A stretch of DNA of 64,000 bases from Okamejei kenojei (GCA_035221665.1 CM069133.1:35588001-35652000), one strand, 5' to 3'. Shown: positions 1 to 64,000, counted from the stretch's first letter. Translations and numbers: made by a program. Notes: generated from the letters alone by a model not told the origin.

Positions 1-440
1 ATCCCAGGTGAACCAGTATTTGTTGCAACTAATGGCACATGATAAAGGAATGGTTATTATATTGTAGTTGATTGCAGCAATTTGATGTTCGGACATTTCC
101 AGTTGCCCTGTCCAAATTACAAAAGTGATGTACTTCAAACTTAAAACAACTTTTGAGCACTTTGGGATATTTGCCATGATGAATGAATCTGATAAATGCG
201 AGCATAGAATTCGTGCCGGCAGAATCACTGACACCGCGCAGGAACAGTACATCTGTTTCTCTCCTCATCTCAACTGAACTGAGACCTAACTGCATCCCCA
301 GCTGGTATTAGCCAGCTCAGTTCAAACCAAGAGTAAATGTGTTGTCCTGGTCTAAAGAATCCGGCTCCCCGAGGCAAAACCTCGCTCACGTGTTAGGGTT
401 ACGGCTCAGTCTCCAAAACCATCGTTCTTCTCGGGCTTCC

Positions 441-875
441 ATAGAAACGTAGAGATATAGGAAATAGGTGCAGATGTAGGCCATTCGGCCCCTCGAGTTA
501 GCGCCATCATTCAATGTGACCATGACTGATCATCCAAAATCAGTACCCTTTTCCCGCTTTCTCCCCGCAGCCCTTGATTCCTTTAGCCTAAAATTTATAT
601 CAAACTCTCTCTTGAAAACATCCAGTGAATTGACCTCCACTGCCTTCTGTTGCAGAGAATTGCACACTCACAATTCTCTGGGTGAACACGTTTTTCCTTA
701 TCTCAGTCGCCAATGGCCTATCCCTTATTCTTAAACCGTGACCCTTGGTTCTGGACTCTCCCAACTTGGGGAACAGTTTTCCTGCATCTGTTCAATTCCT
801 TAAGAATTTCATGTGTTTCTATGAGATCCACTCTCTTCCTAAATTCCAGTGAATATAAGCCCAGTCGATCCATTC
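441..875 (-). mobile_element. CR1 (HER1-like) LINE 3' fragment
   Basis: Reverse complement matches the CR1 3' end seen on + at 16200-16530 (gaatggcctac...gcaccta..tctatgtttctatg tail). Confidence 0.85.
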
Positions 876-989
876 CTTCTTGTTTAATCTGCAAGGATAT
901 GATCGCGCGTTCCCAATGTCAGTCAGTTCTTGATCTCAAATACTACGCCCTTGCTTAGCATTTTAGATTCGTAAACCAAGCTCACTCTA

Positions 990-1058
990 CCCCCCCCCCC
1001 CCCCCCACCCACCCCCCCCCCCCCCCCCCCCCCCCCGCCTCCCCGCTCCCCCTCCCCC
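990..1058. repeat. poly-C tract
   Basis: Long C homopolymer with few interruptions; length may be a sequencing artefact. Confidence 0.9.
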
Positions 1059-2387
1059 GGTACCATCCTAGACGCCCACGTTCATTGGGTAAGTCGTACT
1101 GGTTATCGTCGAAACAAAATGTTTCACCTTCCACCTGTTGTTATTAATCTGCACCTGCCATTCGCTTGCCCATTTGATCATCAGATCAATATCATCATGT
1201 AGCCGAGGCCGATCTCCTCACTATCACACCGCCACTATCATCAACGATGTTGAGCGTATGCAATTCCGTGTCAAACTCAAATTTTGTTTTGAAGTAAAAT
1301 GTACGCTCTACAGAGTTCAGTTGAAGCCTCGATCGAAATCCCGTTAGTGCTGCCTACTAATGGAGAGAGTAGCGGTCTTATTGTACCATTAAGCTGTCCT
1401 ATTTTAATTGGTCTTCTTTCGTTAACTGCAGAAAGGGCGGAGACCGAGCCATCGCAGGAAGTTAAGAAGACCATTTCCCGCCCACAATGTACACCATCTC
1501 CCTCCCCTAAAATCCGATCTACGACGAACTTGCGATTACAATCATTAGATTTATCCTATGATATCCACTGAGAACCTCATCCTGTTGATAATCCCGAGAG
1601 CAAATTACCTGTGTCACTTTGTGGGAATATCTGAGTCATCTGTGTGCCTCTGCAAAGCATTTGCTCGTAAATCACCTGCATGCTTAACTTTCCTCGCATG
1701 TTGCAAAACATACTTGGCTTATAAAGTATTACTGTGATTGTGGTTGTGATTGATTGTGATTTAAAGATTGTGCGTTATTGATGTAAATAAAGGCGGCAGT
1801 GGGAAGAGCTGTGCGTTGACGCGATCCGACTTTCCACTGCCGCCAGTGTCCAGGCCCGTACGAAGCTTTTCAAAAAGGGGGGGTGGCATGACAGGATTCC
1901 CAAAATTTTATGTGAAATAATGTGCATGCAGCGCACATCACAAGCTGGAATCCCCTCACGTCTGGTTCCAGGGCCCGCTTAAGGGCCCTGAAAGCTCTGG
2001 GGTTTTAGATACTCTCTGGTGCATTCTGAGCCTTATTTTGGATCTTTTTGCACCAAATGTTATGACCAATATTTCAGAAATAATTTTGGTTGAGTCAAGA
2101 ATAATGAGTGGGTGGAATGCGATAATTGGGGTCATTGTTGTATACATTTTTTGTAAAATTAAGAATTATTGTCCTTGTTTTAATAATCAAGTTGTACTGT
2201 TGTAAAATGTTATGTAAAATGTCATAAAGGAGCATGCAAAAACTGTTAAAAAAATACTGTACGTTTTTGCAGTAAAGAAAACCTTTTTTAGAAAATGTTT
2301 TGTGTGTTGATTTGATTGCCTGTTACTGTTAGACTGTTAGTGTGTGCAGTGCACCTTTAATGGTCCTCCTGATCTAACAACTTCACA

Positions 2388-2730
2388 TCACATCAACCTC
2401 ACATGAAATAGTTCAGTTTTCCGAGAATGTAACTGTGCAAACCTATTCACCACTTTGTCCGAGTCATGGTCAAAGTCATAGTGAATGTGCATTAAGGCGA
2501 GTGCAGACAGCCTGTCATTGCTCATGGAAGTCGTGGCATAGTGATGCAGGCGACAGACACTCGTGTACACTGCATATATTGCCATTTAGCCCCAAATCAT
2601 GTTTTCCAGTTCCATTTTCCAAGAATGTAACTGCGCAAACATATTCATGGCTTTGTCCAAGTTATGGGCAAAATCATAGTGAATGTGGATTAAGGCAATT
2701 GCAGTCAGCCTGTCATTGCTCATGGAGGTC
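2388..2730 (-). pseudogene. hAT transposase C-terminal dimerisation-domain remnant, present twice
   Basis: SMSNDRLSALALMHIHYDFDHDSDKVVNRFAQLHSRK resembles the C-terminus of ZMYM1/PRKRIR-type hAT transposases. About 115 bp at 2416-2530 recurs at about 2615-2728. Confidence 0.8.
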
Positions 2731-3010
2731 CTGGTCTTTCTTTCTCTGCGGATGTGAAAACGTGTTTGTCCTCGTTGGCTGGATCAAAGTAAGGTGCCGA
2801 GCGCGATCGCGCCCACTGCAAGCATGCCGCGTGAGGCGATCATCTCTCTGCCGCTCAGGCTCATATCCAAGGGCTACCTCCACATTCAAATGGAGTGGGA
2901 AGGCGGGGTCGGCAGAGCGCTGTGTTGAGACTGGCTGCCGACAAGGCCAAGAACCTTGAAGAGCCAGACGGCGAGGACGTGCAAAGTGGAGCCCAATGGT
3001 TTGGGCAGCG

Positions 3011-3049
<39 letters not shown>

Positions 3050-3382
3050 AGTAAAGCAGGGCAGCAGGGACAGCAGCAGCATGAAGACTTACCTGGCCTC
3101 CGACAGCCCGCAGCAGAGCGGGCAGCTGGGGCTCTCGCCTGAAATTGTGCATCGCTCCAGCACCAAGAGGCAGCTCAGGCCCGATTCGCTAGACATGTGT
3201 CAGCAGAAGTGTGAGTTTGTGCTAGGAGCGGCGGCCACCATCAGCGCCCGCAGTTTCAAGGGCAATGGCAGCCTGGTCCGTTGGCTGCTGCCCGGCTCTA
3301 GCGGCCGGGGTGACAAGTAGCAGGGGATGGCAACAGGAGCAGCGATGTCGGAAGGGGAGAATTAGCAGCTGGTACAGAGACT

Positions 3383-3595
3383 GCAGCACCCCAGGGTGCA
3401 CAGGTAACCACACCAGCAGCACTCCAGGGTTCGCAAGTAACCACACGAGCAGCATTCCAGGGAGAAACAGCAGCCTCGCCAGCAACACCCCAGGGTGCAC
3501 AAATAACTACACCAGCAGCACCCAAGGGTGCACAAGTAACTACACCAGCAGCACCCAAATGGTGCACAAGTAACCACTCCAGCAGTGCCCCAGGA
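3383..3595. repeat. ~33-bp tandem repeat (cagcaccccagggtgcacaagtaaccacaccag-like), about 6 units
   Basis: Periodic repeat visible directly; it produces the repetitive ORFs at 3222-3628. Confidence 0.85.
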
Positions 3596-4050
3596 AACAG
3601 CAGCAGGTCGCCCCAAGGAGCCGCTCAAGCAGGTTGGTGAAGGCGAATTATGGCGCTCGCACTCCGACCTCAGCTCCCGCTTCTATCGAGCCTGTTCCTG
3701 CTTGGACATTTTCTTCGAGCACTGCGGACTCGAGCCTGAGGTGATCGAGAACCTGGCCAGGGAGAAGTTTGCCGCCGACGTCGCCTTCGAAAGCCTTTCG
3801 CTCATGTTTTGCAGCGTGAAAGGCCTGTCGCACTTGGGTGACATTTAAGGCGACAGCCTGAAAAAAGGTTGTCAAGTAGTGGTCGGGTCGTGACGTAGAC
3901 TGATGCGTGGTGACGCATGTAGTGACGCGCGGTGACTCCCTGTCGCTTCTGGACTTTGGAATGTTCAAAATCCAGGGGCGACATCTGGGTGTCTCATCAT
4001 GTCGTGTGCCCTGTCACACGCTGACGTATGCTGCCCTGCGGGTGACGACC

Positions 4051-4088
4051 GGTTAGGGTTAGGGTTAGGGTTGGGATTAAGGTTAAGG
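4051..4088 (+). repeat. Short interstitial (TTAGGG)n-like tract
   Basis: ggttagggttagggttagggttgggattaaggttaagg: 3 perfect plus degenerate units. Confidence 0.8.
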
Positions 4089-4489
4089 ACCACAGATGGG
4101 CTGTAAAATATTCTTCCTTCAATGCATGGATTTTAAACATTAATATATTAAAATTAATACAATAAAATCAATTGTGCAAATGAAAATATGTCTGTCCAGT
4201 TTTATTTACAGATGTATTGTCCGCTTCCAGATCCAATCACCATCTCTAACCTTCACAGGAATGGATTCAGCTAGTGTAGACTGAACTTCCCTCTCCCCTC
4301 ACTTCCCTAAGTGGGGGGTGCTAGATGAATCAGTGCGGGATGGGTAGATGGCGGGGGGGGGGGGGGGGGGGGGTTAGAAGGCAATAGATGCGGAATGGAT
4401 GGATTGAGGCAGGGGAATTAGTGTGTGTTGGTTGGAGTCGGTAAAATTGTGAGGGGCGAACGCGGGGCATGTCAGTGGAGGAATACGGG

Positions 4490-4760
4490 ATGGACGGGGG
4501 AAATCAGTACAGGATGGAAGGGGGGAATTAGTGCAGGATGAATGGGGGGTTCAGAACAGGATGAATGGGAATTGGGGTCAGTACAGTGTGGATCGGGGGG
4601 GTGTTCAGGATGAATGGGGGGGGGGGCAGTGCAGGATGGATGGGAAGGGGGTCAGTACAGGATGAATTGGGGGGACGAGTGTAAGATGGATGTGGAGGTG
4701 GCAGGAGAATCAATGCGAGGTGGATAGGCAGATTGGTGCAGGATGAATAGATGGCGGGTT
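4490..4760. repeat. G-rich degenerate minisatellite (cagtacaggatgaatggggg-like)
   Basis: Recurrent caggatg(a/g)a motif separated by G runs. Confidence 0.7.
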
Positions 4761-6519
4761 GTAGATGGGGAGGAGATCACAGGGGATGTCAAGTGAGGAC
4801 TGAATAGAGGGGGGAATGGGGAGGAGAGGGTCCCAGGATAAGAGGGGTGGCGGTGGGGGGTGGAGGCGGGTGTGTACAAGAGAGAGAGAGAGAGAGGGGG
4901 GCAGAGGAGGTGGTGAGGAAGGAAAGTCAGCGCTCCTCGGACAGGGACGGCATCATCGCCGCGCAGCTTTGGCCGTCCCTGTCCAGCGCCAAGTCCACTT
5001 GGGACTCCTCCCCCACCACCGCCAGCCAACGAAGGTGCAGGGCCGAGCGGTGCAGGTGCTTCAGACTGCAGAAGGGGGCCTCCCCCTTATTTCCTCGCTC
5101 GCTCCCTCCTCCCAGGCTCGGCGTGCGGGAGGGGTTGTTTTGAAAGCGGTTGTCGTCGTTGGCGGAGTGGCAAGCAGCGGCCGCTGTGAGGGCTGGCACG
5201 GTGCATGAGGAGGTGGAGCCGCCGTCCCGACTGTTGCTGCTGTGCGGGGCCCGTCATTCACTCCGAACCTCCGTCACCAAAGATTATAGTCTATAATCTT
5301 TGTCCGTCACCCCGCACTACAGTCGACGCCGCCGCCGACCAGAAACGATTGGGTGGGGGGGGGGGGGGGTGCGATGGTGGGCCCGGCGGGGGGTGGGAAA
5401 GGCGAGTGTGGGGGGGGGGGGGGGGCGATTGATGTGGACCCGGCCTGAGCAGCGCCTGGTGCCAGGACTGGGTTCAGATTCAGTCCTTCCCGCTTCCCGC
5501 CCGGTGACGGGAGAACGATCTCCCCGTGTCGGCAGCCGACGGGACCCGCGGGCGAGGCTCCGACGCCGCGGATGGAGCCGATGGACCGGGCAGGCAAACA
5601 CCGCACCCCCTTCCCCGGAGAAATGGGAACTCATTTTTTTTCCCAAGCCATTCCGTGTTTGAATACCCCCGATATAAAACAAACAGATTCCCCCTCCCCG
5701 CAACGCAATATCTCATGGTCCCAATCACCCAAACTAGGCCCGGAGCGTCGAGGCGATGCATTGAAAATGCGTTTTCTGATCCCGCCCACTGCGCACGCGC
5801 GGAGAGACGGCGCCATTTTGCGTCGCTTCTGCGTCTTTGGTCACCAGATTCCCCCCACTGCGCAGGCGCGGATGTTCGCAAATATTAAAAATATATATTT
5901 TCTGGGATTATTTTTTCCTCTGAAAAAAAGGGGGGTGCAGTCGCACCCAACGCACACCCCGTTCGGACGGCCATGAGTGTCTACAGTAGTCCTTTATTGT
6001 GCATGAAGGCTTCATTGTCCGGGACAGAGAGGAAATGTTCATTTCGTAGAAGAACGAGAGAGGGCGGCTCGGTGGAGCAGACCAAGGGTCCACCAACTCC
6101 ACGAAAGTCCTCAGTTTTCCGCGGTCGGAGCTCCCGAGGCCGATCCCTGACAAAGGGATCGCGAGCTCCGCGATTTTAAGTCCGTAGGCTCCCGCGTTTG
6201 GAGATCCCAAAGTCGATCCCCAGCAAGAGGCTGCCAGCTCCTCGATATTAGGCCGCAGTGCGGACGGTGACATAATTGAGAAGAAATCGCATCTACATTG
6301 GGGTAGAGATTAAAAATATGAGAATGGTCCTTGATTATGCTGGTTGCCTTGCCGAGGTAAAGCTGGCAAGTGCTAGTTGGATGATCATGGGCAGAAATCC
6401 AGAGGGGGGTGGGAACACGTCACCCCCATGTTTTGAGAAGTGGGGGACAATCCCCCCCCCTCCCCCATGTTTTGAAATTCGGTGAAACTAAATCTATTAA
6501 AATCTCCGTTTAAAATTCG

Positions 6520-7165
6520 AAGTGGACTGGGTAGCGATCTTGTTGTGCAAAGCACTTTGGGATAGTGACCATAATATGGTGGAATTCGACATTAAGATGG
6601 AGAGCGACACGGTTAATTCAGAGACTAGGGACCTGCACTTAAAGAAAGGAAACTGACGGTAGGAGACGGGCATTGGCAAGGATTGACTGGCAAACGGTAC
6701 ATAGAGTTGACGGTGGAGATGCAATGGCAAAGATTTAAAGATCGAATGAATGAATTACAATTGTTCATCCATGTCTGGCGTAAACATAAAACGTGGAAGA
6801 AGGATCAAGGTGGCTAACGAAGGGAATTAAGGATAGGGTTAAATCCAAGGGAGAGGCATATAGGACTGCGAGAAATTTCAAATTCAATAGAGGAGGCCAA
6901 AGGGGTTAATTAAGAGGGGAGAAATAAAGCATGAGAGAAAGCTTGTGGGAAACACTGATTGTAAAAGCTTCTTTAGATATGTGAAGTAGAAAGATTGCGA
7001 AGAACAATGTTGGTCCCTTACAGACGGAAACAGGTGAATTTATAATGGGAAACGAGGAAATGGCAGACTAGTTAAACGAGTATTTTGGTTCTGTCTTCAC
7101 TAAGGAAGACACAAACAATCTCCAAGAAATACTAGGGGACCGAGGATCTAGTAGGGTGGAGGAAC
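6520..7165 (+). mobile_element. Degraded CR1 ORF2 fragment (endonuclease end and linker)
   Basis: DSDHNMVEF-like motif near 6560. 7010-7165 is homologous to the CR1 copy at 56025-56185. Confidence 0.75.
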
Positions 7166-7179
7166 AATAGTACTATGCG

Positions 7180-7372
7180 ACATATTAGGGACAATTTGCG
7201 AGTTTACATCAGCAAATTAACCTACAAACCTGGACGTCTTTGGAGTGCGGGAGGAGAACGTAGCTCCCGGAGAAAACCCACGCGGTGCATACTCCAAACA
7301 GACAGCACCCGTAGTCGGGATCTATCCGGTCGTTTGGAACTGCAAGGCAGCATCTGTACCGCGGTGCCACAG
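7180..7372 (-). mobile_element. tRNA-derived SINE (HE1-like)
   Basis: Reverse complement begins gtggcaccgcggtacagatgctgcc with A/B-box-like head; related copies at 8444, 50745 and 57880. Confidence 0.75.
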
Positions 7373-7647
7373 CGCCGCGGAATAATCTGCGTTCTGAAGA
7401 GTTCAGTTGAAGTCCCGGCCAAGCCCCTGTCAAAGGTTTCTGCTGGCGGTTAACTGAGTGGTCATATCTGCAGAAATGGTCGAGACTGATAGATCGGAGG
7501 AGGATGGGAGGACCAAATTTTCGAACACCGCGTACATCCAACCGGCAGTCCCTGTACTGAAAGCGTCCACCGACCTGCCGCGCACCTACGATCGCAATCT
7601 TTCGTTGCGTACCATCGTATCGACTGACAATTTTATCCGGTTCATAG

Positions 7648-7885
7648 ATGTCACAGCTGATCGCCGTGTAGTTCTGTTGGAATCGCTGGATTCTCCGCTT
7701 GCTTTTTGCAAAGCTCGTGACTCAACTACCTGCTTTAATTTTTGCTATTGATTTCAATGGGGACGGCAGGATGGAGCCTTTGGGAGGGAGAGACGTGCGT
7801 TGCACCGTGACGAGAACCAGCGTCAGCTTTACCCTGTCACCAGTGTCTACATTAGTCCATTATTCTGCATGTTTTCAGAATACGG
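7648..7885 (+). pseudogene. IgNAR-like V segment relic
   Basis: Branch-point-like ctgac and acceptor ttcatag|AT GTC ACA GCT (phase 1). CKARDSTTCFNFCY*F has the Cys-to-Trp spacing of VNAR (CVLRDSxxxLxxTYW), with TGA at the Trp. After a frameshift, GGRDVRCTVTRTSVSFTL resembles GGRYVETVNxxSKSFSL. No leader or RSS found. Confidence 0.55.
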
Positions 7886-8443
7886 ATATAGGGGGACACC
7901 GGCAAGTCATAGGAAGGGGGTAAGGGAATTTTGGTTGCGCTATTCTTAATCTGAAGCATTTATAATCAATTAATTAGAAACGATTGAAAAAATAACAAAA
8001 TGGCTAAAATTGTTATTAAATTCACTTACCTAACATTTATGGTATATTTCACTTGGTAATAATACTTGCATTTAACTTGTGTTCTGAATTACGTATTACA
8101 AGACTAATTGGGCCCATTGGGTTCATGCTTGCTACCAACAGACCCTATTCACCCACATATTTCTTTCAACGCTTGTTCACTCCCACCCATTCCAGTCGAC
8201 TGGGAAATATACCATACGGCACAGATCGGAGATCACCCAGGAACTATGGAGGTAATTGAGGAGAGCAGAGGCCTGGCGCTATCTAACAAGTAGAGGAACG
8301 TCGGGAACTCTTCCTGCAGCAAACTAAATCCCATCACTGATTGAACGCAGCCTTCATACACAAAGCGCGTCGGTGAATTGAAGAAGGGAACAATGTTCTT
8401 GGATTAATATGATGATGGGAATTGGACATAACTAAATGAAAAT

Positions 8444-8580
8444 GGGCGGCACAGTGACGCAGCGGTCAATTTGCCGCCTTACAACACCAGACATGCTGGG
8501 TTTGATCCTGGCCTTGGGTGGTGTCAGTACCGAGTTGGTACGTTCTCCTTGTGACCGTGTCTCCTCCACGTGTTCCAATT
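8444..8580 (+). mobile_element. tRNA-derived SINE 5' part
   Basis: gggcggcacagtgacgcagcggt A-box and ggtttgatcc B-box-like head. Confidence 0.75.
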
Positions 8581-8596
8581 TCATGAAGTCGTAAGG

Positions 8597-9130
8597 TCAT
8601 AAGGTTATAGGTGATAGGAGTAGAATTACGCTATTCGACACATCAAGTCTACTCCGCCATTCAACCATGGCCGACTTGCTCTCCCTCCTAACCCCATTAT
8701 CCTGCCTTCTCCCATAATCTCTGACACCTATACTAATCAATAATCTATCAACCTCTGTCTTAAAGAATTCTACTGACTTGGCCTCTACAGCCTTCTCTGG
8801 CAAAGAATTCCACAGATTCACCATCTTATGACTATATCCATATTTTCCTAATTTCGTTCCTGAATGAACATCCTTTAATTCTGAGGCTATGACCTCTAGT
8901 CCTCGACTCTCCCACTAGTGAAAACATCCTCTCCACATTCACTCTATTCAAGCCTTTCACTATTTTGTATGTTTCAATGAGGTCCCCCCTCATTCTTCTA
9001 AGCTCCAGCGAGTGCAGGCCCAGTGCCGTCAAACGCGCATCGTAAATTAACCAACTAATTCCTGGGATCATGCTTGTAACCCTCCGCAGGAATCTCTCCA
9101 CTGTCAGCACATCCTTCCTCAGATATGGGG
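8597..9130 (-). mobile_element. CR1 LINE 3' fragment
   Basis: ORF 8832..9110 has LELRRMRGDLIETYKI...SRTRGHSLRI, typical of the CR1 ORF2 C-terminus. Confidence 0.85.
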
Positions 9131-10060
9131 ATTTGAGTATAGGAGCAGGGAGGTTCTACTGCAGTTGTACATGGCCTTGGTGAGACCATACCTGGAGTAT
9201 TGCGTACAGTTTTGGTCTCCTAATCTGAAGAAAGACGTTCTGGCCATAGAGGGAGTACAGAGAAGGTTCATCAGACTGATTCCTGGGATGGCAGGGCTTT
9301 CATATGAAGAGAGACTGGATAGATTCGGTTTGTACTCGCAAGAATCTAGAAGATGGAGGGGGGATCTTATAGAAACGTAGAAAATTCTTAAGGTTTGGAC
9401 AGGTTAGACGTAGGAAGATTGTTCCCGACGTTGAGGAAGTCCAGAACAAGGGGTCACAGTTTAAGGAAAAGGGAGAAGTCTTTTAGGACTGACATGAGAA
9501 AAAAAACAATTCACACAGAGAGTGGTGAATCTGTGGAATTCTCTGCTACAGGAAGTAGTTGAGGCCAGTTCATTGGCTATATGTAAGAATGTGTTAGATG
9601 TGGCCCTTGTGGCTAAAGAGATCAGGGGGTATGGAGAGAAGGAAGGTACAGGACACTGAGTTGGATGATCAGCCATGATCATATTGAATGGCAGTGCGGG
9701 ATCGAAGGGCCGAATGGTCTACTCCTGCACCTATTTTCTATGTTTCTATGTATTCTCGGAGTTGAAGGTGCACACTGGAAATACCAAGGCGCAGAAGACG
9801 ACGAATCAAGTATTTAGAGTGGGGATGTGGAGGAATGCCTTCAGCAAGAGGGTGGCGAGTCTATGGAATCCATTGCCACTGACGGCTGTGGAGGACATCA
9901 TTAGGTATTTTTAAAGCGTAGGTTGATAGGGTTATTGAATAGTAAGGACGTCACTGGTAATGGGGAGAAGGTAGGAAATTGGTTTGTGAAGGTAAAAATA
10001 GATCAGCCATGATTAAATGGCGGAGGGGACTCGATGGGCCGATTAGGCTAATTCTGTTTT
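9131..10060 (+). mobile_element. Two consecutive CR1 3' fragments
   Basis: LVRPYLEYCVQFWSP...VQRRFIRLIPGM; tail ttctatgtttctatg near 9750; second older fragment at about 9815-10060. Confidence 0.85.
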
Positions 10061-11369
10061 TATGTCACTAAATGCTGGTAAATGGGATTAAACGAGACGG
10101 GGATCCGATGAGAGCCATTCATATGCCGGGCCGAGGAGCCTGTTTCTGTGCAGGGTGACTCGCAGACGCCATGACTCCAACATTGCTCAGAGGGAAATGC
10201 CTTCCTGCCATTCCTCAATTGCAACACCTCGCGGAGTTTATTTCTACCTGAAATGAAGAAATACCATCTGAACGTGGCGGCACATTTTCCCCCCAAAGGT
10301 TAAGGGCATAGATTTGACGGAAGATTGAGACGTTTCGAATGGGTGTGCTGGACTTCATTCACTTGGAGACATTGCAAGAAGCTGCAGATACTGGAATCTG
10401 TTTATCCCACTATCCTTCCCGTGACTTTACACTTCACTCCCTTTCTCTCTTCAGCAAACACCATTTTGGCTCGTTTCCATCTCCGGTGCGATCGTGGGAG
10501 AAACAGATTCCTGCATCTGCAATTTTTCGCGTCTCCACGTGAAGCCCACCACATCCAATCTAAACGTCTCGATCGGTCCTCAACGCTATGCCCATGTCCT
10601 GCCGCTATCAGAGGGCTGAGGATTTGCTTCCCGAGATACCTCTGCGTCAATGTTCTTTAGAGTTCTGCCTTTTACTCGGTAGCCCCCCAAGCGCGTATTT
10701 TACGCATATTTGAAACTGATCTGTCTACAATACAAATCCTCGTACCTGAACTCATCTGTCGCTTGCTAGGGTTTGTCTCGCCCCCCTTTCTTTGTCAGTT
10801 TCCTCGCCCCTAATACCATCAGTCTGAAGTAGGGTCCCGACCCGAAACGCCGATCCATTCCTTTCACAGATGCTGCATGTCCCTCCAGCACTTTATGTTG
10901 TATTTACACATAAGTTGTTTGAAAGCGGGCCCACGACGGACCCATACCCCTCGAAATTGCCTCTGCCCGAGAGAATGGTGCTGACAGGTACTCTCACGGC
11001 CTTTCAGATGTGTGTACGTGTGAACATGATATGCCAAGGCTACGAACCAACACGAAGGCTACGAACCAACTGCTGGTCAGTGGCATTATCGTAGATGGGT
11101 ATCTGACGTTCAGCATGCACATGGTGCGACGAAAAGTCGGTTTTGATGCTGTATGGCTCTCTAGCTCCAATACTCTAACCCCATTCAGCATGACATATCT
11201 CCCAATACCGCTCACGATATTCCAAATGCGGCACGACTGGTGCATTATGAAGCCATCGCATTATATCCCTATTTTTTTGTATTCCAGTCCACTTTAAATA
11301 AATGCCAGTATTGCATTCTCCTTCTTTATTACCGATTCGACCAGCAAATTATTTTTTTGGAGCAAATTA

Positions 11370-11524
11370 ATTCTGGAATCGCTCCTCGCCTGAATCTGGT
11401 GGGTGAAGTACCAGTACATGGATCCCACCCACGAGTGCAGTGTGATGAGCTCTGCCCATTGACGTCTCAGTCTCTGCACAGCACCGGCGAAAGGGAATGA
11501 ACTGGGTCACACGAGACATCCTCC
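11370..11524 (-). pseudogene. Possible 5' half of a V segment relic
   Basis: Minus strand gives an acceptor-like ctgcagcag, then SRVTQ, LITL and SMYWYFTH in shifting frames. Truncated by a CR1 remnant at about 11180-11350 (VESVIKKENAILAFI). Confidence 0.35.
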
Positions 11525-12139
11525 TGCTGCAGATGCAGATCTTCAATTCGATCACCAAGCCAAGGGGGCTGACCACTGGCATCAAACTTTCCACCGATGC
11601 ATGACCACGCCAGGGAACGGAATGAATCCTCCCCTCAACGATAGAGTCATTGAATCATGGGAGTTATATGGGAAGGGAGGCCATTTGGCCCATATTAAAT
11701 AATTTGCCTTCCTGCGTTATCCCATTTCGAACTAAGCCTTTAGCTCCACGCATTGTTTCATTGTCTTTTAAAGTTGTAAATGTAGCCGCCTTTACCAACA
11801 CTCTGGCGGTTGGGGCGACGTAACCACCAACCTCTGTGTGAAAACAATAGCCCTGCGGCCCCCTTTAAATTTGATCCCAGGAATGCGGATGGATGGAACT
11901 TGCTGAATAAAATTGACTGCAGGTAATGGGAAGAGAATAACTAATTGATAGCAAAAGGAGAGTGGGTTTGAAGCTTCGTCTTTCAGAGTGAATGGAAGTG
12001 CAGAGTGGTGGGAGAAAGTCATATAATTGAACTGCAGATGATGGAACTACAAAAGCACAAAATGATGGAGATGTAAGTGAAGCAGTGGGTCAGGCTGAAT
12101 CTGTGGCAGGAAATGGTCAATCAACGCTTCGGGTCGGGG

Positions 12140-12510
12140 CCTTTTTTCGGATTCAATATTTTTCATCGTCACTGGAAGCCTGGTCATTTTGATGGACTGA
12201 GTTACATGCACAACACAGTAACTTCTTGTCGTCTTGGACAGAGCAATGTCCAACCCAGGCCGTGATGAATCCCGGTAGGGGATGTGCCGACGTTACTTCG
12301 CCTTTTGAGGAAGGAGGGGCGTGGGTGTGCTTTCATTCCGGTAGCGTCAATTTCAAAGGTCAGATTACTCACGCCGTAAAACTTGAAGCTCTCGAACATC
12401 CCCCACTTCAGCACCATTGCACACTGAGTAGGGTCCATACTACAACAGTCTTCTTCATGTCGATGACTCGCTCGGGTGTTTTACCGACATTGAAGGAAAG
12501 GCACCTTGTT
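12140..12510 (-). mobile_element. Degraded Rex1/Babar-type LINE RT C-terminal fragment
   Basis: MFESFKFYGV...IDATGMKAHPRPSFLKR resembles the Rex1-type VESFKFLGV...IDATAKKAHQRLYFLRR. Confidence 0.65.
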
Positions 12511-14099
12511 AATCCATCTCAGTGGTTTTCCCCATCATGAGGGCCACCCCCATTACAGTATTGCCGACCAGAACGGCATACAATGAATGCTTCAAATTAT
12601 GTCTCACCAACATCCGACACAGCTGTACCTTTATCCCCCACATCTACAATATATACTCTGACCGATAAAAGCAATCATTTGTAATGTCTAATTCAAGGCC
12701 AGTCTACTGGCGCCGTCACTTTCAGGGAACTCTGCACATGCACCCCGATTGTGTTACAAGGGAACAGGTTCAAGGATCTGACTAGTAGAACAGAAAAAAG
12801 GCACACTCGTCCGTTAAGTTAAAATCAGTTTTATTCGCACGAGAGAGAAAAAAGAACACATATCGCGGTGGGCGCGGGCCCGTCTTCCAGCAGCACGCCA
12901 CCGTCCCCCTCGCTCTTCCTCGCCCTCCCTCTCTCCCTCTTTCCCTTTCTCTCTATTTCTCTCTCTGCCTTGCTCCGTCCGCGGGGCTAATGGCAACCCA
13001 GAACGTCGGTGAACAGCAATGGTCAAGAACTAGGTTATGACTTACTGGCGCATGCCTTTATACATGCAGAAATCAGTCGGTGAAATAACTGCAGGTAATT
13101 CCCAAATTAAAATTACAACCAATGGCAGGGGACTGCGTCAGAGCAACCCCCTCTCCCCAAACACCTCCCCTCCCCCCACGCCCCACCAGCAACCCCCCTC
13201 CCCCACAGCCATCAAGATCGCGGCCGAAATACTGGCTCCTGTTTTGAAGTTCATTTTCCAACTGACGCTTGACTCAGGTGATGTTCCGCTGGATTGGAGG
13301 AAAGCTAACATCACTCCTCTCTTTAAGAAAGGTTCAACCACCAACCCGGCGAATTATCGTCCTGTTTCAATAAAAAGCACTTGCTACAAACTGCTGGAGC
13401 ATGTAATCGATAATAATCTGATGAGACATCTTAGCAAACATAACAGTTTACTTCGGAGTCACGTGAGTGATTCCATGAAGCAGACCCGCGAGGCCACATG
13501 CGCACCAGTACATCAGTCGCACTGGCGCAAGCACCAGACTGGCAGGACAGAGCTCCTGCCAGTGGTAAGTTAAACCTAGAAGGTAAGTTCGTTTTTTACT
13601 TACCAGGGGTTTTCAGGCAGGAGCCTCTTTTCACAGAGGTTTTCCTGCCAGTTTCGCAGCCCGACGAGTATGCCTGTTATGGACTGTGGGGAAACCCAGT
13701 CCAACCACAGATGTGGATAACTGGCAAAAAGATTGGGGTTGTGAGATAAGGAGCCGCTGACAGTGAAGTCAGCGGCTCCCAGCCTGTGGGGATGCCGTTG
13801 GTATGGCAAGTAAGTAACGTCAGAGTCACTGACAGTGGGGTCAGTGGCTCACAGACGTTGGTCCCCAGGCAAGGAATTAAATAGGACTAATTCAGCCCTA
13901 TTTGGACTCAGGTGAGTCGGGCTACAAAGGATTCTCCTTATAATAAAATGTATGTATGTTATAGTGTTTTTCTTAAAATTATTGTTATATGTCTCTGCCA
14001 ATGTAATCCTTGTTGTTTAGGAGAAGTTGCTGTGAATTTAAACCCTTCACATGTAAAACTGTACACTAAAATGTTGATTAGTGAGCTTACAATGTAATA

Positions 14100-14450
14100 G
14101 CGCGGGCCTATGGGACAGGCCATGCCAGCAGCGCCTGACAGAGCTGCTTCTTGTGTAATACTGCAGACCTATAGGACAGGCCGCACCAGCAGCGCCTGGG
14201 ATAGGGCTGCTTCATGTGTAATAGTGCGGGCCTATGGGACAGACCATGCCAGCAGCATGGGCTGCTTCATGTATGGAAGTGCCGGCCTACGGGAGAGCCG
14301 TGCCAGCAGCGCTTGATACAGGGCTGTTTCATTTGTGACATTACAGGCCCACGAGAGAGCCGTGCTAGCAGCACCTGGTACAGGGCTGTTTCATGTCAAA
14401 ATGCGCCGGCCTTTACGAAATGCGGCGCCAGCAATGCCTGGGACAGGGTT
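14100..14450. repeat. ~60-bp degenerate tandem repeat inside the DIRS element
   Basis: About 6 units containing gcctatgggacaggccatgccagcagcgcctg...gctgcttcatgtg. Confidence 0.75.
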
Positions 14451-14958
14451 GCTCAAGTTCACACCTAATCTGCTATACCCACAGAGTCGGGAGATGATTC
14501 TCCACCGGGACTGGATAGCAAGGCCCACAGAGTTGGGGGATGAATTCCTCACCAGGGCTGGATAGTGCGTTTGAAACTACTATCCCAAATATAGCAACTG
14601 TTGCATTCAGTGCTACAGATGTCTCCCTCTTGGAGGCAGAGACCAAGAGTCCTACTGACACTGAGTCTCAGGGTATGGCTGTGGGGAATACCCCAAGGGA
14701 TGAGCGGCATGTGTCAGAGGTACCTTTTGCCTGACGACAAAGTTGCCATCCCAGCAGAATATTCTACTTGGGTTAAGGCCAATGGGTTCATATCAGTATT
14801 GGTACCCTGCGGCCTGCGGCAGCACCTGTTTAGGGTTGCCTACGAATCACCCTCTCTGAGGAGGGAAGAGCAAATCTTCAAGATATAACTGACTCCAGGC
14901 TCTGAAGAAGTCAATAGAACATACTTAAGCACATATGTGCCGGCAATGCAATCCCATA

Positions 14959-16530
14959 TGCATCCCAGAGTACTTAAGGAAGTAGCTCAGGAAATAGTGG
15001 ATGCATTAGTGATAATCTTTCAAAACTCTTTAGATTCTGGAGTAGTTCCTGAGGATTGGCGGGTAGCAAATGTAACCCCTCTTTTTAAGAAGGGAGGGAG
15101 AGAGAAAACGGGGAATTACAGACCAGTTAGTCTAACATCGGTAGTGGGGAAACTGCTAGAGTCAGTTATTAAAGATGGGATAGCAGCACATTTGGAAAGT
15201 GGTGAAATCATTGGACAAAGTCAGCATGGATTTTACAAAAGGTAAAATCATGTCTGACGAATCTTGTGGAATTTTTCGAGGATGTAACTAGTAGCGTGGA
15301 TAAGGGAGAACCAGTGGATGTGGTATATCTGGACTTCCAGAAGGCTTTCGACAAGGTCCCACATAAGAGATTAGTATTACAAACTTAAAGCATACGGTAT
15401 TAGGGGTTCAGTATTGATGTGGATAGAGAACTGGCTGGCAAACAGGAAGCAAAGAGTAGGAGTAAACGGGTCCTTTTCACAATGGCAGGCAGTAACTAGT
15501 GGGGTACCGCAGGGCTCAGTGCTGGGACCCCAGCTATTTACAATATATATTAATGATCTGGATGAGGGAATTGAAGGCAATATCTCCAAGTTTGCGGATG
15601 ACACTAAGCTGGGGGCAGTGTTCGCTGTGAGGAGGATGCTAGGAGACTGCAGGGTGACTTGGATAGGCTGGGTGAGTGGGCAAATGTTTGGCAGATGCAG
15701 TATAATGTGGATAAATGTGAGGTTATCCACTTTGGTGGCAAAAAACAGGAAAGCGGACTATTATTTAAATGGTGGCCGATTGGGAAAAGGGGTGATGCAG
15801 CGAGACCTGGGTGTCATGGTACACCAGTCATTGAAAGTAGGCATGCAGGTGCAGCAGGGCAGTGAAAAAAGCGAATGGTATGTTAGCTTTCTTTGCAAAA
15901 GGATTTGAGTACAGGAGCAGGGAGGTTCTACTTCAGTTGTGTACAGGGTCTTGGTGAGACCACACCTGGAGTATTGCGTGCAGTTTTTGGTCTCCAAATC
16001 TGAGGAAGGACATTATTGCCATAGAGGGAGTGCAGAGAAGGTTCACCAGACTGATTCCTGGGATGTCAGGACTGTCTTATGAAGAAAGACTGGATAGACT
16101 CGGTTTATACTCTCTGGAATTTAGGAGATTAAGAGGGGATCTTTATAGAAACTTACAAAATTCTTAAGGGGTTGGACAGGCTAGATGCAGGAAGATTGTT
16201 CCCGATGTTGGGGAAGTCCAGGACAAGGGGTCACAGCTTAAGGATAAGGGGGAAATCCTTTAAGACCGAGATGAGAAAGACTTTCTTCACACAGAGAGTG
16301 GTGAGTCTCTGGAACTCTCTGCCACAGAGGGTAGTTGAGGCCAGTTCATTGGCTATATTTAAGAGTGAGTTGGATGTGGCCCTTGTGGCTAAGGGGATCA
16401 GAGGGTATGGAGAGAAGGCAGGTACGGGATACTGAGTTGGATGATCAGCCATGATCATATTGAATGGCGGTGCAGGCTCGAAGGGCTGAATGGCCTACTC
16501 CTGCACCTAATTTCTATGTTTCTATGTTTC
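14959..16530 (+). mobile_element. Young 5'-truncated CR1 (HER1-like) LINE nested in the DIRS element
   Basis: RT motifs [24 protein letters not shown] and KFADDTK; intact tail; highly similar to the copies at 49036 and 56020. Confidence 0.92.
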
Positions 16531-19257
16531 AATGAACAGTGCCAACAGGGGAATGTGAGAGCCAGCCGCTGAATCTGTTATTCAGGTAGGCCTATTTAAC
16601 AGGGGAAGAAAGCCTGGCAGACGAATCATATAGGCCAATGGCGGGCAAAAGTCATCGTTTCAGAACGCACCCCACGTGCTCATTGGAAGTAAGCAGTTCA
16701 CTGGAGCTGGGGGCAGCATGACAGCTCTGAAATCCCATGCACCTCACCGATCCTACTCACCAAAATTGGTCTAGCACTTCCAAAATATGGGTAGTGCGCC
16801 GTTCACAAGTTGTAATATTTACATTTGTTTGTACAACACACAAAGGGTAAAAATATTTGGTTGTGGCACAGTCGGACGATTCCAAGCAAGTTTGGATTAT
16901 GGCAAGGGTTATTTAAAAAAAAAGGTTTGGAAATCGGGCAAAAGCTCTCATGCAAACCACCCATGGAACAAGGAAGGAGTGGCATGTTATTATGAAGAAT
17001 GGAGAGTGTCGGGCATATGAACTTTCCGAATACGAAAACTTATTTTTCCAGACTAACAGAAGATTCATAAGGGTCAGAAATCCATGCTTTGCAAATCCCA
17101 CTACAGAGGTTATCAAAGACAATATAACTGCACTATAATAGTAAAGCTTTCGGGTATGGGATAAACTGTTTGTTGCTCATTGGGATTTAACTTTAATTAT
17201 TTTTAGCCTAGACTCCCCCTTGTGGCAAGTGATTGGAGTTATAGAAATCTGTTATAAAACAGTGTTTAATTTTCATCAAAAGTAATTGGTAATATAGCAG
17301 CTGTGCTTTTAGCCGAGCAAATCAAGGAACTGATATCGTGTAAGTAGCAATTAGACCATTGTTAACAACCTTATGCTATTGTCAGCTAAAACTACCTCAG
17401 TCACAATGATGAAGTAACCGTATTCAGCATTGTTGAACATGAAAATAACTCATTGAACTTGAACTTGAAACTTCAGTTATTACAAACTGATGCTAGGACT
17501 CTAAGATGATAAGTTCTGAATACAATCACCTAATTGGAGGTATTGGAGATTGCATGAGTTACCAATTCTTCAATTGTTGGTATTAACTAAATATAAGCAC
17601 TAGATGCACCCCATGGGTAAGGGGCTATTGAGAGAATACACTTATTCTGCATGCTCAAATTCAAGTTGTTGCTCTACGATGGTGACATATATTAGTCACA
17701 TGGCAATCAAGTAAAAGTATCCTGTAATAATTACCTAAATCTCCTTTGCCACTGGTGTATCATCCAGTTCAGATCGATGATAACACAGAATAAGTATTGC
17801 ATTTCAAAGTATGATGAAAGTATGGTTCAATACTACATCGAATATCGACATGTTGGTCCATGTTTATTCACTGATTGCAAAACTATGTGGCACAACAGTG
17901 CGGAGAAATACATTCTCGCTTCAATAGGAGGAATGGTCTTTTATGTCTTCCTCATTTTTGCCTCATTAGCCGGTTCTTAAAACAGTCAGCATGACCTCGC
18001 TTGGGTTCATACTGTCGGACTGGCCAAGCGTCCATGTTGCTTGTTTCATCAGGCATCATGGCACAACGGTATATGGTTATTCCAAAAAACAAGAACTTGC
18101 TGTTTCAAACTGTGGTTCAGGAGACCGGTCTTTGCACAGTAACAATTATTGACTTACACCATTTGAGTTGATTGACTTATGCCTCAGGTTGTCACATCAA
18201 GCCATGAAGGTGCTCACTGCAGTGTGTAGGGATAGCACCCAAAAAGGCAGTACATTCCTATTGAGAGGATCAGAAGTGTTTTTGTTAAATGTTAATGTTA
18301 CATTTAATATGGTGCAGATTACTGACATTTTCCAGTTCATTTTAAATGGTATTTGAAAATAATTCCGTTATAGAATTCACTACAGCTGCAATATAAGGGA
18401 ACTGCGCTGTCAGGTTAAACCCGGATATCAAGTTGTTAAAAGATCTTGACACGTGCTCCCACTACAAAATTGTGCAGTTGGTTATTCAAAATGTGTTACA
18501 ATCACTTCACCAAGGGGTTCCAGCTACATCCTTAGTTATGACACTAATATCAGCACAACGATGGCAAACAATGCAAACGCTGTGGCTAGATAGGATGGAA
18601 TTGGCTGCAGGTGCCATTACATTTTACATTCTGGTCTACACAAGCAGAGTAGACTAGGGGTGGCATGATTTAAGATCATTTTCGGATACCCCACGGTCTC
18701 ACGTCTATGTTATCAAGGCCACCAGAATCCTAAGAAGTATGGAATCAGCATTGTTTATTAGTCAACAAACAACTACACAATGGAAGGTCGGTTCAGACTA
18801 TTTCAAGGTGGCTGCAGCAGGTTCTGGTTTATACAGGTGTTAACACTGACTATTGTATATCTCATTCCACCCGTTCAGCATCAACTTCAGCGTATCATTC
18901 AGATAGTATGTTTACATCTCATTCCACTAGGGCAGCAGCTACATCGGCGGCCAAGGTGAGGGACGTGCCCTTCGACCATATTTAGGTGGCTGCCTGATGG
19001 GCAAATGAGCTGATGTTTCAGAATTTCTATCATCGGCCGATTGCCGATCCAGGGCTGTTTGCCAATGCTATTTTAAGTTATGTTTAAAGTACCCTGGGAT
19101 AGAGCTGTACTGGTGTTTGTTTATATTTTTTTAAATAAACATTATTACTCCATTAAATGCAATGTTACTACTATTGGATTAATTTCTCATTCGCGTCAGT
19201 CAATGCAGTGGGATGCTGAGATTTGTAATCTGCGGCATGAAATCACAAAGCTTTGAA

Positions 19258-19370
19258 CTCTTTACGGAATAAATCACGTGACACCGAAGTAAAATAGTAA
19301 GATTCAACGAGAACATACCAGTTTGAAGTTTGATCTTGGTTATATGAGCAATTACGTTGGTGATTACATG
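19258..19370. other. DIRS internal complementary region (ICR)
   Basis: Reverse complement of the element's left start (acttcggagtcacgtg) joined through aaaat to the reverse complement of its right end (about 75 bp). Confidence 0.9.
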
Positions 19371-19794
19371 CCCGCCACGCCCAACCCTCTCTCATAAAGG
19401 ATCATCTGATAGTTCTCGACTCACGCATCTTACTATGTCACTTCGGTGTTGTTATTTGTGATTTCATACTGCTGCTTTGAAGATTGGTGTGCATGCGGCC
19501 TGGCGGGTCTTCTTCACGTAATCACCAACGTAACTCCTCATAAAATCAAGATCAAACTTCAAACTGGTATGTTCTCGTTTAATTTTACTATTCTTGCTGA
19601 CAACCAACATGCATTTAGGAGACACTAGACAAAGTGGGACCCGTTGGGCCTCAGCTTCACACGGGAGGGCTGGTCCGCCAAAGCAATGGGGGGGGGGAGC
19701 TTTCTGAAGTGCGAGCACGGGCGTTGTGGGCTGATGGGACTGGTTGCAGAGGGCTACTATGGACATTGTGGGCCGAATGGATTCTTGGGCTTGC

Positions 19795-19945
19795 ACCTCA
19801 GTCACTCAGGCCTGGCACCTCAGTCACTCAGAACTAGCAGCACAGTCACTCAGGCCTGGCAATCACTCAGGCCTGGCAGCTGAGTCACTCAGGCCTGGCA
19901 GGCTGGCAGCTCAGTAACTCAGGCCTGGTGGGCTGGCTGCTCAGA
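19795..19945. repeat. ~20-bp tandem repeat (cagtcactcaggcctggca) in the Helitron
   Basis: Directly visible repeated units. Confidence 0.8.
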
Positions 19946-20711
19946 AACTGCCTGACATTCTGCCGGAAACAGGTGACAGACTCTATGAGAGAAAAGGGGG
20001 AGAGGGTGGACAATCAATTTTAGACATTTTCATCTTTTTCACAGATCACAGCAATGAAGGAGGAAAGTATATCCTTGCATGGATCTCTGGAGCACTAGTA
20101 TGGGTGTTGTGCGCTGAAGGGACTGGTTTCCAGAGGGCTAGTACGGACATTGTGGACTGAACGGATTCTTGGACTTGCAGTTCAGTGAGCCATGGCTGGC
20201 AGTTCACTTACAGTTACTTACAACTGGTGGGCTGGCAGTTCACTTCCTCATGCCAGGTGGGCTGGCAGTGCTGTCACTCACGGCTGGTGTGGTGGCAGTT
20301 CACTCAGTCACCCCTCCTCTCTTCACCGCCCACTCTTCCCCTTGCCATTCCACTCCCCTCAACCCCCATGCACCTTTAGTGGCTCTCCAACAGCACAGCC
20401 ATTCCTACCTATTAGGTTCCCATTGTGCAGAAGAACATGCAGGTATGGCAGGTGGAAAGATGATTTATTAAAGTTTAAAATGTGAATGACTTAAAATATA
20501 ACAACAATTTAAATGTTAAAGGTGAGATTTATTACGTTCTTTCTTGTTGTGTCTCTTGTTATGTTCTGCTGCTCACTGCCTCATAATGGCTCTTTGGTGT
20601 TGATAAAAAAAATAATCAAGAGATTGAGCAGTCAAAAAGACAATCAAGAGATTGAGCGGTCACATTTTAACAAAGAGAATCTGAGAATTTCACTCAAAAT
20701 TCATCACTCAG

Positions 20712-21170
20712 TGCAGGCCTGCAAATCCAAACACAGCACTCGAAGCGGAGTGCAGGCCACAAATCCAATCTCATGGCACTCGAAGCCGAATGCAGGCCGC
20801 AAATCCAATCTCACAGCACTCATAGCGGAGCGCAGGCCACAAATCCAACCTCATAGCACTCAAAACAGAGTGCAGGCAGCAAGTTCAACCTCACAGCACT
20901 CCAGGCAGAGTGCAGGCAGCAAGTCCAACCTCACAGCACTCCAGGCAGAGTGCAGTCAGCAGGTCCAACCTCACAGCACTCCAGGCAGGGTGCAGGCAGC
21001 AAGTCCAACCTCACAGCACTCCACGCATTGTGCAGGCTGCAAGTCCAACCTCACAGCGCTCCAGGCAGAGTGCAGGCAGCAAGTCCTGCCTCACAGCACA
21101 CCAGGAGTGGTGCAGGCAGCATGTCCAACCTCACAGCATTCCAAGCAGGGTGCAGGCAGCAAGTCCAAGC
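20712..21170. repeat. 40-bp minisatellite in the Helitron, about 11 units
   Basis: Unit tgcaggcagcaagtccaacctcacagcactccaggcagag; explains the three-frame repetitive ORFs at 20513-21282. Confidence 0.9.
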
Positions 21171-22589
21171 ACAAAACACTAATAAGTCTTTTAATTTTCA
21201 TGGATGGGAAAATTACTCGGGGCCTGATCATCGGAGGGGAACTCTGAGAAAGACGGCCAAAAATTACAGCCGTACGTGGTAGCGTTCTTTCTAAAATCAA
21301 AGCACAGTGCAAACAGGAAGTGGTCAAGATGAGGCTTTTAATTATATAGATGGATCATGCGAATCTCAGTTTATCCTGTTGACAAATTACCTGTCCAAGA
21401 ACCTTGTTAGCATTGTCATCACGGATGTAGTAGGGCTGGACTTTTCTAAAGCATTTGATATCATCCCACACCAGAGACCGCTTTGGAACTTTGACCTCTG
21501 GTATTCTTTCCAACACAAAACAATGTATTTCCAGTTTTCTAACAAAACGTCTTCAGCGCGTGTGTGTAAATAGAAAGAGATCTGAAAGGGTCCAGTGTTG
21601 AGTGGTACTCCTCAGGGCACAGTGCTTGGCCCACATCTGCTTTTGCTTTACATTCATGACATTCATGAAAATGTCACAAGTACGATCAGACAATTCACTT
21701 ATGATTGTTTGCTGTACCGTCCTATTAATTCCAATTAAGATTATAAAGATGCTCTCCAAAAATATCTCTATACTATGGTTGAGTGGTCACTATAGTGGGG
21801 CATGCAGTTCAACACTTACAAATGTGAAACCATGTGTGTCACCCGAAAGAGGAAACTAGGTGAAACATCATACAATATCCTTAGTGCCACCCTTGAAGAA
21901 TCCAAACAGACCAAGCATCTTGACATTAAATTACAGGACAATCTACGTTTAAATGGTCAGACTCATCATGCAACGGTGAAAGCAACAGGTGTGCTCAATT
22001 TTCTGAGATGCAACCTTCATCATTGTGCAACGTCTATCAAAGAGAAGTTATACTTCATCCTCATTAGACCACATTTGGACGACACAGTTGCAGCATGGGA
22101 CCCGTACACAAATAAAAACATTTTTTCCATCGAACGTGTCCAAAGACAGGCAGCCCAACATGTTACTGATACCAATGAGAGGGGAGCGAGTGTTATCAAA
22201 CTTCTGGATTCACTCGGGGTGGAACCCTCTCCAAGACAGACATAAAGCTCGCAGTTTGAGCTGTTTTTACGAAATGTTAAATGGTCAGCTCGATATAGAT
22301 GACCAAACCTACATCAAACCCAAATCTATTAGGAACAGACGAGGGCATTCGACCCAATTTGAGATACCATCTACCAAGCAGATGTGTACAGCACGTCATT
22401 CTTCCCCGCATAATTACACCACGGAATGGTCTTCATCCTACCAATAGTTACCCAACCAGATGCAACTAAACTTAAGGTAGCTCTTTTTTTGAGAACCGTT
22501 TTTTGCTTAAGTGCGCCCTCTGCCACCTCAACTTTAATTTCCATTTGGAATATTTCTGGAGGTCAAGGAAACCAGGGACCAACCAAGAA

Positions 22590-24262
22590 CTAAGTTGGCG
22601 GGACTGTCATATGTTGATAGAATATACCGACTGGGTTTGTATACTCTGGAATTTAGAAGAATCAGAGGGGATCTTATTAAGGATTTGGACACGCTAGAGG
22701 CAGGAAACATGTTCCAGATGTTGCGGGAGTCCAGAACCTGTGGCACAGTTTAAGAATGAGGTGCAAGTCATTTAGAACGGAAATGATGAAAAACATTTTC
22801 ACACAAAGATTTGCGAGTTTGTGGAATTCTCTACCTCAGAGGGCGGTTGTGAGTTATTGGTAATGTACTATATGTAATATATGTAATGTAATATACAATG
22901 TAAATGCCAGTGCCCCTTGAGGCCTAAAGCAGAAGCTGGCAAATGTACCTGTGCCTCGTGACTGAGGTCAAGTGACCTTTTGGAAATTTCAGTCATTACA
23001 GATTAAACATATCTTACTTGATGGCGGACGTGTTGTCTTTGTGCTAGTCACAACAGGGCCTTAAGTTATCTCAAACATTACATGGTGTCAGAAGTGGGAT
23101 CGGGAGACAAAGAGAAGGTCGCCAACCCAGAGGGAGTGATGGCTGCCGCCATGTTCGAGAGCGCGCAGCAGGACCCGATGAACAGTTTAAATATTTTGTT
23201 ATTTTGTTCTTGTCTATTGATATACACTGCCTCTGTATTGTTGTAATAAAGGATCATTTTTTGTAGTGGTGAGGGCATGTTTTCGTACATTTGAGGGCAT
23301 AATATTAATGCAGAATTGTGTTTTCGTATCTCGGAGAAGTTAGTGTTTCGTCTGTTAAAGAGATTGCCGCAGTTTTTTTTCTCTTAGCGAGGCCAAACTT
23401 AGTTTGGTGTCTGTTTTTTTGTCATTCAACAGTTTCAATAAATCCTTTTTTATATACAAAAGACGTTGAAAGAATGAAAGTGGTTTGTATTGACTGTGTA
23501 AGTTTGTTTTGTTTGAAGACCCCTGTATACGTGGATGGACTAGGAGTAAGAACCCCTGTATAGCCGTGGATGGACCACCTCTAGCCAGACGCCCAGATGG
23601 GAGAAACCTGGACAGAGGAGCCAGTCTCCCAGAAGCCAGAAGTAGTCTCCCAGAAGGGTCTTTAAGAGTGTGAGAAACCTAGACAGAGGAGCCAGTCTCC
23701 CAGTGGTGAGAAACCTGGACAGAGGAGCCAGTCTCCCAGAAGCCAGAAAAAGTCACCAGAAGAGACGATGCGCCGAGATGCAGCGAGAGGAAGGAGTCAG
23801 TCTCCCAGTCGCAGCAAAAGGCAACGAGTCAGGTCCTTTCTAGAGTTTGAGGTTGAAGTGTACATTAGGTGGAGATGAGACGCAATTAAAGTGAAGGGGA
23901 GATGTGAGGTCTTGGTAATGTACAATATGTAATATATGTAATGTAATATACAATGTAAATGCCAGTGCCCCTTGAGGCCAAAAGCAGAAGCTGGCAAATG
24001 TAGCTGTGCCTCGTGACTGAGGTCAAGTGACCTTCTGGAAGTTTCAGTCATTGCAGATTAAACATATCTTACTCGATGGCGGACGTGTTGGCTTTGTGCT
24101 AGACGCAACAGGGCCTTACGTGGTCTCACAGCGGTGAAGGTTGGTTCTCTGGATACTTTCAGGAGAGAGTAGACAGAACGCTTAAAGATAGCGGAGTAAA
24201 TGGCTATGGGGATAAGGCAAGAACGTGGTACTGATTGTGGTTGCTCAGCCATGACCACATTG
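22590..24262 (+). mobile_element. CR1 3' fragment interrupted by an LTR element
   Basis: CR1 sequence ...ctcagagggcggt resumes as gcggtgaaggttggttctctgg after 24130. Confidence 0.75.
22848..24130 (+). mobile_element. Miniature non-coding LTR retrotransposon (TRIM-like)
   Basis: 228-bp LTRs at 22848-23075 and 23903-24130 (TGTGAG...CTCACA); 5-bp TSD GCGGT; PBS tggtgtcagaagtgggat (23083-23100) complementary to the tRNA-Leu 3' end; PPT aaagtgaaggggaga; no gag or pol. Confidence 0.93.
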
Positions 24263-24269
24263 AATTCGT

Positions 24270-24690
24270 TGGAATTTAGAAGATTGAGGGGTGATCTCAT
24301 GGAGACTTACAAAATTCTTGAGGGGTTGGACAGTCTAGATGCAGGAAGATTGTTCCCGATGTTGGGGAAGTCCAGGACAAGGGGTCACAGTTTAAGGATA
24401 AGGGGGAAGTCTTTTAGGACCGAGATGAGAAAATCGTTTTTCGCACAGAGAGTGGTGAATCTGTGAAATTCTCTGCCACAGAAGGTAATTGAGGTCTGTT
24501 CGTTGGCCATATTTAAGAGGGAGTTGGATGTGGCCCTTGTGGCTGAAGGGATCAGGGGGTATGGAGAGAAGGCAGGTACAGGGTACTGAGTTGGATGATC
24601 AGCCATGATCATATTGAATGGCGGTGCAGGCTCGTAGGGCCGAATGGCCTGCTCCTGCACCTAATTTCTATGTTCTATGTTCTATGAATA
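24270..24690 (+). mobile_element. CR1 3' fragment
   Basis: LEFRRLRGDLMETYKIL...SRTRGHSLRIRG plus tail. Confidence 0.88.
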
Positions 24691-24719
24691 GCGATGCTGG
24701 CTCGAGGAGCCGAATGGCC

Positions 24720-24965
24720 TATTGTTGTTCGTCCTTCGTAGTCAAAGAAGACCATGACTTCAGTGTTTTTATTTGTGGGTCCGATGTGACTGATCCGGGC
24801 CCGGAAGGCTCTCCCGCACATGGGACACAGTTGAGTGGATGCTGCAGTAGAAGTTGAAGTGGCTCGAGCCTTGCGCGCGGCGTGTTTCCTCTGAGCTTCT
24901 GCGATGCGCTTCTTCTCAGCTGCACGCGCTCCTGTGGTGATCTTGCTTCGCCGCTGCCTCACCTC
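24720..24965 (-). mobile_element. RTE-clade LINE 3' end
   Basis: AEKKRIAEAQRKHAARKAR...CPMCGRAFRARI resembles the RTE C-terminal zinc-finger region; acaacaa-type tail. Confidence 0.75.
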
Positions 24966-25324
24966 TCCAAGTATTTGCAGCGGTGCTGCGCAAATTTTGC
25001 GATTTTTACTATAAAAAATGATTAGATTCTTATAGAAATGACGTTTCTAACAGATCGGTGGAACAATATATTATCTTTGGGAGTATGACAGGTTAGGCTC
25101 TGCCTCCCCGGCCTCCCCTGGCCGCACGCCCCTGAAGACAAGAAAACACGCTTAGCTGGAGTAGAAAAGTGAATTATGGGCAGACTGAAATCTTTAAATA
25201 ATCTCCAAGACACCGCCCTGTGCTCGCGAACAGGTCTAAGAAGCAGACGACTGGAGCTGCCCCGGCATCGTGATCCCTGCGACACAAAATCATCTCCTCC
25301 CCACCCTACTCCGGTGACAGAGCG

Positions 25325-25816
25325 ATGTGGATCATTTTGGTTTATACCCTTTGTCTCTGTTTATGCCGTGAGTACGGCTCACACACTTCACACTGTTACG
25401 GTTTGCGTAAATTTGTCCGAGGCTATTTTTGAAATGAACTTGAATCGCCTTCCGAGTTAATTTGTTCGCCTCTGATGTCGATACATCTCTCCTAGTGTAT
25501 AATCGCCAGGCTCCTTCAGTCATTCCATGACCCAGAGTTCGACAGGGGTGACCGGGAAGAGTGCCAGTCCTTTACGAACTCCTGCCGCTTTCGGATTAGT
25601 TCGTTAAGTTCATACCGTTTTAACTCTGGACCCGTGTTCTAACCGACCCAGCCCGTGGAAGAGCTGCAGCGGGTCATCGTAGGGGGACCATGTGTCGTGT
25701 CGACCAATAAAGCGGACATGACTTTTACGCTGGAAATTCGGGACATGAGAGTTGGTGACAGCGCCAACTATCAATATGAAGCTACAGATGGCTGGATCGC
25801 TTGAGGTTTGGATATG
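25325..25816 (+). pseudogene. NAR-type (NAR-TCR-like) V segment pseudogene with leader exon
   Basis: Leader 25325-25367 MWIILVYTLCLCLC + c|gtgagt; acceptor cgccag|25510. V reads SFSHSMTQSSTGVTGK/QSFTNSCRF...VF*PTQPVEELQRVIVGGPCVVSTNKADMTFTLEIRDMRVGDSANYQYEA. Cys1-to-Cys2-position spacing is only 64 codons. One frameshift, TAA at 25640, and Cys2 mutated to Tyr. Confidence 0.82.
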
Positions 25817-25844
25817 CACATTGGAATGGAAGGGCGCATATAAC
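25817..25844 (+). promoter_or_regulatory. Degenerate RSS, best read with a 12-bp spacer
   Basis: cacattg (6/7) + 12 bp + gcatataac (5/9 to ACAAAAACC); no nonamer at 23 bp. Confidence 0.5.
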
Positions 25845-26110
25845 GAGGGTCACGCTATATGATTTTGATCGGCCATCAGAATTAAAGTATTGTTTTTATT
25901 AGTAACCTTGCAATGAAGTTCAATTTGATTGTAATGCTCTATTTCTAAGTTATTTGTCTTTGCCGTTTGGTTCCTGATAACGTCGGCCTCAATGGGAACA
26001 AAATCATCTACTAGACGTTTGGGAAACACGGAATATTATTTGTTCTTCTGAAGCACTGAAATAATTGGGCAGCGTTCCCTGTTGCTTTCCGGGCAAAATG
26101 GGGCGAGGAC

Positions 26111-26207
26111 TTTTCTTTTACCGGGAAGACTGAGGGCTGGATCACTGTGTATGACTGCCGTGCTTACTATAAAAATGGAGCGGGGACAAGCATGACTTTC
26201 ACGGCCG
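26111..26207 (+). pseudogene. J segment with 5' RSS (about 23-bp spacer) and mutated splice donor
   Basis: T-rich nonamer-like run at 26111-26120; perfect CACTGTG at 26143-26149; then YDCRAYYKNGAGTSMTFTA (GxGT motif) and phase-1 g|gaaagc where gtaagc is expected. Confidence 0.75.
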
Positions 26208-28472
26208 GAAAGCATCATAAAGGCGCTCTTTATATCCCTTGCCCAGGAATAATCAGCATAGTCGAAAATTGGGATCGTGTGATGTCAATGTCCGTCTAAG
26301 TGAAGCAACCCCAATTTCTAAATTTGTCTTGCAAAATGGCCCATGGGTATGTTGGCGCAGGGCGACAGGTCTGGTGTGATACCCGAGAGAGCATAATGAT
26401 GCACTTCTGAAGCAGAAGGATTGTGGATTTTGATGGACAAAAAATGACAGACTTGTCAGCCATGCACGCACAGCAGTAAAAGGAAAAAATAAATACGAAT
26501 TCCCGAGTTGGCGATGTTTGGGGGAACGGGGAAGACATACCGACTCTGAACGTTGTCAAATCCAAGAGATTACTGATGTGAGGGGAGCCCAATGGGGAAC
26601 GGTTTTACGAGGGGCCCACGTGCTCTATGAGTGTGAGAATACTCGATGCAATCCACAGAGCAAAGTTGATAGGGAGACGCTGAGCTGTGAGTAAGTCGGA
26701 AATCCCCGCGTAAAACAGCACGGACTCAAAGCAACTGACAACTGAATGCGGGAATGGTTTTCAGGAGGGGGAAATATGAACCGTAGGGAGCGAGAGGCGA
26801 GGAGGGAAGTACAACGGGTTCTGGGAACCTTGTTCATCAGTCAATGAAAATAAGCATGCTTGTACATCAGGCAGTAAAGAAAGCGAATGGCAAGTTGGCT
26901 TTCATAACAAGAGGAGTTGAGTACATTGCTTTAATACTTCAAGAATAAGAACAAATGATTCTTGACATTTGAAGCAAACAAAATCTCTCTTGTTAGGTGC
27001 TACTAATGTTCCACAATGGAAATATTTAACGCAAATGAAAATCCTGCGGATGAAGCTTCTAGAGGACAAAAGCAGACCGCTTCTTAATCAACAAGACATG
27101 GATCAATGGACCGGAATTCCTCTGTAAGTCAGAGAGAATATGGCCAAAGCTTGAGCTGGGATTTGAAATCTCTGGTAATTATGCGAAAATTAAACAAAAC
27201 ATCACAGTGAACTTCATTGCTAAAAATCCTATTATTCTATCGAAGGATATTCACATTTCAACATCATTGTTACGACACATTATGAATTGATCGGGCATGG
27301 AGGAAGAAGTTTCATGCTGTCAAAACTTTTGACTTTTGTGTTTGGACTATATACTGGGTATCATGCCTGATGTTAAGGGCTTGGTACGTACAGTACGACT
27401 TCAGACCAAGAATAATGTTTTAATAAGACTAATAACCAAGTTATGCTTGATTCTAGAATGCGAAGGTGATGAAAACATCGTTAAAGAAGTCTGAATGCTG
27501 ACATATAATGCATGCTATTTTTTGTTTTTTTTATAGCAACATTTTTAATATATTTTAGTAATTGCCTCGTTATATACTCAGAACAATTAGGGACCGGTAT
27601 GTAGTAGCCATTTAGCTTAACTCAGTATGTTATAACTATAAACAGTTACCTTTAACTTTTTCTGCCTGTGTGGGTGGGATATTTACGCAGTTGGAGGCGT
27701 GTTTGCGGCTGGGATTCTCGCACAGACGTAATAGTAATTAGTTTAGTTTAGTTTTAAGAAGCATGGGGGGGGGGGGGCGTCACAGCTTTCGACCATGCAC
27801 GAGTTCCACCAAGCACGAATTGGACTACGAGTAAGATCAAAATGTACTTAAACAAGAAGAAGTTTGGATGAATATCTCCCTGTTTTTACTACTGCAATAA
27901 AGAGACTACTAATTAAGAGGCTGTGTTTGGAAGAATTATTTTTCGACGGCATTAAATGTCTCGTGGAGAGCTCATAAATGCGTTTAAATGTCCCCTGAAT
28001 CCCTGCCATCAATCATAGTGACTAGAGGAAAGATTCCTTGAATGATATGAAAATCTGTCACTACAAAGGTGCTCAAAAAGGCTTTTGGCACTTTAGCCTT
28101 TCATCAATCACAGTACTGAACGTAGAAGTTGAGAGGTCATGTTGCAGTTGTATAAGACGTTGGTAAGACCGCTTTTACAATATGTTGTTAAGGTCTGGGC
28201 ATCAAATTATAGGAAAGATTTTGTCAAATTTGAAATGGTCTCTATTCCATGGAGAGCAGGAAGATGAATGGTGATCTAAAAGAGGCGTATAAAATCATTA
28301 TAGGAAGATACTTAGAGACCCTTTCTGGAGCAGTTGCATGGAGGACCGGAGAACATAGGGTAATGAACGACTACCCTCGTGATTGTTGGCGTATAACATC
28401 ACACGGGAGCAAAATCCGTAATGAATGTCCACAGGGAGGTGATCTCAATAACTCATTAATCTTTTCCTTAGC

Positions 28473-28480
28473 TTATAAAT
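28473..28480 (+). promoter_or_regulatory. Candidate TATA box of the GPCR gene
   Basis: ttataaat about 80 bp upstream of the ATG; conserved as atataaat in the paralog near 46660. Confidence 0.45.
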
Positions 28481-28557
28481 GTTCAGTGTATATAACATCT
28501 CCCACTATAACATCTGTGAGCTTCGTACTGCATTTCAGAGGTCGCAGTGAAGGAGAA

Positions 28558-28627
28558 ATGGGTCGCCTCCTGCACTTGCCGATTGATTATTATTATTACC
28601 CAATCCTGGCAATAATTGGAGTGCCAG
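28558..28627 (+). CDS. GPR139-like class A GPCR, coding exon 1
   Basis: MGRLLHLPIDYYYYPILAIIGVP + g|gtatgt phase-1 donor; encodes the first half of TM1. Confidence 0.88.
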
Positions 28628-28861
28628 GTATGTCACTTGACGCATGAAAGTGGGACGATCTTGACGTCATTTGATTGGGAAACGACAATGATGAAAGTAA
28701 AGAGAAAATGTTGTGAGAAAATGTGCTAAATGCTAGGATGCACATTGGAACGGTGTTTGGGGAATAACCTTAAGTTAATGTAGTTATTGTATGCTTTAAC
28801 TATATTTCATAGCTTGCCGTTTACTGGGACTGGTATAGAATTGTTCTTGAATTATTGTTAA

Positions 28862-29212
28862 GAGTCAAGTCAAGAGTCAATAGTGTTTATTGTCATATGT
28901 CCCGGATGGGACAATGACATTCTTACCTGCTGCAGCTCAACAGAATATGTGAATATGTAATCATTGTATATAATGGGGAAAAAAACGTTCAATGAATAAC
29001 AAATATAGTGGAAATAGCTAATAATAATATAGTATTTTGCTGTTCAGAGCTCAAAGCTTATTCGTTGTGTTTAATAGCCTGATAGCTGTGGGGATGTAGC
29101 TGTTCCTGAACCTGGACATTACAGGCTTCAGGCTCCTGTACCTTCTTCTTGATGGCAGTGGTGAGATATGTGTGTGGCCAGGATGATGTGGGTCCTTGAT
29201 GATTTTCGCTCT
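28862..29212 (-). mobile_element. Rex1-type LINE 3' end in the GPCR intron
   Basis: IIKDPHHPGHTHISPLPSRRRYRSL...RFRNSY with aataaa and a short-repeat tail; absent from the paralogous intron. Confidence 0.75.
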
Positions 29213-29694
29213 AGTGAAGTAACAGCCAAGTAAGCTGAGCGACAAAGGCTTTATATGTTTATACCAGGGGCGATTGCATTTCCCGCGTCTATTTTTGTCT
29301 CCATCTGGTTTCCCATTTTATGGCTTTAAATTTAATTAATTTTAATTGTGAGATTACCGCATCGGGTGCTGGTAATCTCTATTATACACCGCCCCCTTCA
29401 AACGTTGCAAACCCGGTAAGCAAATGCCGATCCGAAAGGTGCACCCGATTAACACTAATTTTAGCCTTGTTGGTCAAACTACACTTCCGTTTAAACCGTC
29501 TCTCGGTTGATTAATTCACTGTTAGGTAGAATGTCTGTTCGTGAGCGCAGTAGATTGTCTTCAAACCAAAGGAAATCTCCGTCCATGCCATGCTTTTCAT
29601 AATTTTAGGAAAGTAACAATATATACCCACCCATTACTCAACTCGAAGTTCTTCTGTCCACATAATCACCATTGCTTCTTTCTTACTCCCCTAG

Positions 29695-30605
29695 TGAATC
29701 TACTGGCGATTGTGGTCCTGTCCCGAGGAAAGTGCGGTCTCTCTAAATGCATCACTCGTTATCTGGTGGCTATGGCGACGGCGGACCTCACGGTGATTGT
29801 TGGCGAAGTGATTTTAAATCGGATTGCTGTTCTTTATTGGTGGAACACAATCCTGTACTACACGGCAGTGTGCAGGTTTATTCTCTTCCTGTCCGCCGCG
29901 GCCGTGGACTGCTCCGTATGGTTCACGGTCGCTTTCACATTTGATAGGTTTGTGGCCATCTCCAAACAGAATCTGAGATCCAGATACTGTACTGCCAGAA
30001 CCGCGGCTGTGGTAATAGTGACCATATGTACCTTCTGCTGTTTGCAGAACGCTCCCTGGCCTTTCACATTTAATTCTTTCTACAGGTATAATGGTTTACT
30101 GTGGGGCTGCCGAATCATATCGGACTTCTATTTCCTGCCCGCATGGATCGCATTTTCTTGGATTGAGCCGCTATTGACCCCAGTGATTCCATTCTGTTTG
30201 ATTTTGTTCTTTAATGCGCACACGGCGAGACGTATTTTAATGGCCAATCGGGTCCGCAGAAGGCTCTGCGATCTCAGTCGTGGAGACCCGGAGACGGAAA
30301 GCCGTAAACGGTCAATAATTTTACTCTTTGCAATCTCCAGCAGCTTTATCCTGCTCTGGGTCACAACTGTATGTCATTTTGTTTACTATCGATGTGTCAA
30401 CGGATTTTGGATGCGAGGTTTGACAAACCCATTTGCAACATTCCAAAAAACTGGAGCTCTGCTGCAGCTGCTGAACACCTGTACAAACACAGTGATTTAC
30501 ATCGTCACCCAGGGGAAGTTCAGAGAGCAGCTCCTTCACGCACTGCAATGGCTCGTCGCGCTAACTGGAAAGTTATTGAAACTTATCAAATCATGTTTAC
30601 AATGA
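29695..30605 (+). CDS. GPR139-like class A GPCR, coding exon 2 (spliced product 326 aa)
   Basis: Acceptor cttactcccctag|tg joins in frame (GVP-VNLLAIVVL). Seven hydrophobic segments overall, AMATADL in TM2, FTFDRFVAI (DRY variant) and NTCTNTVIY (NPxxY variant). No disabling lesions. Orthology not established. Confidence 0.92.
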
Positions 30606-31721
30606 CATCAGGTAACAAGTCTTCCCGTGTGTGACTTTATGGATCTCTGGTGAAGAGGGAGCATTGAACGAAAATCTCACCTATCTTTCCAAAACATTTA
30701 AAAACATGTCACTCATCTTCAGCTAAAAACAATAACTTCCTCCGGACATATAGCCATTTCGGCGGCCCCATCGCTCCCCAGACCCGTCCCCCTGCCCTTT
30801 AAAATGAAAACCGCCGGCCTCCCTATTGCTTTACGGGTTGGGCGATCGGCGGGGACCTGATGTTCACTTCTACTCGAGCGGACGCCCAGTATTTCCAGTT
30901 GTAAAATTCCGCTACATCTCTGATTTCCTTTCAATGCAGCGGCCGCCCCATTCGGCTCTAAATGCCAAACCGCCAAAAGTTTCCCGACGCGCTCCACGTC
31001 CTTCGCACCTTAGTTCTTCGAAGCATTCCGTGCTTACTCATGAGGGTGCCCAAGTCACACATTTACTTGATGACATTAAAGTAGAGTGCGTCTCCAACAT
31101 TCCAGCTACAACATTTAGCTAAACGGGAGCTTCATTGTATTCCCGGAGCTCCCTTTCAACAGAACCGGTTATTCCCATTCCGAGGCGCTTTCGGATTACA
31201 TTACACTAATTAACCAAGCAGCAGATGGAAGTAACAAGAACTGGTGGTGTTCGTACAAGCCAGCGTAGCTACATAATCTATATTTTTAGAGGAAGGAGAT
31301 ATTGACAGTCTACCGATTCGACCGCGGTAATGTGCATATGTACGATTGATGTGCAGACGATCCGACGGTGTGTATACCTAAAGGGCGCATCTCCCATGTA
31401 GAGATTGGCTCCGCTGTCCCTTATCTGCTGAATGGATACTGTATTCTTCAAATATTTTACAATATTGCTCGTCAAGTCTGAGCATTCAAATTCAGGAACC
31501 AAATGTGGACCAGATTGACGAATCCTGACAGAGCCTCACTACATTCACAAAATACCCGGTAGAAAGTGACGCGAGGTTCTATGAGGTATTGTTAGCCTTT
31601 TGGCCAGTGACAAAGGACAAGTTAACTTCCAAGAGTCAAGAATGTTGTATTATCCTCTGTTCGAAAATGGAACAATGAAATACGTGCTTGCAGCACGATA
31701 ACAGATAAGTAAACATCGTGT

Positions 31722-34700
31722 GACTTCCGGCTGAGAGACGCTGCCGTCTTGCTCTGCTCCCGAAAGAATGTTTTAATGTTCTAAAATACGAGTTGGAAGG
31801 CGGGGCAGTTCTAAAATATTCTACCGGAGCTGCTATTTAATTGTGTGTTATCAGAAACTCCGCTGATAACAGAGAATAACTGCAGTTTTAAATGAAAAAA
31901 GGGAATCCTCGCCAGAGCCTGTAAAACCTGCTTCAAGACCTGCCACAAGAGAGTACTTGAAAAAACTTGGAAAGACTCCTCAATCCCCTCAAGCATCAGC
32001 TGGAAGCTCAGAAGAAGAAGCTGACTTTCGAAATCTTTCCACAGAAATGGAGGAACAAAGAGGGCATATGGAACAATTGGAAAAGTCAGTATTAACTTCA
32101 GTCACTGAAGTTATTTCTAAAGTGATACAAGATGGGAACATCGCGCTGGACAAAAGCCTCTCTGAAAAAATTAAACAAGGTAATGATACGCTGAAGGGGA
32201 AAATTCATGACTTAACCAAACGTGTGATTGAGGTTGAGGAGGATTTAAACAAAAAAATTAAGCGGGTTGATAAGGACTGTAATAAAAAGCTGGACGCAAT
32301 GTTAAAGTCTACTGAGGCGACTGTGGAAGGAATGGACAATACGATAACTGAGATGGCTAAGGAGATAAAGAGACTAAAAAAAGAAAAAGAAAGCACTGGG
32401 AGGGAGCTTGCTAAAATGAAGCATAAATGTACGGACTTGGAAGCAAGACCAAGAAGACAAAACCTGAGGATAGTTGCAGTAAAAGAAAGAAAGGAGAGTG
32501 GGCAAAACTTTCAGGAGTTAACTTACTTGCCAACTTACTCAAACAAGTGCTTAAGGTGCCTGAAGCCCGGAGAATAGATATGGCTCTCCGGGTCCGACGT
32601 AAGGTTCAAGCAAGCCCAACTGCCCCCCCAAGACACCCACACACAACTGACTGACTTCATTCATTTCACCACCAACTTCCATCCGGCACTCAAATACACT
32701 TGGACCATTTCCGACACTTCCCTACCATTTCTTGACCTCACCATCTCTATTGCAGGTGATACGCTCCTGACCGACATCCACCACAAACCTACTGACTCCT
32801 ACAGCTACCTGGACTACTCTTCCTCCCACCCTGCTTCCTGTAAGGACTCCATCCCCTATTCCCAATTCCTCCGTCTACGCCGCATCTGCTCCCAGGATGA
32901 GGTGTTCCACACCAGGTCATCACAAATGGCCTCATTCTTCAGAGAACGGGGATTCCCCTCCCCCACTATTGATGAGGCTCGCACCAGGGTCTCCTCCATA
33001 CCCCGCAACACTGCCCTCGCTCCCCATTCCCCCACTCGCAAACAGGGCAGAGTCCCCCTAGTCCTCACCTTTCACCCCACCAGCCGGCAAATACAACATA
33101 TAGTCCTCCGCCAGTTTCGCCACCTCCAACGTGACCCCTCCACCCGCCACATCTTCCCATCTCCCCCCCTGTCTGCCTTCCGCAAAGACCGCTCCCTCCG
33201 CAACTCCCTTGTCAATTCTTCCCTCCCCTCCCACTCTACCCCTTCCCCGGGCACTTTCCCTTGCAACCGCAAGAAATGCAACACTTGTCCCTTCACCTCC
33301 CCCCTCCACTCCTTTCAGGGACCCAAGCAGTCCTTCCAGGTCCGACAGAGGTTCACCTGCACCTCCTCCAACCTCATCTACTGCATCCGCTGCTCCAGAT
33401 GCCAGATGATCTATATTGGTGAGACCAAGCGGAGGCTTGGCGATCGCTTCGCCGAACACCTCCGCTCGGTCCACAATAACCAACCCGACCTCCCGGTGGC
33501 TCAGCACTTCAACTCCCCCTCCCATTCCACATCCGACCTCTCGGTCCTGCGCCTCCTCCACGGCCAGAGTGAGCAACACCGCAAGCTGGAGGAACAGCAC
33601 CTCATATTCCGCTTGGGGAGTCTGCATCCTTTGGGCTTGAATATTGAATTTTCTCAATTCTGTTAAGCCTTGCTGTCTCCCCCCCTTCCCACCTCTCCCT
33701 CAGCCCTCGCGCCCTGGCATTCCCTCGATCTCTATCTCCCTCCCCCACCCCAGTCGCACCAGCTTCTCATTTTCACACCACAAACAGCTTACAATGGCTT
33801 GTTCCCTTTATCACCGATACTTTTTTGCATATCTTTCACTCATTGTTCCTTATCTCTCCACATCACCGTCTGTATCTCTCGTTTCCCTGATCCCTGACCA
33901 GTCTGAAGAAGGGTCTCGACCCGAAACGCCGCCTATCTCCTTCGCTCCTTAGATGCTGCTGCACCCGCTGAGTTTCTCCGGCTTTTTGTGTACCCCCAAG
34001 ACAGATTATTCTGAAATTCTATGACATTTCAACCCTGGAAGGAATTATGAAACAGCTTCCATATGGTGTGAATTTGATGTTTGAAGAAGACAAACTAAAA
34101 TTCTTCCGTGATTTTCCAGCTGAAGTTATGGAAAAGAGGGACAAACGTTCAACGTGCATTCACGGTTCCAGACGAGTCATTTAATTATGCACAAAGTATC
34201 ACAAAGGAGGTCTACTGATCATGAGAAATGACGAAGAAAGAACTGTGTTTCTTTTTTTTTAACATAAAAAAATACTGCTCTGGTTAAGATGGAGAATTTT
34301 TCTCGAGGTGTTGTCTAGCCATTTTAACTTTGGAATGTTAACTCAAGGTCGGATTTTATGTTTGACTTCAACAAAGGATTGACAAAGAAGAAAAATTGTG
34401 GCGGGGAAAATAACTTGGGAATATGGAAAAATATTATCAGTGAACTTGTATATAGAAATTTTTGATTTAAGAAACACACAATTACATACTAACATAAAAT
34501 ATAATGAATAAAATGGTGTAATATTAAGGCATAGCTTAATAATGGCTAATGTTTATTTCATGATGTTAATTACTTGCTAAATATAAGAATAACAAGTTAA
34601 ATATGATTGATAAGTACTAATAACATACTAACAAATGTTATGGATATAGTAGATTTAGTCTAAATTGTGTGCAAAGAGGGGGGAGGAGACTCAGAGGCTT

Positions 34701-37700
34701 GGAAGTTACCCAAGGGTCTGAATCTGATTAACCCATTGGAACCTGCTGGTGTCTGACAACAGTTTGAGATGTAATTGTATTAGAGCTAGGCATATCAATA
34801 GATATGGATATATAATTAACATAATTACTGTTATATCTAAATATATACTCGGAAACTCTTTTTTATTTTGTTTTTTCTCTTTGAAGATATATTTCTAATC
34901 AATCTATTTGAGTGAATTTTATTTTATATATATATTTCTGAACATTCTATCGCTCTCTCTTCCAATTAATAATAACTGGTCAAGGGAACAGAGCGAAACA
35001 TATAAAAACATCTACGGAAGTCAACAACTTGGTGGTCTGTTTTTAATTATAATATCTTTATTTTTGGGTATTATAATATCACTTTTTGTTTGTTAAGTAT
35101 CTTTTCACGACTACACTTTCTGGTCTTTTTCAAGGTCTATTCTGAAGGGGAGATGCCAACAAAACTTAACAGCTGGGGATGACCATCCTCCTCCTAGAGT
35201 TATGAGGTTCTTGGTTGCACCATATGAAGTAAAGGTATTAACATGATTCATAATGCAAGACGATAAACAAAAGAAAACTGGAGGAATCACGTGCTGTAGT
35301 TGGAATATAAGCGGCGCTAATGAACCAATTAAAAGGGGTAAGATCTTTGCCCAATTAAAAGCCTTAAACAGGGATATCATTTTCTTACAAGAGACGCATT
35401 TGAAATATCACAGATAAGATTGAAGGCAAATTGGATTGGGCAAACATACTACTCTTCATTTACTTCTAAATCTAGAGGTACGGCTATTATCATTCGTAGA
35501 GGTATACCATTTAAATTAAAGAATACTATAGCAGATAAAGAGGGGAGGTATGTCATAGACACGGGAGAAATATATTCTACTCCACTTACTTTGATAAATA
35601 TTGATGCTCCTAATTTTGACAACCCCCAATTCCTTAGTAAAATTTTGGATACAATTACAGAATTTAATTAAAATGTGATAATAGGGGGAGATTTGAATAG
35701 TGTTTTAGATCCATATCTGGATAAATCAGCAAAACAAAAAAGGATTAACATAAAATCTAAAACTAGTGAACTCCTAAATACATACATGAAAAATACCAAC
35801 AAAACAGATGTATGGAGGATCGCTAATGCAGTAGGTAGGGAATATTCATTTTATTCAACGGTACATAAAACATATTCACGTATTGATTACTTCTTAGTGG
35901 ACATGAAACTAATTCCATATACATATAATTCTAAATATCATAATAGTTTTATTTCTGATCATTCCCCGCTAACTTTTTCTTTAAAATCGGATGGAATGCC
36001 TGATTAAAAAACTCGTTTTGGAGGTTTAACCCCCAAATCTTAAACAATTCACAAGGATGTACATATTTAAAAGAGCAGATGGGATTCTTTTTTGAGACAT
36101 ATGATACACCAGATATTTCACCCTCCTTATTATGGGAAACTTTTAAGGCATTTATTAGAGGAACTATAATCTCATATCAAGCTTTCCAAAATAAAAAAAA
36201 AATAACACTGAACAATTGCAGTTAGAACAAGAAATTAGGCAATTACATTTAGAAAATGCTAAAGAACCAACTGTAGATAAAGATAATAAGATAACAACAC
36301 TAAAATATAAATTAAATAAAATTTTATCGGCCAGAATAATAAGATTATTTCAAACTATAAAACAAGAAAATTTCGAATTTGGTGATAAACCACATAAACT
36401 CTTAGCACGCCAACTGAAAAAAACGGGAAACAGAAAATACTATTAATAAAATTAAATCAGACAAAGGGGAATTGCTAACACTACCTAAAGATATTCATAA
36501 AAGATTTGCTCAATTTTATCAAAATTTATATACATCGAAAACCTCTGCAAATAATACTCAAATTACAAATTTCTTAGACAATTGTAATCTTCCAAAATTA
36601 AATATGGTGGAACAAGAGGGATTAGAAGACCAGATTACACTACAGGAAATAGAAGAAACAATAAATTCGTTGAAGAATGGCAAAACGCCAGGACCAGATG
36701 CCTTTAGTAATGAATTCTATAAAAGATTCTATGAGATAATTTCTCCATGCCTGCAAGATTTATATATATACGCTTTAAAAGAAAATAAATTACCAGAAAC
36801 ATTAACTGAGTCAACGATTATACTTATACCAAAAAAAGATAAAGATCTAGAAGACCCAGGCTCATATAGAGCTATTGCACTCCTAAATACAGATAAGGAA
36901 ATATTAGCAAAGACCCTAGGGAGAAGATTGAGTAAATATGTTAGCAAACTAATAAACCCGGACCAAACAGGGTTTTTACCAAAGAGATACACTTTTAACA
37001 ATTTGAGACGGCTGTCTAATATAATGTACTCACATAATACTGAAGAAGAACTAGCAATTATTTCATTGGATGCAGAAAAAGCTTTCGATCTAGTAGATAG
37101 CAATATTTATTCAAAGTATTGCAAAAATTTAACATGGGGAAAACTTTATCTCATGGGTAAAATTATTATATGATAAGCCGACGGCTAGAATACTGACTAA
37201 AAATATATTATCCCCGAAATTCCAATTAGCAAGGGGCAATAGGCAGGGGTGCGTACTATCGCCCCTGCTATTTGCACTAGTGATAGAGCCTTTAGCAGAA
37301 AGTCTAAGAAGTCATCCGAATATTTATGGATATAATACCAAACACTCAAGTAATAAAAATTCATTATATGCAGACGACATATTACTATATATTACAAATT
37401 CACAAATTAGCATACCAAATATACTAAACTTAGTAGAGGAATTTGGTTATTTTTCAGGAAATAGAATAAATTGGAACAAAAGCGAAATTATGATGATAAA
37501 ACCTCAAGAGCCGACACATTTGTTGAAATTTCCCTTTAGAATTGCAACAGAAAAATGTAAGTATTTGGGCATCCAAATCACTTGGAAATATAAATCATTA
37601 CTCACCACAAACTATATGCCTTTATTAACTAAATTAAATGGGTTGATTACATTTTGGAAAACACTGCCAATGTCCTTAATAGGCAGAATAAACACGATAA

Positions 37701-38200
37701 AAATGATCTTCTTACCACAAATCTTGTACCTATTTATATCAATACCAATATACCTACCTAAAAAATTCTTTAGAAAACTAGACTCTGATATTATAAACTT
37801 CATATGGGATTATAAATCACACAGAATTAAAAAAAAACAACACTTGTGTAAATCTAAAGAATCAGGGGGACTGACACTTCCTAACTTATTGTATTACTAT
37901 TGGGCACTGAATATTAAAAATATAATCTATTGGTTGGACAGTTCTGCCCAACAGGTAGATTGGATAAGAATGGAGAAAGAGGATTGTTCCCCTTATAATA
38001 TAGGAGCGATCCTTCTTTCCCCAATGAAACTGAACAATATAATATATAAGAAGAATCCAATTATTCACAGTATAATACAAATTTGGAAACAAATAAAACT
38101 AACTTTAAAATTAAGAAAATTATCACTTCTTTCTACAATAGCTAATAATCCCTCATTCAAACATCCATTATTGATAAAAACGTTTATCCATTGGGAAAGT
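31722..38200 (+). mobile_element. L1-clade LINE, 5' end through most of ORF2, degenerate and 3'-truncated
   Basis: 5' gacttccgg; ORF1 coiled coil and DLEARPRRQNLRIV; ORF2 endonuclease SWNISG...FLQETHL, IIGGDLN, YSRIDYF, SDHSP; RT KTPGPD, SLDAEKAFD, LYADDILL. Confidence 0.92.
32636..33992 (+). mobile_element. Penelope-like element (RT C-terminus + GIY-YIG) inserted in L1 ORF1
   Basis: NLIYCIRCSRCQMIYIGETKRRLGDRFAEHL; 11-bp direct repeat cccccaagaca at 32625-32635 and 33993-34003. Confidence 0.92.
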
Positions 38201-38285
38201 GAATCCTCCTCCTTTTCTGTGGGTGGACAGTATCATCAGAAAAGTGATCAATAATCAGTATCATCAGGTAAGTGATCAATAATAC

Positions 38286-40162
38286 TCAGTGTCCTTCATC
38301 TTCATCTGCTTCTTCCTCTACTTCTTCCCCTTCCAATTTTGTCTGAATATCTCGAGTGAATTCAAGAGCTTCTGTATGTTTGGTGAAGCGGTGCTCCTTG
38401 TTATCATAAGTTACCCTTAATGTTGCCGGGTACATCAGGCCATATCTCAGATTCTTTATGTTCCTCAGGATATCTCTTGTTTCTGTAAATAACGATCTCC
38501 TCTTGGCCACTTCTGCAGGGTAATCTCTAAAAATACTGATGTTATCTCCCTCATATTTGAGATTTTTCTTACGTATTATTATCTTCGTCATATCTTCAAA
38601 AACATAATTGTAAGCCACCTTCACAATCATCTGTTTTGGGGGAGCATCCCTTCTAGGGGTATGTCTCAATGCCCTGTATGCTCTGCCCAGCAGAGGTTCT
38701 TGGTCCAAGTTCAGAATATCTTTTAGAAGTTTTGCAGAAAATTTTTGAGGGTCTTGATTTCCCTCTCGGCCTTCACTCAACCCAACAATACGCAGATTCT
38801 TATGCCTTTGACATCCCTCCATCGAAGCATTTCTCAGTTATTTTGTGTAATAATTCTGATAAACGCTTGTTCTCGGCAAGGCGCTCCTCGGCTGATTCAG
38901 TCAGTTCTTTTATTCTGTCATTTTGTTGGTTAAGTGAAGTTATAATAGGTTCTAACTTGGTATCCAGCAGCACCTCCATCTCACCAGTATTACGGTTTAC
39001 ATCATCCATCTGTTGTTGTAAATCAGTACCCGCTTTATCTTTCCATTCGTCCATCATAGTCTTTACAGCGGCTATAACTTCCTTTTTGGACTCTTCTTTC
39101 AAATTCTCATGATACACCAAAATATCAGCTCTTAAAGTCTTTATTTCCTCTTTATATTCTTTTTTCATATCCTTAATGTGACATACGCTTTGTGCTCACA
39201 ATCACTGCTCAAAGACCAAATCGTGGAAGCAAGAGATTCTTTATTTTACGAGTCTGCAGAAGCGGGTGCCTCTCCAAGTTGAGACACTCCGAAGTCAGAA
39301 AAGTCATCCCCCTTTATACACACAATTCTACATCCAACCTCCCCTCCGGACCCTTCTCCAATCAGGGTCTGAGGTGCACAATCTGTAGGTACATCCCCCA
39401 GTACCTCCCACATCATACATCGCATGTTCATGGTAATGAGCAGTTTCTTGACCAGGGGTGTGTTGTAATATTCATTTATTCTATTAAGCATGCTCAGTTG
39501 TTCATGACCTACCCTAGTTTTACTCACCTCCAAGTGAACCCTCTCAGTTCTCCTATATCAGTGCTAAAGCTAAGCTATAGTGACAAGGAACCCATCTATC
39601 ACTCCATTCTTCTGATAGGGATCTCTCTACATCACTCCCTTCTACCGCTATACAATGCTATCACTTCTTACTCAAGGATGAGTCTGGTAACTTTTATACA
39701 CAGCTGTGTCAGAACCCTCTCCCTGGCCCCTATCAGTTTGAATCCTCTTTAAAGCTCCTTATTATAGTGGGGTTTAATCACTTTATCCCTCACATTAAGC
39801 ATTTGTTTCAGCTCACCCATAATGTTTTTTTTTGAGGTCGTCCATCTTTAAAATATCTTTCTGGGAGGCACTCAAACTCGAGCCCGAGGCTCCAATGAGG
39901 CCTACTTCCCTTTTCACAGGCTTTTTCACTTGGTGGGGGGGGGGGGGGGGGGGGGGGGGGGGAGCGATGCAGCGACATTTTCTTAGTAAAGTCGCGCGCC
40001 TGATGACGTCACGCAAACTTTTTAACGCTACTGGAGCAGTTCACAACCGTTCTCCTCTGGTGAGTAGCTTCAGTTAACCCCTTTTACCCCCGTTTTTAAT
40101 ACAATTTTAGCGGAGATGAATGGCGCGAGTTCCACTCACTCTATAGCGCCACCGGAAGTCCC
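38286..40162 (-). mobile_element. Second L1-clade element, 5' UTR and ORF1 only
   Basis: Minus strand begins gggacttccggtggcgc; ORF1 motifs NLRIVGLSEGREG, RAYRAL, IFRDYPAEVAKRR and YGLMYPATLRV. Confidence 0.85.
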
Positions 40163-40599
40163 AAATATGTAATATTTAAGCTAATGTTTATATGGTGATC
40201 AATCTCTTTATCTCAGGAAGTTGCAGGCAGTTCCTTGGAAAATGCGGTGACTGAAGAAAGCGAACTTACAGCTCTTAATGGAAAGTAACGAATTTTCCCT
40301 GAAACATTGACAACTGTTCATATCAATGTCGATTCAAATTGATGTGTTCATTATCCCTTTAACATTCGAGACTGAAGTCTGCCCAGAATCAAATATCTAA
40401 CATTGCTCTCCGAGTGTTCCTTTGATCATTGTCTTACAATGGATGGGCGTTTATCAGTGTTCAGGATTGTATTGGTTGAATACATTTTAAGTGCTGATTG
40501 ACGATTAACTATTGCTGTAAATCAGAAAGGAACCCGCCCCGTCATGTTCCTTTGCTGCTTTGAATCCATAATAACAGCAGAGAGGGCAGAGGGGCTACC

Positions 40600-41680
40600 A
40601 CCTGAAACATTGATGACTGATTTGGGGTTACCTCCTGTACCCAGCCAGAACTTCCGGACTTCATTAACGTCACAACTAATTTCCATCCCACACCCAAATT
40701 CACTTGGACCATCTCCGATATCTTCCTTAATCCGCCACAGGAGATAGACTATCGACAGACATCTGCTATAAACCTACTGACTCCCACATCTACCTAGACG
40801 ACATTTCTTCCCACCCTACCTCCTGTTAAGACACTATCCCCACGCCCAATTCCTCCGTCTGTGCCGCATCTGTCCCTCACTAGGGTCTTCTCGATAGCCC
40901 ACAATATCCTGCAGACTTTATATTTCACCCCATCAGCCATCGCACAAGGCACATAACCCTCCGATATTTCCGTAACTTTTACTGGGGTCCTATCACGAGC
41001 CATATCTTCCCATCTTCAACCCAGCAGTTTTCCGCAGAGACCGCTCCCTCCGCAACTCACTGGTTTACACGTCCTTCCAGATAACACCCCTCTCTCCTGC
41101 CCCATCTTAGGTATTTCCCCCTGCAACCACGGGAGCTATAGAACCTGTCCTTACACCTCCTCCCTAGAATCCGTCCAAGGGCCCGGACAGTCTTTACAGG
41201 TGGGGCAGAGATTCACTTTCATCTCCTCCAACCTCATCTACCGTATCTGCTCTTCCAGCTGTCGGTTCCTATATATCGGCGATACCAAGCACAGGCTCTT
41301 CAATGGATTCGCTGAAAACCTTAGCTCAGCCCGCCTGGACATGCCTGATCTCCCGGTTGCCAAACACTTTAATCCCCTTCCCATTCCCACACTAACATCG
41401 GGCTTCTAGGCCTCCTCCATTGTCAGAGCATGGCCAAACACAAATAAAAGGAACAACATCTCATATTTCGCTTGGACAGCTTACAACCCAGTGGAATGAA
41501 TATCGATTTCCCTAACTTCAAGAAACTTCTGCATTCTCTCTCTCCCCATTCCTACCTCAGCTGGGTCGCGGTAGATTCCATGTTATCTTGTTCTGTCTCA
41601 TTGTCTATACCCCGTTCAAAACTGAGAAACAGCTAACAATGTATTTTTTTCTTTATCATTGTTACTTTTTTGCATATATT
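40600..41680 (+). mobile_element. Degraded Penelope-like fragment
   Basis: Collinear with 32640-33840; NLIYRICSSSCRFLYIGDTKHRL. Confidence 0.85.
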
Positions 41681-41682
41681 GG

Positions 41683-42045
41683 AAACATAGAAACATAGAA
41701 AAATAGGCACTGGAGTAGGCGATTCGGTCATTCGAGCCAGCACCGCCATTCAACACGATGACTGCTGATCATCTATATCAGTACCTCGTTCCTGCATTTT
41801 CCCCAATACCCATTGATTCCTTTAAGAGCAACATCTTACTCGCTCTTGAAAACATCCAGTGAATTGGCCTCAACTATTTTCTGTGGCAGAGAATTCCACA
41901 GATTCACAACTCTCTGGGTGAAAATGTTGTAACTTATCTCATCCCTAAATGGGCTCCTCTTATTCTTAAACCGTGACCCCTAGTTTTGTACTCCCCCAAC
42001 ATCGGGAACATTTTTCCTATATCTAGCCTGTCCAATTGTTTAAGA
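41683..42045 (-). mobile_element. CR1 3' fragment
   Basis: (aaacatag)n tail and LDRLDIGKMFPMLGEYKTRGHGLRIRG. Confidence 0.85.
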
Positions 42046-42119
42046 ATCGCACCGTATTCCCAAAGTCGGTTGCGTTTACTTTGTATCATCAATTCTTCAC
42101 TCACTGTAAGGTGTTCCAG

Positions 42120-42417
42120 GTCTGGTTGATTCAGATTCCAGCACCCAAGAGGATGGTCCGCTGACACATACAGAGGGTCAAAGCGCCACTTTCACATGTA
42201 CCTATTCTAAGGATAATTATTACTTATACTGGTATCGCCAATATCCAGGCGGACAGCCGAGTTTGCGGTCCGGCGATAACTAACGGTGGCTGTGACCCGA
42301 ACGCAGAATTCGCTCGAAATCGTTTTTCGGACGCAGTCCAGCAGTCGGTGAAGAAATATCGATTGACTCGGGACTGCGTCTGACTGATACGGCAGTTTAT
42401 TACTGCGCAGTGGATCA
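42120..42417 (+). pseudogene. TCR alpha/delta-type V segment pseudogene
   Basis: Acceptor gttccag| (phase 1); LVDSDSSTQEDGPLTHTEGQSATFTCTYSKDNYYLYWYRQYPGGQP / AEFARNRFSDAVQQSVKKYRLT / GLRLTDTAVYYCAV; frameshifts and a stop; no leader exon seen. Confidence 0.92.
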
Positions 42418-42456
42418 CACAGTGTTGAGAATGGCGCGAATTTCAAGCGCACAGCT
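42418..42456 (+). promoter_or_regulatory. RSS of the TCR V segment
   Basis: Perfect CACAGTG at 42418-42424 just after YYCAVD; nonamer degenerate, so a 23-bp spacer is presumed rather than shown. Confidence 0.7.
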
Positions 42457-45400
42457 GCTATTTCGTGGAGGGATGTCGTTCATCGCGGCTTGAGCAGCTG
42501 CCGCTAGGCTCACAGGTTGTGTGCGGGGAACAGAAGCGGTCAGAGCCGGATTCACTCAGTGTCGCGATTCCGTCTATTCCTGGTAGTGACTGCCTGCTTT
42601 CGGGGAGATAAAAAGAGAAACTACTTCTCCATTGAAAATAAATTGACGCCAAACTCGTTCATTTAGGAATCCACTTCGCAAAGAGAAACGTTCGTCCAAT
42701 TAGGGAATAATTACTGCTTAAAGTATCTCTCGATAGAGAAAGAGAAAGGAGGCAGATGAGCAAGAAAAAAAAGAATGCAGATGCTTCTAAGTTAACCATG
42801 TTCTTGGTCTTGCGGTCAAACTCCGCGTTTATTAACTCATGACTACTTCTTGCGAACAGTATGTAATGCTGTACGCAGTCGTGTGGCAGTTTTCTTGAAA
42901 CACAGACTGATCAGAGCAGACAATGAAAATAAAACGATGGCCTTAAAACGGACTGAACTTTGTTGCCTTCCAACACAGTGAAGAATGCTGTGGTGGATGT
43001 CTGTGTTAACTTTTATTGTGTATTGTGTGTTCTTTTTAAGTGTATCGCTGCTGGCAAATTCATTCCACTGCACCTTCGGGTGCATGTGACGAATAAAATT
43101 GAGTTTCACTTTGACCTTACCGAAGGAGAGGTTGAGGCAGTTGGTTCTTTACTGTATTAAGTATTTATTTTATCGTTTTATTAAAGGGTATACATTTATT
43201 TCGTGATTATAATGCTCGATAGTTCACTCATACATTTGTACTTCATTCCGAATTCTGTATTATAACCTAACAATATAACTACGGTAAGAAAATCACTGCA
43301 GCCGGATATTTTGATCAGGTTGAATAATAAATATAAGCCTCCAAAATGCGGGCGAAACAGCCTAGAGCGTTATCGAGATTGGATTGGGAGCTGACAACGG
43401 ACGGTTAGCAAGCAGGTCCGGCAGAGTGTGCCCACTCGTCGTCCCAAATGGTCCTTAGAAAGGCAGAATAGTTTTTCGTCGGTAGCACGGAAGGCACGAC
43501 CACGTCTGACAGCAACAAATTAGACGGGAGTTTGATAGAAGTGTGTGAACATGCATATCTAACGCAGGCATCGTAAGGCACTGGTAGGTAAATACACGGA
43601 CAGAGGATGAGAACCCCCAATAAAATGTACACCGTCAGCAAGTATTTTGTCTTCCTCTATGGTATGTCATAATGCGGCTAGTTGCGGTTGGGTGTTGATA
43701 TCGTTCTGCTGAAGGTCCCACAGTACAGAACCGAAGTACAAGGAAGTTATGCCCGATTTGTTAACACACTCGCAGGGGGCTCTTTGCGTTTTGCGCCCTG
43801 ATCCTCTCACGACATTACAAGGGGATGTGTTAAATAATGGAAGGCGTAGAAGAGGCAAACGGGGACATTCTATAAGACTGGGAAGTACAGAATGAAACAG
43901 TGGAGAGACGTGAGGTTTCAATGGAGCAGTGTAAATCGATGCGGTACTGAACAAAAGTATTTTACCGAAAAGCGAAATCCTGAGATAAAAACAAAGGTGC
44001 GTGATTACCTTTTAGTCCGCAAATGCCCCGGGACCGACTGACGATCTCCAGAATGATCTGACTTTAAATTCAATTTCCTCCATCCGTCCTTCTTCCTTTC
44101 GAAGGTTCTGCTTGACCACTTGGGTGCAGGTGCTGGATTAGGACCACATTCAAAACATGCTTCGCATCTGTTGCACAGATCACAAAATTAAAACGGTAAA
44201 ACGAGCAAGATTCACACAAGGAGAATTAACTAAACCAATATACATAAAACAATACATCTTGCACATCGCTGAGATACAATAGACTACTGGTGCTCGAATA
44301 TTGATCCAAAATTCAAACGCTGTAGGGACTCCATTTAGACAAACCGTGGCACGGCCTTCGCCGACTGCATGAGTTCATTTCGTTCCGAATAGCCAGCAAC
44401 CGGTCAGTGGAGACGAGTACGCGCGAGTTGACAGATTATAAATGTTCACATAATTAAACGACTGTTAAGACAATAAGAAAATGACAGAATAATTAATTGT
44501 AGATGTCAGCGTTTGCTTTATTGCCTGCATAACCATTAAATACAAGTGCTTATTCAGAATTCCTAAAACGCGAATTATTTTTCTCGCAATCAAGTGAGTT
44601 GCATTGTGCTGATAATCCAGTGATTGTTATGACCCAGCGCCGCCGTAAGCCAGGAGTTTGAAGAAGGGTCTCAACCCGAAATGTCACCCATTCTTTCTCT
44701 CCAGCGATGCTGCCTGTCTCGCTGAGTTACTCCTGCATTTTGTGTCTTCGACAAAAGCACAAATGGGCGCTCTGCTTTAACCTACAAAGTTCACTTCCGT
44801 CAATTAAAAATGCCGACAGGAACCTACGTCAAAAAGGCCCACCGGCGTCCAGCCGATCATGGCCGACGGGTGACGGCTCAATTTCTCTCGACTGGCGGGC
44901 TGTCGCTGTATCTAAGAGTGCACGTTGTCAAATACTGTCCTGAATAACGGTCCGTGCAAATGTTAAACAGATTCACCAAATGCATGCACACTTCCGTTAG
45001 AATAAAATACATGAACATATTCACGACAAGAAGAGATCGATCCGGCAACGATAAACTGTTCTGCTGGACCAACGGCATAATCATCTATGAGGTGAACTCC
45101 ATGAGACAGAACAGGACCTATGGAAATACATAGAGCAACGGGATTATGGTAAGATAACGAGAGAGTATCCATTATCCCAAAGAAGGATTATAGTTAATTG
45201 CAAAATGTATGGGAAATGGCTAATTCTATCAAAAACGCGTGAACATACTTGCAAAGTAGAACTATCTTAAAGATAATACATTCATTGTGAACTGTGATTG
45301 AGGATGGTAATTTAAGTGGCGATTGGCCCTGCTGTCACAGGCAATAATGTCCATTACGGGCCAAATGATATCGTAAACGGCAAATGTTGCTGGCTTTATG

Positions 45401-46739
45401 CATGTAAGCATATTATAATTTAATAGGTGATTATTGTGGCATAACGCGATCACCACGGATTGCACCTTGCTTTAAAGTACCGATGAAGTAAATAGAGAAA
45501 CTTTCCGTGCTCATGGTGCCCACTACAACACCCGGTTTTAAAAGTCCTTGTTACATCAGAGTTCTGTGCACGACTGGGAAATATGTCCAATGTTATAGAT
45601 ATATGTTATTCACAAGAACCCCGATGTCTATCTAAATTGGACAATTATCAAAATCTAACATCATCCATGGCCCACGTATTCCTGATATATCTTAAAATAT
45701 CAATTGACGGCCTCCATAGCCTTCTATGGCAATGAATTCCACAGATTCGCGACCCTCCGACTAAAGAAATGTATCCTCGTCTCCTCTATAAAGGAACGTC
45801 ATATTATTTTGAGGCTGTGGCCTCTCGTCCAAGACTCTCCCACTAGTGGACACTACCGCTCCACATCCACTTTATCCGGACCTCTCACAATTCGATAATT
45901 ATAATGAGGTGCTCCCCTCATCAACGCTGATGTGAAGGACAATGCACCAACAAAATAAAATTAAAAACTAACTTTTCATGCAGATGGGGTCGCGCAAGCT
46001 TCCTCACCAAACGTCCTATGAAGGGTGGTTTGTATATGGAACGGAAGAGGTACGTGAGGCAAGTAAACTAATAACGTTTGAGATACATTTGGACCGACAT
46101 GAGTTGGATAGGTTTAGAGGGCTATAGTGGGCTGGTGGGGCGTTTAAATTGAATATGATGGTTGGCGTGGACAAGTTGGGCCCGATGGCCTGTGTGACTC
46201 TATAACTATATGACCGTATCATATATCCCACTGCAGAATGTAAATAAGACCGCTCACAGGAACATTTCTATTTTATATTTCAACAGGACCTCCTGGAAAA
46301 ACCTGGGATAAAATTAATAATGGGTAGATGTGAAGCGATTAGGTCAGTGTCTGGGAACTGTAGTTCAAGGTCTCGACATAAACTATTTCATCGTACCGTG
46401 TGGTGTTGACTGATATTTCTGTCCGACCTTCCACACCTGCAACCTCGTGGAGCATATTTAAGTTTAGAAATATTATTCACTATTTTATTCACTAATATCC
46501 TACTTTACAATTCCTTTGTTCTGTACGTGCTCAATTGGTGCACATGAGACGAGCGGCCACACTAATGAGTGTTATCATATAACATCACATGGGAGCAAAA
46601 TCGGTAATATATGTCCACAGTGAGGTGATAACAACAAGTCGTTAATCTTTTTCTTGGATATAAATGTTCGGCGCTTTAGCCTCCCAGTACATAATCTGTG
46701 AACATTGTTCTGCATTTTGGAGGTCTCTTTGAATGAGCA

Positions 46740-48596
46740 ATGGGTTGGATGAACCGCCTTTCAGTTTAATATTATAAGTACCCAATCGTGGCATCAATTG
46801 GAGTGCCCGGTATGCCACTTGAAGGTTGAATGTGAGATAACCGTGACGACAATTGATTAGGGAACGGCAATGTTGGAGATCAAATTTCAATAGTGTGGTG
46901 AAATGTCCTGCATGCTAGACTTAACCAATAGTTATTTTATGCTAATAACATATATGTTCGTTGGCCATTTACTGGGACTCGTCGAGAATTATTAGTGCAT
47001 ATTGCCAAGTGAAGTAATATTTAAAGTAAGCTGTGCGACGTAAGGCTGCATCTGGTTATACCTTGGGCGATTGCATTTTCCACATTTATTTTTGTTTCCA
47101 TTTGATCTCTCTTTTTTATGACTCTAAATGTCGTTTATTTTAGCTGGACTATCTTGAACGACCGGCGCATCGCGTGCAGGTAATCTCGATTGTACACCGC
47201 CCTCTTCAAACGTTGCAAACCCGAGAAGCAAAATCTGATCCGAAAGGTGCACCCGATTAACACTAACTTCAGTCTTGTTATTCACACAACACTTCCGTTC
47301 AGTTCCTCAGTTGATTAACTGTTAGGTGGAATGTTTGTTGGTGAGCACAGTATCAGGGATTGCATTCGAACCAAATGAAATCTCCGTCTCAGCGCATAAT
47401 CACCATTGCTTCTTTTTTACTCCCCTAGTGAATCTAGTGGCGATTGTGATCCTGTCCCGAGGAAAGTGCGGTCTCTCGTTATCTAGTGGCTATGGCGACG
47501 GCGGACATCGCGGTGATTGTCTGCGAAGCGATGTTAAAATCGGATTGACGTTCTTTATTGGCGGAACACAATCCTGTTCTGCACTCCTGTGTGCAGGTTT
47601 ATTCTCTTCCAGTCCGCCGCGGCCGTAGACTCTTCCGCTTGTTTCACAGTCGCTTTCACATTTGATAGGTATGTTGCTATCTCCAAACAGAATCTGAGAT
47701 CCAACTACACCATCGACAGAACGGCGGCGATGGTTATGGGGACCATGCAATGTCCACTGTATTATCCTGGTGTGACTAGCACAATGAACTGGATCATACA
47801 GTAGATATTACAGGGTCCGCACACGCCCACCATCTTGTCAGAAGAGTTTATTATTTCCAACAACCAACAGAAACTACTAGAAGGTCACTTGTCATCAGCC
47901 ACGAGGCACAGGCACATTCCACAGCTTGTACTCCTATCCTCAAGGGAGCACTGGCATTTACACATTGATGACGAGTACAATGTGTCAAGATGGCACTAGC
48001 ATTTACATTACAGACCCTATGCACCTTATACTGTTTACAGAAGGCTCCCTGGCCTTTAGCTTAAGTCTTTCCACAAGCATAATGGTTTACTGTTGGGCTG
48101 CGGAATCCGATCGCACCTCTATGTCCTGCCCGCATGGATTGCATTTTCTTGATCTGAGCAGCTGTTGACCCTAGTGTTTCCATTCTGTTTGATTTTATTG
48201 TTTTAGGCGCACACGGCGGGACGTATTTTAATGGCCAATCGGGACCGCAGGAGGCTCCCTGATCTCAGTCATGGAGACCCGGAGACGGAAAACTCTAGAC
48301 GGTCAATAATATTACTATTTGCAATAACCAGCAGCTTTATAATGCTCTCGGTCACAACTGTATTTAATTTTGTTTTCTATCGATGGGTCAACGGATATTG
48401 GATGAGATGCTTCAATAAGTAATTTGCTACATTTGAAAAAACTGGAGTTCTGCTGCAGCTGCTGAACACCTGTACAAACACACTGATTTACACCGTCACC
48501 CAGGGGAAGTTCAGAGAGCAGCTCCTTCACGCACTTCAATGCCCCGTCGCGCTAACTGGAAAGTTAGTGAAACATATTAAATCATGTTTAAAATAA
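46740..48596 (+). pseudogene. GPR139-like GPCR pseudogene (paralog of 28558-30605)
   Basis: Same exon structure (46740-46809; 47429-48596). TAA in exon 1, a 14-bp deletion after ggtctctc, a solo-LTR insertion and further stops. Confidence 0.92.
47746..48012 (-). mobile_element. Solo LTR related to the 22848-24130 element
   Basis: TG...CA ends; TSD gacca/gaccc; shares gtaaatgccagtgc..cccttgagg, tgtgcctcgtg, caagtgacctt and tgtgctagtcaca with the TRIM LTR; empty site in the intact GPCR. Confidence 0.85.
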
Positions 48597-49035
48597 CATC
48601 AGGTAACAAGTCTTCTCGAGTGTGACTGTATGGATCGCTGAAGAGGGAGCATTGAACGAAAATCTCACCTATGTTTCCAAAACATTTCAGAAAATGTCAC
48701 TCATATTCGGCAAAAACTATAATATCCCCTGCACATGACGACATGTAGGCTTTTAGGCCCGACCCAAGACCCACCACCTGCCCTTTAAAATGAACACCGT
48801 CCGCCACCCTATTGCTCAACGGGTAGGGCTGTCATGGGGAACCCGATGTTAATTTCTACTGTAGCGGACCTCCAGTATCTCCGCGTTTACAACATTCCTC
48901 AACATCTCTGATTTGCTTCCAATCCAGCGGTCACGCCACTAGGCTCTCATTGCCCAAACCTTTAAAAAGTCAGTCGTCGAACCGTTCCACGTATTTCTCA
49001 CTTCTCTTATTTGAAGCACTCGTGATTATAAATGT

Positions 49036-49842
49036 GAGGTTATCCACTTTGGTGGCAAAAACAAGAAAGCAGACTATTATCTAAATGGTGGCCGATTAGG
49101 AAAAGGGGAGATGCAGCGAGACCTGGGTGTCATGGTACACCAGTCATTGAAAGTAGGCATGCAGGTGCAGCAGGCAGTGAAAAAAACGAATGGTATGTTA
49201 GCTTTCATAGCAAAAGGATTGAGTATAGGAATAGGGAGGTTCTACTTCAGTTGTACAGGGTCTTGGTGAGACCACACCTGGAGTGTTGCGTACAGTTTTG
49301 GTCTCCAAATCTCAAGAAGGACATTATTGCCATAGAGGGAGTGCAGAGAAGGTTCACCAGACTGACTCCTGGGATGTCAGGACTGTCCTATGAAGAAAGA
49401 CTGGATAGACTCGGTTTATATGCTCTAGTATTTAGGAGATTGAGAGGGAATCTTATAGAAACTTACAAAATTCTTAAGGGGTTGGACAGGCTAGATGCAG
49501 GAAGATTGTTCCCGATGTTGGGGAAGTCCAGGACAAGGGGTCACAGCTTAAGGATAAGGGGGAAATCCTTTAAGACCGTGATGAGAAAGACTTTTTTCAC
49601 ACAGAGAGTGGTGAGTCTCTGGAACTCTCTGCAACAGAGGGTAGTTGAGACCAGTTCATTGGCTATACTTAAGAGGGAGTTAGATGTGGCCCTTGTGGCT
49701 AAGGGGATCAGAGGGTATGGAGAGAAGGCAGGTACGGGATACTGAGTTGGATGATCAGCCATGATCATATTGAATGGCGGTGCAGGCTCGAAGGGCCGAA
49801 TGGCCTACTCCTGCACCTAATTTCTATGTTTCTATGTTTCTA
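49036..49842 (+). mobile_element. Young CR1 3' fragment
   Basis: Near-identical to 15710-16530; absent from the paralogous flank near 31035. Confidence 0.92.
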
Positions 49843-50051
49843 TTCATGTGGGTGCCAAGTCACACATTAACCTGATGACATTAAAGTAGAGTGCGTCTCC
49901 ATCATTCCAGCTACAACATTTAACTTAACGGGAGTTTAGTTGTATTCTTGTTTCTCCTTTTCAACGGATAGCTTTATTCCCATTTAGAGGCGCTTTCGGA
50001 TTGCATTAAAGTAATTAACTTAGCAGCAGATGGAAGTAATGAGATTTGCTG

Positions 50052-50637
50052 TTGCTGCTGACTCTGGTTGTTGTCGTTCGCCAGATAGATCAGTTACCAG
50101 GGCTCACCACGGGGAGGTCGACAACTTGAGCCCCTGGTGAACAAAGCCTCAATGGACCCAAATCATACCCTACACAACCTTGCCCAGTACTCCAACCTGG
50201 ATCGTCAACGCCTGCCCTCCCGGCGCCCCTTCTCTCGTCATGCTGCATCTCTTCGTAGCTCCGATTTCAACATGCTAAGAGCATGGAGAGCCTGCTGGCA
50301 GGACACCCAACATCCCGCCCAAATGACCGTCTACCCAAACACACTGTTGCCACCTGGTGCAGAACTGGTCCGCAGAGAGTGGGTTACACTGAATCGTCTG
50401 CGAACTGGTGTTGGGCGTTTCAATCATAACATGAAACGTTGGGGACTGCGCCCATCAGCAGCCTGTACTTGTGGACACCCCGACCAGACCGCACACCATG
50501 TAATCCACGACTGTCCCACCCTCAGCCCACCAGATACCACTACCATCGACCTGACCAACCCCAATCCTGACACAGTGAACTGGCTGCGACGCCTGAATCA
50601 AACTGTGTACGACTCATACGCAAGAAGAAGAAGAAGA
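50052..50637 (+). mobile_element. Vingi/Ingi-like non-LTR retrotransposon 3' end
   Basis: WVTLNRLRTGVGRF...WG...CTCG...QTAHHVIHDCP CCHC-type tail; (AAG)n terminus; 10-bp TSD agatttgctg at 50042-50051 and 50638-50647. Confidence 0.75.
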
Positions 50638-50744
50638 AGATTTGCTGATATCATACAATATGGCGTAACGACATTATTTATATATTTTAGAGCAAGGATA
50701 CATTGACAGACTACAGAGCGGACCGCGATAAAGTGCATAAGTTT

Positions 50745-50942
50745 GCTTGAGTGTGGTGTCTACCCTACAGACGAGGAACAATTTACTGAAGCCGCCAACT
50801 AACCTGCAAACCGAAGTACCCGGAAAAAACCCCACGCGGTCAACGGGAGAGCGTGCAAATTCCGTCCAGACTGCAAGCGTGTTGAGGATCAATATCGGGT
50901 CTCTTGCACTGCAAGGCAGCAACTCTCTCGTTGCGCCACTGT
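50745..50942 (-). mobile_element. tRNA-derived SINE
   Basis: Homologous to 7180-7372. Confidence 0.75.
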
Positions 50943-51587
50943 TCCGCCCCTTCTTCAAAAATATTTTCATGATTCCATTTAAGAATTCGGCAATGTGCGG
51001 GTTAAATTTCAATGTAACTTGCGATGCCTTGTGCAGTAGAGCTGAAGGGTTGTGCACTCCACTGTCCCTTTTCTGCTGAATGGATACTGTCTGGTTTTAT
51101 AACCCATTCGTCAAATATTTTACAATATCACTCGTCAAATCTGAGCATTCAAAGTCAGGAACCAAATGTGGAGCAGATTGACGAAACCTGACAGAGCCTC
51201 ACGGCATTCGCATATCAACTGGTAGAAATTGGTAGAAACTGGCAGAAAATGACCTGAGATTCTGTGAGGTATTGTCAGCCTTTTACCAGTGTTACAGGAC
51301 AAGTTAACTTCCAAGAGTCAAGATTGGTTTATTATCCTCTGTTCGAAATAGAACAATGAAAACCTTGCTCGTAGCAGCACAAAAGTAATTATCGTTCTCT
51401 GCAAAAACCACAATATAAAACAATGACGGTCAATTGTATGGAGTTCGGAGTTTGTTTATTGGTAAATTAGCCGTTGAAGTTTTCACTGTTCCCGATGGCA
51501 GAAGTGAAATGAGAATCTGGGTGGTGTGGGTCTCTGATGGGGATTGTAGCGGCAGATTATTATATCGTTCAAGAGATTACAGAGGAG

Positions 51588-52100
51588 GGACATTCTTGCT
51601 ATTGATGGAGTGCAGCGTAGGTTTACAACGTTAATTCCCGGGATGGCTGGACTGTCATATGCCGAGAGAATGGAGCAGTTGGGCTTGTACACTCTGAAGT
51701 TTAGAAGGATGAGACGGGATCTCATTGAAACATATAAGATTGTTAAGGGCTTCGACACGCTAGATGCAGGAAACATCTTCCCGATGTTGGGGGAGTCCAG
51801 AACCAGAGGCCACAGTTTAAGAATAAGGAGTAAGCCATTTAGAACGGAGACGAGGAAACACTTTTTCTCACAGAGAGTGGCGAGTGTGTGGAATTCTCTG
51901 CCTCAGAGGGCGGTGGAGGCAGGTTCTCAGAATGCTTTCAAGAGAGAGCTAGATATGACTTAAAAATAGCGGAGTCAGGGGATATGGGGAGAAGGCAGGA
52001 ACAGGGTACTGATTGGGGATGATCAGCCATGATCACATTGAATGGTGGTGTTGGCTCAAAGGGCCAAATGGCCAATTCCTGCACCTTTTGTCTATTGTCT
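51588..52100 (+). mobile_element. CR1 3' fragment
   Basis: QRRFTTLIPGMAGLSY...RTRGHSLRIR. Confidence 0.88.
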
Positions 52101-52139
52101 ACTACCTGTAGCCACTCAGGAGACAGCATGGCTTTAGGA

Positions 52140-53826
52140 CAATGTCATATTTCGCATGTGAGCTTTCTGAGCTTCTATGTCGATACATTTTCCTAACACC
52201 GACTTTTGATTAATAGTTTCTTTATTGTTGAAGAAAAACAGTAAGATATTTATCCACCTTTCTTATCTGACTAGTACACTTTAATCTTCGTGAAACTGCA
52301 GCTCTAGTTCATTGATCCATGTCTTATCGCTTAAGAAGCGGTTCGCTGTCAGTTCTCTCGAAAGTTAATCCGCAAGATTTTCTTTTGTGTTATCGTATTT
52401 CAATTGTGCAACATTAGTAACTACCAATGCTCTTTCCAATGGCAAATTGTCTTTGTCCAAATCCAACTCTCTGGTTTCATTGGCTCGATCATCTGAGGGA
52501 ATGCTTTCCAATACATCACAATTGGGTGTTCAATGTCATGAAATCCGATGGACCTCGATTGTGGAATTGATCCAACTACTGACTCACTTGGAGCAGTTTT
52601 TCCTCTCGAACCAGAGTTCATCGTCTTCGATGCTCTAGAGTTGCAACTTGGACCCTCACTTTCCAATATCTCCTTTTGTAATTTGACCACCGCCATCTTT
52701 GTGTCTAGTTCCAGCTGTTCTTTTTGTCGCTCATCTCTTCTTTCATCTGTTCTTCTTGTCACCTCAACTCTGCTCCTTGTCATGTCATCTCTTTCTTTTG
52801 TCGCCTCCTCTCTGCCCCTTGTTGTGTCATCTCTTCTTTCTCTTGCTCAATCTCATGTTGCTTATTCAAGGCCTCCGCTTCTATTGAAAGAGCGGCTAGA
52901 TCGGCTGCAACTCCCAATCGAGCAGAAGCCCTCGATGCTGAACTGGCTGTATAACCAGATTTATGTCTTGACCTTCATGTAGATACGTTCGAGATACTAT
53001 CTCGTAGTGTAATCTCCTCTTCCAATTCAGCATCTTGTTGCATCACACTTCCAGCTATTAAGCACGTAAGTTGTGGTATAATTTCAGATAACCACTCCTC
53101 TGACTCCTCCATGAGTCCAGTGAATATCGTCACACTTGCTTCCCACCACTGTGTGTGTCTTCGTGTTCTTCCTGAGGCGGATGTGAATACAGCAGCACAT
53201 TTTCTTTCTCTCCAACCTCTTGGAAGAGGTTCCATTGTTGGCGCAGATTAGATTCTACTTGATCGTGTTCATAACTGATTCTAATGGTTTCTTCTGTTTC
53301 TCAATTGATTTGGTAAACTGTTCCCACAACTTGTTTCTCTCCTTCTGGGTTTCTTTCAGGTAGGCAGCCTGGGTATTATCTGCATCTTCTCGATACATGA
53401 GTTTCCTGGAGCTTTCCATTGACTCGTTAACTTGTTCTTATATCGAGTTTCCATCCTTCTTGGTTTCTTTCAGGTAGGCAGCTTGTCCTTTGCTGAGCTT
53501 GACTTCGCCACCTTCTGGTATCTCTGACGAACCTATTTCAACTCAAGGTCGGACATCTGGATTTCTCCAGACAAATTGAAAAAAACAAGCTTGTTGGCTA
53601 TTTTCCAAGCTAGCAGAACTAGCTTTCTTCGTCAACATAGAAACCATTCAAGGTAAAGCTTCCCAGCTTTAAAATAAAACAAGTATAATAGTCGTTCTAC
53701 TCACGGTTCCGTGATAATGTCTTCAATCTTCAAATAAGCCATGTTGCTGTCGACAAATCTCTAGGCCAGTATCTGGGTGCGATCCATTGTCTTCAGTGCC
53801 TCTTCTGGAAGCAGTCTTCTGACCAC
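52140..53826 (-). mobile_element. Probable BEL/Pao LTR-element 5' internal (gag-like) fragment
   Basis: Charged coiled-coil frames such as KEQLELDTKMAVVKLQKEILES on the minus strand; no LTR pair or pol domain identified. Confidence 0.4.
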
Positions 53827-53829
53827 AGT

Positions 53830-55150
53830 ATTCTTAAACTGTGAGCCCTGGTTTTGGACTTCCCTAACATCGAGAACATTTTTCCTGCATCTAGCCTGTC
53901 CAATCCTTTAAGAATGTTATATGCTTCTATAAGAACCCCCCACCCCCCATCCTTCTAAATTCCAGCGAATACAAGCCTAGTCGACCAATTCTTTCATCAT
54001 ATGTCTGTCCCACCATCCCGCGAATTAACCAATGCGGCAGTCACCTAATAGCAATAATGTTATTCCTCAAATTAGGAGACCAAAATTGCACACTATACTG
54101 CAGGTACGGTACAAACACAATAGGACCTCCTCGCTCCTATACTTAAATCCTCTCATAAAGGCCAACATGACATTAGCTTTCTTCACTGCCAGCTGTACCT
54201 GCACGCTCACTTTCAGTGACTAATAGACAAGCACACCCAGGTCTCGTTGCACCTCCCCTTTTCTAAATCTGACACAATTACGATATTAATATGCCTTCCT
54301 GTTCTTGCCACTAAAGTGGATAACCTCACACATATCCACATTATATTCACTGGAGTTTAGAAGGATGAAGGGGCATCTTATAGAAACATATAAAATAATA
54401 AAAAGGACTTGACAAGCTAGATGCAGGAAAAATGTTCCCAACGTTGGGCGAGTCTAGAACCAGGAGCCACTGTCTTAGAATAAAGGGGAGGCCATTTAAG
54501 ACTGAGGTGAGAAAAAACGTTTTCACCCAGAGAGTTGTGAACTTGTGGAATTCCCAGCCACAGAGGGGAGTGGAGGCAAATCACTGGATGGATTTAAGAG
54601 AGAGTTAGATAGAGCTCTAGGGGCTGGTGGAATCAAGGGATATGGGGAGAAAGGAGGCACGGGTTATTGATTGGGGACGAACAGCCAAGATCACAATGAA
54701 TGGCGGTGCTGGCTTGAAGGGCCGAATGGCCTTCTCCTGCACCTATTTTCTATTTTTCTATGTTTCTATCTGCATGCATCTTCCCACACACCAACCTATC
54801 CAAGTCATCCTGCAGCCTCATTGCATCCTCATCGCATTTCACACTATTATCCAGCTGAGTGTCATCCGCAAACTTGGAGATATTACATTTAATTCCCTCG
54901 TCCAAATCGTTAATATGTATATTGTAATAATTGGCGTCCCAGCACAGAACCTTGTGGTGCACAACTAGTCAATGCATTCTTACATTCATCTATTCTATAT
55001 CTCCATACATCACCGTCTGTATATCTCGTTCCCATTTCCCTTGACACTCCAGTCTGAAGAAGGGACTCGTCCCGAAACGTCACCAATTCTTTTCTCCAGA
55101 GATGCTGTCGCACCCGCTGAGTTACTGGAAGCTTTTTGTGTCTATATTCG
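53830..55150. mobile_element. Nested CR1 fragments (- strand copy split by a + strand copy at about 54348-54770) plus Penelope terminus
   Basis: Minus copy ...ccacattata resumes at tgcatctt/cccacaca near 54770; 54985-55145 matches the Penelope end at 33850-33990. Confidence 0.75.
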
Positions 55151-56019
55151 ATCCTCAATATCCGACATTAGATAAAAAATAAAACGCATGGCGACCTGCA
55201 CAATGCACAACACTCTCGAGACTTCTCATCAGACCCATTACTAAAGCTATTATTCAATGACAGGAACATAAATTCCCCTTTGAACTCTAACACTACCAAA
55301 TTTCTCTTGCATCGTCAATAGCCAACCACACCCATTCAGCGTATGTGCGCCGCTGAAGCATCTCAACATCCTTCTCCCGACCAACATATCAACGCCCCCG
55401 TTGTTTGTGCATGGGGACGCTAGATATCGGCAGCGTAGTTGAAATAGCTGGGCGCTAACTGATCTCTGTGACATCTCATCAATCTTATATTGCCAACCTG
55501 ATCAAGGTCAGTCAGTGCCACTGTTTCCTCTCTGACCTTCTGCACATATACTTTATTGAAAGAGGGTGGAAAAGGCCCTTCGGCCACCGAGGTCGTACTC
55601 AGCGATCACCTCGTACACTTACACTATCCTACACACTAAGGACAATGTCAAATTTACAGAAAACGCTTTATCTGCTAACCTGTACATCTTTGGAATGCAT
55701 TGGAATGAAATGGATGGAATTGAACGGAATGCTTTATTGTCACATATGAAAAGGCACAGTGAAACACTTGCTTGCATAGCAAGCGTATGCAAATATCGCC
55801 TCATCCGGCGCTAACAAAGTTACAATGTATTCCCGCCGGCTGCTCATTTGGTATTCACCCTCCTCTCCCCCTCCCACTCTCCGGGTCCTGCATTTTTCAT
55901 ACCCCCACCCCACATCCCAGTGGTCACCCCACGCCAGGTTCATACCCCCCCCCCCCCCCCCCCCGCGCCCACCCCCCCCCCCCCACCCCACCCCACCATC
56001 CCAGTGGTCACCCCACGCC

Positions 56020-57831
56020 AAAACAAATGTAGGTCCCTTGCAGTCAGAAACTGGTGAATTGATCACGGGGAACAAGGACATGGCAGACCAATTCAATACC
56101 TACTTTGGTTCTGTCTTCACTAAGGAAGACATAAATAATCTGCAGGAAATAGCAGGGGACCGGGGGTCAAATGAGATGGAGGAACTGAGTGAAATCCAGG
56201 TTAGCCGGGAAGTGGTGCAGGTAAAGTGAATGGATTAAAGGCCGATAAATCCCCAGGACCAGATAGGCTGCATCCCAGAGTATTTAAGGAAGTAGCCCCA
56301 GAAATAGTGGATGCATTTGTGATAATTTTTCAAAACACTTTAGATTCTGGAGTAGTTCCTGATGATTGGAGGGTAGCTAATGTAACCCCACTTTTTAAAA
56401 AGGGAGGGAGAGAGAAAACGGGGAATTACAGACCAGTTAGTCTAACATCGGTAATGGGGAAACTGCTAGAGTCAGTTATTAAAGATGGAATAGCAGCACA
56501 TTTGGAAAGCGGTGAAATCATTGGACAAAGCCAGCGTGGATTTATGAAAGGTAAATCATGTCTGACGAATCTTATAGAATTTTTCGAGGATGTCACTGGT
56601 AGAGTGGATAGGGAAGAACCAGTGGATGTGTTATATCTGGACTTTCTGAAGACTTTCGACAAGGTCCCACATAAGAGATTAGTATACAAACTTAAAGCAC
56701 ACGGTATTGGGGGTTCAGTATTGATGTGGATAGAGAACTGACTGGCAGACAGGAAGCAAAGAGTAGGAGTAAACGGGTCCTTTTCAGAATGGCAGGCAGT
56801 GACTAGTGGGGTACCGCAAGGCTCAGTGCTGGGACCCCAGCTATTTACAATATATATTAATGATCTGGATGAGGGAAGTTAATGCAACATCTCCAAGTTT
56901 GCGGATGACACGTAGCTGGGGGGGGGGGGGGCAGTGTTAGCTGTGAGCAGGATGCTAGGAGGCTGCAAGGTGACTTGGATAAGTTGGGTGAGTGGGATAA
57001 TGCATGGCAGATGCAGTATAATGTGGATAAATGTGAGGTTACCCACTTTGGTGGCAAAAACAGGAAAGTACACTATTCTCTGATTGGTGGCCGATTAGGA
57101 AAAGGGGAGATGCAACGAGACCTGGGTGTCATGGTACACCAGTCATTGAAAGTAGGCATGCAGGTGCAGCAGACAGTGAAGAAAGCGAATGGTATGTTGG
57201 CATTCATAGCAAAAGGATTTGAGTACACGAGCAGGGAGGTTCTACGGCAGTTGTACAGGGTCTTGGTGGGGCCACACCTGGAGTATTGCGCACAGTTTTG
57301 GTCTCCTAATCTGAGGAAAGATATTCTTGCCATAGAGGGAGTACAGAGAATGTTCAGCAGACTGATTCCTGGGATGGCAGGACTTCCATCTGAAGAAAGA
57401 CTGGATAGACTCGGCTTGTACTCGCGGGAATTTAGAAGATTGAAGGGGGATCATATAGAGACTTACATTAGGTTAGATGTAGGAAGATTGTTCCCAATGT
57501 TGGGGAACTCCAGAACAAGGGGTCACAGATTAAGGATAAGGAGGAAGTCTTTTAGGACCGAGATGAGAAAATCATTTTTCACACAGAGAGTATTGAAGCT
57601 GTGGCATTCTCTGCCACAGAATGTAGTTACTGCCAGTTCATTGACTATATTTAAGAGGGAGTTAGATGTGGCCCTTGTGGCTAAAGGGATCAGGGGGTAT
57701 GGAGAGAAGGCAGGTACAGGATACTGAGTTGGATGATCAGCCATGATCACATTGAATGGCGGTGCAGGGTCGAAGGGCCAAATGGCATACTCCTGCATCT
57801 ATTCTCTATGTTTCTATGTTTCTATGTTTCT
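56020..57831 (+). mobile_element. CR1 (HER1-like) LINE, 1.8-kb RT-containing 3' portion
   Basis: KSPGPD, NYRPVSLTS, YLDFLKTFDKVPH, FADD; several stops; intact tail. Confidence 0.93.
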
Positions 57832-57879
57832 AGATCCTCAATTGTTCATTTTTCTACCCCCTCCCTCATCGAGAGTGAG

Positions 57880-58020
57880 AAGAAACTGGATCAGCCGGAT
57901 AAAACCCATGTGACCACAGGGAGAACGCACAAACTCCGGATAGACCACACCCCTAGTTAGGAACGAACCCGGGCCTCTGGTGCCATAAGGGAGCAGCTCT
58001 ACCGCTGCGCCATTGTGCTT
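57880..58020 (-). mobile_element. tRNA-derived SINE 5' part
   Basis: Reverse complement gcacaatggcgcagcggtagagctgct...ggttcgttcc. Confidence 0.7.
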
Positions 58021-58299
58021 CCCTGGCAAAAAGACTAATGGGTGGATGATCATATTGCGATTAATTTCCTGGCACACAGGTTGAGACTTAAGTAAACACC
58101 TTTCGAATGCCAGTCTGCCAGGGCAGACGAAAAAAAATTGAATAGATGCGTTTACTGTAGAAACAATAATTAGACTGGAAGAAATACTGTTGCGACGCCA
58201 TTTTACTTGGAAAGTATTTCTATCATGGGTTGTCGAAATGGAGGGCGGACGAGAACAGCGGATGTCCAGTGAAACTGGAATAAGGGCTGAGCGATTCTC

Positions 58300-58594
58300 T
58301 CAGGGCCCTCGGGGAAATATGGACGATCAACAATGCCATTGAATCTACATCAGCACAAATGCTTTGTGCGCCATTGCTGACAATCAACAAAACAAAAAAC
58401 ATCAGTTAACGGGACAACTCATCTCAACCACCGAAATTCAGAGGAACGTGGGAGGACCTTTCACTTCTGGCACATAAAGCAGAATAATTTTCGCACTGGA
58501 GATTCGTGGTCTGAGAATTCAACAGGGCATCATATGTCCCTATCAATGTGCGGAAATCGTTGGCGTGCTAATTCGACGGGGGTACTCAGCAGTG
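58300..58594 (+). pseudogene. Second NAR-type V relic
   Basis: GEIWTIN near 58312, then STTEIQRNVGGPFTSGT*SRIIFALEIRGLRI...YQCA. DNA 58473-58520 aligns with 25707-25752, and the second Cys is retained. Confidence 0.6.
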
Positions 58595-58889
58595 TTACAA
58601 CTGGGTTGGGTTTTGTTTGGACTGTGATGGAATATACAAGCAATGCAAATTAAAAAAACAAGCATCGCGTACGTAAGGGAAATAGAGAAAATTTCCTTTT
58701 CAACGGAAAGCGTTAATCAAACTTAGAGGCGCTTCCTGAAAGTTTGATTACACAAGAATTTGAGATGTGATGTGACAGTCAATTCGGCCGTAATCTGACT
58801 GACGAAAGGTACGGGTTTATAAAATTACACTAATATCATGGTGTTACTAATGATCCTGGATGCGGCCTTGCGCGTTATGAATTAACGTT

Positions 58890-60130
58890 GAAAACCCAAA
58901 GTAGTAGGGGGGTTAGCATTCCCCAACTTTATGTATTACTACTGGTCTGTAAATATCAGAAACATGATCCAATTGCTGGATAACTCTCCCCAGCAACCGG
59001 ATTAGACGATTATGGAGAAAGAGGATTGCTCTCCTTATAATATTGGAGCAATCATTCTCTCTCCAATATCGATGAATAATATAAATTACAACAATAATCC
59101 AATTATATACAGTACAATTAGAATTTGGAAACAAATGAAACACAATTTAAAATTAAGAAATGTATCTCTCTTATCTCCTATCGGTAAAAACCCCTCATTT
59201 AAACCTTCAATTATAGATAAAGCATTTATACAATGGGAAAGAGCTGGAATTAACATCTTCGGAGATGTGTATGAATTGGGAAAACTGCTATCATTTAAAC
59301 AAATACAACTAAAATACAATTTGGGAAACAATCAGTATTTTAAATATTTCCCAATCTGCGACTATCTGAAAAAATATGCACAAGATTATCACAATATGCC
59401 TCCAGACTTACTGGAAGAAGTAATGAATAGAAAGGCAGAATCAGCAAACCTAATATCATATATAATATTATATATATAATATTATTTTAAATGCAGAAAT
59501 ACCAACAACAGATGGTATCAGGACAGACAGGGAAAAATAAAAGTATATAAATTCCCAAAGAAAGGTGGGAAGAATATTTATTAAATGTGCATAAATGTTC
59601 AATTAATGTAAGACATACTTTAATACAATTTAAAATCATACACAGATTATACTATTCAAAAACTAAAATAAGTAAACTTTTTCCCAACGTCTCACCTATA
59701 TGTGATAAATGTCAATGTCAAGAAGCTAATATAGCACACTCATTTGCCTTTTGTACAAAAATTCAAACATTTTGGACTGAAAGTTTTGAAATTTTCACAA
59801 AAACATTTAAAATAAAACTGACTCCAAAAGCAGACTGGATTATCTTCGGGATATCGGAAGATAGCCCTGAATTAAATGTGTTTCAAAAGACTCTATTTGA
59901 ATATGGCTTAATAACTGGAAAAAAGCTAATCTTAAAATTCTAGAAAAATTCTCCTGTACCAACAGTTAATATGTGGATTTCAACTATGTTCGAAACACTA
60001 CACTAGCAGGAAAATCAGACTGTTTCTATAAGACGTGCTCTGCATTTATACATCTATTACAAGGATAAGGTGCAAGAATACCTCAAAAAAGTACCGGTGT
60101 CGGGTCTTGGCAAAAGGGGAAGAAAAACTG
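58890..60130 (+). mobile_element. L1-clade ORF2 3' fragment
   Basis: Overlaps 37850-38200 in homology (MEKEDCSPYNIGAI) and continues to IQFKIIHRLYY...CDKC...HSFAFC. Confidence 0.88.
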
Positions 60131-60158
60131 TCGAGTTGGTAGATTCCTTTTGCGAGAT

Positions 60159-61830
60159 GGAGGAATGGTCTTTTTTGTCTTCCTCATTTTTCTCTCATTA
60201 GCCGGGTCTTAAAACAGTCAGCAAGACCTCACTTGGGTTTGTACTATTGGACTGGCCAAGCGACCATGTTGCCTGCTTCATCAGACATTATGGCACAATG
60301 ATATACAGGTTATTCCAAAAAACAAGACTTGTCATTCAAACTGTGGTTCAGGAGACTGACCTTTGCACAGTAAAACAATTATTGACTTACACATTTTGAA
60401 TGGATTTACTTATGCCTCAGGTTGTCACATCATGCCATGAAGGTGCTCACTGCAGTGCGCAGCGATAGCACCCAATAAACGGTACATTTCTATTGAGGGG
60501 ATCAGAAGTGTTTTTTGTTAAGTCTTAATTTTACATTTAATACAGTACAGATTACTGACGTTTTCCAGTTCATTTTAAATGGTATTTGACAATAATTCAG
60601 TTATAAAGACATTACAGCTGCAACATAAGCTGCAACATAAGGGAACTACACTGTTGGGTTCAACACAGATATTGATTTGTTAAAAGATCTTGACACAAGT
60701 TCTCCCACTACAAGATTATGCAGTTGGTTATTGTAAATGTGTAAACATTACTTCACCAAGGGGTTCCAGCTACATCCTTAGTTATGAAACTAATATCAGC
60801 ACAACGATGGCAAACGTTGCAAATGCTGCGGCTAGATAGGATGGAATTGGCTGCAGGTTCCATTACCTTTTACATTCTGGTCTACACAAGCAGAGTAGAC
60901 TAGGGGTGGCATGATTTAAGATCATTTTGGAAACCCCACGGTCTCATGTCTATGTTATCAAGGACACCAGAATCCTAAGAAGTATGGAATCAGCATTGTT
61001 CATTAGTAAACAAAAAACTACACTAATGTAGGTCGCAGACTATTTCAAGGTGGCTGTAGCAGGTTCTGGTTATACAGGTATTAACACTGACGATTGTATA
61101 TCTTATTCCACCAGGTGAGCATCAACGTCAGCATATCATTTAGCTAGTGTATTTACATCTCTTTCCACGAGGGCAGCAGCTACATCGGCGGCCAAGGTGA
61201 GGGACGTGCCCGTCGATCATATTTTGGTGGCCGCTGGATCGGCAAATGAGCTGATGTTTCAGCATTTCTATCATCCGCCGATTGCCGATCCAGGGTGTTT
61301 GCCAATGCTATTTTAAGTTCTGTTTAAAGTGCCTGGGATAGAGGGGTACTGTCGTTTGTTTATATTTTAAAATAAACTTTATTACTGCATTAAATGCAAT
61401 GTTACTACTAACGCATTAATTTCTCATTTGAGTCAATCACTGCAGTGGGATGTCAAGATTTGTAATCTGCAGCATGAAATCACAAAGCTTTGAAATCTTC
61501 ACGGAATCACTCACGTGACTCCGGAGTAAAATAGTAAGATTTAACGGGAACTTACCTGTTTGAAGTTTGATCTTGATTTTATGTGGAGTTACGTTGATGA
61601 TTACGTGCCGCCACGCCCAACCCTCTCTCATAAAGGATCATCTGGTAGTCCTCGAGTCACGCATCTTACTATGTCACTTCCGTGTTGTCATTTGTTATTT
61701 CATACCGCTGTTTTTAAGATTGGTGCACATGCGGCCTGGCGGGTCTTCTTCACGTAATCACCAACGTAACTCCTCATGAAATCAAGAACAAACTTCAAAC
61801 TGGTAAGTTCTCGTTTAATCTTACTATTTT
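60159..61830 (+). mobile_element. 5'-truncated second copy of the DIRS1-type element
   Basis: Collinear with 17928-19590, including YR motifs, ICR (about 61497-61608) and right terminus ttactatttt. Confidence 0.9.
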
Positions 61831-61977
61831 ACCATGTTGACCTTTCTCTCAGAGCTCAGCACTGCCGTTGTTTTCAGGTCATTGGCGTTGAGGCGATCAA
61901 CTTAGCTAATAAAATGGGCCCTGAACCTGAAGTTTTTGAGAGACAATAGCATGTGCGTAGGGGTAGCTTCGACATAT

Positions 61978-62049
61978 TCCCCGGAGGTCTCGTGGTTAGG
62001 ATTCGACGCTTTCACCGCCGCGGCCCGGGTCATATTCCCGGTCAGTGAA
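61978..62049 (+). tRNA. tRNA-Glu(TTC) pseudogene
   Basis: 72 nt closely matching vertebrate tRNA-Glu-TTC (…ggattcgacgcTTTCaccgccgcggcccggg…). B box altered (ggtcatattcc), acceptor-stem mismatches, TTTT just downstream. Confidence 0.88.
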
Positions 62050-62749
62050 ACGCTCTTTTGCCATTCATATAATTGGAAAGTTCCCACGTTGAGCAACGCC
62101 TGCGACAGTCTCTCCAACATACAGTACATTCCCATGCAGGAGATGCCATTGTAAACACGGTAGGTGCAATATATTATATTACACCTTCTCCATTTGGACA
62201 ATCCATAATCAAAATACTTTCCAAATAAAATGGCGACACAACTGTATTTCTTACAATCTAATTTACTGTGTTCGGTGTGAACAATGTTGTCTGCTCTACA
62301 TTATGTAAACCGAATTATGTTGTTTGAAGAACATATCCTTTTAGAGCGTAGGAGCAATCCTCAGCTTCCTGTTACGCGCCACTTTCATCATCTTCTCGAT
62401 CCACTTTTGCCCTCTACCCTCTATTCTTTAGAAACAAAGTGCAAGAGAAGATCGAAGATCGATAGGTCACCTTCCGGTGGGCACATTTCAGTCTTCCGGT
62501 CTCAATATTCAAATCTAAAATTTTGCTAACCAACGCCTGCTTTCCGTTTGGATAATAACTCCACCTGCGATGATCATACGAATGCCTCGTAATAATATTT
62601 TTCATTTCCAAAAGTGAGCTGTCAGTCTTGTTCGCTCCAGAGATAAAGAAATCCCAACCTATCCAGTCTGTTGAACATTGAAAATTTCCAGCCCTGATAA
62701 AACCCTTGTTGAATATTCTGCCGCATTCCACTTAATTATATGCTTCCTA

Positions 62750-63041
62750 ATGCCCCTGTGCCACATAGGAAACCCGAACGGAAACCTCTGGAGACTTTGC
62801 GCCCCACCCAAGGTTTCTGTGCGGTTCCCGGATGTTTTTGTCCTCCGGCAACTACCGTCAACTAGCATCGCAACAGGCTTCGACTAAAAAATTACCGATT
62901 TTTAAAACGGAAACCACTTTCGACCATTACGGAGACTGCCAAAAAACCTCCGGGTACCACCGGGAACCACACGGAAACCTTGGGCGTGGCGCAAAGTCTC
63001 CAGTGGTTTCCATTCAGGTTTCCTAAGTGGGACAGGGGCAT
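62750..63041. mobile_element. MITE with ~90-bp TIRs (PIF/Harbinger-like or TA-targeting)
   Basis: atgcccctgtgccacataggaaacc... and ...ggtttcctaagtgggacaggggcat are inverted copies, flanked by TA on each side. Confidence 0.85.
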
Positions 63042-63319
63042 TAGATGTTCTGACCTAGGCAATATTGCACACACCGTTTCACCAACGTCCTGTATCGTAT
63101 ATTAAGCGCTCAATTTCCCTTGATGTCAAGCAGTTCCTTCGGTCCTCCGTGACGAATGTTTGCCGTTTTTTCATTAAACTCCACTTGAAGTCGGCTGGGT
63201 GCGACAACTGTGGTAAAATAAACACAAAACAGAAACTGAATGAGGGGAGGGTTATCCTACCTTCACCACTCAGATAGACTCGCATTGATTTCAAACATAT
63301 TCGGGATGGAATACACCGT

Positions 63320-63935
63320 ATGGTGAAAGGCTTGGATGCAGTGGATGGAGAGAGAATGTTTCTACCAGTGGGGGCGTCTAGGACTAGAGGTCATAGCATC
63401 AGAATTGAAGGACGTACTTTTAGGAAGGATATGATGAGGAGATTTATTTGTCAGGGGTTGGTGAATCTATGGAATACTTTGCCACAGCAGGCTGCGGAGG
63501 CTAAGTCAGAAGATATTTTAAAGGCATAGATAGAGAGATAGATAATTGAGCATTGAAAACGTCGAAAACAGGTGCAGGAGTAGGCCATTTGGCCCTTCGA
63601 GCCTGCACGGGAGTTTATGGGTAGAATGTTGCAGTTGTATAAGACATAGGTGAGACTGCATTTAGAATATATTGTTAAGTTTGGGCATTATATATTGTCA
63701 AAGATATTGACAAGCTTGAAAGGGTTCAGTAAAGATTTACGATGATTTTGCCAGTCTAGATGGTGTGTGCTGTAGGGAGAGGTTGAGTAGGCTGGGTCTC
63801 AATTCCATGGGACGAAAGTGGATCCGCGGTGTTCTTATGAAGGCGTACAAAGTCATGAGAAGGAAAGATCGGGTAGATGCGCAAAGTCTCATTCAGGAGT
63901 AAGTGTATCGAGGACCAGAGGACATAGGTTTCCCG
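63320..63935 (+). mobile_element. Old CR1 fragments
   Basis: KGLDAVDGERMFL...SRTRGHSIRI and a degraded second piece. Confidence 0.7.
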
Positions 63936-64000
63936 CTGATCTTTCCCCCTGAAGAGTGTAAATAAGAACACTCAAAAGAACCTTTCGATTTTATTTTTCA

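What the first reader, a model, noticed from the sequence alone, without database searches (positions are those of the whole stretch)
25325..42456. Hidden NAR-TCR-like cassette: leader + NAR-type V + J upstream of an apparently leaderless TCR V
Seen: a leader exon, a short V lacking the usual CDR2 length (GGP.VVSTNKADMTFTLEIRD), an RSS-flanked J ending in phase 1, and 16 kb downstream a TCR alpha/delta-type V with a phase-1 acceptor and its own RSS, all on the same strand. None appears in the ORF track. Known: shark NAR-TCR chains splice a rearranged NAR-like VDJ onto a leaderless supporting TCR-delta V. Inference: this is a fossil NAR-TCR unit in a probably batoid genome, stretched by TEs and an intervening GPCR gene. 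Caveats: the TCR V leader could simply have been destroyed by the adjacent CR1/Penelope insertions, and its CDR1 lacks the extra Cys reported for supporting V domains.
Basis: partly seen in the sequence, partly recalled or inferred. Interest (0 to 1): 0.85.

Follow-up and report, generated by a model that had tools for sequence, protein, structure and literature searches.

The report
Dead NAR-TCR V-J relic, unrelated V
A skate genome segment holds the broken remains of the antibody-like outer V gene of a shark-type two-headed T-cell receptor (NAR-TCR), but the V gene 16 kb downstream is an ordinary, separately decayed T-cell receptor V, not its partner, so this is gene debris and not a hidden working cassette.

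Summary

- **Leader:** 25325-25367.
- **NAR-type V exon:** starts at 25510.
- **J:** 26150-26207, behind a perfect heptamer.
- **TCR alpha/delta-type V (V2):** 42120-42417, with a heptamer.

**V1 is a NAR-TCR V.** It has the a-b loop Cys and lacks the FR2 Trp. It sits inside the NAR-TCR V clade (100/100), nearest the batoid genes. The J matches the NAR-TCR J consensus. The module is dead: it carries a frameshift, a TAA stop and a Cys-to-Tyr change, and the J splice donor reads GA instead of GT. DNA contigs from two samples match the frameshift, stop and donor sites exactly; the Cys-to-Tyr site was not seen covered.

**V2 is not a supporting V.**
- It scores 41-42 bits on a supporting-V profile. 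True members score 142-184 bits and ordinary V genes 45-80 bits.
- It is 26-37% identical to supporting V genes but up to 48% identical to ordinary, leader-bearing shark V genes.
- It lacks the CDR1 Cys.
- It falls outside the supporting clade (98/89).

An intact GPR139-like gene lies between the J and V2, and a second, broken GPCR copy follows V2. The layout is therefore V-GPCR, V-GPCR. No supporting-V remnant was found anywhere in the window.

**Verdict:** a solitary, decayed NAR-TCR L-V-J module next to an unrelated V pseudogene. Interest is low. The scan has noted intact NAR-TCR cassettes elsewhere in this genome.

The parts
25325..25367 (+). Leader exon (L-part1) of the NAR-TCR V pseudogene, phase 1, donor GTGAGT at 25368
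   Evidence: Reads MWIILVYTLCLCLC, like the leaders of NAR-TCR gene models (MGILLFFVLSLCL..., MGILLVFSLCVCL...)..
25510..25816 (+). NAR-TCR-type V exon, a pseudogene. It has a 1-nt frameshift at about 25557-25561, a TAA stop at 25640-25642, and the second canonical Cys replaced by Tyr (TAT at 25775-25777).
   Evidence: phmmer 61 bits to a shark NAR-TCR model against 27 bits to the best VNAR. tblastn E=1.6e-16 to sawfish P0128. NAR HMM 82 bits. Inside the NAR-TCR V clade at 100/100. ECQS a-b loop Cys present and no FR2 Trp. DNA contigs of two samples are identical over 25420-25678.
25817..25844 (+). Weak 12-RSS-like site 3' of V1 (CACATTG, 12-bp spacer, GCATATAAC)
   Evidence: Heptamer 6/7 and nonamer 5/9. 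It lies about 13 codons after the Cys position, further out than the heptamer that skate gene models read through as HSDG. Its meaning is unresolved.
26111..26149 (+). 23-RSS of the J (TTTTCTTTT, 23-bp spacer, CACTGTG)
   Evidence: Heptamer 7/7 and nonamer 5/9.
26150..26207 (+). NAR-TCR-type J segment ending in phase 1. The expected donor at 26208-26209 reads GA, not GT.
   Evidence: AYYKNGAGTSMTFTA+G compared with skate TYYQDGTGTTVTVTA+D and R. longicauda TYYKDGTGTTVTVTG+D. The motif is unique in the window. A DNA contig is identical over 26109-26418.
26808..28415 (.). High-copy repeat block between the J and the GPCR gene
   Evidence: Word depth is 10^3 to 10^5 here against about 10-70 in the flanks (table 2). 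The sequence has LINE RT-tail-like text.
28558..30605 (+). Intact two-exon GPR139-like GPCR gene (exon 1 28558-28627, exon 2 29695-30605), lying between the J and V2
   Evidence: Pfam 7tm_1 E=8e-17. 87% and 85% identical to two Amblyraja radiata GPR139-like proteins. Splice sites and open frame were read directly.
31957..41681 (+). TE-rich interval: Penelope-like GIY-YIG pieces (32902-33666; 40999-41681) and a LINE endonuclease/RT (35675-38254)
   Evidence: Pfam RVT_1, GIY-YIG and a weak Exo_endo_phos_2 match. Self-similarity of 41000-41476 to 33147-33616.
41682..42048 (.). SINE-like repeat, about 10 copies in the window, inserted 70 bp upstream of the V2 exon
   Evidence: Self-BLAST.
42120..42417 (+). 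Ordinary TCR alpha/delta-type V exon, a pseudogene. It has a TAA at 42281-42283 and at least two frameshifts (around 42260-42290 and about 42360). There is no CDR1 Cys.
   Evidence: Pfam V-set 28.8 bits. PDB matches include TCR alpha V domains (e.g. TRAV6-5, TRAV12-2) as well as antibody scFv/light-chain V domains. Ordinary-V HMM 72 bits against supporting-V HMM 41 bits. 48% identical to P0216 and near P0192, both of which have signal peptides.
42418..42424 (+). RSS heptamer CACAGTG of V2; the nonamer is not recognisable
   Evidence: The nonamer is at most 3/9 at either a 12- or 23-bp spacing, read directly.
46566..50039 (+). Second GPR139-like GPCR copy, a pseudogene interrupted by a repeat at 49028-49843
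   Evidence: 74-85% DNA identity to 28380-31234. tblastn gives fragmented matches in several frames.

Best explanation
The interval holds two independent, non-functional V gene relics in a block of a skate genome where V segments alternate with GPR139-like GPCR genes.

(1) At 25.3-26.2 kb lies a solitary, decayed NAR-TCR module: split leader, NAR-TCR-type V, a weak RSS, and a NAR-TCR-type J with a 23-RSS. In a live cassette this module rearranges, and its J is spliced in phase 1 onto a leaderless supporting TCR-delta V. Here the V has a frameshift, a stop codon and a lost canonical Cys, the J splice donor is gone, and no supporting V follows it. It can make no receptor chain.

(2) At 42.1 kb lies an ordinary TCR alpha/delta V pseudogene. 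Its upstream leader exon has been separated or destroyed by SINE and Penelope-like insertions.

The two are separated by an intact GPCR gene and about 11 kb of retroelements, and a second (broken) GPCR copy follows V2, so the local order is V-GPCR, V-GPCR.

Shown: the identity of each part, the defects, and the exclusion of V2 from the supporting-V family.
Inferred: that the supporting V was lost or never copied, and that V2 once had a leader.
For: V1 is a NAR-TCR V.
- The 53-aa piece scores 61.3 bits on a horn shark NAR-TCR gene model against 27.4 bits on the best VNAR in the PDB, using the same query and program.
- The 10 of the 13 significant hits that I looked up were nine elasmobranch gene models, mostly two-V NAR-TCR models, and one bacterial Ig-repeat protein.
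- tblastn E=1.6e-16 to a sawfish model. NAR HMM 82 bits, against 12 (ordinary) and 7 (supporting).
- It lies inside the NAR-TCR V clade at 100/100, nearest batoid genes.
- In alignment, ECQS supplies the a-b loop Cys and VF*P stands where the models have FFKR, so there is no Trp. These are the hallmarks given in PMC1845163.

J: it matches the consensus (T)YY.DG.GT.VTVTA that precedes every supporting V, abuts a perfect heptamer, and the motif is unique in the window.

The defects are real. Contigs from two samples are identical over 25420-25678 and 26109-26418.

V2 is not a supporting V.
- Supporting-V HMM: members score 142-184 bits, ordinary V genes 45-80, V2 41-42.
- Identity to supporting V genes is 26-37%, while batoid and shark supporting V genes share 47-69% with each other. 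Identity to ordinary V genes reaches 48%.
- The supporting clade (98/89) excludes V2.
- CDR1 reads YSKDNYY where members have YSGFC.Y.
- The relatives P0192, P0216, P0219 and P0190 have signal peptides, and V2's first residues LVDS align with their DLSHG.

No other V relic turned up in a six-frame HMM scan of the window. The GPCR between the J and V2 is intact, and a second GPCR copy lies after V2.
Against: - The AU test does not reject V2 as sister to the whole supporting clade (p=0.40). It only nearly rejects V2 placed with the batoid supporting V genes (p=0.069, delta lnL 33). The alignment is short (99 columns) and V2 is a long branch.
- No leader exon for V2 was found in 30.6-42.1 kb by a detector that does find the V1 leader, so 'leaderless' cannot be formally excluded.
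The normal J-to-supporting-V distance therefore rests on unchecked scan notes.
- No batoid IgNAR V sequence was available for the tree.
Confidence: 0.85

Rival explanations
1. The V at 42120 is the original leaderless supporting TCR-delta V of the 25.3 kb NAR module, and TE insertions plus a GPCR gene have stretched one unit to 17 kb.
For: Same strand. V2 has a phase-1 acceptor at 42118-42119. No leader exon was found for V2. The AU test cannot exclude V2 as a distant sister of the supporting clade (p=0.40). Much of the intervening DNA is TE.
Against: - V2 scores like an ordinary V on the supporting-V profile: 41 bits against 142-184 for members.
- It is 26-37% identical to supporting V genes, which are 47-75% identical to each other across sharks, sawfish and skates.
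- It has no CDR1 Cys.
- Its exon starts with GT, so a J-to-V2 splice would give Gly, not the Asp seen in nearly all of the roughly 60 gene models examined.
- A phase-1 acceptor is normal for any V exon.
- V2's exon begins with a leader-tail homologue.
- A complete GPCR gene with its own two exons lies between, and a paralogous GPCR follows V2, which suggests V-GPCR repeat units.
- The J donor is GA.
Confidence: 0.05
2. V1 is an IgNAR V pseudogene (an antibody heavy-chain V), not a NAR-TCR V.
For: The 27 best of 36 PDB matches to its C-terminal piece are VNAR domains. The PDB holds no NAR-TCR V to compete with them.
Against: - It scores twice as high on NAR-TCR models: 61 against 27 bits.
- It has the a-b loop Cys and lacks the FR2 Trp, which separates NAR-TCR V from IgNAR V according to PMC1845163.
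- The J is of the ...TVTA+G type that precedes supporting V genes.
- No IgNAR-named protein was among the looked-up hits of the 1.8-billion-protein search.
Confidence: 0.03
3. The juxtaposition or the defects are assembly artefacts, and a live cassette exists at this locus.
For: The public contigs laid on the stretch are short, so long-range order is not independently checked. A second version about 92% identical over 25420-25678 exists in both samples (table 8).
Against: The frameshift and stop (25420-25678) and the GA donor (26109-26418) are reproduced without a single difference in contigs of two samples from two studies. One of them may be the assembly's own source.
Confidence: 0.03

Closest known systems
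NAR-TCR (doubly rearranging TCR-delta of cartilaginous fish; Criscitiello, Saltis and Flajnik 2006, as described in PMC1845163, PMC5931798, PMC6795676 and PMC12227049)
   Same: - V1 has the split leader, the a-b loop Cys and no FR2 Trp.
- It has the short NAR-type C'-C'' region.
- It has its own RSS-flanked J ending in phase 1.
- It groups with the NAR-TCR V genes of sawfish and skates.
   Different: - It is a pseudogene: frameshift, stop, Cys to Tyr.
- The J donor is lost.
- No D segment is recognisable.
- No supporting V follows the J; a GPCR gene does instead.
NAR-TCR-associated (supporting) TcR-delta V family
   Same: V2 is a V-set domain of the broad TCR alpha/delta type, on the same strand, with a phase-1 acceptor and no detectable leader exon.
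   Different: - No CDR1 Cys.
- 26-37% identity to members.
- 41 bits on the family HMM, against 142-184 for members.
- Outside the family clade.
- The first codon would not give Asp.
- 15.9 kb from the J, with a gene in between.
Ordinary elasmobranch TCR alpha/delta V segments (e.g. the V of the whale shark model P0192 and Pristiophorus P0190, which are joined to a delta-type C region)
   Same: V2 shares their FR1, FR2 and FR3 pattern (EGxxxTFxCTY..YYLYWYRQ...DFA.NRFS..LQ.S.K...LT..GL.LTDTAVYYCA). Identity reaches 48%. Its exon begins with a leader-tail homologue and it keeps the RSS heptamer.
   Different: V2 is broken by a stop and by frameshifts. Its leader exon is missing, with a SINE and a Penelope-like tail in its place, and the nonamer has decayed.
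V-gene orphons / pseudogene V segments of antigen-receptor loci
   Same: Isolated, non-functional V segments left by duplication within or away from the main locus.
   Different: Whether this block lies outside the main TCR alpha/delta locus is only inferred. The best GPCR homologues lie on a different A. radiata chromosome from that species' NAR-TCR models.

Membership tests
NAR-TCR V (NAR-TcRV) | Typical split leader peptide | tested here: met
   Leader exon 25325-25367 with a GTGAGT donor. The acceptor at 25509 restores the frame, giving R-SFSHSMTQS, like the skate ...LRHSFSQSVTQS.
NAR-TCR V (NAR-TcRV) | Cysteine in the a-b loop (PMC1845163) | tested here: met
   ECQSFTNSC aligns with ECQSLTITC / ECESVTITC of the gene models.
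NAR-TCR V (NAR-TcRV) | Canonical Trp of the WYRK motif absent (PMC1845163) | tested here: met
   GPVF*PTQP aligns with G.FFK.TQP, so no Trp is present.
NAR-TCR V (NAR-TcRV) | Groups with NAR-TCR V sequences in a tree or profile | tested here: met
   Clade support 100/100. Batoid subclade SH-aLRT 98. NAR HMM 82 bits. No IgNAR V sequences were available to include in the tree.
NAR-TCR V (NAR-TcRV) | Own D and J segments with RSS for a separate VDJ rearrangement | tested here: inconclusive
   The J with a 23-RSS is present. No RSS-flanked D was found between 25.8 and 26.15 kb. A weak 12-RSS-like site follows an extended V end.
NAR-TCR V (NAR-TcRV) | J spliced in phase 1 onto a leaderless supporting TcR-delta V lying just downstream | tested here: not met
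   The phase is right, but the donor reads GA (26208-26209). No supporting-V remnant was found anywhere in the window.
NAR-TCR V (NAR-TcRV) | Open reading frame with both canonical cysteines (a functional member) | tested here: not met
   Frameshift at about 25557, TAA at 25640-25642, YYC changed to YQY. The frameshift and stop sites are confirmed by DNA contigs identical over 25420-25678; the YQY site (25775-25777) lies outside the contigs listed.
NAR-TCR supporting TcR-delta V | Conserved cysteine in CDR1 (PMC1845163) | tested here: not met
   V2's CDR1 reads CTYSKDNYYLYWY, where members have C.YSG.C.YTVHWY.
NAR-TCR supporting TcR-delta V | Sequence membership in the supporting-V family | tested here: not met
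   HMM 41-42 bits against 142-184 for members. Identity 26-37%. Outside the 98/89 clade. The AU test alone does not exclude a sister position (p=0.40 and 0.069).
NAR-TCR supporting TcR-delta V | No leader peptide | tested here: inconclusive
   No L-part1 exon was detected in 30.6-42.1 kb. However, the exon starts with a homologue of the leader tail of its relatives, and a SINE plus a Penelope-like tail occupy the position 70 bp upstream.
NAR-TCR supporting TcR-delta V | Lies directly 3' of the NAR J in a compact cassette, and its first two bases complete an Asp codon | tested here: not met
   It is 15.9 kb away with an intact GPCR gene between. The exon starts with GT, whereas nearly all models read ...TAD.
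Ordinary TCR alpha/delta V segment | V-set domain nearest to leader-bearing TCR alpha/delta V genes, followed by an RSS | tested here: met
   Pfam V-set above its cut-off. PDB matches include TCR alpha V domains alongside antibody V domains. Ordinary-V HMM 72 bits. The relatives have signal peptides. The heptamer CACAGTG is present and the nonamer has decayed.
IgNAR V | FR2 Trp (WYRK) and IgNAR C exons downstream | tested here: not met
   No Trp. No TCR-delta C-domain match in the window by tblastn with the sequences at hand. IgNAR C sequences themselves were not available to test.

The most novel reading that the evidence does not exclude
The NAR L-V-(D)-J module stands alone, detached from any supporting V. 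It sits in a V/GPCR satellite block whose GPCR orthologues in Amblyraja radiata lie on a different chromosome from that species' NAR-TCR array. If so, it would be a natural example of the 'mobile NAR V' step: a NAR V-J unit copied away from TCR-delta. That step is what has been proposed for the origin of IgNAR from a NAR-TCR V (PMC12227049). Its extended V end, followed by a 12-RSS-like site facing a 23-RSS J, could also mean a germline V-D join.
Probability: 0.07. Interest if true: 0.45.

Novelty: new member of a known kind. Interest (0 to 1): 0.18.

Why it matters
It matters little as biology. It is one more dead gene segment in a locus type known to be full of them, and NAR-TCR is already described in sharks, batoids and chimaeras.

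It has three practical uses.
- It corrects an attractive but wrong reading (a 17-kb stretched two-V unit).
- It provides a set of about 70 NAR-TCR gene models that public annotation gives unrelated names, together with family profiles that separate NAR V, supporting V and ordinary V cleanly. These can be used to check the other NAR-TCR notes of this scan.
- It shows that NAR V-J modules can persist without their supporting V next to GPR139-like genes, which bears on how these cassettes duplicate.

Tried and rejected
I could not fetch the A. radiata loci of the GPCR homologues, or any intact cassette, to measure the normal J-to-supporting-V distance or look for orthologous relics.
- **Papers not held:** Criscitiello 2006 (PMC1458790) and Ott 2021 (PMC7909615). 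Defining features were taken from PMC1845163 instead.
- **V1 N-terminal piece:** the PDB search (25496-25639) found nothing. That piece spans the frameshift, so only its last 27 residues (25559-25639) are in the true V frame. Pfam also does not recognise the short V1 pieces.
- **Database searches** were made piece by piece, by reference. A joined reading with X at each break was built only inside local scripts, for HMM scoring and trees.
- **RNA evidence:** no run on record as RNA holds the stretch. The two 'RNA?' runs of the same species label cover only the repeats and are probably DNA. Expression and J-to-V splicing could not be tested. Absence here proves nothing.
- **AU tests** could not formally exclude V2 as a distant sister of the supporting clade.
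- **Leader scan for V2** found none.
- **'IgNAR-like V relic' at 7624-7890:**
- **Species name:** not obtainable, because run names are coded.

Full report
**Observation.**
- The leader exon (25325-25367) encodes MWIILVYTLCLCLC and ends in phase 1 at a GTGAGT donor.
Joined in phase it reads R-SFSHSMTQSSTGVTGK.
- A J-like segment (26150-26207) directly follows a perfect heptamer CACTGTG, with a T-rich nonamer at a 23-bp spacing.
- At 42120 a second V exon starts after ttccag, also in phase 1. It ends in DTAVYYCAVD followed by the heptamer CACAGTG (42418-42424). No nonamer is recognisable.
- The J motif occurs once in all six frames of the window and never in 50 shuffles.

**What V1 is.**
- The stop-free 53-residue piece 25643-25801 finds 36 PDB chains, and the best 27 are all shark VNAR domains (best E=2.7e-5, 27.4 bits).
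- The same piece searched against 1.84 billion representatives gave 13 hits. The 10 I looked up were one bacterial Ig-repeat protein and nine gene models from elasmobranch genomes.
- Read directly, these models are NAR-TCR chains: leader, NAR-type V, J, a second V, and in some a delta-type C region. The best scores 61.3 bits, twice the best VNAR.
- A second search seeded with the sawfish model brought in about 50 more (53 hits in all). They include six from Amblyraja radiata and one each from Leucoraja erinacea and Rhinoraja longicauda. Public annotation gives them unrelated names.
- V1 has both hallmarks that PMC1845163 gives for NAR-TcRV as against IgNAR V. Aligned to these models, ECQS supplies the a-b loop Cys, and VF*P stands where the models have FFKR, so the FR2 Trp is absent.
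- A profile of NAR-TCR V genes scores V1 at 82 bits, against 12 (ordinary V) and 7 (supporting V).
- In ML trees V1 lies inside the NAR-TCR V clade (100/100) and, in the larger quick tree, inside its batoid part (SH-aLRT 98).
- The J reads AYYKNGAGTSMTFTA plus one base. The consensus before every supporting V is (T)YY.DG.GT.VTVTA plus the first base of an Asp codon.

**V1 is dead.** Relative to the models it has several defects.
- A one-base frameshift near 25557-25561.
- A TAA at 25640-25642 where the models have Lys.
- YQY in place of YYC, so the second canonical Cys is lost.
- GGPC in place of GGRF.
- After the J's last base the sequence reads GAAAGC, so the GT donor is missing.

Logan contigs from two samples in two studies match 25420-25678 and 26109-26418 without a single difference. 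The frameshift, the stop and the donor loss are therefore not slips of this assembly. One of the two samples may be the assembly's own source. The Cys-to-Tyr and GGPC sites lie outside the contigs listed.

**What V2 is.** This is the crux of the interpretation. The second V of the gene models, the supporting V, is strikingly conserved (DS.S....PP.Q.S..GDT..L.C.YSG.C.YTVHWYRQ.PGQA...LLQRHTSG...).
- A profile built from 33 supporting V genes scores true members at 142-184 bits, ordinary TCR V genes (shark, chimaera, zebrafish, frog, turtle) at 45-80 bits, and V2 at 41-42 bits.
- A profile of the ordinary V genes scores V2 at 72 bits.
- V2 is 26-37% identical to supporting V genes. Batoid and shark supporting V genes are 47-69% identical to each other, and skate and sawfish ones 55-75%. 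V2 is up to 48% identical to ordinary V genes.
- For scale, the equally broken V1 keeps 40-52% identity to batoid NAR V genes, which are 52-66% identical between skates and sawfish. Decay alone does not explain V2's distance.
- V2 has no CDR1 Cys.
- The supporting clade (98/89 in the careful tree, SH-aLRT 96 in the quick tree) does not contain V2, which sits among ordinary V genes.
- The AU test is weaker. Holding V2 with all supporting V genes is not rejected (p=0.40), since a sister position costs little on 99 columns. Holding it with the batoid supporting V genes costs 33 log-likelihood units (p=0.069).
- V2's nearest relatives (P0192, P0216, P0219, P0190) begin with normal signal peptides. 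V2's first residues, LVDS-DSSTQ, align with their DLSHG-DSVTQ. V2's exon therefore still carries the tail of a leader, as an ordinary split-leader V gene does.
- Its exon starts with GT, so a splice from the J would give Gly. Nearly all of the roughly 60 models examined have Asp there.
- V2 is itself a pseudogene, with a TAA at 42281-42283 and at least two frameshifts.

**Why no leader is seen.** A 367-bp SINE-like repeat with about ten copies in the window ends 70 bp upstream of the V2 exon. The tail of a Penelope-like element directly precedes it. A simple leader-exon detector that finds the V1 leader finds none in 30.6-42.1 kb.

**What lies between.**
- After the J come about 600 bp of low-copy DNA, then a high-copy repeat block (26.8-28.4 kb, table 2).
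- Next is an intact two-exon GPR139-like gene on the same strand: exon 1 at 28558-28627 and exon 2 at 29695-30605. It matches 7tm_1 at E=8e-17 and is 87% identical to an A. radiata protein.
- Then come Penelope-like and LINE pieces.
- A second, broken copy of the same GPCR lies at 46566-50039, after V2.
- The local order is therefore V1-J, GPCR, TEs, V2, GPCR. That looks like two V-GPCR units and not one stretched cassette.
- A six-frame scan of the whole window with the three V profiles finds only V1 and V2. No supporting-V remnant is present, and no TCR-delta C region was detected.

**Mechanism and status.**
- In a live cassette, by established knowledge (PMC1845163, PMC5931798, PMC6795676, PMC12227049), the NAR V-D-J and the supporting V-D-J rearrange separately, and the NAR J is spliced to the leaderless V.
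- Here every step is blocked. The V cannot be translated, the J cannot be spliced at its normal site, and there is no partner V.
- I infer that the supporting V was either deleted or never included when this module was copied.
The evidence is thin.

**Context.**
- The genome is a skate. The best GPCR hits are from A. radiata, and V1 groups with batoid genes.
- GPR139-like genes and NAR-TCR models share contigs in A. radiata, sawfish, little skate, R. longicauda and horn shark. This supports the scan's notes that these GPCRs interleave with the TCR alpha/delta locus.
- The two A. radiata proteins closest to this window's GPCR lie on a 131-Mb chromosome, while that species' NAR-TCR models lie on a 59.9-Mb one. 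This block may therefore be a satellite copy (an orphon). That is inference only.

**Limits.**
- No RNA data bear on the stretch.
- No batoid IgNAR V sequences were in the tree.
- Database searches were made piece by piece, by reference. The joined reading with X at each break was used only in local scripts.

**Verdict.** The NAR-TCR identity of V1 and the J is strongly supported. The pairing with V2 is not supported. This is an ordinary pseudogene relic of a known system, and interest is low.

Noticed in passing
window 28558-30605 and 46566-50039: An intact two-exon GPR139-like GPCR gene lies here, with a broken paralogue (74-85% DNA identity) 18 kb downstream. Each follows a V pseudogene, giving a V-GPCR, V-GPCR order.
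   Followed up: partly
proteins P0001-P0120 and P0121-P0210: GPR139-like genes and NAR-TCR gene models lie on the same contigs in five elasmobranchs: A. radiata (59.9 Mb), Pristis pectinata (57.8 Mb), Leucoraja erinacea (208 kb), Rhinoraja longicauda (49.5 Mb) and Heterodontus francisci (59.5 Mb). [quoted passage not shown] The window's own GPCR is closest to two A. radiata genes on a different, 131-Mb chromosome.
   Followed up: partly
proteins P0121-P0210: About 70 RefSeq gene models that read as NAR-TCR chains (leader, NAR V, J, supporting V, with or without C-delta) carry unrelated names. Examples are immunoglobulin kappa light chain-like, Down syndrome cell adhesion molecule-like, lachesin-like, Ig heavy chain Mem5-like, and T cell receptor alpha chain MC.7.G5-like.
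   Followed up: partly
window 25420-25678: Both DNA samples also hold a second contig over this part of V1 with 20-21 differences (about 92% identity). This is either a paralogous copy of this V or a divergent haplotype. Its frame was not visible.
   Followed up: no
window 25775-25844 and 26111-26149: V1 has an extended end (YQYEATDGWIA) before a 12-RSS-like site, facing a J with a 23-RSS and no recognisable D. TDGW faintly resembles the GTVDYW string seen between V and J in three skate models. A germline V-D join is possible but unproven.
   Followed up: partly
Profiles of NAR-TCR V, supporting V and ordinary V found nothing there at E up to 5.
   Followed up: partly
window 14959-19592 and 56269-61828: Two stretches of about 1.6 kb each recur about 41-42 kb apart at about 89% identity (14959-16534 with 56269-57826; 17927-19592 with 60159-61828). 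They may be TE copies or a larger segmental duplication.
   Followed up: no
window 41682-42048 and about 9 other sites (e.g. 440-807, 9395-9751, 16160-16530, 24326-24681, 49470-49840, 57470-57822): A SINE-like repeat family of about 370 bp, 72-77% identical between copies, in both orientations.
   Followed up: no
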